A DNA stretch of 63,958 nt, counting the filler, from Folioceros fuciformis (taxonomy: Eukaryota), in NCBI GenBank assembly GCA_049999805.1. It is 6 parts of 6 records of this genome, joined end to end, with 100 filler letters (N's around TTAATTAATTAA, not from the genome) between each part and the next. Parts side by side here need not be neighbours in the genome. Positions count along the whole stretch, not along the records: positions 1 to 17,183 come from JBNGIO010006396.1; 5 more parts are not named here. One strand, 5' to 3'. Below are positions 1 to 63,958 of this stretch, piece by piece. Position 1 is the stretch's first letter. The number at the start of each line of letters is the position of its first letter. Below the pieces are notes generated by a model. That model did no database searches and had not been told where the DNA came from. It saw only the letters and a program-made list of their open reading frames with translations. The translations under genes were made by a program, and so were the position numbers.

Positions 1-41
1 ACGTCTCTTGGTCATGTTTAACTAAGAACATTACCCTTTAA

Positions 42-3000
42 ATGTCAAACAACAATAGAGGACGACGACCTAGACCAAACCCACCTGGAAGGGGTGGAGG
101 CAGATCAATTGGACAAGGTCACAACCCTATGAATGCGTCAGATAGTGTTTCAGAAGAACTGAACATTTCAGCATCCTTTGATCCTCTTGCCTCCTCACAG
201 TCAAGTTCATCCACCTCTGCGTCAGCACTTGCTGCACATCGGGCAAGATTAGCTCAAGCCCATGCAGCTAAACAAGCTAGTTTAGCAGCACAACTTGCAC
301 TAGCAACTCACGCAATAAGAAACACTCTAGCCACTCACATAGTGCACACCATGGCAAACCCTGCAGGGGGTACAGTGAACAACACCACAGTGCATAATTT
401 GAGAATAGATTTCAAAGAAAGGGATCGTTTCTCTGGCTCACAATTCGATATTTGGGCCCTTTGTGTGAAGACCATTCTTCGGGAGTAGGATCTGTGGGAT
501 GTTGTAACTGGCACATTGCCTAAACCTGCAGCTACAACATCTGTTGCTGACAGGAATGCTTGGGTAAAGCAGGATTTGCGTGCACTTGGAGTCATCCAGT
601 CAGCTCCGGATGGATCCATGATGTACTACACTCAAGATGCGGAGTCAACCAAGGCAGTTTGGGATGCACTAAGTTAATCTTTCCAGGTGGTCAATGGCAC
701 CTCCTTAGTGACAGCCACCAGATCCTTCTATAACTGCAAAATGAAGGAAAATGATTCTATTGAATCACATATAAGCAAGTTTCGAGTATTGAGATCGAAG
801 CTTACCTCATGTGGTACACAGATCTCTGAAATGCAAGCAGCAGTTGCATTACTCCTTTCTCTTCCAGAAAGTTACAGAACTTTCGTCAGCAATCAAAGTT
901 CGACGCTAAGGCAGATGGCACAAGTCACTCCAGCAGGTCAGACCCCAAGAGTATCGCTCTCTGATCTCATTGGTGCTCTTCTCGAGCAAGAGTCAACAAG
1001 GCAGGCACTTCGAGGTGGTACCTCCCACAAGGGAGAGTCGTCACATAGGGTACTCTTTACAATCAAAGGCCCTCGACGACAGCCACCACCACACCAACCT
1101 TGGCAACCAAACACAAACATGAAAAAGCGTTCAACTAATAATGTTGCGAAAAAGAAGGGGCCTTGCAACTGGTGTCTTATCCCTGGACACTATGAATCCG
1201 AGTGCAGGAAAAAGAAGGCCAATGAGCCCAGAAGAATTGCACCACCCGCTGAGAGCAATCTAGTACAACGAAATCACCAAACTATCTTGGCAGTCAGCTT
1301 GGTGGCAACTGCTGTAAGGAAGGATACTTGGTTTCTGGACTCTAGCGCTTCAAGTCACATCTGCCATGATAGGAGTGCGTTCAGGACATATACACCCATT
1401 CCTCCAGGTCAGATGGTGCTGCTTGGAGATGATCGTGGCTGTACCATTGCAGGTATGGGCAAAATTCCCTTGCTGCTAACTAATCATTCCACCCTAGAGA
1501 TCGTAGATGTCCTTCATGTACCTAGAATGGTCAAAAACTTGGTATCAGTCATCAAGCTAGCTAGACAGCACCCTGTACGCATGGCGTTTGAGAAACAGGA
1601 CTGTATACTTACCGATTCACAGCACCCAAGTAGGGTTTTAGCTACAGGAACTCCTTGCAATGATCTCTATGAGTTAGATGTCGTGTCTAAGTTAAGCACA
1701 CATCCAAGGACAGTACACTTGAGTCAAGCAGCCCTCAAAGATCGGCAGTCCATGCTTTGGCACTACCGCCTTGGGCATGCAAACTTCGATAAGATCAAGC
1801 TGATGGTGGCAGACAATAACCTGTACAGAGAAAAGTTTATGTTAACATTCATAGACAAGTAGTTTTGTGAGCCTTGTGTCTATGGAAAACATCAAAGGCA
1901 ACCCTACAAGGACCAGAATCCTACCAGGGCTTCTTAGCTTTTAGAGTTGGTCCATTCAGACCTCTGTGGACCTATGTCCACACCCTCTTTGGGAGGAGCA
2001 CTTTACATCTTGTCGTTTATCGATGAATGGAGTAGGTATACTATCCTGTACTACATCAAACACAAGAGTCAGACGTTGGGATGCTTCATGGAGTATGTTA
2101 CCTATGCTCAGCGGCAAACAAGTGGACAAGTCAAATGTATTCGAAGTGACAATGGAGGCGAATATGTCTCAGCCGCCTTTGATACCTATTGCCGTAGCTT
2201 GGGTATTGGGCGCCAGTTCACTGTTCCATATACATCATCCCAAAATCCAATTGCGGAGCTCACAAGCAGGCATCTGTAAGAGCAAGCAAAATCTATGTTA
2301 AAGATATTTGGCTTGCCTAGGGAGTATTGGGCAGAAGCCGTGGCAACCACAAACTATATCAAAATGCGCCTACCCACAAAATCCTTCGTTGGAGCAACTC
2401 CGTTTGAGCGTTGGACCTCTCAAAAACCGCACATTAATCATCTTAGGATTTTTGGAGCACTAGCTTATGCCCATCTGTCCGAAGATCAACGAGTGAAGCT
2501 GGACTATAAAGCACGCAAGTATGTGTTTGTTGGGTACACCGAAGGTATAAAAGGGTATAAGCTCTTCGATCTTGCTTCCAAAACAACCACACATGCATGG
2601 AGCGTAGTGTTCAATGAGGCATTGTTGTTAGATCAACCTCACATGTCTGAGCAACCACGACAGGATAATGATAACCTTTCCACCAGTGAGTTCTTCACAG
2701 ATAGTGATAGTAATACGTTCACTCCGCCAGACATTCAGATACCTGTAACAACAGTACAAACACCCCAGCCTCTAAGATCAGTCTCTGCACCTAGTCATCT
2801 CCCTCCTGCTCAGCAAATCTTACCAACTGAAGAGGAGCTTAGCACATTCCCAGACGATGGTGATGTGCATTCTGTACTTGCACCCATGTAAGGGTCAGCA
2901 GGAGATGCAACAGCCAGTACCTCAGAAGAAATAAACAAGGAAACAACACAAAACTACACAGATGTGTACGTACCTCCTGAGCCATTGAGAAGGGGAACAG

Positions 3001-4933
3001 ACCTTGGAAGAAGGCGTCACACCTCGTCACCAAATGAGTGGAACACTCCCCCCCTTTCATATAGATCCTTCCTCGTTCAGGACGATAGGGATCCACTTGA
3101 CATGGGTGAACCTCAAACTTATACTGAGGCTATGACTGGTCCAAAGGCAGAAAAGTGGAAGGCAGGCATCCAGTCAGAATACCAATCACTCATAGATAAC
3201 AAGACATGGGAACTTGTGGATTTACCTCAGGGCCGCAAGGCAGTAACGTGCAAGTGGGTATTTAAGAAAAAGATTAACCAAGATGGTGTTGTGGCAAGGT
3301 ACAAAGCAAGGCTGGTAGCACATGGCTACAGCCAAGTGGGAGGACTTGACTACAACGAGACCTTCTCTCCAGTAGTCAGAGCAACCTCAATTCATACCCT
3401 ATTAGCATTGGCACCTCAGTATGATTACAAAATGGAGCACATGGATGTTAAAACCGCCTTCCTAAACGGTAACCTGGAGGAAACAATTTTCATGTGTCGG
3501 CCAGAAGGGTTTGTGGATCTCAAAAAACCAAACAAGGTATGCAAACTGCTAAAAACTATCTATGGACTTAAGCAGTCACCTAGGGAATGGTACAAGAGGA
3601 TCGAGTCATACCTTAAGAAGTCTGGATTCGTCCAGAGCTCTGCTGACAACAACGTATACAAGCTGCATGAGAAGCATGGAGTTGTATACCTGGCACTAAA
3701 TGTTGACGATGCCGTAATCATTGCCAGCAGCCCAGCTTTAATGACCAAGGTTAAGGGTATACTCACATCTGAGTTCAGCATGTCCGACCTTGGGTAGTTA
3801 ACCTATTTCCTTGGAATTCAGATTGTACAGAACTTGGCATGCCACACAGTCTTCATACACAAGACAACCTTTATACAGCACATGCTAGCTAGGTTCCGGA
3901 TGCAAGACTGTAAGCCAGCTGCCACACCTATGCCAGTGGGAGACAAACTCTCCATAGATCAGTGCCCTAAGTCAAAAGAGGAAAGACAACTCATGGCCAC
4001 CATTCCCTACAGATCAACAGTATGCATATTAATATATTGTCGAAATTGGACAAGGCCAGAATTATCCCATTCAGTGGGAGCAGCAGCTCAATTCCTTACC
4101 AACTATGGGAATGCACATTGGGTGGCAGCCCATAGGATAATGCGTTATCTTAAAGGAACCCCAACACTTGGCCTCCTCTACAAGAAGAGACCTGAAAGAC
4201 TGCTGCTAACTTGTTTCTGTGATGTAGACTGGTCATCAGACAGTGATACCAGGAGATCAATCTCTGCTAACTGCCTATTGTTAGGGAAAAATGAGTATGA
4301 CTCAACCATCATCTCCTGGTACAGCAAAAAGCAACACGTTGTTGCTCTCTCCTCGACAAAAGTAGAATATGCTGCAACAGCAACAACATCGCAAGATATT
4401 GTCTATACTAGAGGTTTGCTGGAGTCACTACAGGAGCAGTAGACAGCACCCACACTTCTCCTTTGCGACAATCAATCTGCAATTGTGTTAGCTCGCAACC
4501 CTGTAATGCACTCCCGCACAAAACACATAGACATAAAACATCACTTCATTAGGCAGGTTATCTCAGACGGTCAGATAAGTTTACAGTACTGTCCAACAGC
4601 AGAGAATGTCGCTGACCTCCTGACCAAAGCACTGCCTAAAGACAAGCATGATAAGTTTAGTAGAGCCATAGGGCTCACAGAAAATCCTAGCACATAGCCT
4701 GCATGCACACAACAGTCAACATATTCTACTTGTTATCTAAACCCGCTGATCTCCATACTCCCTTGAACCATCAAGCTGACATGTTTGTAGTGCACTTGTA
4801 CCAGGACACTGCATGCATGCAGCTTCCATCTCATTGGGAGGAAGGTTCAGACAAGCTTCGGTGCAGGAGGGAGTGTACCTGAGATCATGGCAAGTTAAAG
4901 GAACAAGTGAAAATCACTGCTGGCTAAGTGGGA
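42..4933 (+). mobile_element. Degenerate Ty1/Copia LTR retrotransposon (gag-PR-IN-RT-RNaseH, multiple stops/frameshifts)
   Basis: Gag CCHC CNWCLIPGHYESEC; protease WFLDSSASSH; integrase VHSDLCGP and IRSDNGGEY; RT KARLVAHG, MDVKTAFLNG, YGLKQ, NVDD; RNaseH DVDWSSD and HSRTKHID, in Copia order. Purine tract AAGTGGGAG at ~4925. Confidence 0.96.
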
Positions 4934-5183
4934 GTAAAAGAATGCATTACTGTTTATTTTCTAAGTAGCCAGCAATGAGTTAATTAAATAAATATTAAAA
5001 CTGAACGGACATGTATGAAACGTCATACATGCCATAGATTCATACGGGCGCATAGAAACGACGTGCCCTAACTATTGAACCGTCGTCATGGTTAAGGGAC
5101 GTGCTNNNNNNNNNNCGTCACCGTCACTCACAAAAGGGAGTGCAATGACGCATAACTAATTCTACTCTCTCTCATGTTTTCCT

Positions 5184-7216
5184 TCATCCAATTCTACCTA
5201 GTACGTCTTGAAAATACCTGTATTTCTGTCGTTTGCTGCTCCAACTTGTTACTGTCCCACCAAGTAGGTAAAGGTAGGTACTTATGCTCTTTCTGTCGTC
5301 GACGTTGCTGGCCAAGTCGGCGTTGCTAAACCCCTCGAGTTGTAGGGGTTGATGTTGTTGGATTTGAGAGTGATAGAGAAGTCCCATATCTAAGGTAGCC
5401 CTTAGGTACCTAAAGATTCTCTTCACTACTTTCCAATGAGCTCGAGTGGGAGCTGATAAGTACTTAGACAAGGCTCCCATTGAGAATGAAATATCCATTC
5501 TAGTGCAAACCATTAGATACATTAGACTTCCGAGCGCTGAAGAGTAAGGCAGCTCATCGCTGCTGTAAGGATTATCTTCATGTTGTTGGTCCTCTTCTTC
5601 AGTAAGCTTCAGGTTGATCTCCATAGGTGTGGAGATGGGCTTGGAGTCTATCATCTTGTACTTAGTTAGAATCTCCTGTATGTACTTGGACTGATGGATA
5701 AATAGGCTTCTAGCCTTTTTATCTCTTATAACTTGAATCCCTAGACAAAATGAGAGTTCCTAATAGGTGGTCATAAAGAATCATTCTGCTAACATGAGTA
5801 TGGTGTCCTCTAGAAGTGCCTTGGAACTGGAGCATGGAGCTTATGACCTTGTTGACTGTGAGTGGGGATACGCCTTGCAGGGACTGTACTACAGATACCC
5901 ATGATTCGGGTAAGGTAGTCAAGAGGATCGTTGCTGAGAGGTCCTCGGTCATGGAGAAGCCAGTGGCTAAGAATTTTGCTGTCCAGCTGCGGAACATCAT
6001 CACATGGTGGTCAACTTGGTCTCCCTCGGCCATTCGAAGGTTGAAATAATTCTTCAATGTATGCACAGTATGCATAATATCGCTGGCTGCGTAGATTTCA
6101 TGTAGCTGCTTCCATGCTTGGGCTGTTGTTTCAGCTCCTTCAATTTGCTATATGTTGCTATGTTGCATTAACTGCATAATTACATTTTTGGTCTGTTGGT
6201 TCTTTTCATCCCATGCGTTTTTTTCGGCTGAAGGGCAGATGAGCCTAGGTGTGGAGTGACCACTGAAAAAGTGCCGACGCCCCCAACATAAGCCCATAGT
6301 TTTCTCTCCATCAAGATGTTGGTAATTCCATACTGCGAAGTTATGTTGTTGGCCGTCGAAACGGTCTTCCTTGGACAAGGAGATCGTGGAGGTAGACATG
6401 TTGGGAGCAATTTTATTTGTGGCTACAGGCGAATAGTTGTGTGCCTGAAGATGTGTTCTATTTCTAGTCTCATTGTGAAAGAGATTAAGTATGTTTTGGT
6501 TGTCGTTGTGCTTGGTTTTGCAGGGTTGTAATCAAGGGCTGTGAGTTTCTGAAGGATATCTTGCTGGATTGACTTGATTTCCTGTTCTAAAGGTCTGCTA
6601 ATTAGGTTGTGTTGTCTACATATACTTGATATGTGTGTTGCAATTTTGTCTTCTATGTGTGAGATGGAAAGATGGAAAGATGCGATGTGATTTGGAAGTG
6701 TGAATTGTAATCATTGATTGTCATGTCGTGAACAGGAAGGATACTTGGATGTATCCCCAATCGTATTCAAGTGGGTCAAGAAAACCACGCAATAGTAGCT
6801 ATTCTCCGGTTAGCAGGAGTAGGGAGCATACGCGGAACCAGGCGTAGTGTAGCAGGTTCTCATTGGCTTCTTTTAGAGATGTTTGCTCTCTTTGGATTCT
6901 GGTGATTTCTAATTGTGCTGCCAGTTTGTTGGTCCTTGCTTGTAGACGTTGGCGTCTCTATTGGCCTGGCATTGCTCATTAGGGAAGGCAGTTCGCTTGC
7001 TCTGATACCATGTAAATGGAGCAAGAGGCGAGAGCGATGGATATTCAGGCGGTGGATTTAGCATTAGATTGAAGCGTAGAAGGTTTGCACCTTTGTGCAG
7101 AGTCAAGCGTCACAAGCGAGATGCTGTGTGGTTTTAACCGTTCCACTTATACTGATTGGTATCCTGACCTAGGATGAACTGTGCCCTGGTAGGCCCAAGT
7201 ACTATTATTATTAATA
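5184..7216 (-). mobile_element. Internally deleted Ty1/Copia element (5' LTR, PBS, gag joined to the RT C-terminus/RNaseH start)
   Basis: Met-tRNA PBS at 6999-7010 on the minus strand. Gag (KEDRFDG, LRMAEGDQVDHH, LLTTLPESW) jumps at ~5720-5800 to LFIHQSKY...YSSALGSLMYL...EGFSNAD. PR, IN and most of RT are absent. Confidence 0.88.
6999..7010 (-). promoter_or_regulatory. Primer binding site (initiator tRNA-Met), TGGTATCAGAGC
   Basis: gctctgatacca on + strand, directly next to the LTR end (...TACA on minus) at 7011. Confidence 0.92.
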
Positions 7217-7412
7217 ATCCGGTCCCGTCCGCATGTAGGTACTGAAGGCTGGGGAGTGCGGGGAGGGGATTCGAATAGTTTACATGAAAATAAAGGGTTC
7301 CGGAAAGATCCAGCCATGTGAGCCCAGTCAAGAACTGGAAGTCGCTACTGGTGCCACCCACTTTGCTATTGGACGACATGTCCAATTCTTGAAGGCTTCG
7401 AAGATAGCCCAT
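7217..7412 (-). pseudogene. Plant extracellular LRR gene fragment, truncated by the Copia LTR
   Basis: LRSLQELDMSSN, LTGLTWLDLSGT and LPSLQYLHADGT fit the LxxLxxLDLSxN consensus. Confidence 0.75.
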
Positions 7413-7603
7413 CTGGGATAGATCGAGCTCTGGTCAATCAAGGCAGGCAGGTCCAAAATCTGAATACTTAGGTTTAGGGTTTAAGGTCTAGACCTATATT
7501 AAAGAAATTTCTTTTTATTTTAGAAAAAACAGGATGAAAACCCATTAAACTTCGAAAGGGAGATAAACCATGATAGGGACAATATATCCAAATCCTCTTA
7601 AGT

Positions 7604-7948
7604 ATAATGACTACCAATAGCACCTAAAATGACTACCAATAGCACCTAAAACACCATGATAGGGATACTAGGGGTTAATCCCCTAAGCCTAATGACTACC
7701 AATAGTACCTAAAACACCATGATAGGACACTAGGAGCTAATCCCCTAAAGCCTAATGACTACCAATAGTACCTAAAACACCATGGGACACTAGGGGCTAA
7801 TCCCCTGAAGCCTAATGACTACCAATAGCACCTAAAACACTAGGGATATTGGGGCCTGACCCCCTAAAACCTAACGACTACCAATAGCACCTAAAACACC
7901 TATGGCACTTGGGCTAATCCCCTACTAATAACACCTAAAACATCATGG
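7604..7948. repeat. Tandem array of ~60-bp units (AATGACTACCAATAGCACCTAAAACACC...GGGGCTAATCCCCT), 5-6 copies
   Basis: Unit restarts at ~7606, 7628, 7692, 7754, 7814 and 7873. Confidence 0.9.
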
Positions 7949-7991
7949 TCAGGGAGGAGAAACCACTAGAGTTGCTTACGTCACTACTCTT

Positions 7992-8358
7992 TGCAACGTT
8001 GTCATCCCATACATGGCATTAGTATTGAGCAATGGAAACCCTGTACCCCTATTGCCAATGTTGTCGTCCTGTACCTATATATGGCATTAGCTAACGCTCA
8101 CTATTAAGCAATGGAAACCCTCTACCTCTATTGCCAACGTTGTCGTCCTCTATATGGCATTACCCAACACTTGCTATCGAGCAATGAAAACCCGTTGTCG
8201 AAGAAGAAGACCAAGAACTCCCCTTGGCACAAGACTTTGAAAACATGGAAAATGCCTTGCACATCATGAGCATGTAGATCTGAATAAAATGCCTTGTGCA
8301 TCATGAGCACGTAGGTCTAAATAAACTACCTTGCGCACCATGAGTACTTAGGTCTAAA
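7992..8358. repeat. Three ~70-bp degenerate units followed by ~36-bp units (AAATGCCTTGCACATCATGAGCA.GTAG.TCTGAATA)
   Basis: caacgttgtcgtcc...tggcatta...gcaatggaaaccc occurs three times; the 36-bp unit occurs three times at 8250-8358. Confidence 0.8.
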
Positions 8359-10808
8359 TGTCACGATACCAAAGGTGAGCTTAAGGTTGAGTAAGCAGCG
8401 CGAAACAATTATCCTTTAAATAAGGATTAGTTTAGAATAATGCCATTTAAATATTGGCAATTAGGAAACGCTAAACGGTAATTAGTAAACACCCAAAACC
8501 AGAGAACGTGGATTAGGGCATGTTGGCAGCTGCCCTGCTGAAACCCGTGGGCTCACACCAAGAGTGTGAGCCCAACCAAATGAGCATGACTCAAAGAGGC
8601 AAGCCCGCACTAGAATCGATGACGTCAGCCATGGCCGCCACGCTAAACCCTGGAGATGGAGATGGAGGCCGCTACTCGTCGAGGTCACACCAAAGGAGAG
8701 TGCCTGTTGCTATCTTAGAAACTCAATTGCTTTTGTTGTTCCAGCCATATTTGGGCTCAAGAGTTGTAAGGATTGATGTTCTTCGTATCTCGCTGTAGCA
8801 TCTGGTGTGATTTACCCGACTCTAAGCTGCCTGGCATATGCAGCTCGTCAATCAAGTTCTTCCAACGAAAACGTCCAGAAACCTGCATGTGAGCAGATTC
8901 CATGTCACTTCGACGACTAGCTGCGAGATCTGAGTGCAACTAGGCTTAGAGGGGGTGGTGACGCACCTACAGCAAGGCGCCATCCTCCCCGTCTTGCCAG
9001 CCGCCAGCTGCAACGTTGACTTAACAAGTTTAGGGTTACCAACCTTCCATGGCTCATAGCGCCCCCAATATAGATTGGTTGCCATTGGTTCTTATACTAT
9101 TCGACTTGCCTTGTCAAGGCAAACAGTTTGGTATGCTTTGTGTGCGATTTGGAGCCCTATGTAGGGACTAATTGCATTTGAAAGTTTCGGACAACAGGGT
9201 TTTGCTCTTGTTGCATTTGTTTTGATTTTCGATCTGGCATTGCGAGTGAGCGAGGCCACGTGCTGCAATCTTCACATGTGAGCTGGAGTTTTGCTGTGGT
9301 GTGTTCCTAAATCCTAGGGCAGACATAGGGAATTGTGGGTGTTGCAGCATGATCAGATCTAGAGCAGTTGTGCTTTCTGTTTTGTGCTGGGAAGGCATCT
9401 AGGGTTCTCTAACAAGTGTGCTTGCATGCCACCTCTCGTTGAGAGTTGGTCGTTTGTGTGTGAGTTGTTGCATGGGTTATGCAACCCGAGGAGCCAGAAG
9501 GTAGCCCATGTTATCATCTGCAATCGAGGAACGTCCCTGCTAGGGTTACACCGGAGCGTGCACAAGCCAGGAGGAGGAGAGCTGCACGTCAACGATGTTT
9601 GTCTTGGGAGGAAGAGGTCCAAGAGGACCATCAAGCTGGGCCAAGTGCTGTAGACCAGCAGCAACCAGAGATCGAGAGTTGGTCTCCGTTTGTGGGCTGG
9701 ATAGCCACAGCTGCCCCCACAGCTCCTTTGGGAAGCCAAGGAGCTGGTTTCAATTGTCCTGTATTCACAACTGCGAGGTTAGGGTCTCAAGGTCGGGCAG
9801 ACCTCTTTGAGGATTCAAATACTGGATCCATGGAGGGAGGAGCACCTTACAAGCAGGAGAGATTCTCCGGGAGACCAGGGACACAGACTTTGCGGGATTT
9901 CAGACTGCAGCTCAATGATGTCTTCAGTCATGTAAAATTCAAGCATGCTAGAGCTTACAACCATTTGTATATGTTCGAGCAGCTTTCAAGTTATCTGACA
10001 AATGAAGCTCTGGACCTTTATGAGTTGCATCAGGCTGAGCTCACAGCCATGGTGTCCACGCCTAATCCAAGGTTCCAAGAGGCTCTTCAGCTGTCTTACA
10101 ACGCCAAGCTAGCTGCAGCCATTCAGGGTCATCAGCAGGCCTTTGTTGCAACCATGGTGGCACCAACAGTGCCACCCCCAACGATCGTAACTCTTACACC
10201 AGATGAAAGGATAGCAGCCACTATGGGCATACCCGATGAGCTGCAGGTTCCTAAGTATGCCAACCCTATCGAAGAATTCATGGGCATTTTGGAGAAAGCC
10301 TTCCCATAGAAGACTCCGGAGAAAATTGCAGAGCATGCATCTTTTGCTAGGAAGAAGGGAGAAACCGTGCAGATGGCGTTCCGTAGACTGCAGAAGCTAC
10401 GTGAAGGCGCAGGGATGCTAACGGACCAAGAGGCAGCGGAGAAATTCCTAACAGCCTTGGAAGGAGACCCACTCTTTCACTTTCAGCTCATCACAACGTT
10501 GGTGGATAAATATGGTGATAGGTATACCTTGGAGCAAGTACATGAAGAAGCTAAACGCAAGAAGATTGCTTTCTCTGCATATGCTTCACGACACTCCAAG
10601 GCATTTACTCATTACCAGTCTATGTTCTCCACAAAGGGGTCTATTGCAACAGGTTCATGGGCCAAGTCACAGCAGGCCAAGCCTATCAAGGCTAGAGCAG
10701 CTACAGCTATAGTTGCTTCTTTGTGCAACTACTGTGGCAGTTCTGAGCATATGAGCCCAGCCGACAAATGCCCATCGGAAGGCTTGTACTGCACACATTG
10801 TCACACAC

Positions 10809-11520
10809 ATCCAGGCCCTGGGATCCATAGATGTGCTAATAACTAGCTAGGAATGCCAAGGGTTCTCCCAAGCAGGCGCAGGAGCGGGGTTGGAGGACTG
10901 TTGCACTGGGTTGTTGCGAGACCTGCACCAGATCTTGGCATAGGTGCAATAGGAAAATCCACAGTGTGGCTATCTCCTCAAGAACACTCCAGCGCAGCTT
11001 GACAAGAGGGACTCCGTGCGACAGGACATGGCAGTCGTGGAGCACCATCTTGGTGCTCCCTTTCTTTTGGATGCTATCCAGGTGGGTAGTTATGCGCACC
11101 GTCTCGCAACTACTGGACCAACCTCATCCCTAATTTAGTCTTGGCACTCGTGCTTCGCAACACGAAGCGGGATCCCACCTTGCAGCTGCAGGATGTGTTG
11201 GATGCAGATCATGAACCCAGGATGTGGTTGCTAGTGGGCGACCACCCTGGCATCCAACCAACACACCTGGTCAGCCTCGCAAAACATTGCCTACCCTGGT
11301 GAGCTTTCCTGGCTCCTTTGCCTATCGCGGCAACGGCACTGGATTGCTATACAACACCACCACAAAGCAATGGGAAGAGCCCTCCATTGAGGAGCGTGAG
11401 CAGATCATGGGCTTTCCAGCACATGCCACAGCAACACCGCAGGTTACAGTCTCTCAGCGCTGTGCTGGTATCGGTTGAGCTATGTACTTGCACGCCATCA
11501 CTTGGCTTGTGAGTTTATGC
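10809..11520 (+). pseudogene. DNMT3/DRM-like C5-cytosine DNA methyltransferase domain (motifs IV-X) inside the Gypsy pol, disrupted
   Basis: Manual translation. Frame +3: IDVLITS*ECQGFSQAGAGAGLED (motif IV), GYLLKN (VI), LGAPFLLDAIQVGSYAHRL. After a frameshift: RNYWTNL (VIII)...LQLQDVLD. After a second frameshift: EREQIMGFPAHAT (IX), SQRCAGIG*AM (X). The last frame continues into RT. Confidence 0.88.
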
Positions 11521-14500
11521 TTGGCTTTCCAACTGCTTACCAGAGGCACCCTTGCAGGCCTTGTAGCCATGGCTTGTCCAGCAGATGCAGTGCACCTACC
11601 TTTCCCTGGCTATCCTTGCCTACCTTTTAGGCTCGATGCAAGGGGGGGGGAGTATGCTGCTTGGCACCACTCTGTTTTTTCTGCATCGACCTTTTAGGTG
11701 GATGTGAGGCAAGAGCCATCAACCAAGGTGCCACTCACTGCTGAAATGTTCAACTGGCACATTGGACCACAGCTCGCTGATGAACAACAGAGTCAGATTC
11801 AAGCATTGATTCTCAAGTACAGTGATTGCTTCGCATTCTCCATGAAGGAGTTGAAACGCTGCAATGTCACAACCTTCAGGATCAACCTCACAAGCCCGGA
11901 GCCCATATATCACAGAAGGTATCGGCTGAGTCAATCTAAGTGGGAGATGGTGGATGCCAGGTGCAAGAAATTATGTGAGGCAGGGCTAATCAGACCTTAC
12001 AGTTCTGATTACGCTGCTGCGACTGTCATGCCGCCCAAGAAGGATAGCCATAGCTTATGGACGAAGAAGAGAATGTGTGGCGATTATCGTCCTATCAACG
12101 CCGTGACAGCCCAGGACAGGTACCTTATGCCTACACCGAAGGAGATCTTTGACAACATCGGCAGATCTGTCTACTTCTCCGTATTGGATCTAAGGCAAGG
12201 GTTCAACCAAGTGCCAGTGGCACCGGAGGACATAAAAAGGATAGCCTTCACGGATCACAGCAACTGTGGGAGTGGCTCATGATGCCGTTCAGCTTCAAGA
12301 ATGCTCCATTCACCTTCCAGAGGGTTATGGACATAGATTTGGCCAGGTTAGCCAACCTATTGTGCTACATAGATGACATCCTTGTGCACAGTGTGGTCTT
12401 TGAGTCGCATTTGGAACACTTGGAGGACCTTTCCCAGCACCTAAGGAAGGCTCATCTCAAGTGCCATCCAGCCAAATGTGAATTTGGTATGGATACAGTT
12501 GCATATTTAGGGCACAGGGTGGTTCCCAACGGCGTGATGCCACACTCAAATAAAGTGCAGGCCATTCTGCAGGTCAAGGAGCCTACTAACATCTTTGCCT
12601 TGCGAGCATTCCTTGGCCTTTGCAGTTATTATCGGATATATATCCAGAACTTCAGCCGTATTGCCAAGCCTCTCAACGACCTGCTCAGGAAGGATGTGGT
12701 ATGGACTTGGAATGAGGCTATGTAGGAGGCGTTTGATACCCTGAAATCCAGGTTGACCTCTGCACTTGTGATGGCCAGACCTGATTTCAAGCAGCCATTT
12801 GTGCTACACACAGACTGGAGCAGCTTAGGCCTTAGGGCAATTTTGGCTCAGCATGATGAAGAAGGGAATGAGAGAGTGATAGCCTATGCATCCTGTAGCA
12901 ACAACAAGGCGGAGGCCAATTACAGCAATTATGAAGGTGAATGCCTCGTGGCTGTTTGGGCCGTTTGCCACTTCCAACCTTATCTCTATGGACAGGCATT
13001 CAGGCTGGTGACGGACCACCAACCCCTCAATTGGCTCATGGCCAACACAAAGCTCAGCGGCAAGCTAGCTCGATGGGCCATGATTCTTCAGGATTATGAT
13101 TTCCAAGTGGTTTACAAACCAGGTCTAAAGCATCAGAATGCAGACACTCTCTCCAGGAATCCAGACAGCAACTGTCAGGACATCACCGAGGCAAGGCAGG
13201 ATTATGAGCCTTATGAACCATTCAAGGTCGCTGCTCTGGTGGCTATGGTGTGTGTCGACAGTGGCAGCACAGCTATACCCACCCGACTGGCTAAGGACAT
13301 TTGGGAGGATCCTTACACACTGCAGTATCTGCAAACAGGATAGCTAGATGCGACGTTGCCACCAACCACAGCTAAACAGGTCAAGCATCGTGCTGTCACA
13401 TATTACTGGCCGGATGGTTATGTTATTAGGAAGCTGGCACATGGCGTTGCACGCTTGGTGCCGCCACCAGTTGACAAAGCTGCACTAATTAGTAAGGTGC
13501 ACAATGATATGGGTCATTTTGGCGTCAAACGCACTTACAGCCTGCTAGCCCCTCATTTTTGTTGGCAATGGGATGCATGGTCATGTGCGTGACTGGGTTG
13601 CCTGCTGCGAGCCATGCGACAGGGCGAAGACTTCCTTCACCATCCGGCACCCGGAGCTACATCCTTTGCCTATCATGGGCCTCTTTTTCAAATGGTCATG
13701 TGACCTGATTGGGGAGCTGCCATGCATTGCACGTGGGAATGTGTACATGCTTGTCATGATGGAGCATTTCTCCAAGTGGGTGGAGGCTGTCGCGCTGCTT
13801 GACAAGATGTCCAGGAGCACCTCTCAAGCATTCTTGCAGGATGTACTCAGCCATTTCGGCAGCTGTGCAGAATGTTTAACTGACCAGGGGTCAGAATTCA
13901 GGGGTGAATTCCAAGATCTATAAGACGCAGCATTGATAGATCATCGCAGGACAAGCAGAGACCATCCCCAAGCTGATGGTCTTATAGAGCGAATGGTCCA
14001 GACACTCAAGAAGGGCTTGAGGAAGCTCTGTCTACAGATGCCTAAGCTTGAGTGGGATCTCGCCTTGCCCTACATCACAATGAGATACCGAATGAGTAAG
14101 CATGCCTCTTTGGCACACTTCTCACCGTATTTCCTACTTTTTGGCCGTGAGCCAATGCCAACTAGCTCCATCGCCAAGCAACTGTAGTAGGTGGTGGACT
14201 TAGATAGTCCAGTTGTATGGGCCAAAGTCATTGGGGAGAGGGCTACGATGTTTAGGCAGGTCATGCCCATGGCTATGGCACATTTGCACATCGCACAGCA
14301 CAAGGACACTCTTAGGTATGCCTATACCAGGAGCAGAAGTTTCAGGCCCAAACTCAAGAAGTTCCAATTTGGGGACTTTGTGTATTTGCAGCAACAGACT
14401 GGTGATACACTAGACTCCAGCACTAGCTGCCATGTGCTGTGGATCAGGGAAGATAGACATAATGGCGTGCTGCTACTACAGGGGCAAATGGCAGGACTAT

Positions 14501-14594
14501 TACAGATCACACCAAGAATTGTGCCCCCTGCCACCTACCCAACTTGGACCCCACCATTGTCACAGCCAATTGGGTCCCCCCGGAGGATTACCCT

Positions 14595-14729
14595 TGCCAG
14601 GTGTGTTGCAGGGTAGATGATGCAGAGCTCATACTGCTCTGTGATGGATGCAATGGCGGATTCCGTTTGTTTTGCTTGGATTCGCCGCTGACTGAGGTAC
14701 TTGAACAGTTATGGTATTGCCCCCAGTGT
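14595..14729 (+). other. PHD zinc finger at the C-terminus of the Gypsy integrase (degenerate copy)
   Basis: CQVCCRVDDAELILLCDGCNGGFRLFCLDSPLTEVLEQLWYCPQC has C4-H-C3 PHD spacing with the His replaced by Arg. Confidence 0.9.
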
Positions 14730-15049
14730 GCTGTTCCTACAGTTAGTTGAGGGCATGGGTACCCGGCGTGGATAAGCCCTTTCTTTTTGCTAGCTATTCT
14801 CGTCAGCTTGGGGGGGGGGGGGAGATGGGGGTTCCCCCGGGCTTCTTGTCGTGCAAGGCACACTGCAGACGGTCAAGCTGGTGATAAGTGTGGCAACCTC
14901 CAGCCGCGAGCATCAGCTGAATAACACAACACATACCAAAGAAAGTGGTAAGAAGGTTAGCATCACGCAAGGTGTTGAGCACTGGGAAAATGTGGAACCC
15001 CCATCTCGACATGGAATCTGCTCACACGCAGGTTTCTGGACGTTGGGGG

Positions 15050-15285
15050 TTACTCAACACTTGCTATCGAGCAATGGAAGCCCGTTGTCGAAGAAGAAGA
15101 CCAAGAACTCCCCTTGGCACAAGACTTTGAAAACTTGGAAAATGCCTTGCACATCATGCGCATGTAGATCTAAATAAAATGCCTTGTGCATCATGAGCAC
15201 GTAGGTCTGAATAAACTACCTTGCACACCATGAGTATGTAGGTCTGAATAAAATGCCTTGCACATCATGAGTACGTAGGTCTGAA
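15050..15285 (+). repeat. Second copy of the 8160-8358 repeat, including 36-bp tandem units
   Basis: Near-identical ttac.caacacttgctatcgagcaat...gaagaagaagaccaagaactccccttggcacaagactttg... followed by 36-bp units. Confidence 0.9.
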
Positions 15286-16515
15286 CGGCAAAGGGGATAA
15301 AGGTGTGTCCAACTTGTAGAAGGATGTACTTGTCAACAAAGTGAGTCCCACCCAAACCCAAAACCCAAAACCCTAAACCCTAAACCCTAAACAAGTGTGT
15401 ACTAAAGAGGCATAATGCTTTGGTAAAGATTGGAACAAAGGAGACTCAAAACACATATATATGTAATTGTGGAGATGTCAATCCTTCTAATCTACATATA
15501 TTTAATTTAATTAAAATATAAATTAATTCATCTTTAATCTATAATATATCAAGATCAACAAGTAGGGCAAATTTTGAGATTATGAATCCTACCCACAAAG
15601 CTTTCAAGGAGAAGATACTTAGCTAGAAAAACTAAGGACATTCCAAGTAACTAGAAAAATTAGCTTTAACATTGACACTAGAAATCATGACATAAACCAT
15701 GGGGGGGTTAGTATATAATGACATAGTGTGTGGTCTTCGTTCAATAGCCTAATACATTCACACATCACCCATGGCTTTGAAGGCTATCTGTTACAACTAA
15801 TGAAGGCTAAGGCTCGGCAAATAATTTTTGGTTATCTCCCTAGACCCTAAATCAAACCCTTAACCCAATAGGAAATCTTAGGGTTTAGGGTTTTTATATC
15901 TCTTATTCTCACAAACCTCAAATAGATAATACACTGAATTTGTTAAAGCTGGTTATTCCATGCAAGATATAGGAAAAGTTCTAACAAAATGTACAATTTT
16001 TGGTTTTCTAGAGCTCTCCCACTTGCATCGTACACTTGAAACTCCACTCCGCAGTCGGATGACCTTTTGGGATGGGAAGGACGAGCATGATTTCTTGGAG
16101 ATGGAGTTTGGAGCGTCCACAGCTATCGGGCTGTTTGTTTCCTCTGTCACATTGGTCTGTCGTGGCTTTCATGAGAAATACAGGAGCCAGTGGCCAGCTG
16201 GTGTGGCCAGCTTCCAGCCTTGTCGGTCGGTTCACCATGCAGACTACGCTCGACCGCGCACGTGCCCATTTTCACGACCCGAAACTCCTAAAGATAGCAA
16301 CGGTAACAGCTCGATCCTTGACCTGCCAAGCAGCAAGGAAATGAATCAGGCCGCCGCGAGGCCACCGATTTGTCGACAGTCCCGTTCTTGGAGCAGATCG
16401 GAGCGTCGCGGAGTGTGCTCTTTGCGCAATTCTGCTGTTTCGCACGGATTCTGGGGAGGAATTCGACTTCAGCCTGTCAGCGAGGGGGTCAGGAATCGAG
16501 AGGCGGATCGGGGAG

Positions 16516-17114
16516 ATGGTGAGGTTGTTGTGGAGGCTCGGGAAGGCGAGGGTGGGAGCATTCGAGCACGCAGGTGCAGGAGGCGGAGGCGGGAAGTGTG
16601 AGGAATCGGATGCTCACGCGCACGGTCTAGGTGAGGCCGGCTTGGTGTGGAATGGCTGGAATCCGTTCTTGCTTTTCTATGAGGGGATGGAGGAGGAGAA
16701 GGTTGTGGCGATCCGGGATTTGCTGACTGCGGCTGGAGATGGCACGTTCGGGGAGGAGAACATCATCGGATGGGGCAGGTTCAGCACGGTTTACAAGGCG
16801 CTTCTGGCGGATGGAACCGCGGTTGCTTTGAAACGGCTGAATCTTGGATCGTGGACGCTGTCGAGAGTGGGATTTTTGAAGCGGCTGCGGATCTTGATGA
16901 GCGTGGAGCATCCGAATCTGGTTCGGATCTTAGGTTGCGATGGGAGGAGGAAGGTGATGGTGTTGGATTACATGCCTAACTCTTGCCTTGCGAAGATACT
17001 GTGTTCGGGAGATTCGGCGGTGAAGAAGGCACGGGTGCTGGCGTGGGACAGGCGGCATAAGATTGCGCTCGGCGTGGCCTTAGGGCTGCAACATCTGCAC
17101 TGCGCGTACTCCCC
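16516..17114 (+). CDS. RLK/Pelle-family protein kinase, N-terminal part (truncated by gap/scaffold end)
   Basis: FGEENIIGWGRFSTVYKA, VALKRL, EHPNLVRILG, VLDYMPN and WDRRHKIALGVALGLQHLH correspond to subdomains I-VIa. The start codon is uncertain. Confidence 0.8.
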
Positions 17115-17183
17115 NNNNNNNNNNAGAAGGCGTTGTCTCCAAGTGAGCGGGGAAAATCCTTCTCTTTTCCCCTGGAGATGTTC

Positions 17184-17283
17184 NNNNNNNNNNNNNNNNN
17201 NNNNNNNNNNNNNNNNNNNNNNNNNNNTTAATTAATTAANNNNNNNNNNNNNNNNNNNNNNNNNNNNNNNNNNNNNNNNNNNN
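17184..17283. other. Artificial scaffold linker N44-TTAATTAATTAA-N44 (also 23909-24008, 30033-30132, 34750-34849, 61393-61492)
   Basis: Identical 100-nt spacer containing an all-frame stop cassette, present five times. Confidence 0.97.
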
Positions 17284-17311
17284 TGGTCTTGATGAGGTAC
17301 TCCTCCCTGAT

Positions 17312-20300
17312 GTGGCTTACCTGCAAGACTCCAACGAAATCTGGACACAACTACTGCAAACGTACGAGGCAAAGAACATACTTACGCAGTGTGCAATTCG
17401 TGGAGAACTGTTTTCAATGAGACTTAAAGAAGGCGAGAAGGTGGGACCTTTCGTCGTGAAGTTTCGGCAGTTGCGGGCCCAGCTCCTGAACTTAGGATCC
17501 CAGTTTCCTGAGTTGGATGCTGTTGCCCAACTCCTCACCTGCTTACCACCCAGCTACCAGACCTTCGTCTCCGGCTTTGGAGCTTCCATTCGCGCGGCAG
17601 ACAAGGCTGTAGCTGCTGGCAAGGCACCTCAAATCAGTCTTGTTGACGTGATTGGTGCTCTCCTGCAAGAGGAACAAAGCAGGCTTCATTCCACACCACA
17701 GGGTGGAAAAACGAAAACAGATAAGGTTCTTTATACTAAAGGGAACAAATTGCAGAAAGGACAGAAAGGTCGATCAGCTACTGGTGACTCACCTTCTGGT
17801 CCTTCCTCAAGCAAGCGGCCTGGATCATGCAACTGGTGTGGCATCCAGGGCCATTGGGAGAGAGACTGTAGAAAGAAGAAAGCCGGCGAAGCACGCAAGG
17901 TCGAGAAGCCCAAGCAGGCTGAGGCTCACGCTGTCGCTAAGCCTTCCTCAACTTCAAACAAACCTCCAGTCGTTATGACAGTTTGTTTTTCGTCTTCTGC
18001 AGGTCCTCCCTCCCCCCATAGTTGGTACTTAGACTCTGGAGCCACATCCCACATCTGTAATGACAGAGGTTTACTTAGTAACTACAGACCTTCCCGCACA
18101 TCAGATAAAGTCCTGTTGGGTGATGAACTTACCCGTACTGGTCTGCATATTGCTGGGTCTGGTACATGTCGTTTTCGGTTGCACGATGGGTCCATCCTCC
18201 ATCTTGACAACGTCCTGCATGTACCCCTCATGGCCAAGCACCTACTTTCAGTCAGTCAATTATTGTCTTCCAGAGAGTACGACCTCCTCTTCACTTCTCA
18301 CAGCTGTGCACTTAAGAAGCGAGGGGGGGATGGACAGGTCGTAGCTAAAGGACATCTCTTTCATGACTTGTACCAGCTTGATCTCACATGCATCCCTCCT
18401 GAGTCTGTGCATGCTACTCACTTATCACAGGCTGCCCAAGCCAGCTTATGGCATGCCAGATTAGGTCATGCTAATAGAGACAAGCTGTTAAAGATGTCTA
18501 ATTTGAACTGCTATAGAGAGCCCTTGCCGAAATGCTTTAAAGACTTACCTCTTTGTGATGCCTGCGTCATAGCCAAGCAAAAGGAACTTCCTTTTCCTAA
18601 ATCAGTGGCTCATCGAGCATCACAAGTATTAGAGTTAGTACATGCAGACATTTCAGGCAAGATTCATGTTCCCTCTCTAGGCGGTGCCCTATACTATCTT
18701 ACCATCACTGATGACTTTAGTCGCTACTCCTGGACTTACCCTATCCGGTTGAAGTCCGATACCTTTGAGGTATTTAAGGAATGGTTGGTGATGGCGGAGA
18801 GACAGACAGGGTGTTTGCTACAACAGCTGCGTACAGACAACGGGGGCGAATTTACTCATTCCCACTTCAACCAGTTTCTGCTGGACAGAGGTGTTGTACG
18901 GCAGCTAATCGTCCCTTATACTCAGCAGCACAACGGTGTTGCTGAACGTCGCAACCAGACCCTGCTGGGCATGACACGCAGCGTGTTAGAATGGGCAGGT
19001 TTAAGCAAAGCATACTGGGCTGAGGCAGTGGTCACAGCGACTTATCTGCTAAACAGGCTTCTCACAAGTGCTGTGGACGGAAAGACTCCATTTGAGGTGA
19101 TATGGCGTCGGAAGCCTAGTCTCCTGCATCTAAGGGTATTCGGCTCCCCAGCGTATGCTTACATCCCTGAAGAACGGCGGCTGAAGTTAGAAGACCGAGC
19201 ACGCCCACTTGTCTTCGTGGGATATGGAGAAGAAGCCAAAGCTTATAAGTTAATTGATCCACTTACCTTGACAGCAGTTTTTGCCAGAAGTGTGACTTTC
19301 AAGGAGCTTGTATGTCCCGCAAAGCCCTACTTCGATCACCTGTCCGACAACAGTGAAAGAGTTACTCATGTAGACTTGACAGACATGGAAGATTCATCTG
19401 AATTCCCACAAGATGACTTACCAGGCGTTGTGTTCATTGAGGCTCCTGAAGCTGTGCACAACCCTGGAGAGGGTCTCGCACATCCACAGGACGATGAGGC
19501 TGCACCAGATATTCAGGCTCCTGATCCAGCAGCTCATGGAGCACTCCCTGCCGACTTGACTCATGAAGATCAGTTTCCTGATGCAAATGATTTTCGGGAA
19601 CAGCCTGCAGCAGAGGACGAGGCTGCACATGACTTAGCTGCGGAAGATGTTTCTGTTCAATCTACAGATTCTGACTTACATGAGGATTTACCTGGTTCTG
19701 TTTCAGATGATGATGATCTAGCTGAAGTCCAGCCTGAAGCTATCCAGCCTGAAGAGCGTCGTTATCCTCAGCGTACCAGGAATCCACCTGTCCAGTGGAC
19801 AGAACCTCCATATGCTTCCATTGATTTTCGTCGCCCTCGAGCTGGAGTAGCCCTGCCAACACCCCAGTCTTCTGTCAGCAGTATCAAGCCTGAACCTCGA
19901 TCCTACCGCGAAGCTATTACCGGAGCTGACAAGGCCCATTGGATTCCCTCGATCAAGGACGAATACGACTCCTTAATCAAAAACAATACATGGGAATTAT
20001 GCTCCTTACCTAAAGGCCGGAAAGTTGTCAGCTGCAAGTGGGTCTTCAAGCACAAGTTGAATGCCCAGGGTGAGATTGCTCGCTACAAATCGAGGCTCGT
20101 GGCCAGGGGTTTCACCCAGATTCCAGGGATTGATTTTACAGAGACCTTCAGTCCCGTTGTGAAGACCCAGTCTATCCGTATGATTCTTGCTCTCGCTGCA
20201 GCAAACGCTTGGGACCTCCAGCAGATGGATGTCTGCACAACATTTTTATACGGTGAGCTGGAAGAGGACATATACATGTCCCAGCCTGAGGGTTTTATAG

Positions 20301-21472
20301 ACCCTGAGCACCCGGATTGGGTCTGCCATCTGAAGAAGACTATCTACGGGTTAAAGCAATCGGCACGAGAATGGTACAAAACAATTGACAAGTACCTTCG
20401 ATCCATCGGCTTCATTCAAAACCCTGGTGATGCAAACGTGTATTTTTACAGCAAGGCTGGTACCCTCGTGATTCTTGCCTTGTACGTCGACGATGCCATC
20501 CTCGCATCAAACGACCAAGGCTTGTTATCATGGGTTAAAGACATGCTTCGCCAGAAATTTGATATGAAAGATATTGGGGCACTTACCTTCGTTCTTGGTG
20601 TCCAACTTGTTCGTGACTTTGATGCTGGTTCCCTTATGCTTCATCAAGCGAAATACATCTCTGAGACTCTGCACCGTTTTCATCTGGACACTGCCAAACC
20701 TGTGTCCACTCCTGGTGTTGCAGGCCTGAAGTTGTCTCATGATCAGTGTCCACAGACAGATGAGGAGCGCCAGGCCATGGCTCAGGTTCCTTATCGCCAT
20801 GCTGTGGGCTGTCTCAACTACCTCAGTTGCTGGACAAGGCCAGACATTCAGTTTGCTGTGAGCTCTGTCTCCCAGTTTCTCGATAATCCTGGCCCTGCAC
20901 ACTGGAGTGCAGTTAAACGGGTCCTCAGATACCTAAAAGGTACTCAGCAATATGGCCTCTGCTTCAGGGGGCGAGGGCAAGCACCTACCTTGTGTGGGTA
21001 CGCTGATGCCGACTGGGCCACCGACCCAGATGCCAGAAGAAGCATCTCGGCATATTGCTTCACTTTGAATTCCACAGCTGTTCACTGGAGCTCGAAGAAG
21101 CAATCCTCAGTGGCCTTGTCCTCCACCGAAGCTGAATACAAAGCGCTGACGGAGAGCGCCAAAGAGGCTGTATGGGAACGCAGTTTTCTGTCAGGCCTTG
21201 GGTATCCACAGTCACAGCCTACTCCTATTTACTGTGACAACATGTCCACCATCGCGCTGACTGCCAACCCTCGTTTTCATGCGCGTACAAAGCACATTGA
21301 AGTGCATCATCATTTTATCCGACATTCTGTGGAACAGCGCCATGTGAGAATCCAGCATGTGTCGACAGACCTAAACACTGCCGACATTTTGACGAAGTAC
21401 CTTCCTGCTAGCAAGCACTATCAACACATGGAGGCTATGGGCGTACAGGCCTGCCCTGACTCCCAGACCTAA
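17312..21472 (+). CDS. Copia element A gag-pol polyprotein (uninterrupted; its N-terminus is at 23078 because the scaffold is permuted)
   Basis: 1386-aa ORF with CNWCGIQGHWERDC, WYLDSGAT, HADISG, RTDNGGEF, KSRLVARG, YVDD, YADADW and HARTKHIE. Confidence 0.97.
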   Translation: MAYLQDSNEIWTQLLQTYEAKNILTQCAIRGELFSMRLKEGEKVGPFVVKFRQLRAQLLNLGSQFPELDAVAQLLTCLPPSYQTFVSGFGASIRAADKAVAAGKAPQISLVDVIGALLQEEQSRLHSTPQGGKTKTDKVLYTKGNKLQKGQKGRSATGDSPSGPSSSKRPGSCNWCGIQGHWERDCRKKKAGEARKVEKPKQAEAHAVAKPSSTSNKPPVVMTVCFSSSAGPPSPHSWYLDSGATSHICNDRGLLSNYRPSRTSDKVLLGDELTRTGLHIAGSGTCRFRLHDGSILHLDNVLHVPLMAKHLLSVSQLLSSREYDLLFTSHSCALKKRGGDGQVVAKGHLFHDLYQLDLTCIPPESVHATHLSQAAQASLWHARLGHANRDKLLKMSNLNCYREPLPKCFKDLPLCDACVIAKQKELPFPKSVAHRASQVLELVHADISGKIHVPSLGGALYYLTITDDFSRYSWTYPIRLKSDTFEVFKEWLVMAERQTGCLLQQLRTDNGGEFTHSHFNQFLLDRGVVRQLIVPYTQQHNGVAERRNQTLLGMTRSVLEWAGLSKAYWAEAVVTATYLLNRLLTSAVDGKTPFEVIWRRKPSLLHLRVFGSPAYAYIPEERRLKLEDRARPLVFVGYGEEAKAYKLIDPLTLTAVFARSVTFKELVCPAKPYFDHLSDNSERVTHVDLTDMEDSSEFPQDDLPGVVFIEAPEAVHNPGEGLAHPQDDEAAPDIQAPDPAAHGALPADLTHEDQFPDANDFREQPAAEDEAAHDLAAEDVSVQSTDSDLHEDLPGSVSDDDDLAEVQPEAIQPEERRYPQRTRNPPVQWTEPPYASIDFRRPRAGVALPTPQSSVSSIKPEPRSYREAITGADKAHWIPSIKDEYDSLIKNNTWELCSLPKGRKVVSCKWVFKHKLNAQGEIARYKSRLVARGFTQIPGIDFTETFSPVVKTQSIRMILALAAANAWDLQQMDVCTTFLYGELEEDIYMSQPEGFIDPEHPDWVCHLKKTIYGLKQSAREWYKTIDKYLRSIGFIQNPGDANVYFYSKAGTLVILALYVDDAILASNDQGLLSWVKDMLRQKFDMKDIGALTFVLGVQLVRDFDAGSLMLHQAKYISETLHRFHLDTAKPVSTPGVAGLKLSHDQCPQTDEERQAMAQVPYRHAVGCLNYLSCWTRPDIQFAVSSVSQFLDNPGPAHWSAVKRVLRYLKGTQQYGLCFRGRGQAPTLCGYADADWATDPDARRSISAYCFTLNSTAVHWSSKKQSSVALSSTEAEYKALTESAKEAVWERSFLSGLGYPQSQPTPIYCDNMSTIALTANPRFHARTKHIEVHHHFIRHSVEQRHVRIQHVSTDLNTADILTKYLPASKHYQHMEAMGVQACPDSQT

Positions 21473-21523
21473 TCTCTATGGACTTCTGACCAGCTGCAGA
21501 TTATGGTGGATGAAGCAACAAGC

Positions 21524-21880
21524 TCACACATAATCGCATACTGCAGCTGCCAGAGTACTTAGCTGTTTTGTGGCAGCGGGCTTGCAGCGGCACACTTTGA
21601 ATTGCGCGCGTAACTCCTCTTCAGGATGCAGTGTTGGGATGGCGTCCAGCTTCTTTACAGTCAGCCAGAGTTGCAGCTGCCACTCCCAGCCAGCAATTTG
21701 CCATCGCTGTTCAGTTGTAAACGCGCTATATCTTGGGTGCTGGCCAGACATCTGTGCCTCCGCTCTTCGTGTCCTCCCTCGTTTGTTCCTTCTTTGCTCA
21801 TCGCGCCAGTGCTGGTATAAGAGGTAAACCGCAATTACGAAGGAGCACAGTGCGAGGCTTTGGGCTATGGAGCTTGGCAT
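21524..21880 (-). CDS. Antisense ORF in the 3' region of Copia A; small protein with an N-terminal hydrophobic helix
   Basis: 118 aa with an ATG start. LALCSFVIAVYLLY is followed by basic RRNKRGRTRR and FTTEQRW..WE.QLQ.WL. Homologue at 29420-29604. Confidence 0.55.
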   Translation of the reverse strand: MPSSIAQSLALCSFVIAVYLLYQHWRDEQRRNKRGRTRRAEAQMSGQHPRYSAFTTEQRWQIAGWEWQLQLWLTVKKLDAIPTLHPEEELRAQFKVCRCKPAATKQLSTLAAAVCDYV

Positions 21881-21929
21881 CGTCGCGCCGCCACACTTTA
21901 CTTCCCAGCGTGCTCCGTTTACGGGGGCG

Positions 21930-22084
21930 TGTTGGAGGAGAACCCCGTTGGGTTCTCCAATAAACGAAGCAGCTTATCCGTTATTTGAGATTATTTATGT
22001 GATAACTAGTTGAATAGTCGTGACCCTTGATAGTTTTTGCTATATAAGACATTTTGTATTCATAAAAAATTGCTTTTATCAACA
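21930..22084 (+). repeat. LTR of Copia A (155 bp, TGTTG...CAACA), preceded by a PPT and followed by a PBS
   Basis: PPT acgggggcg at 21921-21929; inverted termini; TGGTATCAGAGC at 22085-22096. Confidence 0.93.
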
Positions 22085-22228
22085 TGGTATCAGAGCACTG
22101 ATACATGATTTGCTTCTACTGTCTACATTAATGTATTTTGGCTATGGTAGATTCATATGCAAATCAAAGACTTCCGCTGCGCGGATCTGGCTGTCGCTAT
22201 GCAGCAGATCATGTCGCTCTAAGTAAAG

Positions 22229-22759
22229 ATGACTCGAAGGGGGCGTTCTTGCTGTGAGCGATCGTCCCCGCTATCCTGCAATCAACCCACAATAAGGCAT
22301 CAGGATCAGTCTTCCAGGACTATACTGTATACATTGCTTTTGTCCCGAACTCCAACCAGGGTGCACATATTGCGACATCCCGAAGTTCGAGATTTTTGTG
22401 AGGACGATTTGCGGGACACATTCAGATCTCGGGCTACTCACCTGCCAGAGATAGTTGGAGCCTACCGAGTGCTGAGCGAAAGGTTGAACACCACAGAATC
22501 AACCCTGCTTACTGTGATTTCTCGACAGGGCGAGGTGCACACCGCGCGCCATCAAGAACTTTCAGCCGCGGTTGACCTTATTCTGCGCAAGCAGACAACA
22601 CTGATTGAGGATGTTAGAAAATTGTATGACCTTGTGACTGAATTGCAAAGGAAATCAGCGCACGACTTGGGCGCGAATTCTACCTCAACAGATCTGCTTA
22701 GATCGCTGGCCCCTGCTCGCGAGAAGCCCAGATTTCAAGCGTCGTCCTCAGCGCGGTAG
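22229..22759 (+). CDS. Extra ORF upstream of gag in Copia A (176 aa, predicted coiled coil)
   Basis: Starts MTRRG. Start, stop and internal motifs are conserved with 24546-25028. Confidence 0.65.
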   Translation: MTRRGRSCCERSSPLSCNQPTIRHQDQSSRTILYTLLLSRTPTRVHILRHPEVRDFCEDDLRDTFRSRATHLPEIVGAYRVLSERLNTTESTLLTVISRQGEVHTARHQELSAAVDLILRKQTTLIEDVRKLYDLVTELQRKSAHDLGANSTSTDLLRSLAPAREKPRFQASSSAR

Positions 22760-23077
22760 GGCGCGCCTGGGGTGCTTCGTGTCCGCTGTGTTTTCTGGCG
22801 GGAGGCGTCTTCTTTGGCATCTGCCCGCAGTAAGACTCCACAGGACGCGACCCTGCAAGCGGCCATGCTGAAAATACCACGTCAGCCATCTACTTACCTC
22901 AACCGTCAACAGACGTCTCAGGAGATGTTCTGTGCCATCTGACCTCTCCGCGAACCTCTTCTCTGCTCCACCTCTCCGCCTCCTGTAGCATTGCGAGACA
23001 TATTACGAGAAAAATTGCCTGGTGCTCTCGGCCTGATCACCCTTGCGCGCTTGATAATTTTTCTGCAATACGTCTGC

Positions 23078-23908
23078 ATGGCTACAGGAGGGGTTAGTGG
23101 AGGTGGAGGTAGCGCAGGAGGTACAGGAGGCGCAGGAGGAGGAGTGGTCGCATTACCTCTTCCACCTGTGCCTGTTATCCCCGCTCCGTCTTTCTCAATG
23201 GAATTTAAGGAGAAAGACCGCTTTAATGGCACGAAGTTTCATGGATGGCGTGTTCGCATGACAGCTGCCCTGCAGGCACGGCACGTGTGGGGCATTGTTA
23301 GTGGTTCTATTCCTAAACCAGCATCTACTGCTCCAGCAGATGAACTTGAGAAGTGGGATAACCTGAATCATGTAGCTCGTGCGGTCTTGATTAGTGGTCT
23401 TGATGAGGTACTCCTCCCTGATGTGGCTTACCTGCAAGACTCCAACGAAATCTGGACACAACTACTGCAAACGTACGAGGCAAAGAACATACTTACGCAG
23501 TGTGCAATTCGTGGAGAACTGTTTTCAATGAGACTTAAAGAAGGCGAGAAGGTGGGACCTTTCGTCGTGAAGTTTCGGCAGTTGCGGGCCCAGCTCCTGA
23601 ACTTAGGATCCCAGTTTCCTGAGTTGGATGCTGTTGCCCAACTCCTCACCTGCTTACCACCCAGCTACCAGACCTTCGTCTCCGGCTTTGGAGCTTCCAT
23701 TCGCGCGGCAGACAAGGCTGTAGCTGCTGGCAAGGCACCTCAAATCAGTCTTGTTGACGTGATTGGTGCTCTCCTGCAAGAGGAACAAAGCAGGCTTCAT
23801 TCCACACCACAGGGTGGAAAAACGAAAACAGATAAGGTTCTTTATACTAAAGGGAACAAATTGCAGAAAGGACAGAAAGGTCGATCAGCTACTGGTGACT
23901 CACCTTCT
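23078..23908 (+). CDS. Copia A gag N-terminal part (Gly-rich start), truncated by the scaffold end
   Basis: MATGGVSGGGG...MEFKEKDRFNGTKFHGW. 23395-23908 is identical to 17284-17797. Confidence 0.93.
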
Positions 23909-24043
23909 NNNNNNNNNNNNNNNNNNNNNNNNNNNNNNNNNNNNNNNNNNNNTTAATTAATTAANNNNNNNNNNNNNNNNNNNNNNNNNNNNNNNNNNNN
24001 NNNNNNNNGCCGAGCTAACCAGCGTGCTCCGTTTACGGGGGCG

Positions 24044-24246
24044 TGTTAGAGTAGAACCCCGTTTAGGGTTAGCTACTTATAAACGAACCAGCTGTCAGCT
24101 GTTAGTTAAATATGTTTAAGTTATATGAATGGTCATGACCCTTGAACAATTTTGTATGTAAGACACTTTGTGTATCCACAGTAAATATATATATCTTATC
24201 TTTATTCCAAGCACGTGTGTGCACATGTACACATCTTACATTGTCA
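24044..24246 (+). repeat. LTR of Copia B (203 bp, TGTT...TCA), copy 1
   Basis: PPT before it; PBS TGGTATCAGAGC at 24247-24258; identical to 29652-29854. Confidence 0.93.
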
Positions 24247-24545
24247 TGGTATCAGAGCCATGGTACTCTTGATCCGTGACCAATTCCTTTTTTTTCTGTC
24301 TGCGAGTAATCCTATTCTATTGCTGTAGATGCATGTAGTTTAAAGGGATTTTTTTTTGGCACAAAATCCACGAGACACAAAACCTGTGGCTCTTGGGTTG
24401 TGTGTCACAAAACTCCTTCTCACTACCTACATGACAACATTAGTAATGGGCTATTATTTACAGTTTGCATGACAGTATAAGAGAGATTTCCGCTGTGCGG
24501 ATCTGGCTACTGCAATGTAGCAGATCATGTTACTCTGAAATTAAA

Positions 24546-25028
24546 ATGACTCGACGGGGTCTTTCCGTCGAGCAAACGCTTCGGATGCCCTGCAATCGAA
24601 ACACAACAGGAGTTTCGGAGTCTTCCAGGATTTTGCGAAACTACCAAGAAGGTCAGGCATACATCCCGTACGTGGTGCCGTTCTCTCGAACTCCAAATCG
24701 GGCACATGTTCAGAAACACCCGGAATTTGGAGTCAGCCAAGAGGACAAACTGCAGGATACTTCTCGAGTGTTCAACAACAGACTGTACACTTTAGAAGCA
24801 GCCTTGCTTACCGTGCACCAAGAGATTTTGGCTGCAGTCGATTTTTTCTTGCGCAAGCTGAAGTCGCCGGTTGAGGATGCTTTAAAACTCACAGATCTGG
24901 TGACCAAATTGCGAAGTAAATCAGCACAAGATTCGCGCTTGTATTCTTCTGCAGCAGCAGATCTGTCCTGTGCGTTTGCCTTCGCTCGCGAGAAGACGAG
25001 ATTTCAAGCGTCGCCATCAGCGCAGTAG
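24546..25028 (+). CDS. Extra ORF upstream of gag in Copia B (160 aa)
   Basis: MTRRG...SRTPNRAHVQKHPE...AAVDFFLRK...AREKTRFQASPSAQ*, homologous to 22229-22759. Confidence 0.65.
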   Translation: MTRRGLSVEQTLRMPCNRNTTGVSESSRILRNYQEGQAYIPYVVPFSRTPNRAHVQKHPEFGVSQEDKLQDTSRVFNNRLYTLEAALLTVHQEILAAVDFFLRKLKSPVEDALKLTDLVTKLRSKSAQDSRLYSSAAADLSCAFAFAREKTRFQASPSAQ

Positions 25029-25369
25029 GAGGGTGCGTTTGCAGCTTGCACGTTCCCGGCGCCTCCTGGCGGCTGGCGCCTCGTACAGTGGGTACCCCTT
25101 CCCACAGCAGGTGTCTATGGGACGCGACCCTGCACACGGCCACCCCCACGTCAGCTGTTCACAGCGCTCAACCGTCAACTGACTTGGAGCATGGTGTCCT
25201 ATGACATCTGACCTTCTGCTCACACCGCAACGAAACCTTCTGCTGCTCCTCTTCCGCGCTTCATCTCCCTGTCTTTTCCTGAACATTTCGACCTACTTCG
25301 AGAAGAGTACCTTGTGTAATCGGCCTGATCACCCGGGAACACTTGATAATCTCATCAAAGTAAGTCAGA

Positions 25370-28300
25370 ATGGCTTCAGGAGGAGGAGGTGGAGGGGGCG
25401 GAGGAGGAGGCGGGGGCGGTGGTGGAGCAGGGGGAGGAGGAGGAGGTGCAGGGGGAGGAGGCGTTGTTACCCTCCCTCTCCCGCCTGTGCCTGTGATTCC
25501 AGCACCATCCTACTCCATGGAATTTAAAGAGCGCGACAGGTTCAATGGCTCCAAGTTCCATGGATGGCGTGTGCGCATGACAGCAGCCCTGCAAGCCCGG
25601 CACGTGTGGGGAGTTGTTAGTGGCACGATTCCGAAACCAGCCTCAACAGCTCCAGCAGATGAGATTGAAAAGTGGGAGAACCTGAATCATGTCGCTCGTG
25701 CAGTCTTGATTAGCGGCTTGGACGAAGTCCTCCTACCCGATGTAGCTTATCTGCAAGATTCGCATGAGATCTGGAATCAATTGTTGCAGACGTATGAAGC
25801 TAAAAACATCCTCACTCAGTGTGCAATCCGTGGAGAATTGTTTTCAATGAGGCTCAAAGAAGGCGAGAAGGTGGGACCTTTCGTCATAAAATTTCGACAA
25901 TTGAGGGCTCAACTGTTGCACCTTGGCTCTCAATTTCCCGAGTTGGACGCAGTTGCTCAACTCCTCACCTGTTTACCTCCTAGCTACCAGACTTTTGTGT
26001 CTGGCTTTGGTGCATCCATCCGCGCAGCAGACAAGGCTGTGGCTGCCGGTAAAGCACCCCAAATCATTCTTGTGGACGTGATTGGAGCTCTCCTGCAAGA
26101 GGAGCAAAGCAGGCTTCAATCCACACAGCATGGTGGTAAAACTAAAACAGATAAAGTCCTTTATACCAAAGGACAGAAACAGAACGCTAAGGGAAAGCCA
26201 ACCTCAGGAGCAGGACACTCTGGCTCTGCCTCCACAAAACGGACTGGATCCTGCAATTGGTGCGGCATCCAGGGCCACTGGGAGAGAGACTGTCGAAAAA
26301 AGAAGGCTGGCGACGCCAGAAAGGTCGAGAAGCCCAAGCCGGCTGAGGCCCACTCTGTCGCCAAGGCATCTTCAACTGCTAACAAACCTCCTGTTGTGAT
26401 GACGGTTTGTTTTGCATCTTCTTCAGTTTCCTCGTCTCCCCATAGTTGGTACCTAGATTCTGGTGCAACCTCCCACATTTGTAATGACAGAAACTTGCTC
26501 AGTCATTACAGACCTTCACTCACATCTGATAAAGTGCTTTTGGGGGACGAACTTACACGTACAGGTCTTCAGATTGCTGGTTCCGGCACATGCTGTTTTA
26601 GACTGCATGATGGCTCTGTCCTACAATTGGATAATGTCCTATACGTCCCACTTATGGCTAAGCACCTACTTTCGGTGAGTCAATTGATGTCTTTGCGCCA
26701 GTACGACCTTCTCTTCACTTCTGATAGCTGTGAACTCCAGAAGCGAGGGGGAGATAGTAAAGGTAAAGTTGTAGCAAAAGGACATCTCGTTCATGACTTA
26801 TATCAGCTTGATCTCACATGCATACCTCCTGAGTCCGTGCATGCTGCTCAGTCGTCACAATCTGCCCAGGCTAGTTTGTGGCATGCCAGACTTGGTCATG
26901 CCAATCGAGATAAGTTGATCAAAATGTCAAACCTAAGTTGCTATAGAGAGCCTCTCCCTAAATGCTTTAAAGACTTACCACTCTGTGATGCATGTGTTAT
27001 AGCCAAGCAGAAAGAAGTTCCATTTCCCAAGTCAGTTGCACATCGTGCATCACAGATACTAGAACTTGTGCATGCTGATATTTCAGGCAAGATTCATGTA
27101 CCCTCTCTAGGTGGTGCGTTGTATTATCTTACCATCACTGATGATTTTAGCAGATATTCTTGGACATACCCCCTCCGTTTAAAGTCGGACACTTTTGAGG
27201 TCTTCCAGGAATGGCTGATCATGGCACAGAGGCAGACAGGATGCTTGCTTCGACAACTTCGAACTGACAATGGCACAGAATTCACACACGCTCACTTCAA
27301 CCAGTTTCTGCTGGAGAACGGCGTTGTACGTCAACTTATTGTGCCCTATACCCAGCAGCAGAACGGTGTTGCTGAACGCCGTAACCAGACGCTGCTGGGC
27401 ATGACAAGGAGCATGTTAGAGTGGTCAGGTTTGAGCAAAGCATATTGGGCAGAAGCGGTTGTTACAGCAACTTATCTTCTCAACAGACTTCTCACAAGCG
27501 CAGTTGATGGGAAGACTCCGTTTGAAGTTATTTGGCGAAGGAAGCCCAGCTTGTTGCACTTACGAGTTTTTGGTTCCCCAGCCTATGCCTTCATCCCTGC
27601 AGAGAAGAGACAAAAATTAGAAGACAGAGCACGCCCACTTATTTTTGTGGGTTATGGTGAAGAGGCAAAAGCTTATAAACTGTTGAATCCACTCACACGC
27701 ACAGCCGTGTTTGCTAGAAGTGTGACCTTCAAGGAGCTTGTGTGTCCTGCCAAGCCATATTTTGATCATCTGTCGCTTAATCAAGAGACAGTCACTCATG
27801 TGGATTTTACAGATCTGGATGATTCTACAGACTTTCCACAAGATGACACACCTGAAGTTAATCCTGTTGGCTTTCAAGGAACGGGGCAGAATCCTGTCAC
27901 AGCAGCTGCACCTCAACCTACGAACCCTGCAGTTGCTCCCCATGCTCAGATGGGTGCTCCACTACCCCCTTCTGATAGCAATGTCGCCATACTCGATGTC
28001 CTGAACCAACCTGCAGCAGTGGATGAAGTTGATTCTGATCTGGTAGAAGATAATCTTTCACTCCACTCTGATTCAGAGGTGCATGAACACTTACCTGGCC
28101 CTGCTCTTGATGATGATGCCGATGACGAACCTCTTGTTGAGCCATCTGTTGAGAGTCGGTATCCTCAGCGTGTAAGGAACCCACCTACTCAGTGGGTAGA
28201 ACCCCCATATTCTTCTATTGATTTCAGACGTCCTCGCGCTGGGGTTATTCTTCCACAACCTCAATTATCTATGACTAGATCTCCTCCTGTCAAGTCAGAA

Positions 28301-29409
28301 CCCAAGACATATCAGGAGGCTATCACCGGACTTGACAAGGAGCATTGGATTCCCTCCATCAAGGATGAGTATGCTTCCCTGATTAAAAATGCCACATGGG
28401 AACTGTGTCCCTTGCCTACAGGTAGGAAGACCGTGAGCTGTAAATGGGTCTTCAAATATAAGCTGAATGCCCAGGGCGAGATTGCCAGATACAAGTCTCG
28501 CCTAGTTGCCCGGGGTTTTACCCAAGTCCCAGGACTAGATTTCACTGAAACTTTTAGCCCTGTTGTGAAAACGCAGTCCATCCGTTTGATCCTTGCTCTT
28601 ACTGCTGCCAATGCATGGGATCTTCAGCAGATGGACGTGTGCACTGCTTTCTTATACGGTGAGCTAGAAGAAGACATCTACATGTCGCAGCCAGAAGGTT
28701 TTGTTGACCCCCAACATCCGAATTGGGTTTGCCACCTCAAGAAGACCATATATGGCTTAAAGCAGTCAGCCCGAGAGTGGTATAAGACTATCGACAAGTA
28801 CCTTCAATCTATTGGCTTTCTTCAGAATCCTGGTGATGCAAACGTCTACATCTACTCCAAGGGTGGTAAACTCGTCATTCTTGCTTTGTATGTTGACGAT
28901 GCCATCCTCGCATCAAACGATCCGGGCTTATTATCATGGGTCAAAGATATGCTGCACCAAAAGTTTGATATGAAGGATATAGGGGCACTCACCTTTGTCC
29001 TTGGCGTTCAACTTGCGCGTAACTTGGATGAAGGCACTCTTATGCTCCACCAAGCCAAGTATATTGCAGAGACTCTGCACCGTTTTCATTTGGATACTGC
29101 AAAGCCCGTCTCCACTCCAGGGGTTGCAGGCATGAAGCTCTCACTCGACCAGTGCCCACAGACTGATGAGGAACGCCAGGCTATGGCTCAGATTCCGTAC
29201 CGCCATGCCGTGGGCTGCCTGAACTACATCAGTTGTTGGACTCGGCCTGATATTCAATATGCAGTTAGTTCCGTCTCTCAGTTCCTGGACAATCCTGGAC
29301 AAGCTCACTGGAGTGCAGTTAAACGCGTGCTTCGTTATCTGAAAGGCACCCTTACACACGGCTTATGCTTCAGGGGGCGAGATAAAGAGCCTACCTTGTG
29401 TGGGTATGC
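25370..29409 (+). CDS. Copia element B gag-pol polyprotein (open until the assembly gap at the RNaseH start)
   Basis: Same domain motifs as Copia A and clearly homologous; poly-Gly N-terminus. Confidence 0.96.
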
Positions 29410-29419
29410 NNNNNNNNNN

Positions 29420-29604
29420 AGCTCGTCATCCTCAGGATCCAGCACTTGAGTGCCCTCAACCTTGTTCACACATAGCCAGACTTGAAGCTGGCACTCCCAG
29501 CTCGCGAATCGCCACCGCTGTTCAGTTGTGAATCCTCTGTCTCCCAGGAAGACTGCAATCACAAAGGAGCAGAGCGCAAGACATTGAATCAGCGAGCGTG
29601 CCAT
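29420..29604 (-). CDS. Antisense 3' ORF of Copia B (partial, runs into the gap)
   Basis: MARSLIQCLALCSFVIAVFLGDRGFTTEQRWRFASWECQLQVWLCVNKVEG. Confidence 0.5.
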
Positions 29605-29651
29605 GGTTGCAACTTCGCCGAGCTAACCAGCGTGCTCCGTTTACGGGGGCG

Positions 29652-29854
29652 TGTTAGAGTAGAACCCCGTTTAGGGTTAGCTACTTATAAACGAACCAGC
29701 TGTCAGCTGTTAGTTAAATATGTTTAAGTTATATGAATGGTCATGACCCTTGAACAATTTTGTATGTAAGACACTTTGTGTATCCACAGTAAATATATAT
29801 ATCTTATCTTTATTCCAAGCACGTGTGTGCACATGTACACATCTTACATTGTCA
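29652..29854 (+). repeat. LTR of Copia B, copy 2, again followed by PBS and leader
   Basis: Identical to 24044-24246; PBS at 29855-29866. Confidence 0.93.
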
Positions 29855-30150
29855 TGGTATCAGAGCCATGGTACTCTTGATCCGTGACCAATTCCTTTTT
29901 TTTCTGTCTGCGAGTAATCCTATTCTATTGCTGTAGATGCATGTAGTTTAAAGGGATTTTTTTTTGGCACAAAATCCACGAGACACAAAACCTGTGGCTC
30001 TTGGGTTGTGTGTCACAAAACTCCTTCTCACTNNNNNNNNNNNNNNNNNNNNNNNNNNNNNNNNNNNNNNNNNNNNTTAATTAATTAANNNNNNNNNNNN
30101 NNNNNNNNNNNNNNNNNNNNNNNNNNNNNNNNGCCGCCGCCAAAAGAAAT

Positions 30151-30630
30151 ATGGCTTCAGTCTCACATGCCTTCGTGCAAATGATTCTCAGCCTTTTGTC
30201 CAGCATCTGGTGGTTGCTCCAGCTCGCAAGTCATATAATCTTGTGCCTGAGCGAGCGGATTGAGAACCTCGACCGAGCCGGAGCCCCAGTGAGCGGATCT
30301 GGAAAAGTGAAAAGACGGCGCAACCGGGCGGATCCAAGTGTGCTTCAGAGAGAAATTGCAACTCTATCAGTATGGAGGAATTCTTGCTTGCTGCGTCCAA
30401 ACCTCTCCCTGCTGACGATGAGGTCGAGTGATGAAGATGTAAGCAGGGTTGTCGATGCTGAAGTCCGAAGCTCCCCCTCAAGCCGAGCTGAGGGATTGGG
30501 CTCCAACGCCACCCATATAAGCCTCTTTGCTGATCAGTCCAATGCCTCTCACGTGCTTCTCATGCAGCGCCTTGCTGAGTCCCTTCGTGAGAAGATCTGC
30601 AGTGTTATCTGTGGTGTTTACATACTGTAG
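30151..30630 (+). CDS. Antisense ORF at the 3' end of Copia C (159 aa, N-terminal hydrophobic segment plus basic patch)
   Basis: MILSLLSSIWWLLQLASHIILCL followed by KVKRRRNR; overlaps the last ~150 nt of pol. Confidence 0.4.
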   Translation: MASVSHAFVQMILSLLSSIWWLLQLASHIILCLSERIENLDRAGAPVSGSGKVKRRRNRADPSVLQREIATLSVWRNSCLLRPNLSLLTMRSSDEDVSRVVDAEVRSSPSSRAEGLGSNATHISLFADQSNASHVLLMQRLAESLREKICSVICGVYIL

Positions 30631-33600
30631 CAGAACTTGCTTGTTGGCTACCACTTGTCGTATGAAGTGGTGTTGGATCTCCACGTGTTTCGTCCTCACA
30701 TGCAGGATAGGGTTGTGCGTCATCGCTATGGCGGATTGGTTGTCGCACAGAAGCATAGTTGGCTCGTCCTGATGCTCATTGACGTCCTGCAGGAATTGGC
30801 GGATCCAAAGTATTTCCTTTGCTGCAAGTGAAGTGGCTGCGTACTCTGCTTCGGTACTCGACAAGCAAACTGTCTGCATCTTCTTGCAGCTCCAGGAAAC
30901 AGTCGAGCTATTGATCATGCAGCAGTAGGCTGCGGTCGACTTTCTAGCATCTGGATCACCTGCCCAATCAGCATCGGAAAAGGATGTAAGCTGGAACTTG
31001 GGTAATGTGTTGCATCTGTACAGAAGGCCTAGCGACTTGGTGCCCTTGAGGTATCGGAAAACTCGCTTGACGCAGGTCCAGTGTGCTCTCCCCGGATTGG
31101 ACAAGTATCTTGATACGATGTTCACAGCTTGGCAGATGTCGGGCCTGGTCCAGATTGATAGGTAAAGCAAGCTGCCCACTACCTCGCTGTAGGGGACTTG
31201 TTGCATTTCCTTTGTCTCTTCGGGCGTGCTTGGACAGTCCTCAGCTGATATCTTCTCACCTGCCGCTATGGGGGTAGACACTGGCTTCACGTCTTTTAGT
31301 TTGAATCTTTCTAGCAATTGTTCTACATAGTGTTGCTGATGGATGAAGTATGTGCTGTCTGTAGGGTTGTATTCAAACTGGACGCCTAGAGCATAACGCA
31401 AAGGACCGATATCTACGACTTCATATTCTCTGGACAGTAGGTCTTTGGCGAACTGTATGGAATCTAAGCTATCTCCGAAGATGAAATTGTCATCTACGTA
31501 AAGGGTGATGATGATGAACTTACTTTTGTCTCTAAGGATGTACACGCTTGGATCTGAGGTGAGTGGTACAAACCCACAAGCCTTCAAGTACAGGTCTATG
31601 GTTTCGTTCCATACCTGAGTTGATTGCTTGAGGCCGTATAGGGACTTCAGCAGCTTGCATACCTTGTGTGAGTTTTTGATGAAGCCGGGTGGTTGCAGCA
31701 TGTATATGTCTTCACTCAGGGTCCCGTATAGAAATGCTGTCTTGACGTCGACTTGATGGACTTGCAGGTGGTGATATGCAGCGAAGGCAAGGAGGATTCT
31801 GATGGAGGTCGACTTTACCACCGGGCTGAAGAGTCGGTTTTCTTCGTAGTCGAAGCTTGGGATCTGTGTGAAACCTCTGGCGACGAGCCTGGCCTTGTGC
31901 CTTGCTACTATTCCATCTGGGTTGAGTTTGCGCCTGAACGTCCATTTGCATGAAATGGGCTTCCTTCCCTCTGGTAATTCTACCAACTTCCAGGTCTTGT
32001 TGCTTATGAGGGAGTCATATTCCGACTGAACTGCTGCTGTCCACTCTGGGGAGGCAAGTGCTTCAGTTATGGACAGGGGCACTCCTTGCATCTCTATAGC
32101 TGATAGTGCCTGATGTGCCGCATCCTCCAGATGGTCGGTGTGGGGTTGGGTGACAGTTGGTGTCTCTTTGTCCGTATGCCCGATTAGGGTATCTCCTGGG
32201 GTATATGGTGGTTCCTTCCATTTGCTTCGTGGGGGTCTGGTTCTGGTGGATCTCCTGAGGGTGTCTGAAGGAGGAGGCAAGATGGGATCTGAATGGTTTA
32301 CCTGGAGTCTTGCTTCTGGGGGAATTACCTCTGCTATGTCAGGATCTGGGAGTGGCGTGAGAATGGGGAGATCTGGCTGGTTGTGTGCTGGAGGCTGCTG
32401 AGCTGGTTGCGGGACTAGGCCTAAGGGGTGCACTAAGGGAATTGCAGGTTGTTGGGTTACCTCTTGAGATTGAAGTAAAGTATCGTCGTATTCTGTGGCC
32501 CCCTCAAGCTCAAGAGGGAAGTCGGTGATGGAATGACCGAAAATGCTGGGGGCGGGCAAAGGGTGGGGGTGCAGAGAGGATTGGAGAAGAGTGGTGAGCA
32601 GGTGGGTTTCATTGAAGTGCACGCTTCGAGAATGGATTACCTCTCTGGAACGAGGATCGAAAAGCCGATAGGCTTTGACCTGGTCTGAGTATCCTATAAA
32701 AAGCAATTTGCGGCCTCTGTCGTCCCACTTACTCCTGGTTTCTGCAGCAATGTGAGCGAAAGCTGGGCTACCAAAAATGCGGAGATGGGATACCCTGGGT
32801 TTATTGCCGCTCCATCTCTTGAAAGGAGTAGTGTTGGGGAGATCTTTCGTGGGAAGCCTGTTTTTCAGATAGTTTGAAGTTGACACAGCCTCGGCCCAGT
32901 ACCCTTTGGTCAGGCCAGCGAGTTTGAGGAGGGATCTCGAGATTTCAAGCAAAGAACGATTCATACGTTCGGCAAAGGGGTTCTGTGAGGGGGTATAAGG
33001 TACCGTATATTGTCTCTGAATACCTTTGGAGCGGCAGAATTCTTGGAAGGCATGGCTGATATACTCACCCCCGTTGTCCGTACGCAGGGTGATTACTTGG
33101 AAGCCAGTCTGTCGTTCTGCGCTGCTAAGGAAATCTTGGAAGCATGAGAAAGCTTCATCTTTTCTCTTGAGGAAATACACGTGACAGTACCTACTCCACT
33201 CGTCTAGGAAAGTGATGAAGTAGCTGTGGCCTCCAAAGAATTCAGTGCTCATAGGTCCGCATATGTCCGAGTGGATAGTGTCAAGCAATCGTCGTGCTCG
33301 AGTTGGGGACCGGTCCTTGAATGGCAGTTGGTTGAGCTTGGTGTATTGGCATACTTCGTAGAAAAAGTCTTTGTGCACGTTGAGTTTGACGGGGTCTTTG
33401 TACATGGTGGGATTGGCTAGCATGTTCAGGTACCTAGGGTTCATATGACCTGCCCTACAGTGCCACAGCAGAGAATCATTCGGTGTGGTGGATGGCGTAC
33501 TGTCAACTAGGAGGGATGTGGACTGTATGTTGAGAAGGTACAGGTCGTTGAAAGGGAGACCATGAGCTAAGGCTACCTGACTGGGGTCCTGACTATGGCA

Positions 33601-34749
33601 GATCGTGCAGTGGTTTCCTTGGAAAGTTATGGTGAGATCATGTTCGGTTGCTAGCTTTCGTACTGATAGGAGGTTTTTGGTCATGGCAGGGACGTGGAGG
33701 ACACCGTTTATGGTAAGGTATTCACCAGTGGATAAACGAAGCTGGACTTGCCCTGATCCGTGAATAGAGAGGGCGCTGTTGTCCCCTAGGAGGACGTGTT
33801 GGTCTGAGAGGACAGTGTGGTATGAAGTGAACATGTCTCGACAACTGCAGATATGGGTTGTGGCCCCGGAATCTAAGAACCAGCGACTTGTGTCTGTACG
33901 GGTAAGTGTGAGGCAGACTGCTAAAATTGAGTTGGCTGGTGCAGGCTTAGCTGTTGTTGTGAGATGGGACTCGTTTCTGGGGGTTTCCCTTCGAGGTTCG
34001 CCTGCCAGTTTTTTTCTGCATTCGCTCTCATAGTGGCCGAGGATTTTACACCAGTTGCAGGCTCCCTTGGCAGACCTCTTGTCAAACTGCTTGTTTTGAG
34101 AGAATTGTCGATTGGGAAATGTTGAAAGGCTTGCAAAGGGCTGGCCTCTTCCTCTTGGGAAAGCTCCTCGGCCGCCGCCGGTGCCTCCACGCCTATTGCC
34201 TCTTCCTCTCGACAAGAAGAGAGCGTGGTTTGTTCCTGTGCTGGAACGTGAGGTGCCGATCCTGCTGGACTCCTCCTCTAGTAGGGCTGCTACAACGTCG
34301 GAGAACGTGTATGCTGGGGGTACGTTTTCTCCTGTAGCTTGAATGGCCTGTCTTAGTGCGGCGTTCTGCGAACTAACAAAGTTCCTGTATGATGGAGGAA
34401 GGGATGTTAGAAGAGCGACTGCTGCCTGAAGCTCGTTGATTACGGTGCCGCTGCCGGAGAGCTTGGCTCGCAAGGACCTGAACACGTTTACATGCTGCTC
34501 GACGCTCTCGTTTTCCCTCATCTTAAGGGAGTAGAATTGTCTTGTGGTGTTTATAAGAGACATCGAGCTTTGTGCCTGGAACATGTCTTTAAACGCTTTC
34601 CACACATCATGTGAGGTCGTCTGACCTTGGGTGTGCTGAAGCATTGTTTTGTCGATGGCAGATATCAGGATGTTACGAGCCCTCTTGTCCTTCTTGTTCC
34701 ATGCGGCTATGTGGTCGGCAGTAGCTGGTGGATTAGAAGTGAGAGAAGG
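30478..34749 (-). CDS. Copia element C gag-pol polyprotein (open frame, 5' end cut by scaffold edge)
   Basis: At least 1388 aa with CNWCKILGHYESEC, WFLDSGAT, HSDICGP, RTDNGGEY, YVDD and SDADW. Related to the element at 42-4933. Confidence 0.96.
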   Translation of the reverse strand, partial: PSLTSNPPATADHIAAWNKKDKRARNILISAIDKTMLQHTQGQTTSHDVWKAFKDMFQAQSSMSLINTTRQFYSLKMRENESVEQHVNVFRSLRAKLSGSGTVINELQAAVALLTSLPPSYRNFVSSQNAALRQAIQATGENVPPAYTFSDVVAALLEEESSRIGTSRSSTGTNHALFLSRGRGNRRGGTGGGRGAFPRGRGQPFASLSTFPNRQFSQNKQFDKRSAKGACNWCKILGHYESECRKKLAGEPRRETPRNESHLTTTAKPAPANSILAVCLTLTRTDTSRWFLDSGATTHICSCRDMFTSYHTVLSDQHVLLGDNSALSIHGSGQVQLRLSTGEYLTINGVLHVPAMTKNLLSVRKLATEHDLTITFQGNHCTICHSQDPSQVALAHGLPFNDLYLLNIQSTSLLVDSTPSTTPNDSLLWHCRAGHMNPRYLNMLANPTMYKDPVKLNVHKDFFYEVCQYTKLNQLPFKDRSPTRARRLLDTIHSDICGPMSTEFFGGHSYFITFLDEWSRYCHVYFLKRKDEAFSCFQDFLSSAERQTGFQVITLRTDNGGEYISHAFQEFCRSKGIQRQYTVPYTPSQNPFAERMNRSLLEISRSLLKLAGLTKGYWAEAVSTSNYLKNRLPTKDLPNTTPFKRWSGNKPRVSHLRIFGSPAFAHIAAETRSKWDDRGRKLLFIGYSDQVKAYRLFDPRSREVIHSRSVHFNETHLLTTLLQSSLHPHPLPAPSIFGHSITDFPLELEGATEYDDTLLQSQEVTQQPAIPLVHPLGLVPQPAQQPPAHNQPDLPILTPLPDPDIAEVIPPEARLQVNHSDPILPPPSDTLRRSTRTRPPRSKWKEPPYTPGDTLIGHTDKETPTVTQPHTDHLEDAAHQALSAIEMQGVPLSITEALASPEWTAAVQSEYDSLISNKTWKLVELPEGRKPISCKWTFRRKLNPDGIVARHKARLVARGFTQIPSFDYEENRLFSPVVKSTSIRILLAFAAYHHLQVHQVDVKTAFLYGTLSEDIYMLQPPGFIKNSHKVCKLLKSLYGLKQSTQVWNETIDLYLKACGFVPLTSDPSVYILRDKSKFIIITLYVDDNFIFGDSLDSIQFAKDLLSREYEVVDIGPLRYALGVQFEYNPTDSTYFIHQQHYVEQLLERFKLKDVKPVSTPIAAGEKISAEDCPSTPEETKEMQQVPYSEVVGSLLYLSIWTRPDICQAVNIVSRYLSNPGRAHWTCVKRVFRYLKGTKSLGLLYRCNTLPKFQLTSFSDADWAGDPDARKSTAAYCCMINSSTVSWSCKKMQTVCLSSTEAEYAATSLAAKEILWIRQFLQDVNEHQDEPTMLLCDNQSAIAMTHNPILHVRTKHVEIQHHFIRQVVANKQVLLQYVNTTDNTADLLTKGLSKALHEKHVRGIGLISKEAYMGGVGAQSLSSA

Positions 34750-35137
34750 NNNNNNNNNNNNNNNNNNNNNNNNNNNNNNNNNNNNNNNNNNNNTTAATTA
34801 ATTAANNNNNNNNNNNNNNNNNNNNNNNNNNNNNNNNNNNNNNNNNNNNGTCCATCCCCACCACCGCTCCACGAGTCCCCAGTTCCTATGGTTCGTCTCG
34901 AGCGCCGCGGTCCATCCCGGGCGCCGCGGTCCATCCCGCCTCTGGAACTACTGTAAACCCTAATCACTAAACACACATTTCAATTTTCCGCACATCCTAG
35001 TTTTTCTCTTACTTCAATTTCTTCGTGTGGTAGGCCCCATGGGGTGACGTGTACGTGCTTTTAACTTCAATAACAAAAAGGTAATGGGGGTCTCTTACTC
35101 TTTGGGCATGAGCCATAGGCCCCTTCCTTCAGTTTTC

Positions 35138-38083
35138 TCACGGTCTACCCTTACAACTGCAACAACCAGCAGTGAATCGATGCACACGATACCCATCCCT
35201 TACAACGATGTCCCTCTTTTCGAGTCTTGACACGATCTCTGTGGAACTGTGACAGTCGCTGCACATGCGTAGATTCTTCGTCACCACCAGAGGTGTCCCA
35301 CTCGGAGTGTTCAGGAGACCAAACGCCAGAGCTAGCTTCTCAGCATGCCCACAAAGTAAATCTTCCTTTTCTTTCTCAGAAAGTGGCTTCAAGACCAACT
35401 TTGTGTGCGGTATATGGCCGCCTTCCTCCCTCACACGTGCATTTGTGCTCCCTGCCTTGAGCGCGATATCCTTCCTCCTTTCTCCAACCAGAAATCTGTG
35501 TACCTCTTTTCTCACCTCAATGGTCGCCACTGCAGGTTTCTTATTAGCTCCTGCTGCCCTTCTCCGTGTTTCAATCCTATCTACATCGGTCCACCTACCT
35601 GCATCCGCATAGGCATTGGCCATGAGCACATACGCGGGCGCATCTTGAGGGTCCAACCTTACGATGCTTTCAAAACACCACACAGCCCTCTCTATATCCC
35701 CGTGGCTTTTGCACGCATTCAACAAAGACATGAAGCCCACAACAGTACTTTGAGCCTCGCAAGATAATAGCATCTTCTCTGCCTCATGTAACTGGCCAGA
35801 ACGCCCAAGAAGATCAATCATGCAGTTGTAATGCTCAACAGTAGGTTCGATGCCATGCTGTTCAGACATGGAAACAAAGTGTTTGCAACCCTCGCGGACT
35901 AGTCCCTCATGACTGCATGCTACTAGGAGGCAGGTAAAAGTAGCGTTATCAGGCCGAACACCAGCGACTAACATCTCCTCAAAACAATCTAGTGCCTTGC
36001 GACCTTCATCACAAGCACCATACCCAGCAATCATGACATTCCATGTCACCAAATCCTTGGAGGCCAAGCTGTCGAAAACCTGGCGGGCATCTTCCAGTTG
36101 GCCACATTTCATATACATGTCCACCAGGGAGTTGCCCACCAAACCTTCGCCGAGACCTCTTTCAACAATCCGTGAGTGAAGCTGCCTGCCCTTCTGCAAG
36201 GAGCCAGAGCTTGCACAGGCATTTAGAAGGCAAGCGAAAGTAATATCATTAGCCAAATTGAGGCCCTCCTCCTCCATTCGTCCATACACAGAAAGCGCCT
36301 CTTGGCCGAGTCCTAGCTGTGCGTAGCCAGCAATCAGGGCTGTCCAGGTCACCACATTCTTGGTTTTCATGCTGTCAAAAATATGGCACGCATCTTCCAC
36401 CTCACCGCATTTTGCATACATGTCCACCAGGCAGGTCCCCAACACTACATCATCCAGGAGACCTCTTTCCACCATCTGTGAGTGTAGCTGCTTTCCCTTC
36501 TGCAAGGCGCCAGTGGTTCCACAGGCCTTTAAAAGGCAAGCAAACGTGACGTCGTTAGCCAGGTTGAGGCCTTCTTGCTCCATTTGTCCATACACAACGA
36601 GAGCCTCTTGGCTGTGTCCTTGCTGTGCATAGCCAGCGATCAGGGCATTCCATGTCACCACATTCTTTGTGTTCATGCCGTCAAAAATCTGGCGTGCATC
36701 TTCCAGCTCACCACATTTTGCATACATGTCCACAAGGCAATTGCCCAGCAACACATTGTCCAAAAGTCCTCTTTCCAAAATCTGTGAGTGTAGCTGCCTG
36801 CCCTTCTGCAAGGCGCCAGTGCTTGCACAGGCCTTGAGAAGGCAAGCAAAAGTAATACGGTTAGCCAAAATAAGGCCCGCCTCTTCCATTCGTCCGTACA
36901 CAACAAGAGCCTCTTGGCCGAGTCCTTGATGTGCGTACCCAGCGATCAGCGCTGTCCATGTCACCACATCCTTTGTGGCCATGCAGTCAAAAAATTGGCG
37001 TGCATCTTTCATATTGCCGCATTTTGCATACATGTCCACCAGGCAGTTGCCCACAAACAAGTTGGTGGCAATGCCACTCTGCACAACATCACAGTGCAAT
37101 TTTCTTCCAGATTCCAAGTCGGAGGCGAATGCACAAGCTTGAAGGGCAGCTACAAAAACGTGAGCATCAGCCTTCACTCCTGACCTACGCATCTCGTGGT
37201 ACAGTTGTACGGCCTGGTTAGGTTTCCCATGCTTCGCGTGTGCGGAGATGATGGAAGACCACATGAAAGCATCCGGTTTCCCCACTTTGTCAAGAACATC
37301 CATGGCCTCGTCTAGCCTACCTCCAGATGCATACATGCGCAAGATATGGTTCCCCAAGTATGCATTCGAGTCGTACCCAAGTTTGACACAGAGATCATGA
37401 AGCCGTCGCCCAACAACCAAATCCTTGTGAGAAGTGCACAGTTTCAGCACACTGCAAAGCAAAGACAGATTAATAGGCGAGTCTGTCTGAGCCAGAGATT
37501 CCAGGACATCAACGGCCTCAGCAAGCTTACCCTGCTGACATAATGTGCTCACGGCGACAGAAGTAACGACTCCCGTTTCCGAGCCTTCACGCTTCCCAAG
37601 TTCAGGCTCATCTGGAGAGCTGGACTCGGAAGGAAAGGGACCAAGTTTCATCTGCATATCCATGGACATGAGCTGCTCATCAACCCAAGTTGGCTTGAAC
37701 ATGCTGTTCAACAATAGCACCTCGCCGGACCCCTTGCGGCGGAAGTGAGGGGAACGAGCGCTATTGTGATCTCGTCTCTTATCCCAACACAGGGTATGGT
37801 CCAGAAAAAACTGTTGCCGCAAGTGCTCCTGCGCCTTGCAACGACCATCAAAGGAAGACCCGTCCATTTCCACATCCTGTCGCAGAAGTGGAATTGCTGG
37901 GCTTGGAGTCCTTACACTGCTGCAACCAGAGGCTTTGATTGCCACGGGTCGACTCGCTGAGATGAGGTCAGCGGGAGATCCTCGTAGAATCCCTGTATAC
38001 ACACCAACTTCTCGGGTACCGACTGAAAGCCAATGAAGTGCGAAGAGACGAAAAGAAGCTTTGGCCTTAAGTGCTGCGGCCAT
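35138..38083 (-). CDS. PLS-class PPR protein with E1/E2 and DYW:KP ('GRP') deaminase-like domain; candidate organellar U-to-C RNA editing factor
   Basis: Intronless 981-aa ORF with PLS triplets. KKPAVATIEV replaces the PG box; HAEKLA; CSDCH; C-terminal CSCKGRP; Arg/Ala-rich N-terminus resembling a targeting peptide. Confidence 0.95.
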   Translation of the reverse strand: MAAALKAKASFRLFALHWLSVGTREVGVYTGILRGSPADLISASRPVAIKASGCSSVRTPSPAIPLLRQDVEMDGSSFDGRCKAQEHLRQQFFLDHTLCWDKRRDHNSARSPHFRRKGSGEVLLLNSMFKPTWVDEQLMSMDMQMKLGPFPSESSSPDEPELGKREGSETGVVTSVAVSTLCQQGKLAEAVDVLESLAQTDSPINLSLLCSVLKLCTSHKDLVVGRRLHDLCVKLGYDSNAYLGNHILRMYASGGRLDEAMDVLDKVGKPDAFMWSSIISAHAKHGKPNQAVQLYHEMRRSGVKADAHVFVAALQACAFASDLESGRKLHCDVVQSGIATNLFVGNCLVDMYAKCGNMKDARQFFDCMATKDVVTWTALIAGYAHQGLGQEALVVYGRMEEAGLILANRITFACLLKACASTGALQKGRQLHSQILERGLLDNVLLGNCLVDMYAKCGELEDARQIFDGMNTKNVVTWNALIAGYAQQGHSQEALVVYGQMEQEGLNLANDVTFACLLKACGTTGALQKGKQLHSQMVERGLLDDVVLGTCLVDMYAKCGEVEDACHIFDSMKTKNVVTWTALIAGYAQLGLGQEALSVYGRMEEEGLNLANDITFACLLNACASSGSLQKGRQLHSRIVERGLGEGLVGNSLVDMYMKCGQLEDARQVFDSLASKDLVTWNVMIAGYGACDEGRKALDCFEEMLVAGVRPDNATFTCLLVACSHEGLVREGCKHFVSMSEQHGIEPTVEHYNCMIDLLGRSGQLHEAEKMLLSCEAQSTVVGFMSLLNACKSHGDIERAVWCFESIVRLDPQDAPAYVLMANAYADAGRWTDVDRIETRRRAAGANKKPAVATIEVRKEVHRFLVGERRKDIALKAGSTNARVREEGGHIPHTKLVLKPLSEKEKEDLLCGHAEKLALAFGLLNTPSGTPLVVTKNLRMCSDCHSSTEIVSRLEKRDIVVRDGYRVHRFTAGCCSCKGRP

Positions 38084-38223
38084 AGTTAAGGGACTGCCGG
38101 AGGTGCATAGACAAGACTAGGCCACGCACAAACGCTTCCCCTCTGCTACGGTGAGCTTGGCAGCCGCTGTCTTCGCATTCCTCGATGCTCATGCTCATGC
38201 TGGATCTGCAGCTGTTAAAAGTC

Positions 38224-38917
38224 TGGCAGCGACAAAGTGTCTTCGCCTCTGCTCCCCGTGTTAGTGCGTCTGTCACCCTCGTCCCACCTCCTCCCGGTCT
38301 GTCTGTCTGTCTGTCCCAAGTTCAGCCGAGGCAGGATACCCGTTGTGTTGCTTAATTGCTGGTAAGCCGGTGAAATTTTGGAAAACCCTCCCTGCCCGCC
38401 GAGTGCCTATCACCAGGAGATCTTTCAATCCTAGGTACCTAGTCTCCATTGCCCCTCAAGCCCCACGAGTCTCTTTGCCTCAATTTCAGGGCTATTCTCT
38501 TCAGACCTAGGCTATGCCATGGTGTACCGATACGGGCATGAAGAAACTTCATGTTGCTTCATGGCAGCGACAAAGTGTCTTCGCCTCTGCTCCCCGTGTT
38601 ATTGCGTCTGTCACCCTCGTCCCACCTTCTCCTCCCAGTCTGTTTGTCTGTCTTTCTGTCTGTCTCCGTCCCAAGTTCAGCAGAGGCAGGATACCCGTTG
38701 TGTTTCTTACCTGCTGGTAAGCCGGTGAAATTTTGGAAAACCCTCCCTGCCCACCGTGTGCCTATTACCAGGAGATCTCTCAGTCCTGGGTACCTAATCT
38801 CTCTTGCCCCTCATGCCCCACGAGTCTCTTTGCCTCAATCTGACCTGTACTCTTCAGACCTAGGCTGTGCCATGGTGAACCGATGCGGGCATGAAGAAAC
38901 TTGTTCGTTCATGTTGC
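38224..38917. repeat. Tandem duplication of a ~340-bp unit upstream of the PPR gene
   Basis: 38224-38561 and 38562-38917 both start tggcagcgacaaagtgtcttcgcc and end catgaagaaact..catgttgct. Confidence 0.9.
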
Positions 38918-39547
38918 TCTTAATTTTGGGTAGAGCTGGCGACCACTTGGCTCTGTGTTTTGGGCTAGAGCGAGGTTCGTGTATGCGGCAAGGTTTCACC
39001 GAAGGGCCGGGCTATTTGCTGAACCTTTAGAGTTCTGGCCAGAATGCAACGGCAATTGTAACGAATTCAATCAGGTTGAATTGATTGACCTTCACCGGAC
39101 TCAACCTCTCCTCCTTTTAAATCTCCATTCCTTTTGAGCTCTGAAAGCGGTTCATAGATCCTCCAATCTTTCCATTTCAGCAAGCTGATGCATACCATTG
39201 TAACGACACTCGATGTCCAGTGTAACAACCAATAGAGCTTAAATAAGTTCATTCGAGGGAATCAGGTGATGCGACAGATGGCTCCCTCCAGATGACATCC
39301 CCACGTCAGAATCTGGGGTTCGTGCGAAAATTCCGAAATGCGCTGCCGGTTGCACGACCAAGGCACTTCGGGGTAGCCCCAGCTTTCATACAGCAGGCCA
39401 CGACCCATCACATTTGTTTTCAGAGATCCATTCCTCTTCCCTCCCCTGTTTCAGTTGAGGGTGGCTAATGTCGGCACGTCTCAGCTTGCCAAGAGATGAC
39501 TTCAGCGAGTAGTATTCGCTGACGTACACTTGTGCACTCACTAAACC

Positions 39548-41100
39548 TCACCGCCGATCCTTGCAACTGCAAAACCCATCTAAAAATCGATGCACACGGT
39601 ACTCATCCCTTACAACAAAATCTCTGTTTTCAAGCCTTGGCATGATCTCCGTGGAACTGTGGCAGTCGATGCACATCCGTCGATTCACATCCGTCGATTC
39701 TTTGTTACTACCAGAGGAGTCCCGCTCGGAGTGTTCAACAGACCGAAAGCCAGAGCTAGTTTCTCAGCATGCCCACAGAGCACATCTTCCTTTTCCTTCT
39801 CACACAGTGGCTTCAACACCAACTTTGTGTGAGGTATATGTCCTCCTTCCTCTTTCAGACGTGCATTCGTACTCTCTACCTTTCCAGACACATCCTCGCT
39901 TCTGTCTCCCACCAGAACCTATGTATCTGCTTGTTCACCCTCAACTGCAGGTTTCTTGTTAGCACCTGCTAACGTTCTCTGTCTTTCAATCCTGTCTACG
40001 TCGGCCCACCTACCTGCATCTGCAAAGGCATTTGCCATCAGCACGTAGGCAGACGCACGCCCGCTGAGGGTCCAGCCGCACAAGGCATTCAAAACACCAC
40101 ATCGCCCTCTGAATATCCCCGTGATTCTTGCATGCATTAAACAACGAGGTCAACCCCACAACATCACTCTGGCCCTCACATGACAACAGTATCCTTTTTG
40201 CCTCATCTAGATGGCCAGCACGACCAAGAAGATCAGTCATGCAACTGAAATGTTCGACACTAGGTTTGATGCCATACTGTTCAGCCATGGAATCAAAGTG
40301 CTTCCGACCCTCGTGGACCAGTCCCTCACGACTGCATGCTACTAAAATGCTCCTACAAGTAGCATCATTAGGCTGGATGCCGGCAGCTAACATCTCCTCA
40401 AAACAAACTGATGCTTTGTGACCTTCATCACATGCGCCATACCCAGATATCACGACAGTCCGGGTTACCACATCTTTCGTGTGCATGCTGTCGAAGACCT
40501 GGCGAGCATCTTCCAGTTCACCACATTTTGCATACATATCCACCAGGCAGTTGCCCAAAACAACGTTATCCAGGAGACGTCTTTCCACAATATGTGAGTG
40601 CAGCTGCCTCCCCTTCTGTAAAGCACCAGTGCTTGCACAGGCCTTGAGAAGGCAGGCAAGAGTGACATGGTTCGCCAAAATGACACGCTTTGTTGCTCCA
40701 TTTGAGCGTACAAAACAAGCGCTTCATGTCCTAGCCCCTGATGTACATATCCAGCAATCAGCGCTGTCCATGTCACCACGTTCTTGGCAGGCATGCTGTC
40801 AAAGACCTGGCGTGCATCATCCAGTTCACCACATTTTGCGTACATGTCCACCAGGACGTCATTCAACAGTCCTCTTTCGACAATGCTGCCTACCGATCAG
40901 CAAGGCACCACTGTTTCCACAGGCCTTCAGAAGGCAAGCAAACGTAGCATCGTCAGCCAGAACGAGGCCCTCCTCTTCCATTTGTCCATACACAAGAAGA
41001 GCCTCTGGGCCGAGTCCTTGCTGGACATACCCAGCAATCAGTGACGTCCATGTCACAACATTCTTTGCGACCATGTTGTCAAACACCCGGCGCGCACCGT
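39548..41100 (-). pseudogene. PPR-DYW:KP pseudogene ending CSCKDRR*
   Basis: PPR motifs spread over several frames; ANKKPAV; CGHAEKLALAFGLL. A 14-bp duplication (cacatccgtcgatt x2 at 39672-39699) breaks the CxxC motif. The 5' part is replaced by unrelated DNA. Confidence 0.92.
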
Positions 41101-41256
41101 TCAGTTCACCGATGATGAAGATATTGACAGCCAGCCTCCAACACCAGCTGTAACTGCGGCAGGGGAAGATCCAGCATCTCTCCTGCCTCGACTACGGAGT
41201 TCAAAGATTGGTGTTGTCAAAGGCGTGGAAAGGGGAACTGTCTGGGCATACAGGTT

Positions 41257-41904
41257 TGGTTCATTGAAATTCTCTTCGCTTGGGATGAAGGAGAAGGAAA
41301 GTGAACAGTCCAAGTTTCGGGGGCATCAATCCTCCGTGCTGGAGTATGGAATACCATTGGCTGGACACATGTTTTTTTTTCCAAATACGTATTTCGTATA
41401 TAAATATACTTCAGAATATGGTGATTTAGCTCAAAAGCAGGCTTCTTTGCCAGTCTCCTTTGGCCATGGAGGCCTCTGCCCAGCTGCCTTTCTCGGTAGC
41501 TGAGCCTTCTCAGTTCCAATTTTGGCCTCTCGTTTTTCCCTCCAAGATTCCCCTGTTCTTGAAAGTTTTATTTCAGGTATTGAGGAGGGCGTTTTCCCTT
41601 TACATGTGTCTCTTAAGCAAGTGAGGGATTCTCTACCTTTGGAGGCTCGTGAGGCTTTACCTCCTTTCACCTCCTTTTCTAGGGAAGGGTTGAAGGGTCT
41701 CCAAGCCTCCCTCCTAGAAAAGCAATATGGCCAAGCACTAACCTGGTTCATTGAAATTCTCTTCGCTTGGGATGAAGGAGAAGGAAAGTGAATAGTCAAA
41801 GTTTCGGGGGCATCAATCCTCCGTGCTAGAGTATGGAATACCATTGGCTGGACACATATTTTTTTTTCCAAATACGCACTTCATATGTAAGTATACTTCA
41901 GAAT
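41257..41904. repeat. ~160-bp direct repeat (41257-41417 and 41744-41904)
   Basis: tggttcattgaaattctcttcgcttgggatg...tatacttcagaat occurs twice. Confidence 0.88.
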
Positions 41905-44199
41905 CTAGTATAGATACCCATATTGTATATAGCCATCTCACTATGGTATACCATATTATTTTTTCCTCTATGCATCAACGTTGTGGGCCGATGAGGACAC
42001 ATAAGGTTTTTTTAGGGTTCATGCACGACATCCAAATGCTTTTAAGTACGCGTTGCACACGAAAAAACTACTACCGTCCTTGAATCGCCAAGGGTTTAGG
42101 GTTCGTTGCGGCACATTGCATCGAAGGGTGATCTCAAGTCCATCAGGACATTAAGAAGGAGGAGGAGGAGGACCCCTGCACACGTGACGAGCCAGCTAGC
42201 CTCCGCCTCCTTCCCTCTAGTCCGCCCAAAGGGTTTGAAAGGTGGCATGAAATGGGCTGCAGAGTTCGTGCCCACCACCATTGTGACATTAGGCACTTTG
42301 GATTCGGGATGCTTGCAGACTGAATCAAATCTTAACAGGTGATACTCCCTCAGTACAAGGGAACACATGTTTGCTACTATCACACGGCAATTGGCCTCAC
42401 AAATTTCAAGTTCATCTCAGCGATGAGCCTATGGCCAAGCACCATTAGGGTATCATGCATCGCAGGGACATGATGAAGGAGGAGAAGCCCTACATGTGTG
42501 ACGAGCCTGCCACCCTCTACCTCCTTCCCCCCAGTGCCAAGGGTTCGAAGGTGTGCGACCTGACCAACTCTCTCTGTGTCCAGGACTTGCATGCGATGGG
42601 CTGCAGGGCTCGTGCCCACGCCATTGGGACTTCAGGCACCTATGGTCAGTATGTTTGCAACTATCTACACTGCATGAAATTGTTAGTACTCTTGAGCTCA
42701 GGCATTTCTACCGATGCCTATCACTTTCTTCACAATGTTAAACACAAGTTGTTGGATCACGGGTCGATCCTAGAAGCTTGCTTGCTATCCCTCAGAAGTC
42801 AGTCAAGGAACACAAGGGTGTCCGAAACTAGAAGCCACCCACTAGACAGGCCAGCAATAGTGCATAAGATGGGTGGACATGTCCAGACCCAAGAAGCCAT
42901 AGAAGCAATAGGTTGCACTCACAAGTGCATTAAAAAAAAAACAACAATGCCAATCGCACGAGGTTACCAACTACCCTGCCTACACCATCTTCAAAAAAAA
43001 CCACCAAAGACAAACCTTTGGTGCCGCAGGTGCACATCCTCTAACCTTCCTATACCTGCATGCCACAACATCACAACCATCCCTACCCGTGGCGATCCCG
43101 AGCGTCGGAGGTAGCGTAGGATCGATAGCACGCAGCGTAGAGAGAAAGCTTGTGTTCAGATTCAAAATGAATGTGCGTGTGAGGCCCTTATGTGGCCGTG
43201 TCAAGTGAAACGGCATGGCGGTTAACCGTTGACGCTTCGGTGCACCTGTTCGTGCACTTAATATATTTAAGTATATATATGGCTATTTATTAATGACCTA
43301 AACCTATCCAGGACGGCGGGATACGGGCTAGTTAGGGCACCGTTTCTCGCTAGGAGGCAGCCTCCACTTCTGTTGCACACTCTCATAAGTTTGCTCTCAG
43401 CTTTTCCAAGCTTCCCTCCAGCGAATCCAGCAACCCTAGACTGTTGTGCAGACCGTGCACCGCGTTTGCAAGCTTGTCCGCCTCCTTCCCTCCGTGGGTG
43501 CCTCCTTCTGCTGCGCGGTGACGTGGAGTGCCACGGGTTGCGCCTTGCCATTGACGGACAAGCATTTCATCCCCATCCTCTCCAGAAGAGCAAAGCTCTA
43601 AGTAAGAAAGTTCTCGTCGCTGCCTTCACACCCTCCTCAATGGTGGCACACTGGACCCCGAACTACGGTCCGCCTCCCCGTCCCGGTGTGCTTCTTGCCC
43701 TGCACCACTTCTAGGAGTGGCCCGCCCACCTGTTGCCGCTGCTTCCGTGTGTCTGGTAATACTTGCCTCCACCGCATCGAGCGTTCTTCCCCCACACAGC
43801 TAGGTCTGGCAAGCCGTCTTGTTAGCTGTTGCTTGCGAATGACATCCAGGTATCTCCAACGCTGGAACTGGCCGTTTTCACCATATGCAACCTTTCGCAA
43901 CCACTACCTAACAACCCAGTTCCATGTGCCGGCTGTGATGCTCGCCATGACCTCTATTGTTGCCCTACCCCTCCTACCTCCTGCATCCTCTTGTAGGGGA
44001 GGGAGGTCTCCTTCTCCACCACCCTTCGCCGATGGCAGGTGTCCAGGTGCCTCGCCATTCCCTTGGTACACTACCATGGCAAGGCTGTGGATGGCCTCGC
44101 CATGGTCTTCACTCGACAGCATTTTGCTCCTACCTTCCTCCGTTCCTATTGCGGCGGCCACCATGCGGCCAGCGTCTTGGCAGCATGGCAAAAAGGAAT

Positions 44200-45800
44200 T
44201 AACCTTAGCCTATATCTAGGGTTAGTTAGTGTAACCTTAGCCTATANNNNNNNNNNTTAGTGTAACCTTAGCCTACATCTAGGGTTAGTTAGTGAACCAT
44301 TGCCTACATTATGTAAATAAGACCCCTTTGTGTTTTTTGTTTATTATTCGATGTTCTGTTCTCTTGTCTACCACTCTTTTGTTCATATGGTATCAAAGCT
44401 ATGGTACGTATCTTGAGTACATATCTTAAAGATGCCAAAGCATGGTAGAAATCGTAGTGGTTCACTCCGAGGTGGGTCCTCTAGACACAATTGTCTAGGA
44501 GGATCTTCACCAAGGAATACAACACCTATATATCTGGATACGGCGCTGGAACTCTACAAGCGAAACTACTCTAACCTTTGGCTACAAAAGTTTGTTGCCA
44601 AGCAGTCTCGCGATACATCTACAAATGGATGGATTCCGAATAGAAATCAAGAAGTTGACAAATTATATCGCGAATGTTGCTACCGGTGTGGGCAAAACCT
44701 TGACTTGTACTACACACCTCGATCTTCAACATCAACTTCATCGAATTTCCAGTCAAGACCTTTAGATGAGGCCTTTCAACCTGTTGCGAGAACCCAACCA
44801 CCTATAGCAACGCAACACAGAATTCAACCCCCCTACATCGACATAGCAAGTGTCAAGGAAAAGACATAAGAAATTCTTACCTGCGTGGAGAGGGTCGTAT
44901 CTCTAGTCTCGACAAATCAGATTTGTCTCAAGAACAGAATTCGTTATCTGGACTCCCAAGTAGAACGAGCAATTCTTGTCTGCACAGATTGACTCCAGCA
45001 AGACATCAGCAAAATTATTGATCTCCTGCAACAGATGGGTTCGAAGCTGCAGAGTTATGAACAAGATTGCTCACCTGTGGAATCCAGTGCTCATGTTTCT
45101 GAAAATTTCGCTGCCCATGAGTGGGGACATTCGAGGCACAGGAGGAATTGTCGCCCAGATCTGAAATGGTGCTTTTCTGTCCTGCACCTCCTCGCAAATT
45201 TCCTGCACAACAGAACATTGGTCAGTTAATGTCGTTTCCCGTGAACTGAACACAATAGTTTTTTAATCTAATTGAAACATCGTAATGATAAAGCACTTAT
45301 TTTTAGGGTTTTGCCAATGACATTTCATGATAGCTCGAAAGGAAGGCTGAGGAGTTCAGCATGAGCAAGGCATAGCCAATAGCTGCCCCTCCTCTAGCTA
45401 ACCCCCTAACGTTCCTCCCCTGCATATCTTTGCCGGTTCATCAACAACATGCGTGCAAACTGTGGATATAGCATACCTACTTGTACAGTGAGGATCATAG
45501 TTCATTACAATCACACCAGGTGTTCACCATATGTTCACTCCATTCCTACAGGCATAGTTGAACACATTAACAGATAGCTTTCAATAGCTTAATCTTAACC
45601 AAGTTGTTCAAACAACTCATTCATCATCTATTCAAATGGCAGCAATTGTAAGCACTCCATTCTTTCCCTCAGAACTTAAAGAAAAGGATAGGTTTAAGGG
45701 ACAGCGATACTCGATTTGGAGAGTTCGCATCAACAGCATGTTGGTTGCACATGGTGTCTGGCCTATAGTGGAAGGCACCTCTAAGAGACTAGACCCCAAT
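44200..45800 (+). mobile_element. 5' part of Copia D: LTR remnant, PBS, degenerate leader ORF and gag start, interrupted at ~45800
   Basis: PBS TGGTATCAAAGC at 44388-44399; gag MAAIVSTPFFPSELKEKDRFKG..W at 45636. Confidence 0.8.
44432..45229 (+). pseudogene. Leader ORF of Copia D (~265 codons, 2 premature stops), coiled-coil region similar to the extra ORFs of A/B
   Basis: ORFs 44432-44869 and 45035-45229 share one frame. The linker reads NRIRYLDSQV...LQQDISKIIDLLQQMGSK. Confidence 0.5.
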
Positions 45801-46955
45801 GGTCCCAGACCTGGGAAAGTTTAGGTCCGGTACCGGGCCATAGGATTGGGAAAGTTTGAGTCTAGGTCTGGTGATCAGTTTAATATTAATTAAAGCTATA
45901 CAATATTAAATGATTAATAAAATAATAAAATGATAAAATAATGTCTGAACATAGGAACGGGAATATGTGGGGTATGTCAGTGTCAGGGGTCAGGGTCTGA
46001 CGTCAGGCTGGCTGATTGCCTGGCTGACTTGAACGGTCATGGAGGCCGTGCCCTAGCTAGGGCGGGGGTTGCGGCCGCCCCCATCCCCCTCCCCCTTTCT
46101 CCCTTTCTCCCCTCCTCCTCCATTCCCTTCTTGTCCCGCTTCCTCTTCTTCCCCTTCCCTCTTCATCTCTTTGTCCTGTTTCTTCTTTTGGATCCACATT
46201 GCACGTAGACCGGGTGATGGGACTGAGGGCAGGCACAGAAGGAGCATGAGGCGAGCTGGAAGATTCGGCTGATGCAGGGCCAGGCCTGCCTCCGTCTTCT
46301 CCCTGATTTCTTTTCCCGTTTCCCTCCTACCCTGTCTCGATTTCCTCCCCAATCTACAGCCCCGCTGCGCTGCTAGATCTGCCTTGCTCCCGCTGCTGTC
46401 TCGCTGCCGGTGCTGCCATTTCCTCCCCCCTTTCCCCCTCTCCTGCCCATTTCTCCAGCTCGCGCTACCACCAATCCAGCCAGGCCGCCATCGGCTGGTC
46501 TAGCCCCTTCCCCTCCCCTCCTCCTCGCCTCGCAACCAGCCATTCTATCTCCCCANNNNNNNNNNNNNNNNNNNNNNNNNNNNNNNNNNNNNNNNNNNNN
46601 NNNNNNNNNNNNNNNNNNNNNNNNNNNNNNNNNNNNNNNNNNNNNNNNNNNNNNNNNNNNNNNNNNNNNNNNNNNNNNNNNNNNNNNNNNNNNNNNNNNN
46701 NNNNNNNNNNNNNNNNNNNNNNNNNNNNNNNNNNNNNNNNNNNNNNNNNNNNNNNNNNNNNNNNNNNNNNNNNNNNNNNNNNNNNNNNNNNNNNNNNNNN
46801 NNNNNNNNNNNNNNNNNNNNNNNNNNNNNNNNNNNNNNNNNNNNNNNNNNNNNNNNNNNNNNNNNNNNNNNNNNNNNNNNNNNNNNNNNNNNNNNNNNNN
46901 NNNNNNNNNNNNNNNNNNNNNNNNNNNNNNNNNNNNNNNNNNNNNNNNNNNNNNN

Positions 46956-49710
46956 AAGCCAAGTCACTTAGCTCTAGGCGGGAAGCTATCTTGTGGCATG
47001 CTCGATTAGGGCACGTCAATCGTTCTAAGCTGATAGACATGTCTGTGATAGAATGTCATCGTGAACCACTTCCAAAGTGTTTTAAGCATTTGCCTGTGTG
47101 TGAGTCTTGCATTCTAGCAAAACAGAAAGAATCCCGGTTTCCTAATGCACCTGCACACAGGGCGACGCAAGTGCTTGGTTTAGCACACGCTGACATATCA
47201 GCGAAAATCCAGGAACCCTCATTGGGAGGTTCTTAATACTTCTTTACACTGACAGATGACTACAGTAGATATACCTAGACATTCCCCATGCAGTTGAAGA
47301 GCGACACTTTTTCCTGCTTCAAAGATTGGCTGGCCACTATGCAAAGACAATCTAGTATGCTGCTGAAAGTGCTCAGGACAGATAACGGGACAGAATTTGT
47401 GAACCAGTCTTTTGATGATCTACTGCGAGAGCATGGGATTCTTTGCCAGCTCATTGTTCCTTACACACCACAGCAAAATGGCATGTCAAAACGTAAGAAT
47501 CAAACTTTGCTGGCAATGACTCGAAGCATGCTCATTTGGGCTGGATTACCTTAGGGTTACTAGCCAGATGGTATTGTCACCGCGATGTACATCTTGAACA
47601 GGGTGTTGACTAGCTCTGTCCCACACAAGACACCTTATGAGGTGTTTTGGTCCCATAAGCCCAGCTTACTGTATTTGAAGGTTTTCGGATCTCGAGCCTA
47701 TGCATATATCCTTGCTGATAAAAGAAGAAAGCTTGATCCACGTTCATAGGAGCTACTCTTCGTTGGGTACAGTGAAACTGCAAAAGCATATAAGTTGGCT
47801 AACACAGAAACTGGATCAATTATACTTGCCAGAAGTATTAAGTTTATTGAGCCAACTATTCCATCTCTGGATGCTAATAGCGAAGGCAACAACAGTTTTC
47901 ATCATACCTCCCTAAATGCTGATTCAACAAAACTAGATTTAGATATCAATAATTGCCCCTTGGATGACATGGAACAAGTTGTCCCCTTGCCGACTATGAA
48001 CCCACAGGCTCAAGTTCTACCTGCAAGCCTCGTTCTAGGACCGGTTAATCCTGGTTCTCCTATTCCACCCTTACCAGATGTAGAGGGGGTACTCCCAGGT
48101 GACCCAGAGGCAGAGGAGGACCTCGACATGGTTGCAACTACAGATGCTGCTAACCCTGATGATTAGGAGGAACTTGATATTGAAGATAATCTTGCTACCA
48201 ACCCTGAACCTGAGCCAGATCAGGGACTTAGGCATTCAAATCCATCAATTTTTGAACTCACCTTGTTCCAGGTCTTGCTGCCAATACAGTTTTGTCGGAT
48301 GAGCCCACTAGTTTGTCTTAAGTGTTCACTAGTCCTAAACATGTACAATGGAAGGCCGTAGTGGAAGATGAATACCAGTCTCTTGTAAAGAACAAGACCT
48401 GGGTGCTTGCGGATCTCCCACCAGGACGTAAGGCCATATCCTGCATTAAGTTGGGTATTTATGTTAAAACTTAATGCTAAAGGAGAAGTGGCCAGGTTCA
48501 AAGCAAGACTTGTGGCTACAGGCTTCACTCAGGTTGAAGGGCTTGACTATCAGGAAACCTTCTCATTTGTTGTGAGTAGCCAATCCATCAGACTCATTCT
48601 AGCCTATGCCACAGAGTTCGACCTTGACCTCCAGCTAATGGATGTATGTACGGCATTCCTGTATGGAGCACTCGATGAGGAGCTGTATATGCTCCAACTA
48701 GAGGCGTATGAGGACCCTGCACACCCAAACAAGATATTAAAACTTCTGAAGTGTTTATATGGTCTAAAGTAGAGTGGAAGGGTGTGGTACATCACCATGC
48801 ATTTATATCTCCTCAGTATTAACTTCGTTCATAATACAACTAACACAAATGTCTATAAGCTTACCCAAGGATCCTCCATTGTTCTCCTGACCTTGTATGT
48901 GGATGACGTAATCCTCGCCACCAATGACCAAGCATTGTTGTTAGAAGTTAAGCAAAAGCTTCACAAAAAGTTCGACATGAAAGATATTGGAGAGCTAAAC
49001 TTCTGTCTAGGTATACAACTGTTATGTGTTAGGGATGCAAGCCTTATGTATATACATAAGTATAAATACATAAATGAGACTCTCCAGAAATTCAACCTTG
49101 ATCAAGCTAGGCCAGCAACCACCCCTTATGCAACAGGTACTAAGTTGACACGCTTACAATGTCCACAGACAGCAGACGAAATCAACGACATGGCATATGT
49201 ACCTTACAGGCATGCCGTTGGCAGCCTTCTCTTCGTTGCAAATTGGACCAGGCTGGACATTCAGTATGCAGATAGCACCGCCTCATAGTTCCTTGAAAAC
49301 CCTGCGAGAGTACATTGTACAACTGTTAAGAGAATTTTCCATTACCTCAAAGGCACACGCACATATGGCCTTATGTATAAGAGCAGCGGTGCCTCACATC
49401 TGACCTTGACTAGCTTTACAGATGCTGATTGGGGCTCCGACTCTGACTCAAGAAGAAGTCTATTGACCTATTGTTTTCTCCTAGGCTCAACTGCTATCAA
49501 CTGGAGGAGTAAAAAACAGCCCTCCATAGCTCGAAGCTCTACGGAGGCCGAGTATAAGTCTATGACAGAAGCGTCCAAGGAAGCTGAGTGGGAACGTGGT
49601 TTCCTTGCTTCTCTTGGACAGGCTCAGCAATAACCTACTCTAATCCTCTGCAATAACACAACAGCTCTTGAATTAGTTGCTGAGCCTACTTTTCATGCTA
49701 GGACAAAACA
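46956..49710 (+). mobile_element. Degenerate Copia pol (pre-IN, IN, RT, RNaseH) of the A/B-related family
   Basis: LWHARLGH, HADISA, RTDNGTEF, KARLVATG, YVDD and FTDADW; ends at HARTK where a Gypsy sequence begins. Confidence 0.93.
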
Positions 49711-52360
49711 AAGTCCCTCTTGCGGTGCCTCCGTGATCCTCACTCCGGATCTAGGCAGCACAGGCCTAGGGATGCCTGAAGACCTTGGATCCCCAGCCCT
49801 GTGCCCTGGATGCTTGCACACCTGACAAAACGGCACAAATCCAAGTTGCTGACATGGCTCTGTGCACTCATTAGCATAGTGTCCTGGCAAGCCACAATTA
49901 AAACAACAACCTGCTGCCACCACTTGTGGACGCTGGGACGGATCTGGCCTCCAAGGTCCTGGAGATACCGGATGAGGACCATACCTCATTCCATGAGGTC
50001 CTGGTGGTTGGGAAGATGGCCAAATGGACTGTGGTGGTCGAGGAGCAGTCACAGCCTGTACCTGATAGGAGTCATCCACGTACCAATAGTCTCCTAGTAG
50101 GTAGGCATCCACTTGGTTGAGGGGAACCCTAGTGCACTCTTGGTGAGTGTGTCCTGATTGGTGACAAATAGAACAGCACACCAGCTGCCTACCCGGTGAA
50201 GGTGACCTCCTTGGTGCTTGGTTGCGTACAGCCTTCACCTCCAGCTCGGCTAGCCTCCTCGTCAATGCCTCAACCTGACTGGTCAGTCCTCCACCACTTG
50301 AGGACGTTTCGCCCCTCTCCATCCTATAGGATCCTGTGCCTCTCTTGTCCTTCTCAGCTCAACGATCCTCATCCTCCTCATGCCTCTTGCGTGCTTTCTC
50401 CAGATCCTTCCTCATCCTCTTCTCATAAGCCCTATCGGACTCCTCATCGGTGTAAGGATCCAACACAAGGCTGTCATAATCCGGATCAGAGTGAGACGGT
50501 GACCTCAACCTTGAAGAGGAAGATGGGCTGTGATGCCTTGACCTCCTATGATGCCCATACTTCCGGTTCTGCTTCCTCTTCTCTTTGCTCAACTCCGACA
50601 GCTCAAAATCTTCAGCAGCCTTCAAAGCCTCCTGCAAAGTGGTCACACCTCTCATGCAGTAGGTTGCCATCCGATCGGGCAGTCCTCCAGCAAACCAATC
50701 CAAAGCTTGAGCATCCGTGTACCCTAGAGTACTCGGACCTCCTGGAACAACTGGCCTGCCACGTGGGATCCTGTCCACATAGCTATAGAACCTCTCAATG
50801 TAGTCATAGAGATCCTCCTTCCTTCCTCGCTTCAAAGTCCTCAACCTCGCGTAGGTGTGATGGCCATGGCTAAGACCTCGAAACCTGGTCAAGAAATCGT
50901 CCTTCAGGCTGTCCCAATCCACTGGTGGTCTCACTCCATACATCCGGCTGTACAACTACTGAGCTTGTCCTCTCAGCAAACCTGGAAAGATCCTCAAACG
51001 ATCAGCTATAGTGTCCTCCATGTTGGCACGAGACACATGCTCGAACGCCCTTAGGAAGGATTCAGCATCCTCCCCTCTTCTCTTGTCTCCAAACTTCACG
51101 TATTGCTGACGACTGTGAATAGGGGCAGCCATCCTTGCAGCAACTCCTCCACCCACTTGGCTGATACTTGACGTAGGAAGTATAGCCCCTACTGAAACCA
51201 CTACGGGGGCTGACAATGGAACAATGGCTGGCAAGGGGTGTGGCTGACCACCAACAAGTGACTGCAAGCTATCCAGCAATGATACCACAACTGAAGTATC
51301 ACCTAGAGTTGATTGCAAAACACTCAACTATAACACAGACTCCCTCTCAACACGACCCACTGGTTGGCTGTAAGACTCCTTCCTACAACCAGATGTAATA
51401 CCAACCTCCTGGATGTCACACTCTCCGGCAATCGACCCTTCAGATTCGTGCTCTCCACTTGACCAAGGCAGCTCCTCCTCCACAAGGGTGCTAGCCTTAG
51501 GGGTCAAGCTACTCTCCCCTCTCAACAAATTCCTCCTTGTTGCACGTAGATCCCTAGGTGAAGGGGTTACAGCTGCTCTCCCTCTACCAGTTCTACGATC
51601 ACCTCTTCCACCAGACATCTATAGGACAACTTAGACTCTCCATCCGATCAACAAAAGAAACTCCCAAGCCGCTCCCCAGCAATGGCGCCAAAAATGTGGA
51701 GGCAAAACCCCGGGCACTGATTGCCGGCGGGTTCCACCTTTAGTGACCACACTTATCCCACTGTCGTTGAGACATTGGGTTCCGTTCCCACGAAGGCGCG
51801 ATGGGGTTCCTTGCTGTTGTGCATGGAGGGTCGGACTCAATCGACTCGATGATGGATTTGAGGGCTCCCCTCCAGCTCCAATCAGGCGTAGGACAGGCCT
51901 CGCTGTCCAACAGTTAGCTGCACCTCTCTTGGTGCCCACAAACTCACTCCAGTCACTACAACGACCCTAACCTCTCAGATCCGCGACTTCCCTCACTCAC
52001 TTCACTCGCTCTCTCACTCCAGCACCAACACCAGCAACTAACAACTACACCACTAGTGGACCTTCTACACTTCCCTATTGACTCCTCCTACCCGGCAAGA
52101 GTCACTAGACTAACCCCAAAACCCAAAACCCAAAACCCTAACCCCAAAGAAAAGAAAGAAGGGAACACACTCCCCTCTTGGATATCTCCTCCCCACAACC
52201 TTACCAGACGGCATGAAACATGGCCGGCCTATAGCACTTGTCCAAACAGGGAACAAGAGTGAACAGGTCGAGAGAAAGACACATCCTTTACAATCAAGAG
52301 CTAGGGGCAAGCCCCTTCACCCTGGTCATTACACCTTGTGATCCTACCAGACACCGTACA
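49711..52360 (-). mobile_element. Ty3/Gypsy (Athila/Tat-like PBS) 5' LTR plus gag, truncated
   Basis: LTR ~51695-52360; PBS TGGCGCCATTGCTGGGGA at 51673-51690 (minus). Gag DAESFLRAFE, W..LKDDFL.RF and CCHC knuckles. Confidence 0.85.
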
Positions 52361-53356
52361 CATTGGTTCCTTTTCCAGGAGGAGCAGAGTCGTTCATTCT
52401 CTGCTGGTGTTCCTAAGAGCAAAGTTGAGAAGGTATTAGCTACGAATTTTCATGCTTCTAAGCGACATAACAAATGCATAGGAGGAGGACACAATACCTT
52501 TAAGCGGCAGAAGGGAGAATCCTCAAATGCTAAGCGGCCAGGTTCTTGCAACTGGTGCGGGATCCCAGGTCACTGGGCAAGAGAATGCCGCAAGAAGAAA
52601 GCAGGTGAGCCCTAGAAGCAACAAAAACCTACTACAAATGTAGCAGTCAAGGACAAGACAAGTGACTCCAAGGCATCTGTGAGGATCCTTACCATCTACT
52701 TGTCAAGCTCCCTGCAAGATGAAGGCTGTTGGTACATGGATTCCGGCGCCACGACTCACATTTGTAGAGACAAGGAGTTTTCACTTCCTTTGACCTTGTT
52801 CATGTCCATGACAAGGTGCTTCTTGGTGATGAGCAGTCAAAGACAAGTCTACAGATAGAAGGTCGAGGCACATGTGTGTTCATGCTGCATGATCACACAT
52901 CCCTTGTGTTAGAAGATGTTGTCTTCGTCCCAAGCATGGCCAAAAACCTATGTCTCTGAGTCAGGTCATGCATTTACGTACCTTCCACATGCTTGCAGAC
53001 TTTAACACTTGTTGTTTCTACAGAAAGCAGTCCCCTAACATATGCATCTTCAAAGGCATTTTGGAGAATGACTTGTACAACTTAGACATTACCTATCAGA
53101 AACAGTCCGTCAAACATGTTGCCCATTCAACATAAGCCAAGTCACTTAGCTCTAGGCAGGAAGCTATCTTGTGGCATGCTCGATTAGGGCACGTCAATCG
53201 TTCTAAGCTGATGGACATGTCTATGACAGAATGTCATCGTGAACCACTTCCAAAGTGTTTTAAGCATTTGCCTGTGTGTGAGTCCTGCATTCTAGCAAAA
53301 CAGAAAGAATCCTCGTTTCCTAATGCACCTGCACACAAGGCGACGCAAGTACTTGG
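52361..53356 (+). mobile_element. Degenerate Copia gag-PR-preIN fragment
   Basis: QEEQSR, CNWCGIPGHWAREC, WYMDSGAT and LWHARLGH. 53134-53356 is nearly identical to 46956-47178. Confidence 0.9.
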
Positions 53357-54390
53357 TGTGGTGGCCAAACCCCGGGCACTTTTTGCCAACTGGTTCAACC
53401 TTTAGCGGCCACATTTATCCCACTATCGTTGAGACATTGGGTTTCGTTCCCACGAAGGAGTGATGGAGTTCCTAGCTGCTTTGGATGGAGGCTCGGGCTC
53501 AACCGACTCAATGACGAATTCGAGGGCTCCTCTCCAGCTCCGATCAGGCGTGAGACAGTGCTCGCTGTCCAGAAGTCAACTGCACCTCTCTCGGTACCCA
53601 CAAACTCACTCCTGTCACTACAACGACCCTAACTTCTTAAATCTGTGACTTCCGTCACTTCACTTCACTTCACAGTGCACTGCACTCAACTCAACTCAAC
53701 TCACTCTCTCTCTCTAGCACTCACTCACTCACTCTCTCTCTCTCTAGCACTCACTCGCTCACTCTCTCTCTCTAGCACTCACTTGCTCACTCTCTCTCTC
53801 TAGCACCAGCACCAACAACAACCAGCAAACAACACAGGATTTGCTGTTTGCAGGTGATTTGCTCACACAATCACGTCAACCTCGTCTTCTCACACACTTT
53901 GTCTCCATCCACCCGCTCTCGACACTCTATCACTTCACACAAACTCCTCACCAGCAGATTTGAAATGCAGCCGAAGAATCAGAGAATAAGGGAAGGAGGC
54001 AATCCTCTTCCACTCCGCACACTGGCAGATTCGTTCCCTCACCTTGGCTACGGACCACAGGCAGTCGTTCAGGGAATAAGGGAAGGAGAGTCTCCCCTTC
54101 CACTCCGCGCGGTTGGCGGATTCGTTCCCCACACTTCCCACTGCGGAGCACAACGAACAATTCGGGGAATAAGGGAAGGTGATCATCTACTCAGCAGGAG
54201 ATCTGCTGATTCGTCTCCCGCACCACCCGTTGTGGAGCAAAAACTCTTGGCTTCTCCTCAGGAGCATCGTGCATGCACTGCTCACCCTAACCTCTCGTAT
54301 CCAGTCATGGACAATGCAGGAACTTTGCCTGGAATGAGTCACCGATGGTTTGCTGATTAGTGAGGCACCAACAGGCCTCTTTGTACACAC
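53357..54390 (-). repeat. Gypsy LTR related to 51695-52360, with (CACT)n/(CT)n microsatellite and internal ~90-bp repeats
   Basis: Starts tgtggtggccaaaccccgggcac, homologous to tgtggaggcaaaaccccgggcac. Right boundary approximate. Confidence 0.75.
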
Positions 54391-54399
54391 ACCAAGCAA

Positions 54400-55770
54400 G
54401 ACCTTGGTTCAGGTGTGAATATTATGACGGAGGACACGGCCAGAAAATGAGGATTGGAAATCGAGCACACCTCCAAAGTTTTGCGGCTAGCAGACATGTC
54501 TAGGATGGCACTAGTAGGGGAATTGACGGGAGCGCTAACAATTATTGGAACCATCCCCTATTTGATGGATTATGTAGTCATCAAGCAGAAGGCGCCGGGG
54601 TATGAGATTTTGACTGGACGGACCTAGATGTATGGGTAGCGATGCACACTCAAGTGGGGTAGGAAGGAAGTTGGTTTTAGACCTTTGGATTGGGACCCCA
54701 AGGCTAAGGAAGGAAGGGAAGGATTTGCTTATCCTGGAATAGGGACAAGTATGATGGTGAGACCCCAACGAAAATACCACAGCTGAAGACACAACAGGGG
54801 AGGTGGACGAAGAAGATAAATTTCCTTTCGCGCGCATCTCTTGGTCTGATGAGGAACAAGATTATCAAAAGAGATATTCAACACTCAATTAATCTTGTGG
54901 GCTGTTATGGTATTGCTGTCGACTGCACTTGCATTTCAATGGAAGAAGGAGGAAGCAAGGTGTAGGAACAGTTCGTTGAGGATAATGGCATGAACATCGC
55001 GCGTTTCACGGCCTCGAAGGATCAGGTGGGGGAGTGGACGCCGGAATGAGAGGAGGCATTTCAGGATCTGCAAACGACCTTGACCATGGTGCCAATGCTG
55101 AAGGGCCTTCACTGGAGCAAGAAATTTTATGTCTTAATTTATGTTTCAACTTTCGCGATTGGCAAGGTTCTCAGCTAGAGAGATGGAAAGAATAAAGATT
55201 ACCCAATCTACTATGCTGAACGACAACTAAACGGATGTGGAGAAGAAATATACAACCACGGAGCGTGAGGCACTTGGAACAGTTTACTTGGTCAGAAAAT
55301 TTAGGCTGAAAACGGAGAGGGTGGAACTAGACCAGGAAAATGAATTTCTCAATGAGGCTTTGTTTGCAGCAAGAGTGGAGGACGAGAGGGCTAAACCAAA
55401 TTTGAAGAAGGGTAGAGGAGATGAGATGGCCTGGAATGAGAAGGGGAGGAAGGTTCTCACAAAACCAACACATTTGGAAATTTATGAGTATCTGGGCACT
55501 GGCCAAATTTCTCAGGACCTCTCTAAGGAAACCAACAGCATGCTTGCAAAGAAAAGTCAGCTGGAAAGGTTGGTTAGATTTGTGGAACACGTTGAGAACA
55601 AGGAACAAGCCCTGGTGGTCCTACAGGATGTTCAGCAAAGGAGGAACGACTGGCACAATAAGAGGCTAAAGCATTAGGAGAATGTTGTTCCTAGAGACTT
55701 GGCTCTATTATATGATAACCGATACATGCATTTTCCTCGCAAACTGCACCTCATGTGGATAAGTTGTAGA
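54400..55770 (+). mobile_element. Heavily deleted Gypsy pol remnants (protease-like, RNaseH, IN C-terminus)
   Basis: WTPE.EEAFQDL, YPIYYAERQL, EKKYTTTEREALG, LLYDNRY..FPRKL...W. Confidence 0.7.
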
Positions 55771-56683
55771 GGAAAAAATATTTGAGAACCCCCTTCCCGA
55801 GTGTCAGATCCGGTGGATTTTGGTTTTTTTTTTTTTTGAAGTGGAGGAAGAAGTGTCTTAAGTTGAGAATTTGAAGTGGAGGAAGAAGTGTCTTAAGTTG
55901 AGAATAAGCAGGGGTATATATACACACATCGAAACCTCCTTGGACCATGAGGGTTCGGGGTGGACCATTAGCGGGACCAGGTGTCCGAGGTACTGTTTGG
56001 TCCTTGGGTCTCGGTAGTTGAATAAACACTAAGGAGACTATATATGTAGACCCCTCCTCCTGATATTAGAAAATAAGAGGTGACCCCTGGGCAAGGAAGG
56101 TTGTGGACTTAGGCTAGAAAATAAGGAAGTCGTGATTCGGTAATGGTAGGGAAGAGCACTTATGAACTTGCACTTCTTGCAAGAAGCCGCATCAAGGACG
56201 TCAGTCCAGCACACAGCAGCCTAAAACACCATCATCAAGTATCCACATCTGTGGTTCAGTCTAGTGTTCCAAGCCTGCGGATGAGCTAGAGATAGGGCAA
56301 GACAGAACAAGGGAGCACAAGACCTTAGCCCTCATCTTCAGACCACTACGACCACCGCGAAATAATCAGTAGAAGCCGCAGCAAAGAAACTCACAGAAGC
56401 AGAACTGTCCGTTGTAGTCACGGGCAAATGAGCATGCGTCGAGACATACATAGACCTTCCAACCCTCAAACCGAACAAAACGTTCATTAACGTGCTCGGT
56501 AAAATGATACTTTCATATCTGGGACTGGCCTCCAATTCGGAGAAAATTGAGAGTTCCGAGTTGGAACGCCCTTTCAGTGAAGACTCGAGCAAGCCTGAGG
56601 ATGATGCCAGAAGCACCAAAAGCGCCCCCTCGAATACAACCTTCAATGATGACACTTGCAAGAGAGGTAAAGAGTGTCTACGT

Positions 56684-58277
56684 TTATATATCTGGGACTG
56701 ACTTCCAATTTTGAATTGTTTCGAATTGGCGGATGAGACGATGAGCTCTCATCTGTGTGATCTCACTTGGAGCTAACACACCTTCCAGACTCTCTAATTG
56801 ATCTTCAGTGAGTGTGTTCTCTAATTCCGGAGTCGAAACCAATCTGTTGAATACCTTGCGCCTTTTCGATACTGGGACAGCAGTACGGTCAAGTTCCTCG
56901 CTTGCTTCCAAACGCCCAGCCAAAAGATCTTCGATAGAACTTACAGCCCGTTCTCTGGATATGAAAACGTGCTGGTTGATTGTTGCGCCATCCAACCAGA
57001 ACAGATGCCATTCATCACAGAGGTCTGTGAGCACCTGCCACAACCCAACCAAAATTTTAAGACCCCTGAATGTTAAGTGCAAAAGATGGTGGTTCAGACT
57101 CAGATCTTACCATTACTGGTTTGGATTCCGGAGAAAGTAGGTTGGCCAACAGCAAGGAAATTTGTGCCTGCATGACATGAGAATTTCGAACCCTTTTCTT
57201 GAGCTCAATTAAGACCCGCATGCCCAGCCATGGTTGCCGGGCCCTAATTACTGAAGTGTCAGCTATCAGAACGTCAGTGGTACCCCTGAACTTCCGGCCA
57301 AGCGTCTCTACTCCATGATAACTCAATAACTGTGGAAAATGACTTGCGTCTACCCAATCAGTCTTCTTGTTATCAAGGTTGATGATCTGCCGGAGATGGG
57401 CTATGTACCTATTCATACACAAAGAACATCTCATTAGCACAAGACGGTCAGCCATAAACAAATCCAAGATTATAACACACCTACAAGATTACAAGATTGA
57501 TATCATAACGACACCTGTCAGCTTGGGCACGTTCGACGCTGCCATCCCAGTCAAATGCAACCACCGCTTCTTTTGGTGAAGATGCTGGCAGATCCTCAAC
57601 TACAAGGACAGATAGCTTCGCAGTGCTTTGCACTGCCAACCATGTTTCAGTCTTCACGCTGCTTATGCAGACGGTTGACTTTTCCTTTCTCTCCTCTTGC
57701 ACAATATCAAATATAGCTTGGACCTGCTCCTCTGCTTTTCTTGTACTCAGGACATCGCCTACATCAAGATAAGAACCTCTGAGCTCCAATTACAAGCATG
57801 TCTGCCATTCAAATACTAACAAGTCTGCAAACAAACATATGATAGCATCATGCAGATGACACCTTCCCTTAGCGGAGTGCGCTGACCTGGGATGGACTGC
57901 TTGGCCCGAAGGCTATCCTGCAGCGCCTGCCGGGTCGCCACGAGGCGCTCGTTGCTCTCCAACGACCTCTCCCATACCTCTTTTAAAAGGATTCTTTGCT
58001 GCGGGTCTGTGGCGTTGAGCAAGCCCTTCGCAAGAGCGATACTGTGTTCATTCGCGGCAGCAATCTCCCCAGTTAAGACGGCAATCTCCCCAGTTAAGGC
58101 AGCAATCTCCTGGTTTAGCTGCCTTTCCTTTGTCAGCGCCTGCCACTTCTCCACCGACCTCTCCCATACCTTTTCTAAAAGGATTCTTTGCTGCGGGTCT
58201 GTGGTGTTGAGCAAATCCTTCTCAAAAGCGATGCTCTTTTCATTCGCGGCAGTAATCTCCTGGTCTAGCTGCTCCAT
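56684..58277 (-). CDS. Crinkler-like effector/REase-fold protein, 4 exons: 58277-57887, 57758-57515, 57408-57111, 57034-56684 (427 aa)
   Basis: Three GT-AG introns with matching phases (1, 2, 0) give one open frame. PD-(D/E)xK-like core GTTD...IELKK...QA, then PVMVLTDLCDEWHLFWL; duplicated helical N-terminal header. Confidence 0.8.
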
Positions 58278-58543
58278 CCTGAATAATAACGACAGTCACG
58301 TAGTTATGCATAAGGAAGCGTGAAGAAAACGGATGAAGCCAAACCCTTTGGCACGCACAACTTAATCTGCTTCCTGTGGGTGTGGGGAAAGGGCGGGCTC
58401 AGAACTTAAACCTCCGATTCTTCAAATCCGCTCCACTGTCGATCTCAAGCTGGGTTGATGCTTTCCCGGTCACAACCAATCCGCCATCAACCCGAGCGGA
58501 TGCTGTACATCACTCCGCCTCGCCACTCGGCAGAGGAGAGGAA

Positions 58544-59699
58544 AGAACTGTACAAGCTGAAGTTCAAGTCAGATGGAACGCTGGAGCGTTACAAGGCCAG
58601 GTTGGTTGCAAAGGGATATGCACAACAGAACTGTACAAGCTGAAGTTCAAGTCAGATGGAACGCTGGAGCGTTACAAGGCCAGGTTGGTTGCAAAGGGAT
58701 ATGCACAACAGTATGGTCTTGATTATGAGGAAACCTTTAGTCCAGTAGCCAAGATGACAACTGTAAGGACAGTCATAGCATTAGCAGCAGCTAAAGGATG
58801 GAAGTTATGGCAAATGGATGTCAAGAATGCCTTCTTGAATGGTGAGTTGCAGAAGGAAGTGTACGTGGAACAGCCTGAAGGCTATGTTCATCCTAAGTTT
58901 CCAACATACGTCTGCAAACTGAAGAAGGCATTGTATGGACTCAAACAGGCACCTAGAGCATGGAATGCTCGTATCACAAGCTATTTGAAGGAGCGAGGGT
59001 TTGTGATTGGAGACGCAGATCACAATCTGTTTGTAAAACAGACCAAGGTAGGACAAGTGTGTCTTGTCGTTTATGTTGACAACCTGATCATCACAGGAGA
59101 TGATGCAGATGGTATTGCAGATGTCAAGGCGAATCTGCAAAAAGAGTTCAAGGTGAAGGATCTTGGTGAACTCAGATACTTCTTAGGAATTGAGGTTGTG
59201 CCTACACCTCAAGGAATCTGGCTATTCCAAAAACAATATGCTAAGGATATGTTGCAGAAGTATGGCATGGCAGATTGCAAAGCAATGGATACACCATTGG
59301 AGCAGAACGTCAAGCTGCAAATGGATGTAGGAGCTGAGCTGGAAAATGTGACTATGTATCGACACATGGTCGGAAGTTTGATCTACTTGACTATCACACG
59401 TCCTAACTTAAGTTATGCAGTGGGACTGATTAGTCAATTCATGCAGAACCCAAGGAAACCGCACTTGAATGCAGTTAGAAGAATCATGAGATATGTGAAA
59501 GGAACTACTGAGTTTGGATTGCTCTATGAGCATAGGAAGCATCTTGAACTGACAGGATATACAGATGCTGATTCGGCTGGTTGTGCGTATGATAGAAGAT
59601 CAACCAGTGGATATGCATTCAGTCTGGGAAGTAGTATGATCAGCTGGCAAAGCAAGAAACAACCGACAGTTGCTTTGTCAAGCACAGAAGCAGAGTATC
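58544..59699 (+). mobile_element. Copia RT/RNaseH fragment (different lineage) with an 83-bp perfect tandem duplication at its start
   Basis: RYKARLVAKG, QMDVKNAFLNG, YGLKQ, YVDN, YTDAD. 58544-58626 is identical to 58627-58709. Confidence 0.93.
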
Positions 59700-61392
59700 A
59701 AGAGAAATCTTTGAAAGGAGAGAGAAAAAGCATTTCATTAGATGCACGGGCACCTTATGTACACCCGGCAGTTAGGGTTTCAAGTCTTTGGATATATTGT
59801 TTGTAGTTATTTACGTATGGTTTTATTTACAGGTCTATTACATACATGCTGCTGCTAGACTAGACTATTTCTATCTGAATCTTTCTACTCCCACTTAGGC
59901 TAGTTGCAGCATACATGTGTTGTCTTCAAGCTTCATGTTGAATAATCAGCTTTTTGATTGTTAACTTCAACTGCTTCGATAACTAATGCCTTTGTATGTT
60001 TCCAATGTACTTCTTTGGCCAGTGACTTCGTCAACAGATCTGCCGTGTTGTCGCTTGTACTGATGTACTTCAAATCAAAAAATTTGTCTTCTATTGCCTT
60101 ACGAATGAAGTGCTCTTTAACGCCTATATGTCTTGTGCGTGAATGTGCCACAGGATTCTTAGCGATGGCTATCGCTAACTGGTTGTCGCACCAAATGCAT
60201 GAGGGCCCTTTCTACTCATATCCAAGTGTGCCCAGGAAAGATCTCATGTGCATTATCTCTTGAGCTGCAGAGGTGACGGCAGAATATTCGGCCTCTGTCA
60301 ACGACAAGGCCATGACCGATTGCTTCTTAGATGACCAATTCACCAAGTTTCCACTCAACTTAATGCAAAACGCCAAGCTTGATCTTCTTGCGTCCTTGTC
60401 TGACGCCCAATCTGAATCAACAGAACATGTGAGCTCGACTTGATTGCCCGATTGTTTTGAGTAGTGCAGCTCATGACTTGCAGTGCCCTTGAGGTATCGC
60501 AAGATCCTCTTAGCCGCTGACCAATGAGGCTGTCCGGGATTAGAGAGAAATTGGGATACAACGGAGGTGGCAAAGGCTATATCTGGTCTGGTCCATGAAC
60601 TCAACCACAATAAGCATCCTATAAGGGACCTTAGCCATCTCGTCTATCTCTACTTGGCTACTAGGACACTGATCTTGAGTGAGGACAACTCCCACTGCCG
60701 CCGGAGTTGCTGCTTGCTTGGCATCTCTCATGTTAAACTTGTCTAAAAGTCTCTCCACGTAGTGCATTTGATGGAGGATAATATCACCAGCTTGTTTGTT
60801 GATTAGGACCTGCACTCCTAAGAAAAAATTGCACTGTCCAAGGTCGGTCATCTTGAATTCTGATGACAGAATGCGCTTGACCTCTTCAACAATTAGCATA
60901 GAGGATCCTATGATAAGCGTATCGTCCACGTAAACGGCCAAGTAGGCTACCTCGCTGCCCTTTGTGTAGACATATACACTTCCATCTGCTGTTAATTGAT
61001 TGAAGCCATGCCTCAAGAGAAAGGTGTCCAGGCGCCGATTCCATCCCCTTGGTGCTTGCTTTAGACCATATTGTGTTTTCTTCAGTCTGCATACTCGTTT
61101 CGGATACTTTTTGCTGATAAATCCTTCTAGTTGGTGCATGTAAATGGTCTCCTCCAGCACTCCGTTCAGGAATGCCGTCTGGACGTCCATCTGATGGACA
61201 TGAAGCCCCTTTAAGGCTGCAATGGCCGGTAATGTTCTCACAGAAGAGGATCGCACCATTGGTGAGAATGTCTCATTGTAGTCTATTCCCTCAGGCTGAG
61301 AGAAACCCCGAACCACGAGTCTGGCCTTATACCGGGATGTAGTCTCGTCGGGATTCAATTTCCGCTTGAAGGTCCAACGATTCGAAATTGGC
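59697..61392 (-). mobile_element. 3' part of a Copia element (RT, RNaseH, PPT, putative ~190-bp 3' LTR)
   Basis: RYKARLVVRG, QMDVQTAFLNG, YVDD, VDSDWA and HSRTRHI; PPT AAGTGGGAG at ~59888-59896. Confidence 0.9.
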
Positions 61393-62453
61393 NNNNNNNN
61401 NNNNNNNNNNNNNNNNNNNNNNNNNNNNNNNNNNNNTTAATTAATTAANNNNNNNNNNNNNNNNNNNNNNNNNNNNNNNNNNNNNNNNNNNNCCGTTTTA
61501 AAATCAGAGCCAACGACCCATGACTTCGTCGTTGCGCATGCTCCCGTGCTTCCCACGCGGGTGATGCAGGGCCCGCCCATGGGCGGGCTGGGTGGAGTCC
61601 GGGACCACCGCCTCCTCCATTGCACAAGGAAGGAAGGACGCGTCTAAGGCCGCTATAGGGGCTGTGGGCTGTGAGCTATGGCTTCAGCTGCATTTCGGTG
61701 TGCAGGGGGCTTCGCACGCTGCACTCCACTATTGGACGCTTGCATGCCTGCAAGAGATGGAGATGGGCGGCAGACTCAGGTGTGAAGTGTGGTGAATGGT
61801 AGATGACGCCTTGGGATGGTCTGGTCAGGGTTGAAGGGGTGTGCAGCGCCAGAAATTGATGTAATGTGTGGATGCTCCGGCAAAGCACACGTGACCCTAT
61901 CTGTCTGCTGGCCCAGCCGACTGCATGTGGCGATAGGGTCCCACTCACAGTAGTACTGTTACTGGGTCCGTCCCCCCTTGCAGCCAGGCATTGTTTGTTT
62001 CTTCAGCACATCGAAGGTGGAAGGAAGTCACTTTTCTTCACTGGAAGACTGCCCTGGAAAACAGTCTCCGCTTCCTATAGCCCGACCTTGCTATGGAATG
62101 CACAGGCCATGGCATGTATCTTCGAAGTTGCTGCCTTGCCCTTCGATTTTTCCGATAGGAGAACGGGCATTCTTGTGCGATAGATTGGGTGTGTCACTGT
62201 TGCTCCTGTTGAAGACGAGCTGCAAACCAAAGGTGGTTGCGCGGATGAGCTTGCTTGGTAAGTAGTCTACTATTCGCATGTGTTTGTAGGAAGAAAATGT
62301 TTCAGTACCGAAGGGTGCTGAAGTTTCGGAAACCTAGTTCCATTCCATGAACCATGAGCTTGCTTGCGTCTTGGGTCCGATTGGAAGACCACTTAGCTAA
62401 GTTCATCCTCATCCCGTTTCCATCTCCATGCTCGTTCAAGACATGAGTGACCT

Positions 62454-62839
62454 TCACTTTCGGAAGAGCCACTTCTTCTTCTTCGGCACTCCGTCATCGT
62501 CCTCTGCAAGGCAAATTCGAATTTTGAGTTCAAACGTTGACGTCCATGCTTCACGAGGTGGTCTTGATTACGTGCGAAAGCCTGAACTAGTACCTCGACT
62601 CAATCGCTGAGCCCGCGCCACACATGCCTCTGTGACATGGCTCCCAGGGATGAGCATCAATGGGTCAGAGCCAAGCTCTTTGCGACATGCTGTTTGCAAG
62701 TGACGCCATTTCCTTGACTCGCCAAGATACTTGGCGCTCAGGCTCCAAAGCGTGTCACCCTCCTCCACTCTACCCCAATTCTCGTTCTTCTCCATCCTTG
62801 TGGCTTCTCTATCTTCAGCGCCCACAGCAGCCAACCCAG
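62454..62839 (-). CDS. LysM-domain protein, last two predicted exons (62839-62594, 62503-62454); upstream exons unresolved
   Basis: RVEEGDTLWSLSAKYLG...W..L.......DP.MLIPG is a LysM motif. A GT-AG intron joins it in phase to EDDDGVPKKKKWLFRK*. Confidence 0.7.
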
Positions 62840-63958
62840 CTGAAACACATCCTGCACATGCGCACATTGTGCATTTGGAATTGAGATGAGGTTTGGCAGC
62901 GGCGGCCTCTGGACGACGGGTTTGGTCAGAACACATTCTACTCCACTCTCCAACGTTATCTTATGTTAAGGACGGACTCCATTTGAAAAGACGGCCAGTA
63001 CCTGAACCACAGGAGAATTTAGGGGTCAGAGAGAAAAGAGAACCTGCACAGATGCTCAAAACAAACTCACGGATCACATTTCACACACTTTGGCTCCGGG
63101 ACTAGGTGATGCAACACTACAGCAGCTGATCAAGTGACATTAAAGTGTGACCTGCCTTCCCATTATTCCCTGCCGCAAGTGGAAGGAATAAAAGGCGAGG
63201 CAAGGAGGAGGTTCGCTGCACCGTCGTCTAACAGGCTAGCAAGAAGAAGCGAAGCTACACACAGGAGAATTAACAAGTTTGGTGTTTCTTTGCGTCGAGA
63301 GCCACACATTGAACAAAGCGCTTCTTTGCTATCAACTCTGACCAGCACGCAAACTTTCCAAGAAACACAACAAATCTTGACTGTGGCATTTTTCCGCAAA
63401 CGAGCGATGGAAGGTGTGTAAATAAGTCAGGAGGACCCACAGTCAATTTCAGGCTTCAGCCACGAGCAATGCGCATCAGGCGGTCAGGCTACATATGTCT
63501 ACATGACCTGCCCGATTGCGAAAGAGAGGAACCTAAAAGAGACAGCGACGCAGCGAGCAAAGCAAGACAAGCCTCCAACCTGCATTGGCTCTCTCCAAAG
63601 AATTGGAGGGGCCGAATTCAATTTCAAAGACTACCTAAGCAAGCGACAAAGAAGCGCAATGAGGCGGAGCAGAGGATAAAGAATCAACCGACGGCTTCGG
63701 TGGCGGCGTTGAGCGTGGAGGCGACGACGCGCGCGGGAGCGGGAACTTCCTCCTTGGCCATGGCTGCTGCGGCCGGGGCTGGCTGTTGCTAGTGTGGCGG
63801 CTTGTGGCGGACACCACCTGTAGGCTGCAGGCAAAGAGGGCCTGGGCCGGGCATGGCCGCGGGCCCGTCCCGTTCGTTGGCACAGGAAAACGGAAAGAAA
63901 CTGGTGGTGGGCCACAGAAAGAAAGGGAGAAAGAAAGAGAGGGTGGAAAGAAAGAGAG

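Follow-up and report, generated by a model that had tools for sequence, protein, structure and literature searches.

A decayed DNMT3-type cytosine methyltransferase domain in the Pol frame of a Ty3/gypsy-type retrotransposon family from an apparent land-plant genome

Known Gypsy-DNMT3 elements and the present locus

De Mendoza et al. (2018; PMC5890265) reported DNMT3 domains within Pol of a Gypsy element from Klebsormidium nitens, whose key residues are conserved and whose Ka/Ks is below 0.2, and described de novo CG methylation by retrotransposon DNMTs. Methyltransferase-carrying retrotransposons of the green lineage have so far been described for this one charophyte alga, and a 2026 preprint cites 'streptophytes (Gypsy-DNMT3)' as the known case. 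An opinion paper states that land plants are without transposons encoding DNA methylases, and builds an argument on that loss (PMC6338049). Our literature searches found no such element reported in a land plant or in Zygnematophyceae; supplements may hold more.

The stretch of DNA analysed here (63,958 nucleotides from the Folioceros fuciformis assembly, filler included; referred to as the window) holds a locus for which an earlier note, made from the letters alone, had claimed a Gypsy retrotransposon with its own DNMT3/DRM-like cytosine methyltransferase. Judged by sequence, the locus is of the Gypsy-DNMT3 kind: a Gypsy element that occurs in several copies has a DNMT3 domain within its Pol frame. 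The kind is known and the host lineage would be new. All features given below are on the plus strand of the window unless stated otherwise.

Reading, identity and catalytic residues of the methyltransferase domain

A decayed C5 cytosine methyltransferase domain was located at 10806-11540. It begins shortly ahead of motif IV, extends to motif X, is spread over three frames and has four in-frame stops (10848, 10941, 10950 and 11476). The first part (10806-11104, frame 3) contains motif IV (xECQG), motif VI (LLKNT) and the first half of motif VIII (GSYAHR), together with the first three stops. From 10809 it reads IQALGSIDVLITS, a stop and ECQGFSQAG...GLED, or, in the longer reading, IQALGSIDVLITS, the stop and ECQGFSQAGAGAGLED ... 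YLLKNTPAQ ... PFLLDAIQVGSYAHR. The first stop of this frame occupies 10848-10850, the catalytic Cys codon 10854-10856 and the Lys codon of YLLKN 10980-10982. PFLLDAIQVGSYAHR ends at about 11104 and is taken up by RNYWTNL from 11105 in frame 2, where tblastn also switches frame; this second part (11105-11221) carries the remaining half of motif VIII and the first stretch of the variable region. The third part (11222-11540) is in frame 1, the RT frame, and comprises the variable region (LPTLVS...), motif IX (EREQIMGF) and motif X (GIG, a stop, AM). Read from about 11215, it gives ...EREQIMGFPAHAT...QRCAGIG, the stop at 11476-11478 and AM, or at greater length ...LPTLVSFPGSFAY...EREQIMGFPAHATA...QRCAGIG, the stop and AMYLH. 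The two frame changes, at 11104/5 and 11221/2, are each a single-letter loss relative to other copies. The order of motifs in the window is thus IV, VI, VIII, IX and X, and that in relatives is I to X; the window's stops fall at positions where relatives have ordinary residues. The earlier note had read the C5-MTase motifs in the right order across two 1-nt frameshifts, with the catalytic Cys at 10854 and YLLKN where ENV is expected, and all of its coordinates and motif readings held on retranslation.

Curated libraries gave little with single pieces of the window. The first piece, 10809-11137, stop-masked (stops as X), matched PF00145 at E 0.0018 with 18.2 bits, under the Pfam cut-off of 22, and the separate unmasked pieces had no Pfam family at E<=1 and only chance matches in the PDB, since single pieces are too short and too decayed for such libraries. 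When the piece 10809-11137 was compared exhaustively with 1.84 billion representatives by phmmer, 200 proteins were returned at E<=1e-3, 15 of them at <=1e-10, the best at E 6.9e-23 and 52% identity. A profile of 375 positions was then built from the domain parts of 42 phmmer matches, with the window left out, and was used to score the 1987 stop-to-stop pieces of at least 20 residues in the six frames of the window. Four of these stood out: 10851-10940 (E 7.5e-08), 10953-11135 (E 2.8e-15), 11090-11299 (E 1.7e-08, covering the second part) and 11215-11475 (E 5.8e-29, in the third part). They are collinear on the profile (positions 126-154, 162-212, 212-253 and 251-336), and the best of the other 1983 pieces reached E 1.1. 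Most of 11090-11299 and all of 11215-11475 are outside the phmmer query, so these two provide a largely independent test. The whole domain stretch, with X at the breaks, scored 275 bits over profile positions 110-355 of 375. On this sequence evidence, chance resemblance is excluded as an explanation of the domain.

Other searches with parts of the domain were less productive. A word-index search with the third piece and linker among proteins of 624-2000 residues gave nothing at E<=0.01, the same kind of search with the family alignment among long proteins gave 6 proteins, and an Atlas search with the third piece gave one weak PF00145 lead at rank 10. The domain is identified by transitive homology, by way of its relatives, and single window pieces stay below the Pfam cut-off. 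Among 10 matches scanned with Pfam, nine had PF00145 at E<=0.001 and eight of these exceeded the 22-bit cut-off, with scores up to 46.1 bits; five further matches all carried it (combined 14/15 at E<=0.001, 13 above the cut-off), as did 30 of 30 Atlas look-alikes of the near relative P0034.

The type of methyltransferase was assessed with a profile of 18 relatives against solved structures. DNMT3A was the best match (1.1e-26, 97 bits), followed by DNMT3C and DNMT3B (about 1e-22), tobacco DRM (3e-12), Arabidopsis DRM2 (7e-09), M.HhaI (9e-09) and DNMT2 (2e-03). The alignment of this profile to DNMT3A contains a likeness of 22 residues in motif VIII as well as EMERVFGFPVHYT...RQRLLGRSW, which are the two resemblances to DNMT3A, in motif VIII and in motifs IX-X, that had been quoted for the locus before. 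The linear order of the motifs points to a DNMT3-type domain, not to a rearranged DRM. Sequence comparison therefore supports a C5-MTase of the DNMT3 type.

The residues expected of an active enzyme are kept across the family. The catalytic Cys, the following Gln, the Glu of ENV and both Arg of motif VIII (RxR) were each found in 42/42 relatives, and motif I, present there as ELFGG, keeps its glycine in 40/42. The window copy has Glu-Cys-Gln at motif IV and Lys in place of the ENV Glu, and its SAM-binding motif I (FxGxG) is missing. The residue before the catalytic Cys is Glu in 23 of the 42 relatives, Pro in 18 and Cys in one; in the window it is Glu. This replacement of Pro in Pro-Cys, in the window and in 23/42 relatives, might suggest that the domain is a pseudo-enzyme or a DNA-binding module which has retained the methyltransferase fold without being a working methylase. 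However, Pro is kept in 18 of the relatives, the retention of the catalytic Cys, its Gln neighbour, the Glu of ENV and the two motif VIII Arg in all 42, and of the motif I Gly in 40, is hard to explain without catalysis, and other retrotransposon DNMTs were shown to be active (PMC5890265). A pseudo-enzyme is accordingly considered quite unlikely, and a catalytic DNMT3-type domain is the preferred reading for the family.

Structure of the element, its other copies and its relatives

Downstream of the domain, the pol domains of a Ty3/gypsy element were recognized by Pfam in the order RVT_1, RT_RNaseH, Integrase_H2C2 and rve. The reverse transcriptase (11698-12521) has a frame change near 12246-12258, and its two pieces match RVT_1 at E 1.7e-05 and 1.6e-17. 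It is followed by RNase H (12726-13097; RT_RNaseH E 2.7e-35), by the integrase zinc-binding domain and catalytic core (13464-13914; Integrase_H2C2 E 5e-07, rve E 4.5e-12; frame change near 13566) and, after the integrase, by a PHD finger (14595-14729; PF00628 E 3.5e-08, 33.8 bits with a cut-off of 24; frame change near 14488). Pfam gave no chromodomain after the integrase, where the PHD finger is found. The order of RT, RNase H and integrase bears out the Gypsy assignment made earlier.

Upstream, a gag-like reading frame (9464-10805) is formed by two stop-to-stop ORFs of the same frame (9464-10309 and 10310-10846) and includes a zinc-knuckle-like CX2CX4HX6C at 10724-10771. No Pfam family was found in the gag pieces of the window. 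Residues 11-197 of the Closterium polyprotein P0010, which has a Pfam zf-CCHC at 169-185, match window 10181-10828 with 25% identity (E 7e-07). The repeats seen in the element are two direct ones of 200 nt and an inverted pair of 37 nt. The direct repeats, taken as LTR cores, are at 8160-8359 (5' end) and 15050-15249 (3' end) and are 94.5% identical over 200 nt, which speaks against a recent insertion; tandem units of 37 nt and 79 nt, situated in and before the 5' repeat, blur the ends. Around these roughly 200-nt repeats, neither a primer-binding site nor a target-site duplication was recognized by eye.

The domain belongs to pol. Its last frame, frame 1, is shared with the RT ORF 11698-12282, as the earlier note had pointed out, and in tblastn, relatives align over the three frames of the domain and continue into RT, RNase H, integrase and PHD. 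There is good reason to regard the element as probably a Ty3/gypsy-type LTR retrotransposon, dead and internally deleted, of a family whose layout is gag, protease, DNMT3-type methyltransferase, RT, RNase H, integrase and PHD in one polyprotein.

The internal deletion is placed at 10805/10806, where the protease and methyltransferase motifs I-III are gone. Motifs I-III must be absent because the profile match begins at position 110. In relatives, about 330 (P0010) to 500 (P0022) residues, protease included, separate the zinc knuckle from the breakpoint, and these are unmatched in the window; no window match to the protease part of P0022 was found, in keeping with its loss in the deletion. A deletion at about 10808 had been suggested before; contigs of other copies diverge from the window before 10806. 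A stop at 11695-11697 splits the methyltransferase from the RT ORF, a break peculiar to this copy, and further frame changes of the element lie near 12246, 13566 and 14488. The domain has four stops, two frame changes and the ENV Lys; with the deletion and the stop at 11695 added, the window copy is, on its sequence, dead, as had been claimed.

To look beyond this copy, public sequencing runs with one species label were used, two of which contain 0.55 and 0.40 of the sampled words of 10400-12300. Contigs from four runs (X1-X4) were aligned to window 9400-12400 at a likeness of at least 80%; the contigs are short, and the runs may be the sample behind the window's assembly and thus not independent of the window. 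Contigs aligned from three runs (396 in X1, 330 in X2 and 207 in X3, which may be a conversion library) and none from X4, guessed to be an RNA run; the runs listed as containing the interval included no RNA run. The X1 contigs are of widely differing likeness, with 77 at 99% or more, 113 at 95-99%, 136 at 90-95% and 70 under 90%. In the three runs, all 30 bins of 9400-12400 are covered, those of the methyltransferase domain as well as those of gag and RT.

Several of the lesions in the window are not common to all copies. Before 10806, two X1 and three X2 contigs are unlike the window, and their 30 letters encode PQDVRYIQQG in the domain frame, matching the PQDV stretch that is conserved in relatives directly upstream of motif IV. 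An extra letter was found at 11104/5 in two X1 and two X2 contigs and at 11221/2 in nine X1 and three X2 contigs. At 11476 and at 11694/11695, none of the covering contigs agrees with the window, and in some copies the codons at 11476 and 11695 are sense codons. At each of the two frameshift sites, a share of the summed depth agrees with the broken state of the window, and broken copies may therefore be common; no whole open frame was found among the short contigs aligned to 9400-12400. These facts, the contig coverage and the upstream continuation, show a many-copy family of which the domain is a regular part, with the deletion and at least some of the breaks confined to a portion of the copies.

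They also bear on the idea that a single element captured a fragment of a host DNMT3 gene, or that a retrotransposon was inserted in a host DNMT3 pseudogene. The missing motifs I-III and the broken domain are what a captured fragment might look like. However, the domain is covered by many diverged contigs just as gag and RT are, other copies continue upstream of the breakpoint, and the position and frame of the domain are the same in relatives elsewhere, with the window's domain grouping among those of same-layout retrotransposons in the tree. A one-off capture, which the earlier note had named as an outcome that would refute it, is thus extremely unlikely, and the many-copy family is retained as the explanation.

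Relatives were compared with the window by tblastn. From the 200 matches, 150 were listed, of which 143 match the domain and 7 gave no match. Among these 143, the domain is followed by RT in 11, lies between RNase H and integrase in 23 (after RT and RNase H, or directly before integrase) and is the only part found in 109. In P0022 (2188 residues), for example, zf-CCHC is followed by Asp protease, DNA_methylase (46.1 bits), RVT_1, RNase H and integrase, and P0013 shows DNA_methylase ahead of RT, RNase H and integrase; in P0043, P0065 and P0092, RT and RNase H precede DNA_methylase, after which come integrase and a PHD finger homologous to that of the window. A quick maximum-likelihood analysis of the domain (43 rows, 251 columns) split the two layouts with an SH-aLRT of 96; the window is grouped with all rows having the domain before RT, and all rows with the other order are in the other set. 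No PWWP or ADD domain was found by Pfam in the polyproteins scanned, and the PHD finger after the integrase takes their place.

Thirty of the 150 listed matches were examined for their organism. Eleven were named, ten of them to Closterium sp. NIES-53, -54 or -65 and one to a Scenedesmus 'pol'; those with the window's domain order are all from Closterium, and no Klebsormidium sequence was among the 30. A Copia-DNMT reading of Closterium P0060 and P0289 was tried and rejected, as P0289 has both copia-type and gypsy-type RT and looks like a gene model across nested elements. No publication describing the Closterium polyproteins was found in the literature searched.

Host, proposed function and comparison with known systems

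The nature of the host was judged from the rest of the window. An open PPR-E-DYW frame of 992 codons was noticed at 35138-38116 on the minus strand. All organism-named homologs among its 120 best are from land plants (Diphasiastrum, Adiantum, Ceratopteris, Cryptomeria, Ceratodon and Calypogeia), and the rows labelled 'Gb_' are presumably from Ginkgo. According to a 2026 survey, the PPR PLS subfamily, DYW included, is confined to land plants within Archaeplastida (PMC13386178). The host is very probably a land plant.

The element lies in the N-free block 5116-17114 and the PPR-DYW gene in the block 34850-44246. The block of the element also contains a protein kinase fragment and, by eye, an LRR-like frame. 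No repeat link between the two blocks was found; the connection with a land plant is at the level of the scaffold, together with the species label that the runs have in common. Several N runs separate the two blocks, so that the element could have come from an algal or other contaminant and been joined to plant sequence by scaffolding. This is very unlikely, because the runs with one species label give hundreds of family contigs over a wide range of likeness, as expected for a resident repeat family, and the block with the element itself includes the kinase fragment and the LRR-like frame. The element is therefore treated below as a resident of a land-plant genome.

If so, the family would extend the algal Gypsy-DNMT3 elements into embryophytes. 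Based on sequence, the domain of intact members would be translated as part of Pol. By analogy, it would use S-adenosylmethionine for de novo methylation of cytosines, either on newly made element DNA or where the element inserts. Standing where chromoviruses have a chromodomain, the PHD finger may read histone tails and steer integration. The role of such methylation might be self-restraint, mimicry of host-marked DNA or something else. Taken together, it is possible, and we suggest it tentatively, that land plants harbour a living Ty3/gypsy lineage with its own working DNMT3-type methylase and PHD reader, inherited from a streptophyte-algal ancestor. If true, this would contradict the published opinion that land plants have lost transposon-encoded DNA methylases, and transposons themselves would supply part of the de novo methylation in such plants.

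Instead of vertical persistence since an ancestor shared with streptophyte algae, the family may have arrived by horizontal transfer from a green alga. The absence of such transposons in land plants, as stated in PMC6338049, would agree with transfer. So would the organism-named matches among the 30 examined of 150 listed, every one of which is from an alga (10 from Closterium, 1 from Scenedesmus) and none from a land plant, and the best match among the 1.84 billion representatives, which at only 52% identity indicates that no close land-plant kin is on record there. However, an identity to the Closterium sequences of 35-39% in the domain and about 45% in RT suits a long separation better than a recent transfer, the copies within the organism range from 99% to under 90% likeness as in a family resident for some time, and matches without an organism name may include plants. 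Zygnematophyceae are the sister group of land plants, which fits descent. Horizontal transfer is thus regarded as doubtful, and inheritance from the algal ancestor is proposed tentatively.

Whichever way the family arrived, a many-copy family in an apparent land-plant genome, together with same-layout relatives in Closterium, would widen the known range of these elements, and the finding would contradict the statement on land plants in PMC6338049. In a retrotransposon with a cytosine methyltransferase, the host's main silencing mark would become a tool of the element. Such a plant might serve as a system to study a transposon-borne DNMT3 beside the plant's own DRM, CMT and DNMT3 pathways.

Among solved enzymes, the catalytic domain of animal DNMT3A/3B is the closest, and the motif VIII and IX-X signatures are common to both; in contrast to the animal proteins, the domain described here has no adjoining PWWP or ADD, is situated inside a retrotransposon polyprotein and in many members has Glu for Pro before the Cys. 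Plant DRM methyltransferases are likewise C5-MTases related to DNMT3, but their motifs are in rearranged order, whereas those of the present family are linear and match the DRM structures far more weakly. Among retrotransposon proteins, polyprotein models from Closterium sp. NIES-53, -54 and -65 (Zygnematophyceae), P0013, P0010 and P0037 among them, share the order of zinc knuckle, methyltransferase, RT, RNase H and integrase and stand on the same side of the tree, differing in that their domains are only 35-39% identical and, for P0013, in that no PHD match was seen. The chlorophyte and environmental elements represented by the 'pol' P0065 of Scenedesmus sp. PABB004 and by P0092 and P0043 have a homologous methyltransferase and a PHD after the integrase, but their methyltransferase lies between RNase H and integrase, not before RT, and belongs to the other branch. 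KnitGypsy-Dnmt3, as described in PMC5890265, likewise has a non-rearranged DNMT3-type domain in a Gypsy Pol ORF, several copies per genome, conserved key residues and a streptophyte host. Its repeats are described there as DIRS-like, whereas a pair of 200-nt direct repeats and a 37-nt inverted pair were found here, in a dead copy and in a host that is apparently a land plant.

Neighbouring genes and elements in the window

Besides the decayed gypsy copy, a PPR-E-DYW open frame of 992 codons was found on the minus strand (35138-38116), and its product is likely an organelle RNA-editing factor. A second PPR fragment lies nearby on the same strand (40010-40723, minus), with about 77% DNA identity to this frame. 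A copia element whose open frame spans 1410 codons (17240-21472) occupies the record at 17284-23908. Since its two 514-nt flanking stretches (17284-17797 and 23395-23908) are 100% identical, the insertion is suggested to be very young. This element, like other copia elements, has paired runs of 44 N's at its ends.

Ends of the gypsy element and base changes in one run

Tandem arrays with units of about 60 nt and about 79 nt (7574-7900 and 8023-8193) lie just upstream of the 5' terminal repeat of the gypsy element or overlap it, and the start of the LTR is therefore blurred. A 37-nt inverted repeat (97%) was also detected; one arm (8870-8906) is about 510 nt internal to the 5' repeat, and the other (15008-15044) immediately precedes the 3' repeat. 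A DIRS-like repeat layout is described for the Klebsormidium elements in the 2018 paper (PMC5890265). Directly 3' of the 3' terminal repeat, a short stretch of plant-type telomere units (CCCTAAA) is present (15350-15385).

Contigs from three public sequencing runs of the same sample were compared on 9400-12400. In those of run X3, C>T changes were seen at 120 places and G>A changes at 63, versus 19-26 for the other transitions, an excess absent from the X1 and X2 contigs over this region. Run X3 may come from a library prepared by bisulfite or enzymatic conversion; the comparison was made from contigs, from which methylation levels are not derivable.

Methyltransferase motif IV and the PHD finger

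In the family alignment of 42 relatives, the Cys-Gln of motif IV is invariant, while the residue before the catalytic Cys is Glu, not the usual Pro, in 23 of them and in the window (10851-10856). This Glu-Cys motif IV is an unusual form. In two Closterium gene models, P0060 and P0289, the methylase domain occurs together with a copia-type RT; farther along P0289, a gypsy RT and RNase H are present as well. A true copia-DNMT is disfavoured for both, which look like gene models spanning nested elements.

Chromoviruses carry a chromodomain after the integrase, whereas the gypsy element has at that place a PHD finger (14595-14729), which is likely a histone reader. The Scenedesmus pol protein P0065 and the relatives P0092 and P0043 have the other domain order (methyltransferase between RNase H and integrase) and share the PHD finger with the window, so this backbone pairs a DNA methylase with a likely histone reader.

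Follow-up and report, generated by a model that had tools for sequence, protein, structure and literature searches.

Retrotransposons that bring along a chromatin reader or a DNA-modifying enzyme illustrate how mobile DNA handles host silencing. In chromoviruses such as MAGGY and Tf1, Pol ends in a histone reader, a chromodomain joined to the C-terminus of integrase, and these chromodomains direct integration (Gao et al. 2008, as related in the available parts of PMC6673714 and bioRxiv 10.1101/2021.11.30.470311). KnitGypsy-Dnmt3 from Klebsormidium nitens is a green-lineage Ty3/Gypsy element with a DNMT3-related methyltransferase in its Pol ORF (de Mendoza et al. 2018, PMC5890265), and the consulted text and supplement of that paper mention no PHD finger, although one may be drawn in Figure 4c. 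In Chlamydomonas, Gypsy-7a_cRei carries an accessory PHD in its Gag-Pol, according to the accessible text of Craig et al. 2022 (PMC9940879) and Craig et al. 2021 (PMC8557442), where a PHD role in insertion-site choice has already been proposed, and the PHD-bearing transposons of this alga include REM1 (Perez-Alegre et al. 2005, through the available text of citing papers). Gypsy-7a_cRei is active, and its 86 new insertions were intergenic 2.6 times above chance, a bias that may reflect selection according to its authors (PMC9940879, available sections). In the EpiLTRs/DAM-LTRs of chlorophytes and Euglena, Pol joins a histone reader to several DNA methyltransferases, according to the accessible text of bioRxiv 10.64898/2026.05.21.726589, which does not mention a PHD finger. 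Selgy of lycophytes, which the sequence-only reading had tentatively taken as PHD-tailed, is entered by Neumann et al. 2019 (supplementary table) with 5044 bp (4432-6724), GAG, PROT-RT-RH-INT and '-' for an extra domain, and the available text and supplements contain no PHD, so this suggestion finds no backing there. PHD-bearing and DNMT-bearing Gypsy elements are both already in print; a description of the two combined in one Gypsy element was not found in the literature searched, with the proviso that Figure 4c of de Mendoza et al. 2018 may draw one.

Here, we analysed a window (the whole stretch of 63,958 nucleotides, filler included) from Folioceros fuciformis, in which a PHD finger of the C4HC3 type lies on the plus strand at 14595-14729. 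The finger is encoded within the plus-strand ORF 14463-14750, from its first Cys codon, which begins at 14595, to its last, which finishes at 14729, and the peptide follows the pattern C-x2-C-x11-C-x2-C-x4-R-x2-C-x14-C-x2-C. This is C4HC3 spacing with Arg in place of His: the peptide retains seven of the eight zinc ligands, and codon 14664-14666 encodes Arg at the His ligand position. The Pfam profile PF00628 matched over its full length (positions 1-47 of 47) with 33.8 bits against a gathering cut-off of 24 (E 3.5e-8); it was also detected on the full 7.2-kb frame read-through (27.2 bits), and relatives scored 32-43 bits. A phmmer search against the PDB returned 60 PHD chains at E <= 0.01, with the solved Lid/KDM5 PHD1 on top (E 2.9e-12). 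Among solved sequences, the nearest were Lid, KDM5D, KDM5A and KDM5B PHD1, BAZ2B/BAZ2A, CHD4, WSTF, ORC1b, UHRF1, ATXR5, PHF21A and AIRE. Moreover, tblastn with a natural relative, P0006, gave 69% identity across 84 residues (E 2.8e-34), while no Pfam family was found on the opposite strand across the finger at E <= 0.1. These results establish 14595-14729 as a genuine PHD finger beyond chance, in agreement with the sequence-only reading, which had also taken His as the normal residue. All eight ligands are kept in 115 of 122 fetched relative proteins, and at position 14665 every other covering contig from the same organism (3, 8 and 3 in sequencing runs X1, X2 and X3) has the His-making letter. 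Because nearly all of these relatives keep every ligand and the other copies have His where the window copy has Arg, the eight-ligand C4HC3 pattern belongs to the family and is broken in the window copy.

The finger is part of a Ty3/Gypsy element that extends over about 8.16-15.25 kb of the window (~7.1 kb) and occurs there as one copy by tblastn. All its features lie on the plus strand, where Pfam and tblastn placed gag, reverse transcriptase (RT), RNase H, H2C2 and rve in the Ty3/Gypsy arrangement. The gag remnant (9863-10822) matched aa 62-401 of P0008, a relative with a single 2358-aa ORF of the order gag-PR-DNMT-RT-RH-IN-PHD, at 24.5% identity (tblastn, E 5e-16) with 1 in-frame stop. The RT (12034-12521, PF00078) is broken by a frame change near 12250, and the profile scored 25.1 bits in ORF 11698-12282, under its cut-off of 29.6, and 64.3 bits in ORF 12153-12725. 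It is followed by RNase H at 12726-13097 (PF17917, 121.1 bits, E 2.7e-35) and by the H2C2 zinc-binding domain and catalytic core of integrase at 13464-14030 (PF17921, 30.2 bits; PF00665, 46.6 bits), with a frame change at ~13565-13570, where one letter at 13567 is omitted in most of the other-copy depth. Beyond Pol, a purine run read from the sequence at 14810-14831, 3' of the stop codon, may be polypurine-tract-like, judging from its position. The element is flanked by partial, LTR-like direct repeats at 8160-8359, made of ~75-nt tandem units, and at 15050-15249, which share 94.5% identity over 200 nt. Since the sequence upstream of the 8160-8359 repeat has no match on the 3' side, the true 5' end is left undefined, and self-BLAST and inspection by eye resolved in the window this 200-nt repeat pair only, without defined LTR ends, a primer-binding site or a target-site duplication.

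Between gag and RT, a DNMT3-like C5 cytosine methyltransferase survives as a remnant, which is broken over three frames and runs from motif IV onward (10803-11600). In tblastn, aa 1026-1134 of P0008 matched here at 41% identity (E 2.7e-19), and the match goes on through aa 1135-1300, while aa 402-1025 have no window counterpart. The protease and DNMT motifs I-III are absent from the window copy, with a deletion junction at about 10803-10822; this internal deletion of about 1.9 kb took the protease together with the N-terminal portion of the methyltransferase, and the remaining domain is truncated and stop-interrupted. PF00145 stayed below threshold in the window (19.0 bits against 22, E 0.001), and whole read-through frames of the window gave no Pfam match to a methyltransferase at E <= 0.01; the assignment is made through homology to P0008, in which PF00145 covers aa 953-1137 with 32.5 bits (cut-off 22). 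The nearest solved structures to the P0008 domain are DNMT3C, DNMT3A and DNMT3B (E about 1e-8), with M.HhaI at 1e-5. The window copy reads gag-(protease lost)-DNMT remnant-RT-RNase H-integrase-PHD, and that the same element bears a DNMT, as had been claimed, is supported by this remnant and by relatives that hold both domains in one ORF. The copy carries 11 in-frame stops and 6 frame changes, including the one that parts integrase from the PHD. With this damage, the deletion, Arg at the His ligand, and Leu and Gln at positions for H3 contact, it is non-working; it is a dead fossil without function.

We also compared the junction of integrase and finger between the window copy, other copies and relatives. 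The finger is the last Pol domain, ~36 codons past the integrase C-terminal region (14191-14484), a helix plus SH3-like barrel to which P0006, P0004 and P0008 matched at 55-62% identity in tblastn. The Pol stop codon (14748-14750) stands six codons beyond the last Cys of the finger, and P0006 likewise ends 5 residues past its own finger; the finger thus sits, as first noticed, at the end of pol, where chromoviruses have their chromodomain. Comparison with the frames of relatives located a frame change at 14479-14487 in the window copy: the frame of 14191 agrees with relatives through ...LLLQG, that of 14463 agrees from ANGRTITDH... on, and the residues on either side align gap-free to P0006 and P0004. 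Other copies in the source organism were viewed via contigs of DNA runs X1, X2 and X3 (155, 182 and 82 contigs at >= 80% identity), and one contig per run crosses the integrase-PHD junction in frame. Few of these contigs cover the bin 14479-14487, where no insertion or deletion is listed and only a loose contig end before 14508 is informative; in that copy, the integrase and PHD readings are continuous in one frame. No RNA data set was listed for this stretch, and one run, presumed to be RNA, matched it only through short and distant portions of a 9.3-kb contig.

Among the relatives retrieved, the fusion is intact. The integrase-PHD search reached at least 230 clusters at 50% identity with E <= 1e-30, and in 148 of the best 150 of these 230 clusters the integrase C-terminus and the PHD were matched as a single stretch; PF00628 was present in 120/120 homologues among the matches listed. 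In P0004 (475 aa) and P0006 (929 aa), a single ORF runs through integrase into the finger. The proposed fusion of the PHD to the integrase therefore stands for intact relatives, in which the two are in frame (120/120 among the matches listed; 148 of the best 150), while in the window copy itself they are out of frame; a real PHD fused to integrase is almost certainly a property of this element's family. Of 213 fetched proteins, 122 combine a DNMT-like domain with the PHD in a single ORF, in the order RT-DNMT-IN-PHD (98), DNMT-IN-PHD (19) or DNMT-RT-IN-PHD (5), and in a set of 85 homologues with both RT and IN, chosen by integrase plus PHD alone with DNMT disregarded, 52 have a DNMT3-like domain in the same ORF; these proportions are not population estimates, because the proteins were chosen by similarity searches and many are truncated. 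The co-occurrence of PHD and DNMT across the family, which the sequence-only reading had named as a check, is seen in the latter set. The methyltransferase takes two positions in Pol, before RT as in the window type or between RNase H and integrase as in most others, and the two positional versions are 44% identical. Judged by these comparisons, a PHD on the integrase is the rule in a large green-lineage Gypsy clade, and a DNMT3-like enzyme is usual in the same polyprotein. As a lead only, the Atlas look-alikes were clusters with a PHD and nothing else, under the labels Chlorophyta and Streptophyta and with scores of 0.97 and 0.95.

Our main reading, to which we give a probability of roughly 0.7, is that the finger is the C-terminal PHD of a Ty3/Gypsy Pol and that in active members it tethers integrase to the H3 tail. 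In such members, the finger would bind the N-terminal tail of H3, most likely with unmethylated K4, and the bound finger would hold the integrase complex on nucleosomes, away from H3K4-methylated promoters, steering integration in a manner analogous to the chromodomain of chromoviruses. From sequence comparison and a predicted structure we infer H3 binding, its specificity, an integration bias and cooperation with the methyltransferase; that the finger targets integration via the H3 tail seems somewhat better than an even bet, while the identification of unmethylated K4 as the mark is tentative, with odds slightly against it. The self-contained epigenetic module of the sequence-only reading, which would first target integration and then methylate the new copy, is a hypothesis, and the window copy is incapable of any of its functions.

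Another explanation, which we regard as unlikely but worth weighing, is that the finger serves the methyltransferase instead of the integrase, standing in for the ADD domain of DNMT3 and directing or releasing methylation at unmethylated-H3K4 chromatin and thereby bringing it to new or resident copies. The sharing of one ORF by the DNMT-like domain and the PHD, and their co-occurrence in homologues chosen without regard to DNMT, would fit this, as would the kinship of the enzyme to DNMT3, whose ADD domain reads unmethylated H3K4. In the commoner architecture, moreover, the methyltransferase directly precedes integrase-PHD, so an unprocessed DNMT-IN-PHD protein is conceivable, and retrotransposon DNMTs methylate CG de novo according to the available text of de Mendoza et al. 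2018 (PMC5890265). However, the finger keeps its place, starting a median of 22 residues past the C-terminal 'CAPC' motif of integrase, wherever the methyltransferase sits, and in the architecture of P0008 and the window RT, RNase H and integrase stand between the two domains. A few relatives, P0090, P0097, P0114 and P0123, have at least 270 aa upstream of RT without a DNMT-like domain and keep the finger, and P0144, P0145 and P0152 form a DNMT-bearing sub-lineage without it. An integrase role and a methyltransferase role of the finger are compatible with each other.

A real domain that binds something other than the H3 tail, such as another host protein, a different histone mark or a nucleic acid, or that works chiefly in nuclear entry or particle assembly, appears distinctly improbable to us, although PHD fingers as a class have diverse ligands. 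The PHD fold is predicted in a relative, P0003, on which, and not on the window peptide, the fold of the finger rests. The AlphaFold model of P0003 has a mean pLDDT of 85, with means of 83-95 for the 10-residue blocks of the finger and 64 for the block 181-190 at its end, and its equivalent of the integrase C-terminus is modelled with high confidence as a long helix plus five-stranded barrel. The modelled finger superposed on the PHD of UHRF1, ATXR5, BAZ2A/B and BHC80 with an rmsd of about 1.0-1.6 A and a target-based TM score of 0.64-0.79, and several of these entries were solved together with unmodified H3. For the integrase C-terminus plus finger, the top-ranked Foldseek matches were Tudor-PHD cassettes (UHRF1, PHF1 and MTF2), readers of combined marks, which might favour another ligand; at rmsd 12-19 A, however, these model-based matches are two separate domain resemblances and no common cassette.

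H3-contact residues were mapped onto KDM5A PHD1, with residue roles taken from the available parts of bioRxiv 10.1101/715474. The Asp that holds H3R2 and the Trp of the H3A1 pocket are each kept in 160/170 family fingers; of the two residues holding the amino terminus of H3, the Pro is kept in 140/170 and the Gly in 131/170, and an acidic residue near the K4 and acidic-patch positions occurs in 138/170. The window finger has Leu and Gln at the amino-terminus positions where relatives have Pro and Gly. By contrast with these holders of the H3 amino terminus, A1 and R2, which are the best-conserved residues of the family, the K4-contacting positions are variable, Glu or Asp equivalent to E305 occurring in just 90/170, and this variability would also be compatible with a non-H3 partner. 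H3K4me3 readers carry an aromatic cage residue two positions before the His, and the family has Gly there in 157/169 fingers. All close solved relatives bind the H3 tail, which argues against a different partner, and some of the nearest ones read other features, the UHRF1 finger R2 and the ATXR5 finger H3.1, which leaves unmethylated K4 as no more than the likeliest mark for the family. Unmethylated H3K4 is the form bound by KDM5B and KDM5A PHD1, according to the accessible parts of PMC4225485 and PMC6327041.

Finally, the idea that the finger is foreign to the element, either a host PHD gene fragment placed there by chance or a chance cysteine-rich ORF, could appeal to the differing frame and the missing His ligand of the window copy, but it is refuted by the same junction within one ORF in relatives, the gap-free alignment to P0006 and P0004 across the frame change and the other same-organism copy that crosses in frame, and with the Pol stop, purine run and 3' repeat directly downstream of the finger it retains practically no probability.

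The finger that we describe is not a single-locus oddity but a member of a large family, and most full-length members carry a DNMT3-like enzyme in the same polyprotein. For specialists, the interest lies in the pairing of reader and writer, in the two methyltransferase positions in Pol and in the occurrence of the family in a genome with a PPR-DYW gene that is presumably of land-plant type. A far broader picture, which we consider a long shot as a whole, would place the window element in a widespread, undescribed green-lineage Gypsy clade reaching from chlorophyte algae to a land-plant-like genome and equipped with an epigenetic toolkit of a DNMT3-like writer and a PHD reader on the integrase; the finger would take the place of the ADD/PWWP targeting logic of host DNMT3 and send both integration and self-methylation to unmethylated-H3K4 chromatin, new copies arriving already silenced and tolerated, and some branches may add a Tudor-like and Dam-like tail. 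The idea is open to test, since intact natural fingers exist that H3 peptides could probe, and Chlamydomonas offers an active Gypsy element with a PHD whose new insertions have been mapped (PMC9940879, available sections).

Compared with known systems, the finger itself is closest in solved sequence and fold to those of KDM5 PHD1, BAZ2A/B, AIRE and BHC80, with ~40-48% identity over 45 residues; those fingers belong to host chromatin proteins, whereas this one belongs to a transposon. The family finger has in common with them the H3R2 Asp, the A1-pocket Trp and an acidic segment that precedes the first strand. The window also holds an intronless PPR-E-DYW gene, which we take to be of land-plant type and which suggests a land-plant-like host, unlike the Klebsormidium host of KnitGypsy-Dnmt3. 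As in that element, the methyltransferases of the window element's relatives are nearest to DNMT3, a likeness by description in the available text of PMC5890265 and not by sequence. None of the matches listed was named as a protein of K. nitens, and the 'A-coding-B-A-B' repeat layout that this text gives for KnitGypsy-Dnmt3 was not found in the window by self-BLAST and inspection by eye. An assignment to the Selgy lineage was rejected: the window element measures ~7.1 kb even after its ~1.9 kb deletion, and it has two extra domains where Selgy has none. Gypsy-7a_cRei is given in its figure legend as GAG, PROT, RT, RH, PHD and INT, without a methyltransferase; by this description, which is the basis of the comparison, its finger may sit elsewhere with respect to integrase than in the window family. 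EpiLTRs/DAM-LTRs resemble the family in stacking a histone reader with DNA methylation enzymes, but, in the available text, combine a chromodomain with a Dam-type adenine methyltransferase and a DNMT4-like enzyme, whereas the window family combines a PHD with a DNMT3-like enzyme. Nor is the window element a chromovirus, since a PHD stands where the chromodomain would be, and none of the Pfam scans of the window and of relatives returned a chromodomain family. The family shares with chromoviruses a reader at the C-terminal end of integrase, but this reader is a zinc-binding PHD finger instead of a chromodomain, its likely mark would be the H3 N-terminus with unmethylated K4 instead of H3K9 methylation, and, whereas chromoviruses are without a methyltransferase, it is accompanied by a DNMT3-like enzyme.

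We found that the PHD finger at 14595–14729 (+) runs exactly from its first Cys codon to its last. The stop-to-stop ORF that contains it, 14463–14750 (+), has a translation ending in ...DYPCQVCCRVDDAELILLCDGCNGGFRLFCLDSPLTEVLEQLWYCPQCAVPTVS*. The Pfam model PF00628 matched the finger over its full length (33.8 bits against a cut-off of 24; E 3.5e-8). In a phmmer search of all PDB chains, 60 PHD fingers scored E <= 0.01, the best being Drosophila Lid PHD1 (2.9e-12), then KDM5D PHD1 (1.4e-11). These matches confirm the domain proposed by the sequence-only reading. Of eight zinc ligands, the finger keeps seven and has Arg in place of His, and no recognisable family was found on the opposite strand over the finger. 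The finger also stands at the end of pol, as proposed, being the last domain before the Pol stop (14748–14750, +). Pfam and tblastn placed the other parts on the same strand: a gag remnant (9863–10822), a methyltransferase remnant (10803–11600), RT (12034–12521), RNase H (12726–13097), the integrase zinc domain and core (13464–14030) and the integrase C-terminal region (14191–14484). A purine run (14810–14831) follows the Pol stop, and 200-nt direct repeats (8160–8359 and 15050–15249, 94.5% identical) flank the whole element, of which the window holds one copy; true LTR ends were looked for and none could be defined. A 37-nt inverted match (97%) joins 8870–8906, in the 5′ untranslated part, to 15008–15044, which adjoins the 3′ repeat on its upstream side. 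Short interstitial runs of the plant-type telomere repeat (CCCTAAA/TTTAGGG) were observed just downstream of the 3′ repeat, at 15355–15392 and 15878–15894.

The window copy was read against P0008, the best full-length relative, which is a single 2358-aa ORF with the order gag-PR-DNMT-RT-RH-IN-PHD by Pfam coordinates. Against this reference the copy shows six frame changes and 11 in-frame stops. No counterpart of P0008 residues 402–1025 (protease and methyltransferase motifs I–III) was found in it, and the gag zinc-knuckle region adjoins methyltransferase motif IV at about 10803–10822. One of the frame changes, at 14479–14487, separates the integrase C-terminus from the finger, and the finger carries Leu and Gln at Pro and Gly positions, which, together with the Arg, fits decay. 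The window copy is thus a dead, fossil element.

Three DNA sequencing runs of one sample of the source organism gave 155, 182 and 82 contigs matching the stretch at >= 80% identity, indicating that the family is multi-copy there. At position 14665, every other covering contig (3, 8 and 3 in the three runs) carries the letter giving His, in a comparison of individual copies; this agrees with the earlier expectation that His is the normal residue. The extra letter behind a frame change at about 13567 is missing from most of the depth, and one contig per run reads ...QGSDGRITTD... directly into the conserved HxxxCAPC segment, so that the junction is crossed in a single frame. In a run guessed to be RNA (X4, record 25), a 9251-nt contig matched three short integrase–PHD pieces at low identity; the contig may derive, as transcript or as DNA, from a related family under the same species label.

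Elsewhere in the window, an intronless, uninterrupted gene at 35141–38116 (−) encodes a 992-aa PLS-type PPR protein that combines an E motif with a DYW deaminase domain (PF14432, 113 bits) and looks like an organellar RNA-editing factor; a second PPR fragment lies nearby (40013–40723, −). DYW-type PPR proteins are generally characteristic of land plants, and the gene suggests a land-plant-like host. Ty1/Copia elements or fragments number at least five, with matches at 678–4439, 17240–21472, 22943–23953, 25364–29446, 46307–49285 and 58337–59803 (+) and at 30481–34797 and 60543–61436 (−). In three of them the polyprotein ORF is still long and open (1410, 1361 and 1439 aa), and several are enclosed by paired 44-nt blocks of N (masked sequence). 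An ORF at 16345–17235 (+), directly before a Copia insertion, encodes part of a protein kinase domain, its N-terminal half (PF07714, 44.9 bits), and may be a gene fragment.

A search with the finger's ORF retrieved the relatives P0003 and P0004, the latter a 475-aa protein in which a PHD follows the integrase zinc domain and core. P0004, used in turn as query on longer proteins, had 456 matches at E <= 1e-10, and PF00628 followed the integrase in 120 of the 120 listed. Among the 122 proteins collected by that stage, 115 keep all eight zinc ligands, and the finger begins 22 residues (median) past the conserved integrase C-terminal "CAPC". The closest natural relative, P0006 (69% identity over the finger frame, all ligands present), terminates five residues past the finger, like the window copy. 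An exhaustive HMMER search of 50%-identity representatives with P0003 gave 5346 proteins at E <= 0.001, of which 872 reached <= 1e-10 and 230 reached <= 1e-30; in 148 of the best 150, integrase C-terminus and finger form one unbroken stretch, the exceptions being P0302, which ends early, and P0329, which consists of fingers only. These alignments show that the finger belongs to Pol in intact elements, in frame with integrase. The named relatives are chlorophytes (Haematococcus, Pleodorina, Volvox, Chlamydomonas eustigma, Monoraphidium), and Closterium gave partial matches. P0061, P0040 and 54 other proteins continue for more than 200 residues past the finger, many for 300–425. The P0061 tail holds the motif pair DPF..G.G and SPPF and shows weak, sub-threshold similarity to a Tudor-like domain, at E 0.14, and to adenine methyltransferases of the D12 class (PF02086), at E 0.052; if these domains are real, such elements would carry one reader and two DNA methyltransferases.

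The methyltransferase remnant matched P0008 residues 1026–1134 (41% identity, E 2.7e-19), extending to about residue 1300, and alone scored 19.0 bits with PF00145, below the cut-off of 22. The solved structures closest to the P0008 domain are DNMT3C, DNMT3A and DNMT3B (E 6.5e-9 to 2e-8), with weaker matches to M.HhaI (1e-5) and DRM (7e-4). Pfam flagged PF00145 in only 19 of the 120 listed P0004 homologues, whereas a search with the P0008 domain gave 105 matches, and blastp of P0008 domains against all 213 fetched proteins showed it to be much commoner than the flagging indicates. Domain orders in these similarity-selected, often truncated proteins, which do not represent population frequencies, were RT-DNMT-IN-PHD (98), RT-IN-PHD (32), DNMT-IN-PHD (19), DNMT only (18), IN-PHD (15), DNMT-RT-IN (6), the window element's DNMT-RT-IN-PHD (5), and smaller classes or none of the three domains (20). 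In the set picked by integrase and PHD alone, 52 of the 85 proteins with both RT and integrase carry the DNMT-like domain, so the suggested co-occurrence of PHD and DNMT held without selection for the latter. Most of the 32 RT-IN-PHD proteins start at RT and may come from elements in which one ORF encodes gag-PR-DNMT and a second ORF the rest; an 8955-nt longest contig listed for both P0014 and P0132 hints at, without proving, such two-ORF elements. The DNMT3-like domain precedes RT in the window's type (P0008; five proteins with PHD) and lies between RNase H and integrase in 98 proteins (P0029, P0061, P0122 and others). The P0008 and P0061 versions, 44% identical over 324 residues, are homologous by sequence, suggesting that the domain moved within one clade.

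By sequence and fold, the nearest solved fingers are KDM5 PHD1, BAZ2A/B, CHD4, UHRF1, ATXR5, ORC1b, BHC80, AIRE and the second fingers of MOZ/DPF3. Two papers report binding of unmethylated H3K4 by KDM5B and KDM5A PHD1 (PMC4225485, PMC6327041). We aligned the family to KDM5A PHD1, with residue roles from bioRxiv 10.1101/715474. The Asp for H3R2 and the Trp of the H3A1 pocket are each kept in 160 of 170 family fingers, the Pro and Gly making backbone contacts to the H3 amino terminus in 140 and 131, and an acidic residue near the K4 pocket in 138; the hydrophobic first strand is kept across the family. In the AlphaFold model of P0003 (mean pLDDT 85), a long helix and an SH3-like barrel are followed by a linker of lower confidence and a confidently modelled finger, which superposes on solved PHD fingers at about 1.0–1.6 Å. 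Foldseek ranked Tudor–PHD cassettes highest for this model (UHRF1 TTD-PHD, PHF1, MTF2; E 7e-7 to 3e-5, rmsd 12–19 Å), suggesting that the integrase barrel and the finger mimic a Tudor–PHD pair in which domains are present but not in how these are arranged. From the solved relatives, contact residues and model, the predicted ligand is the H3 tail, most likely with K4 unmethylated. By analogy with chromovirus chromodomains, the finger would tether integrase to nucleosomes with unmethylated H3K4. The sequence-only reading thus stood for the domain, its position, the in-frame fusion and the co-occurrence with DNMT, and its histone reading, targeting and self-methylation are hypotheses.

DNMT-bearing Gypsy elements have been published for Klebsormidium (PMC5890265); the main text and three supplementary files of that paper make no mention of a PHD, though its Figure 4c may draw one. 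PHD fingers have likewise been published for CR1, REM1 and Chlamys elements (PMC6673714, PMC8557442) and for the Chlamydomonas element Gypsy-7a_cRei, whose finger has been proposed to help choose where it inserts (PMC9940879). The sequence-only reading suggested that lycophyte Selgy elements are PHD-tailed, which the lineage table in Neumann et al. 2019 contradicts. No description of a Gypsy polyprotein with PHD and DNMT3-like domains was found in the literature searched, subscription papers, Repbase and the Craig 2021 thesis lying beyond its reach. The LTR elements of a 2026 preprint (bioRxiv 10.64898/2026.05.21.726589), in its accessible part, differ in stacking chromodomain, Dam and DNMT4-like domains rather than PHD and DNMT3-like ones. 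The element's family is a noteworthy variant of the known reader-bearing and DNMT-bearing Gypsy elements.
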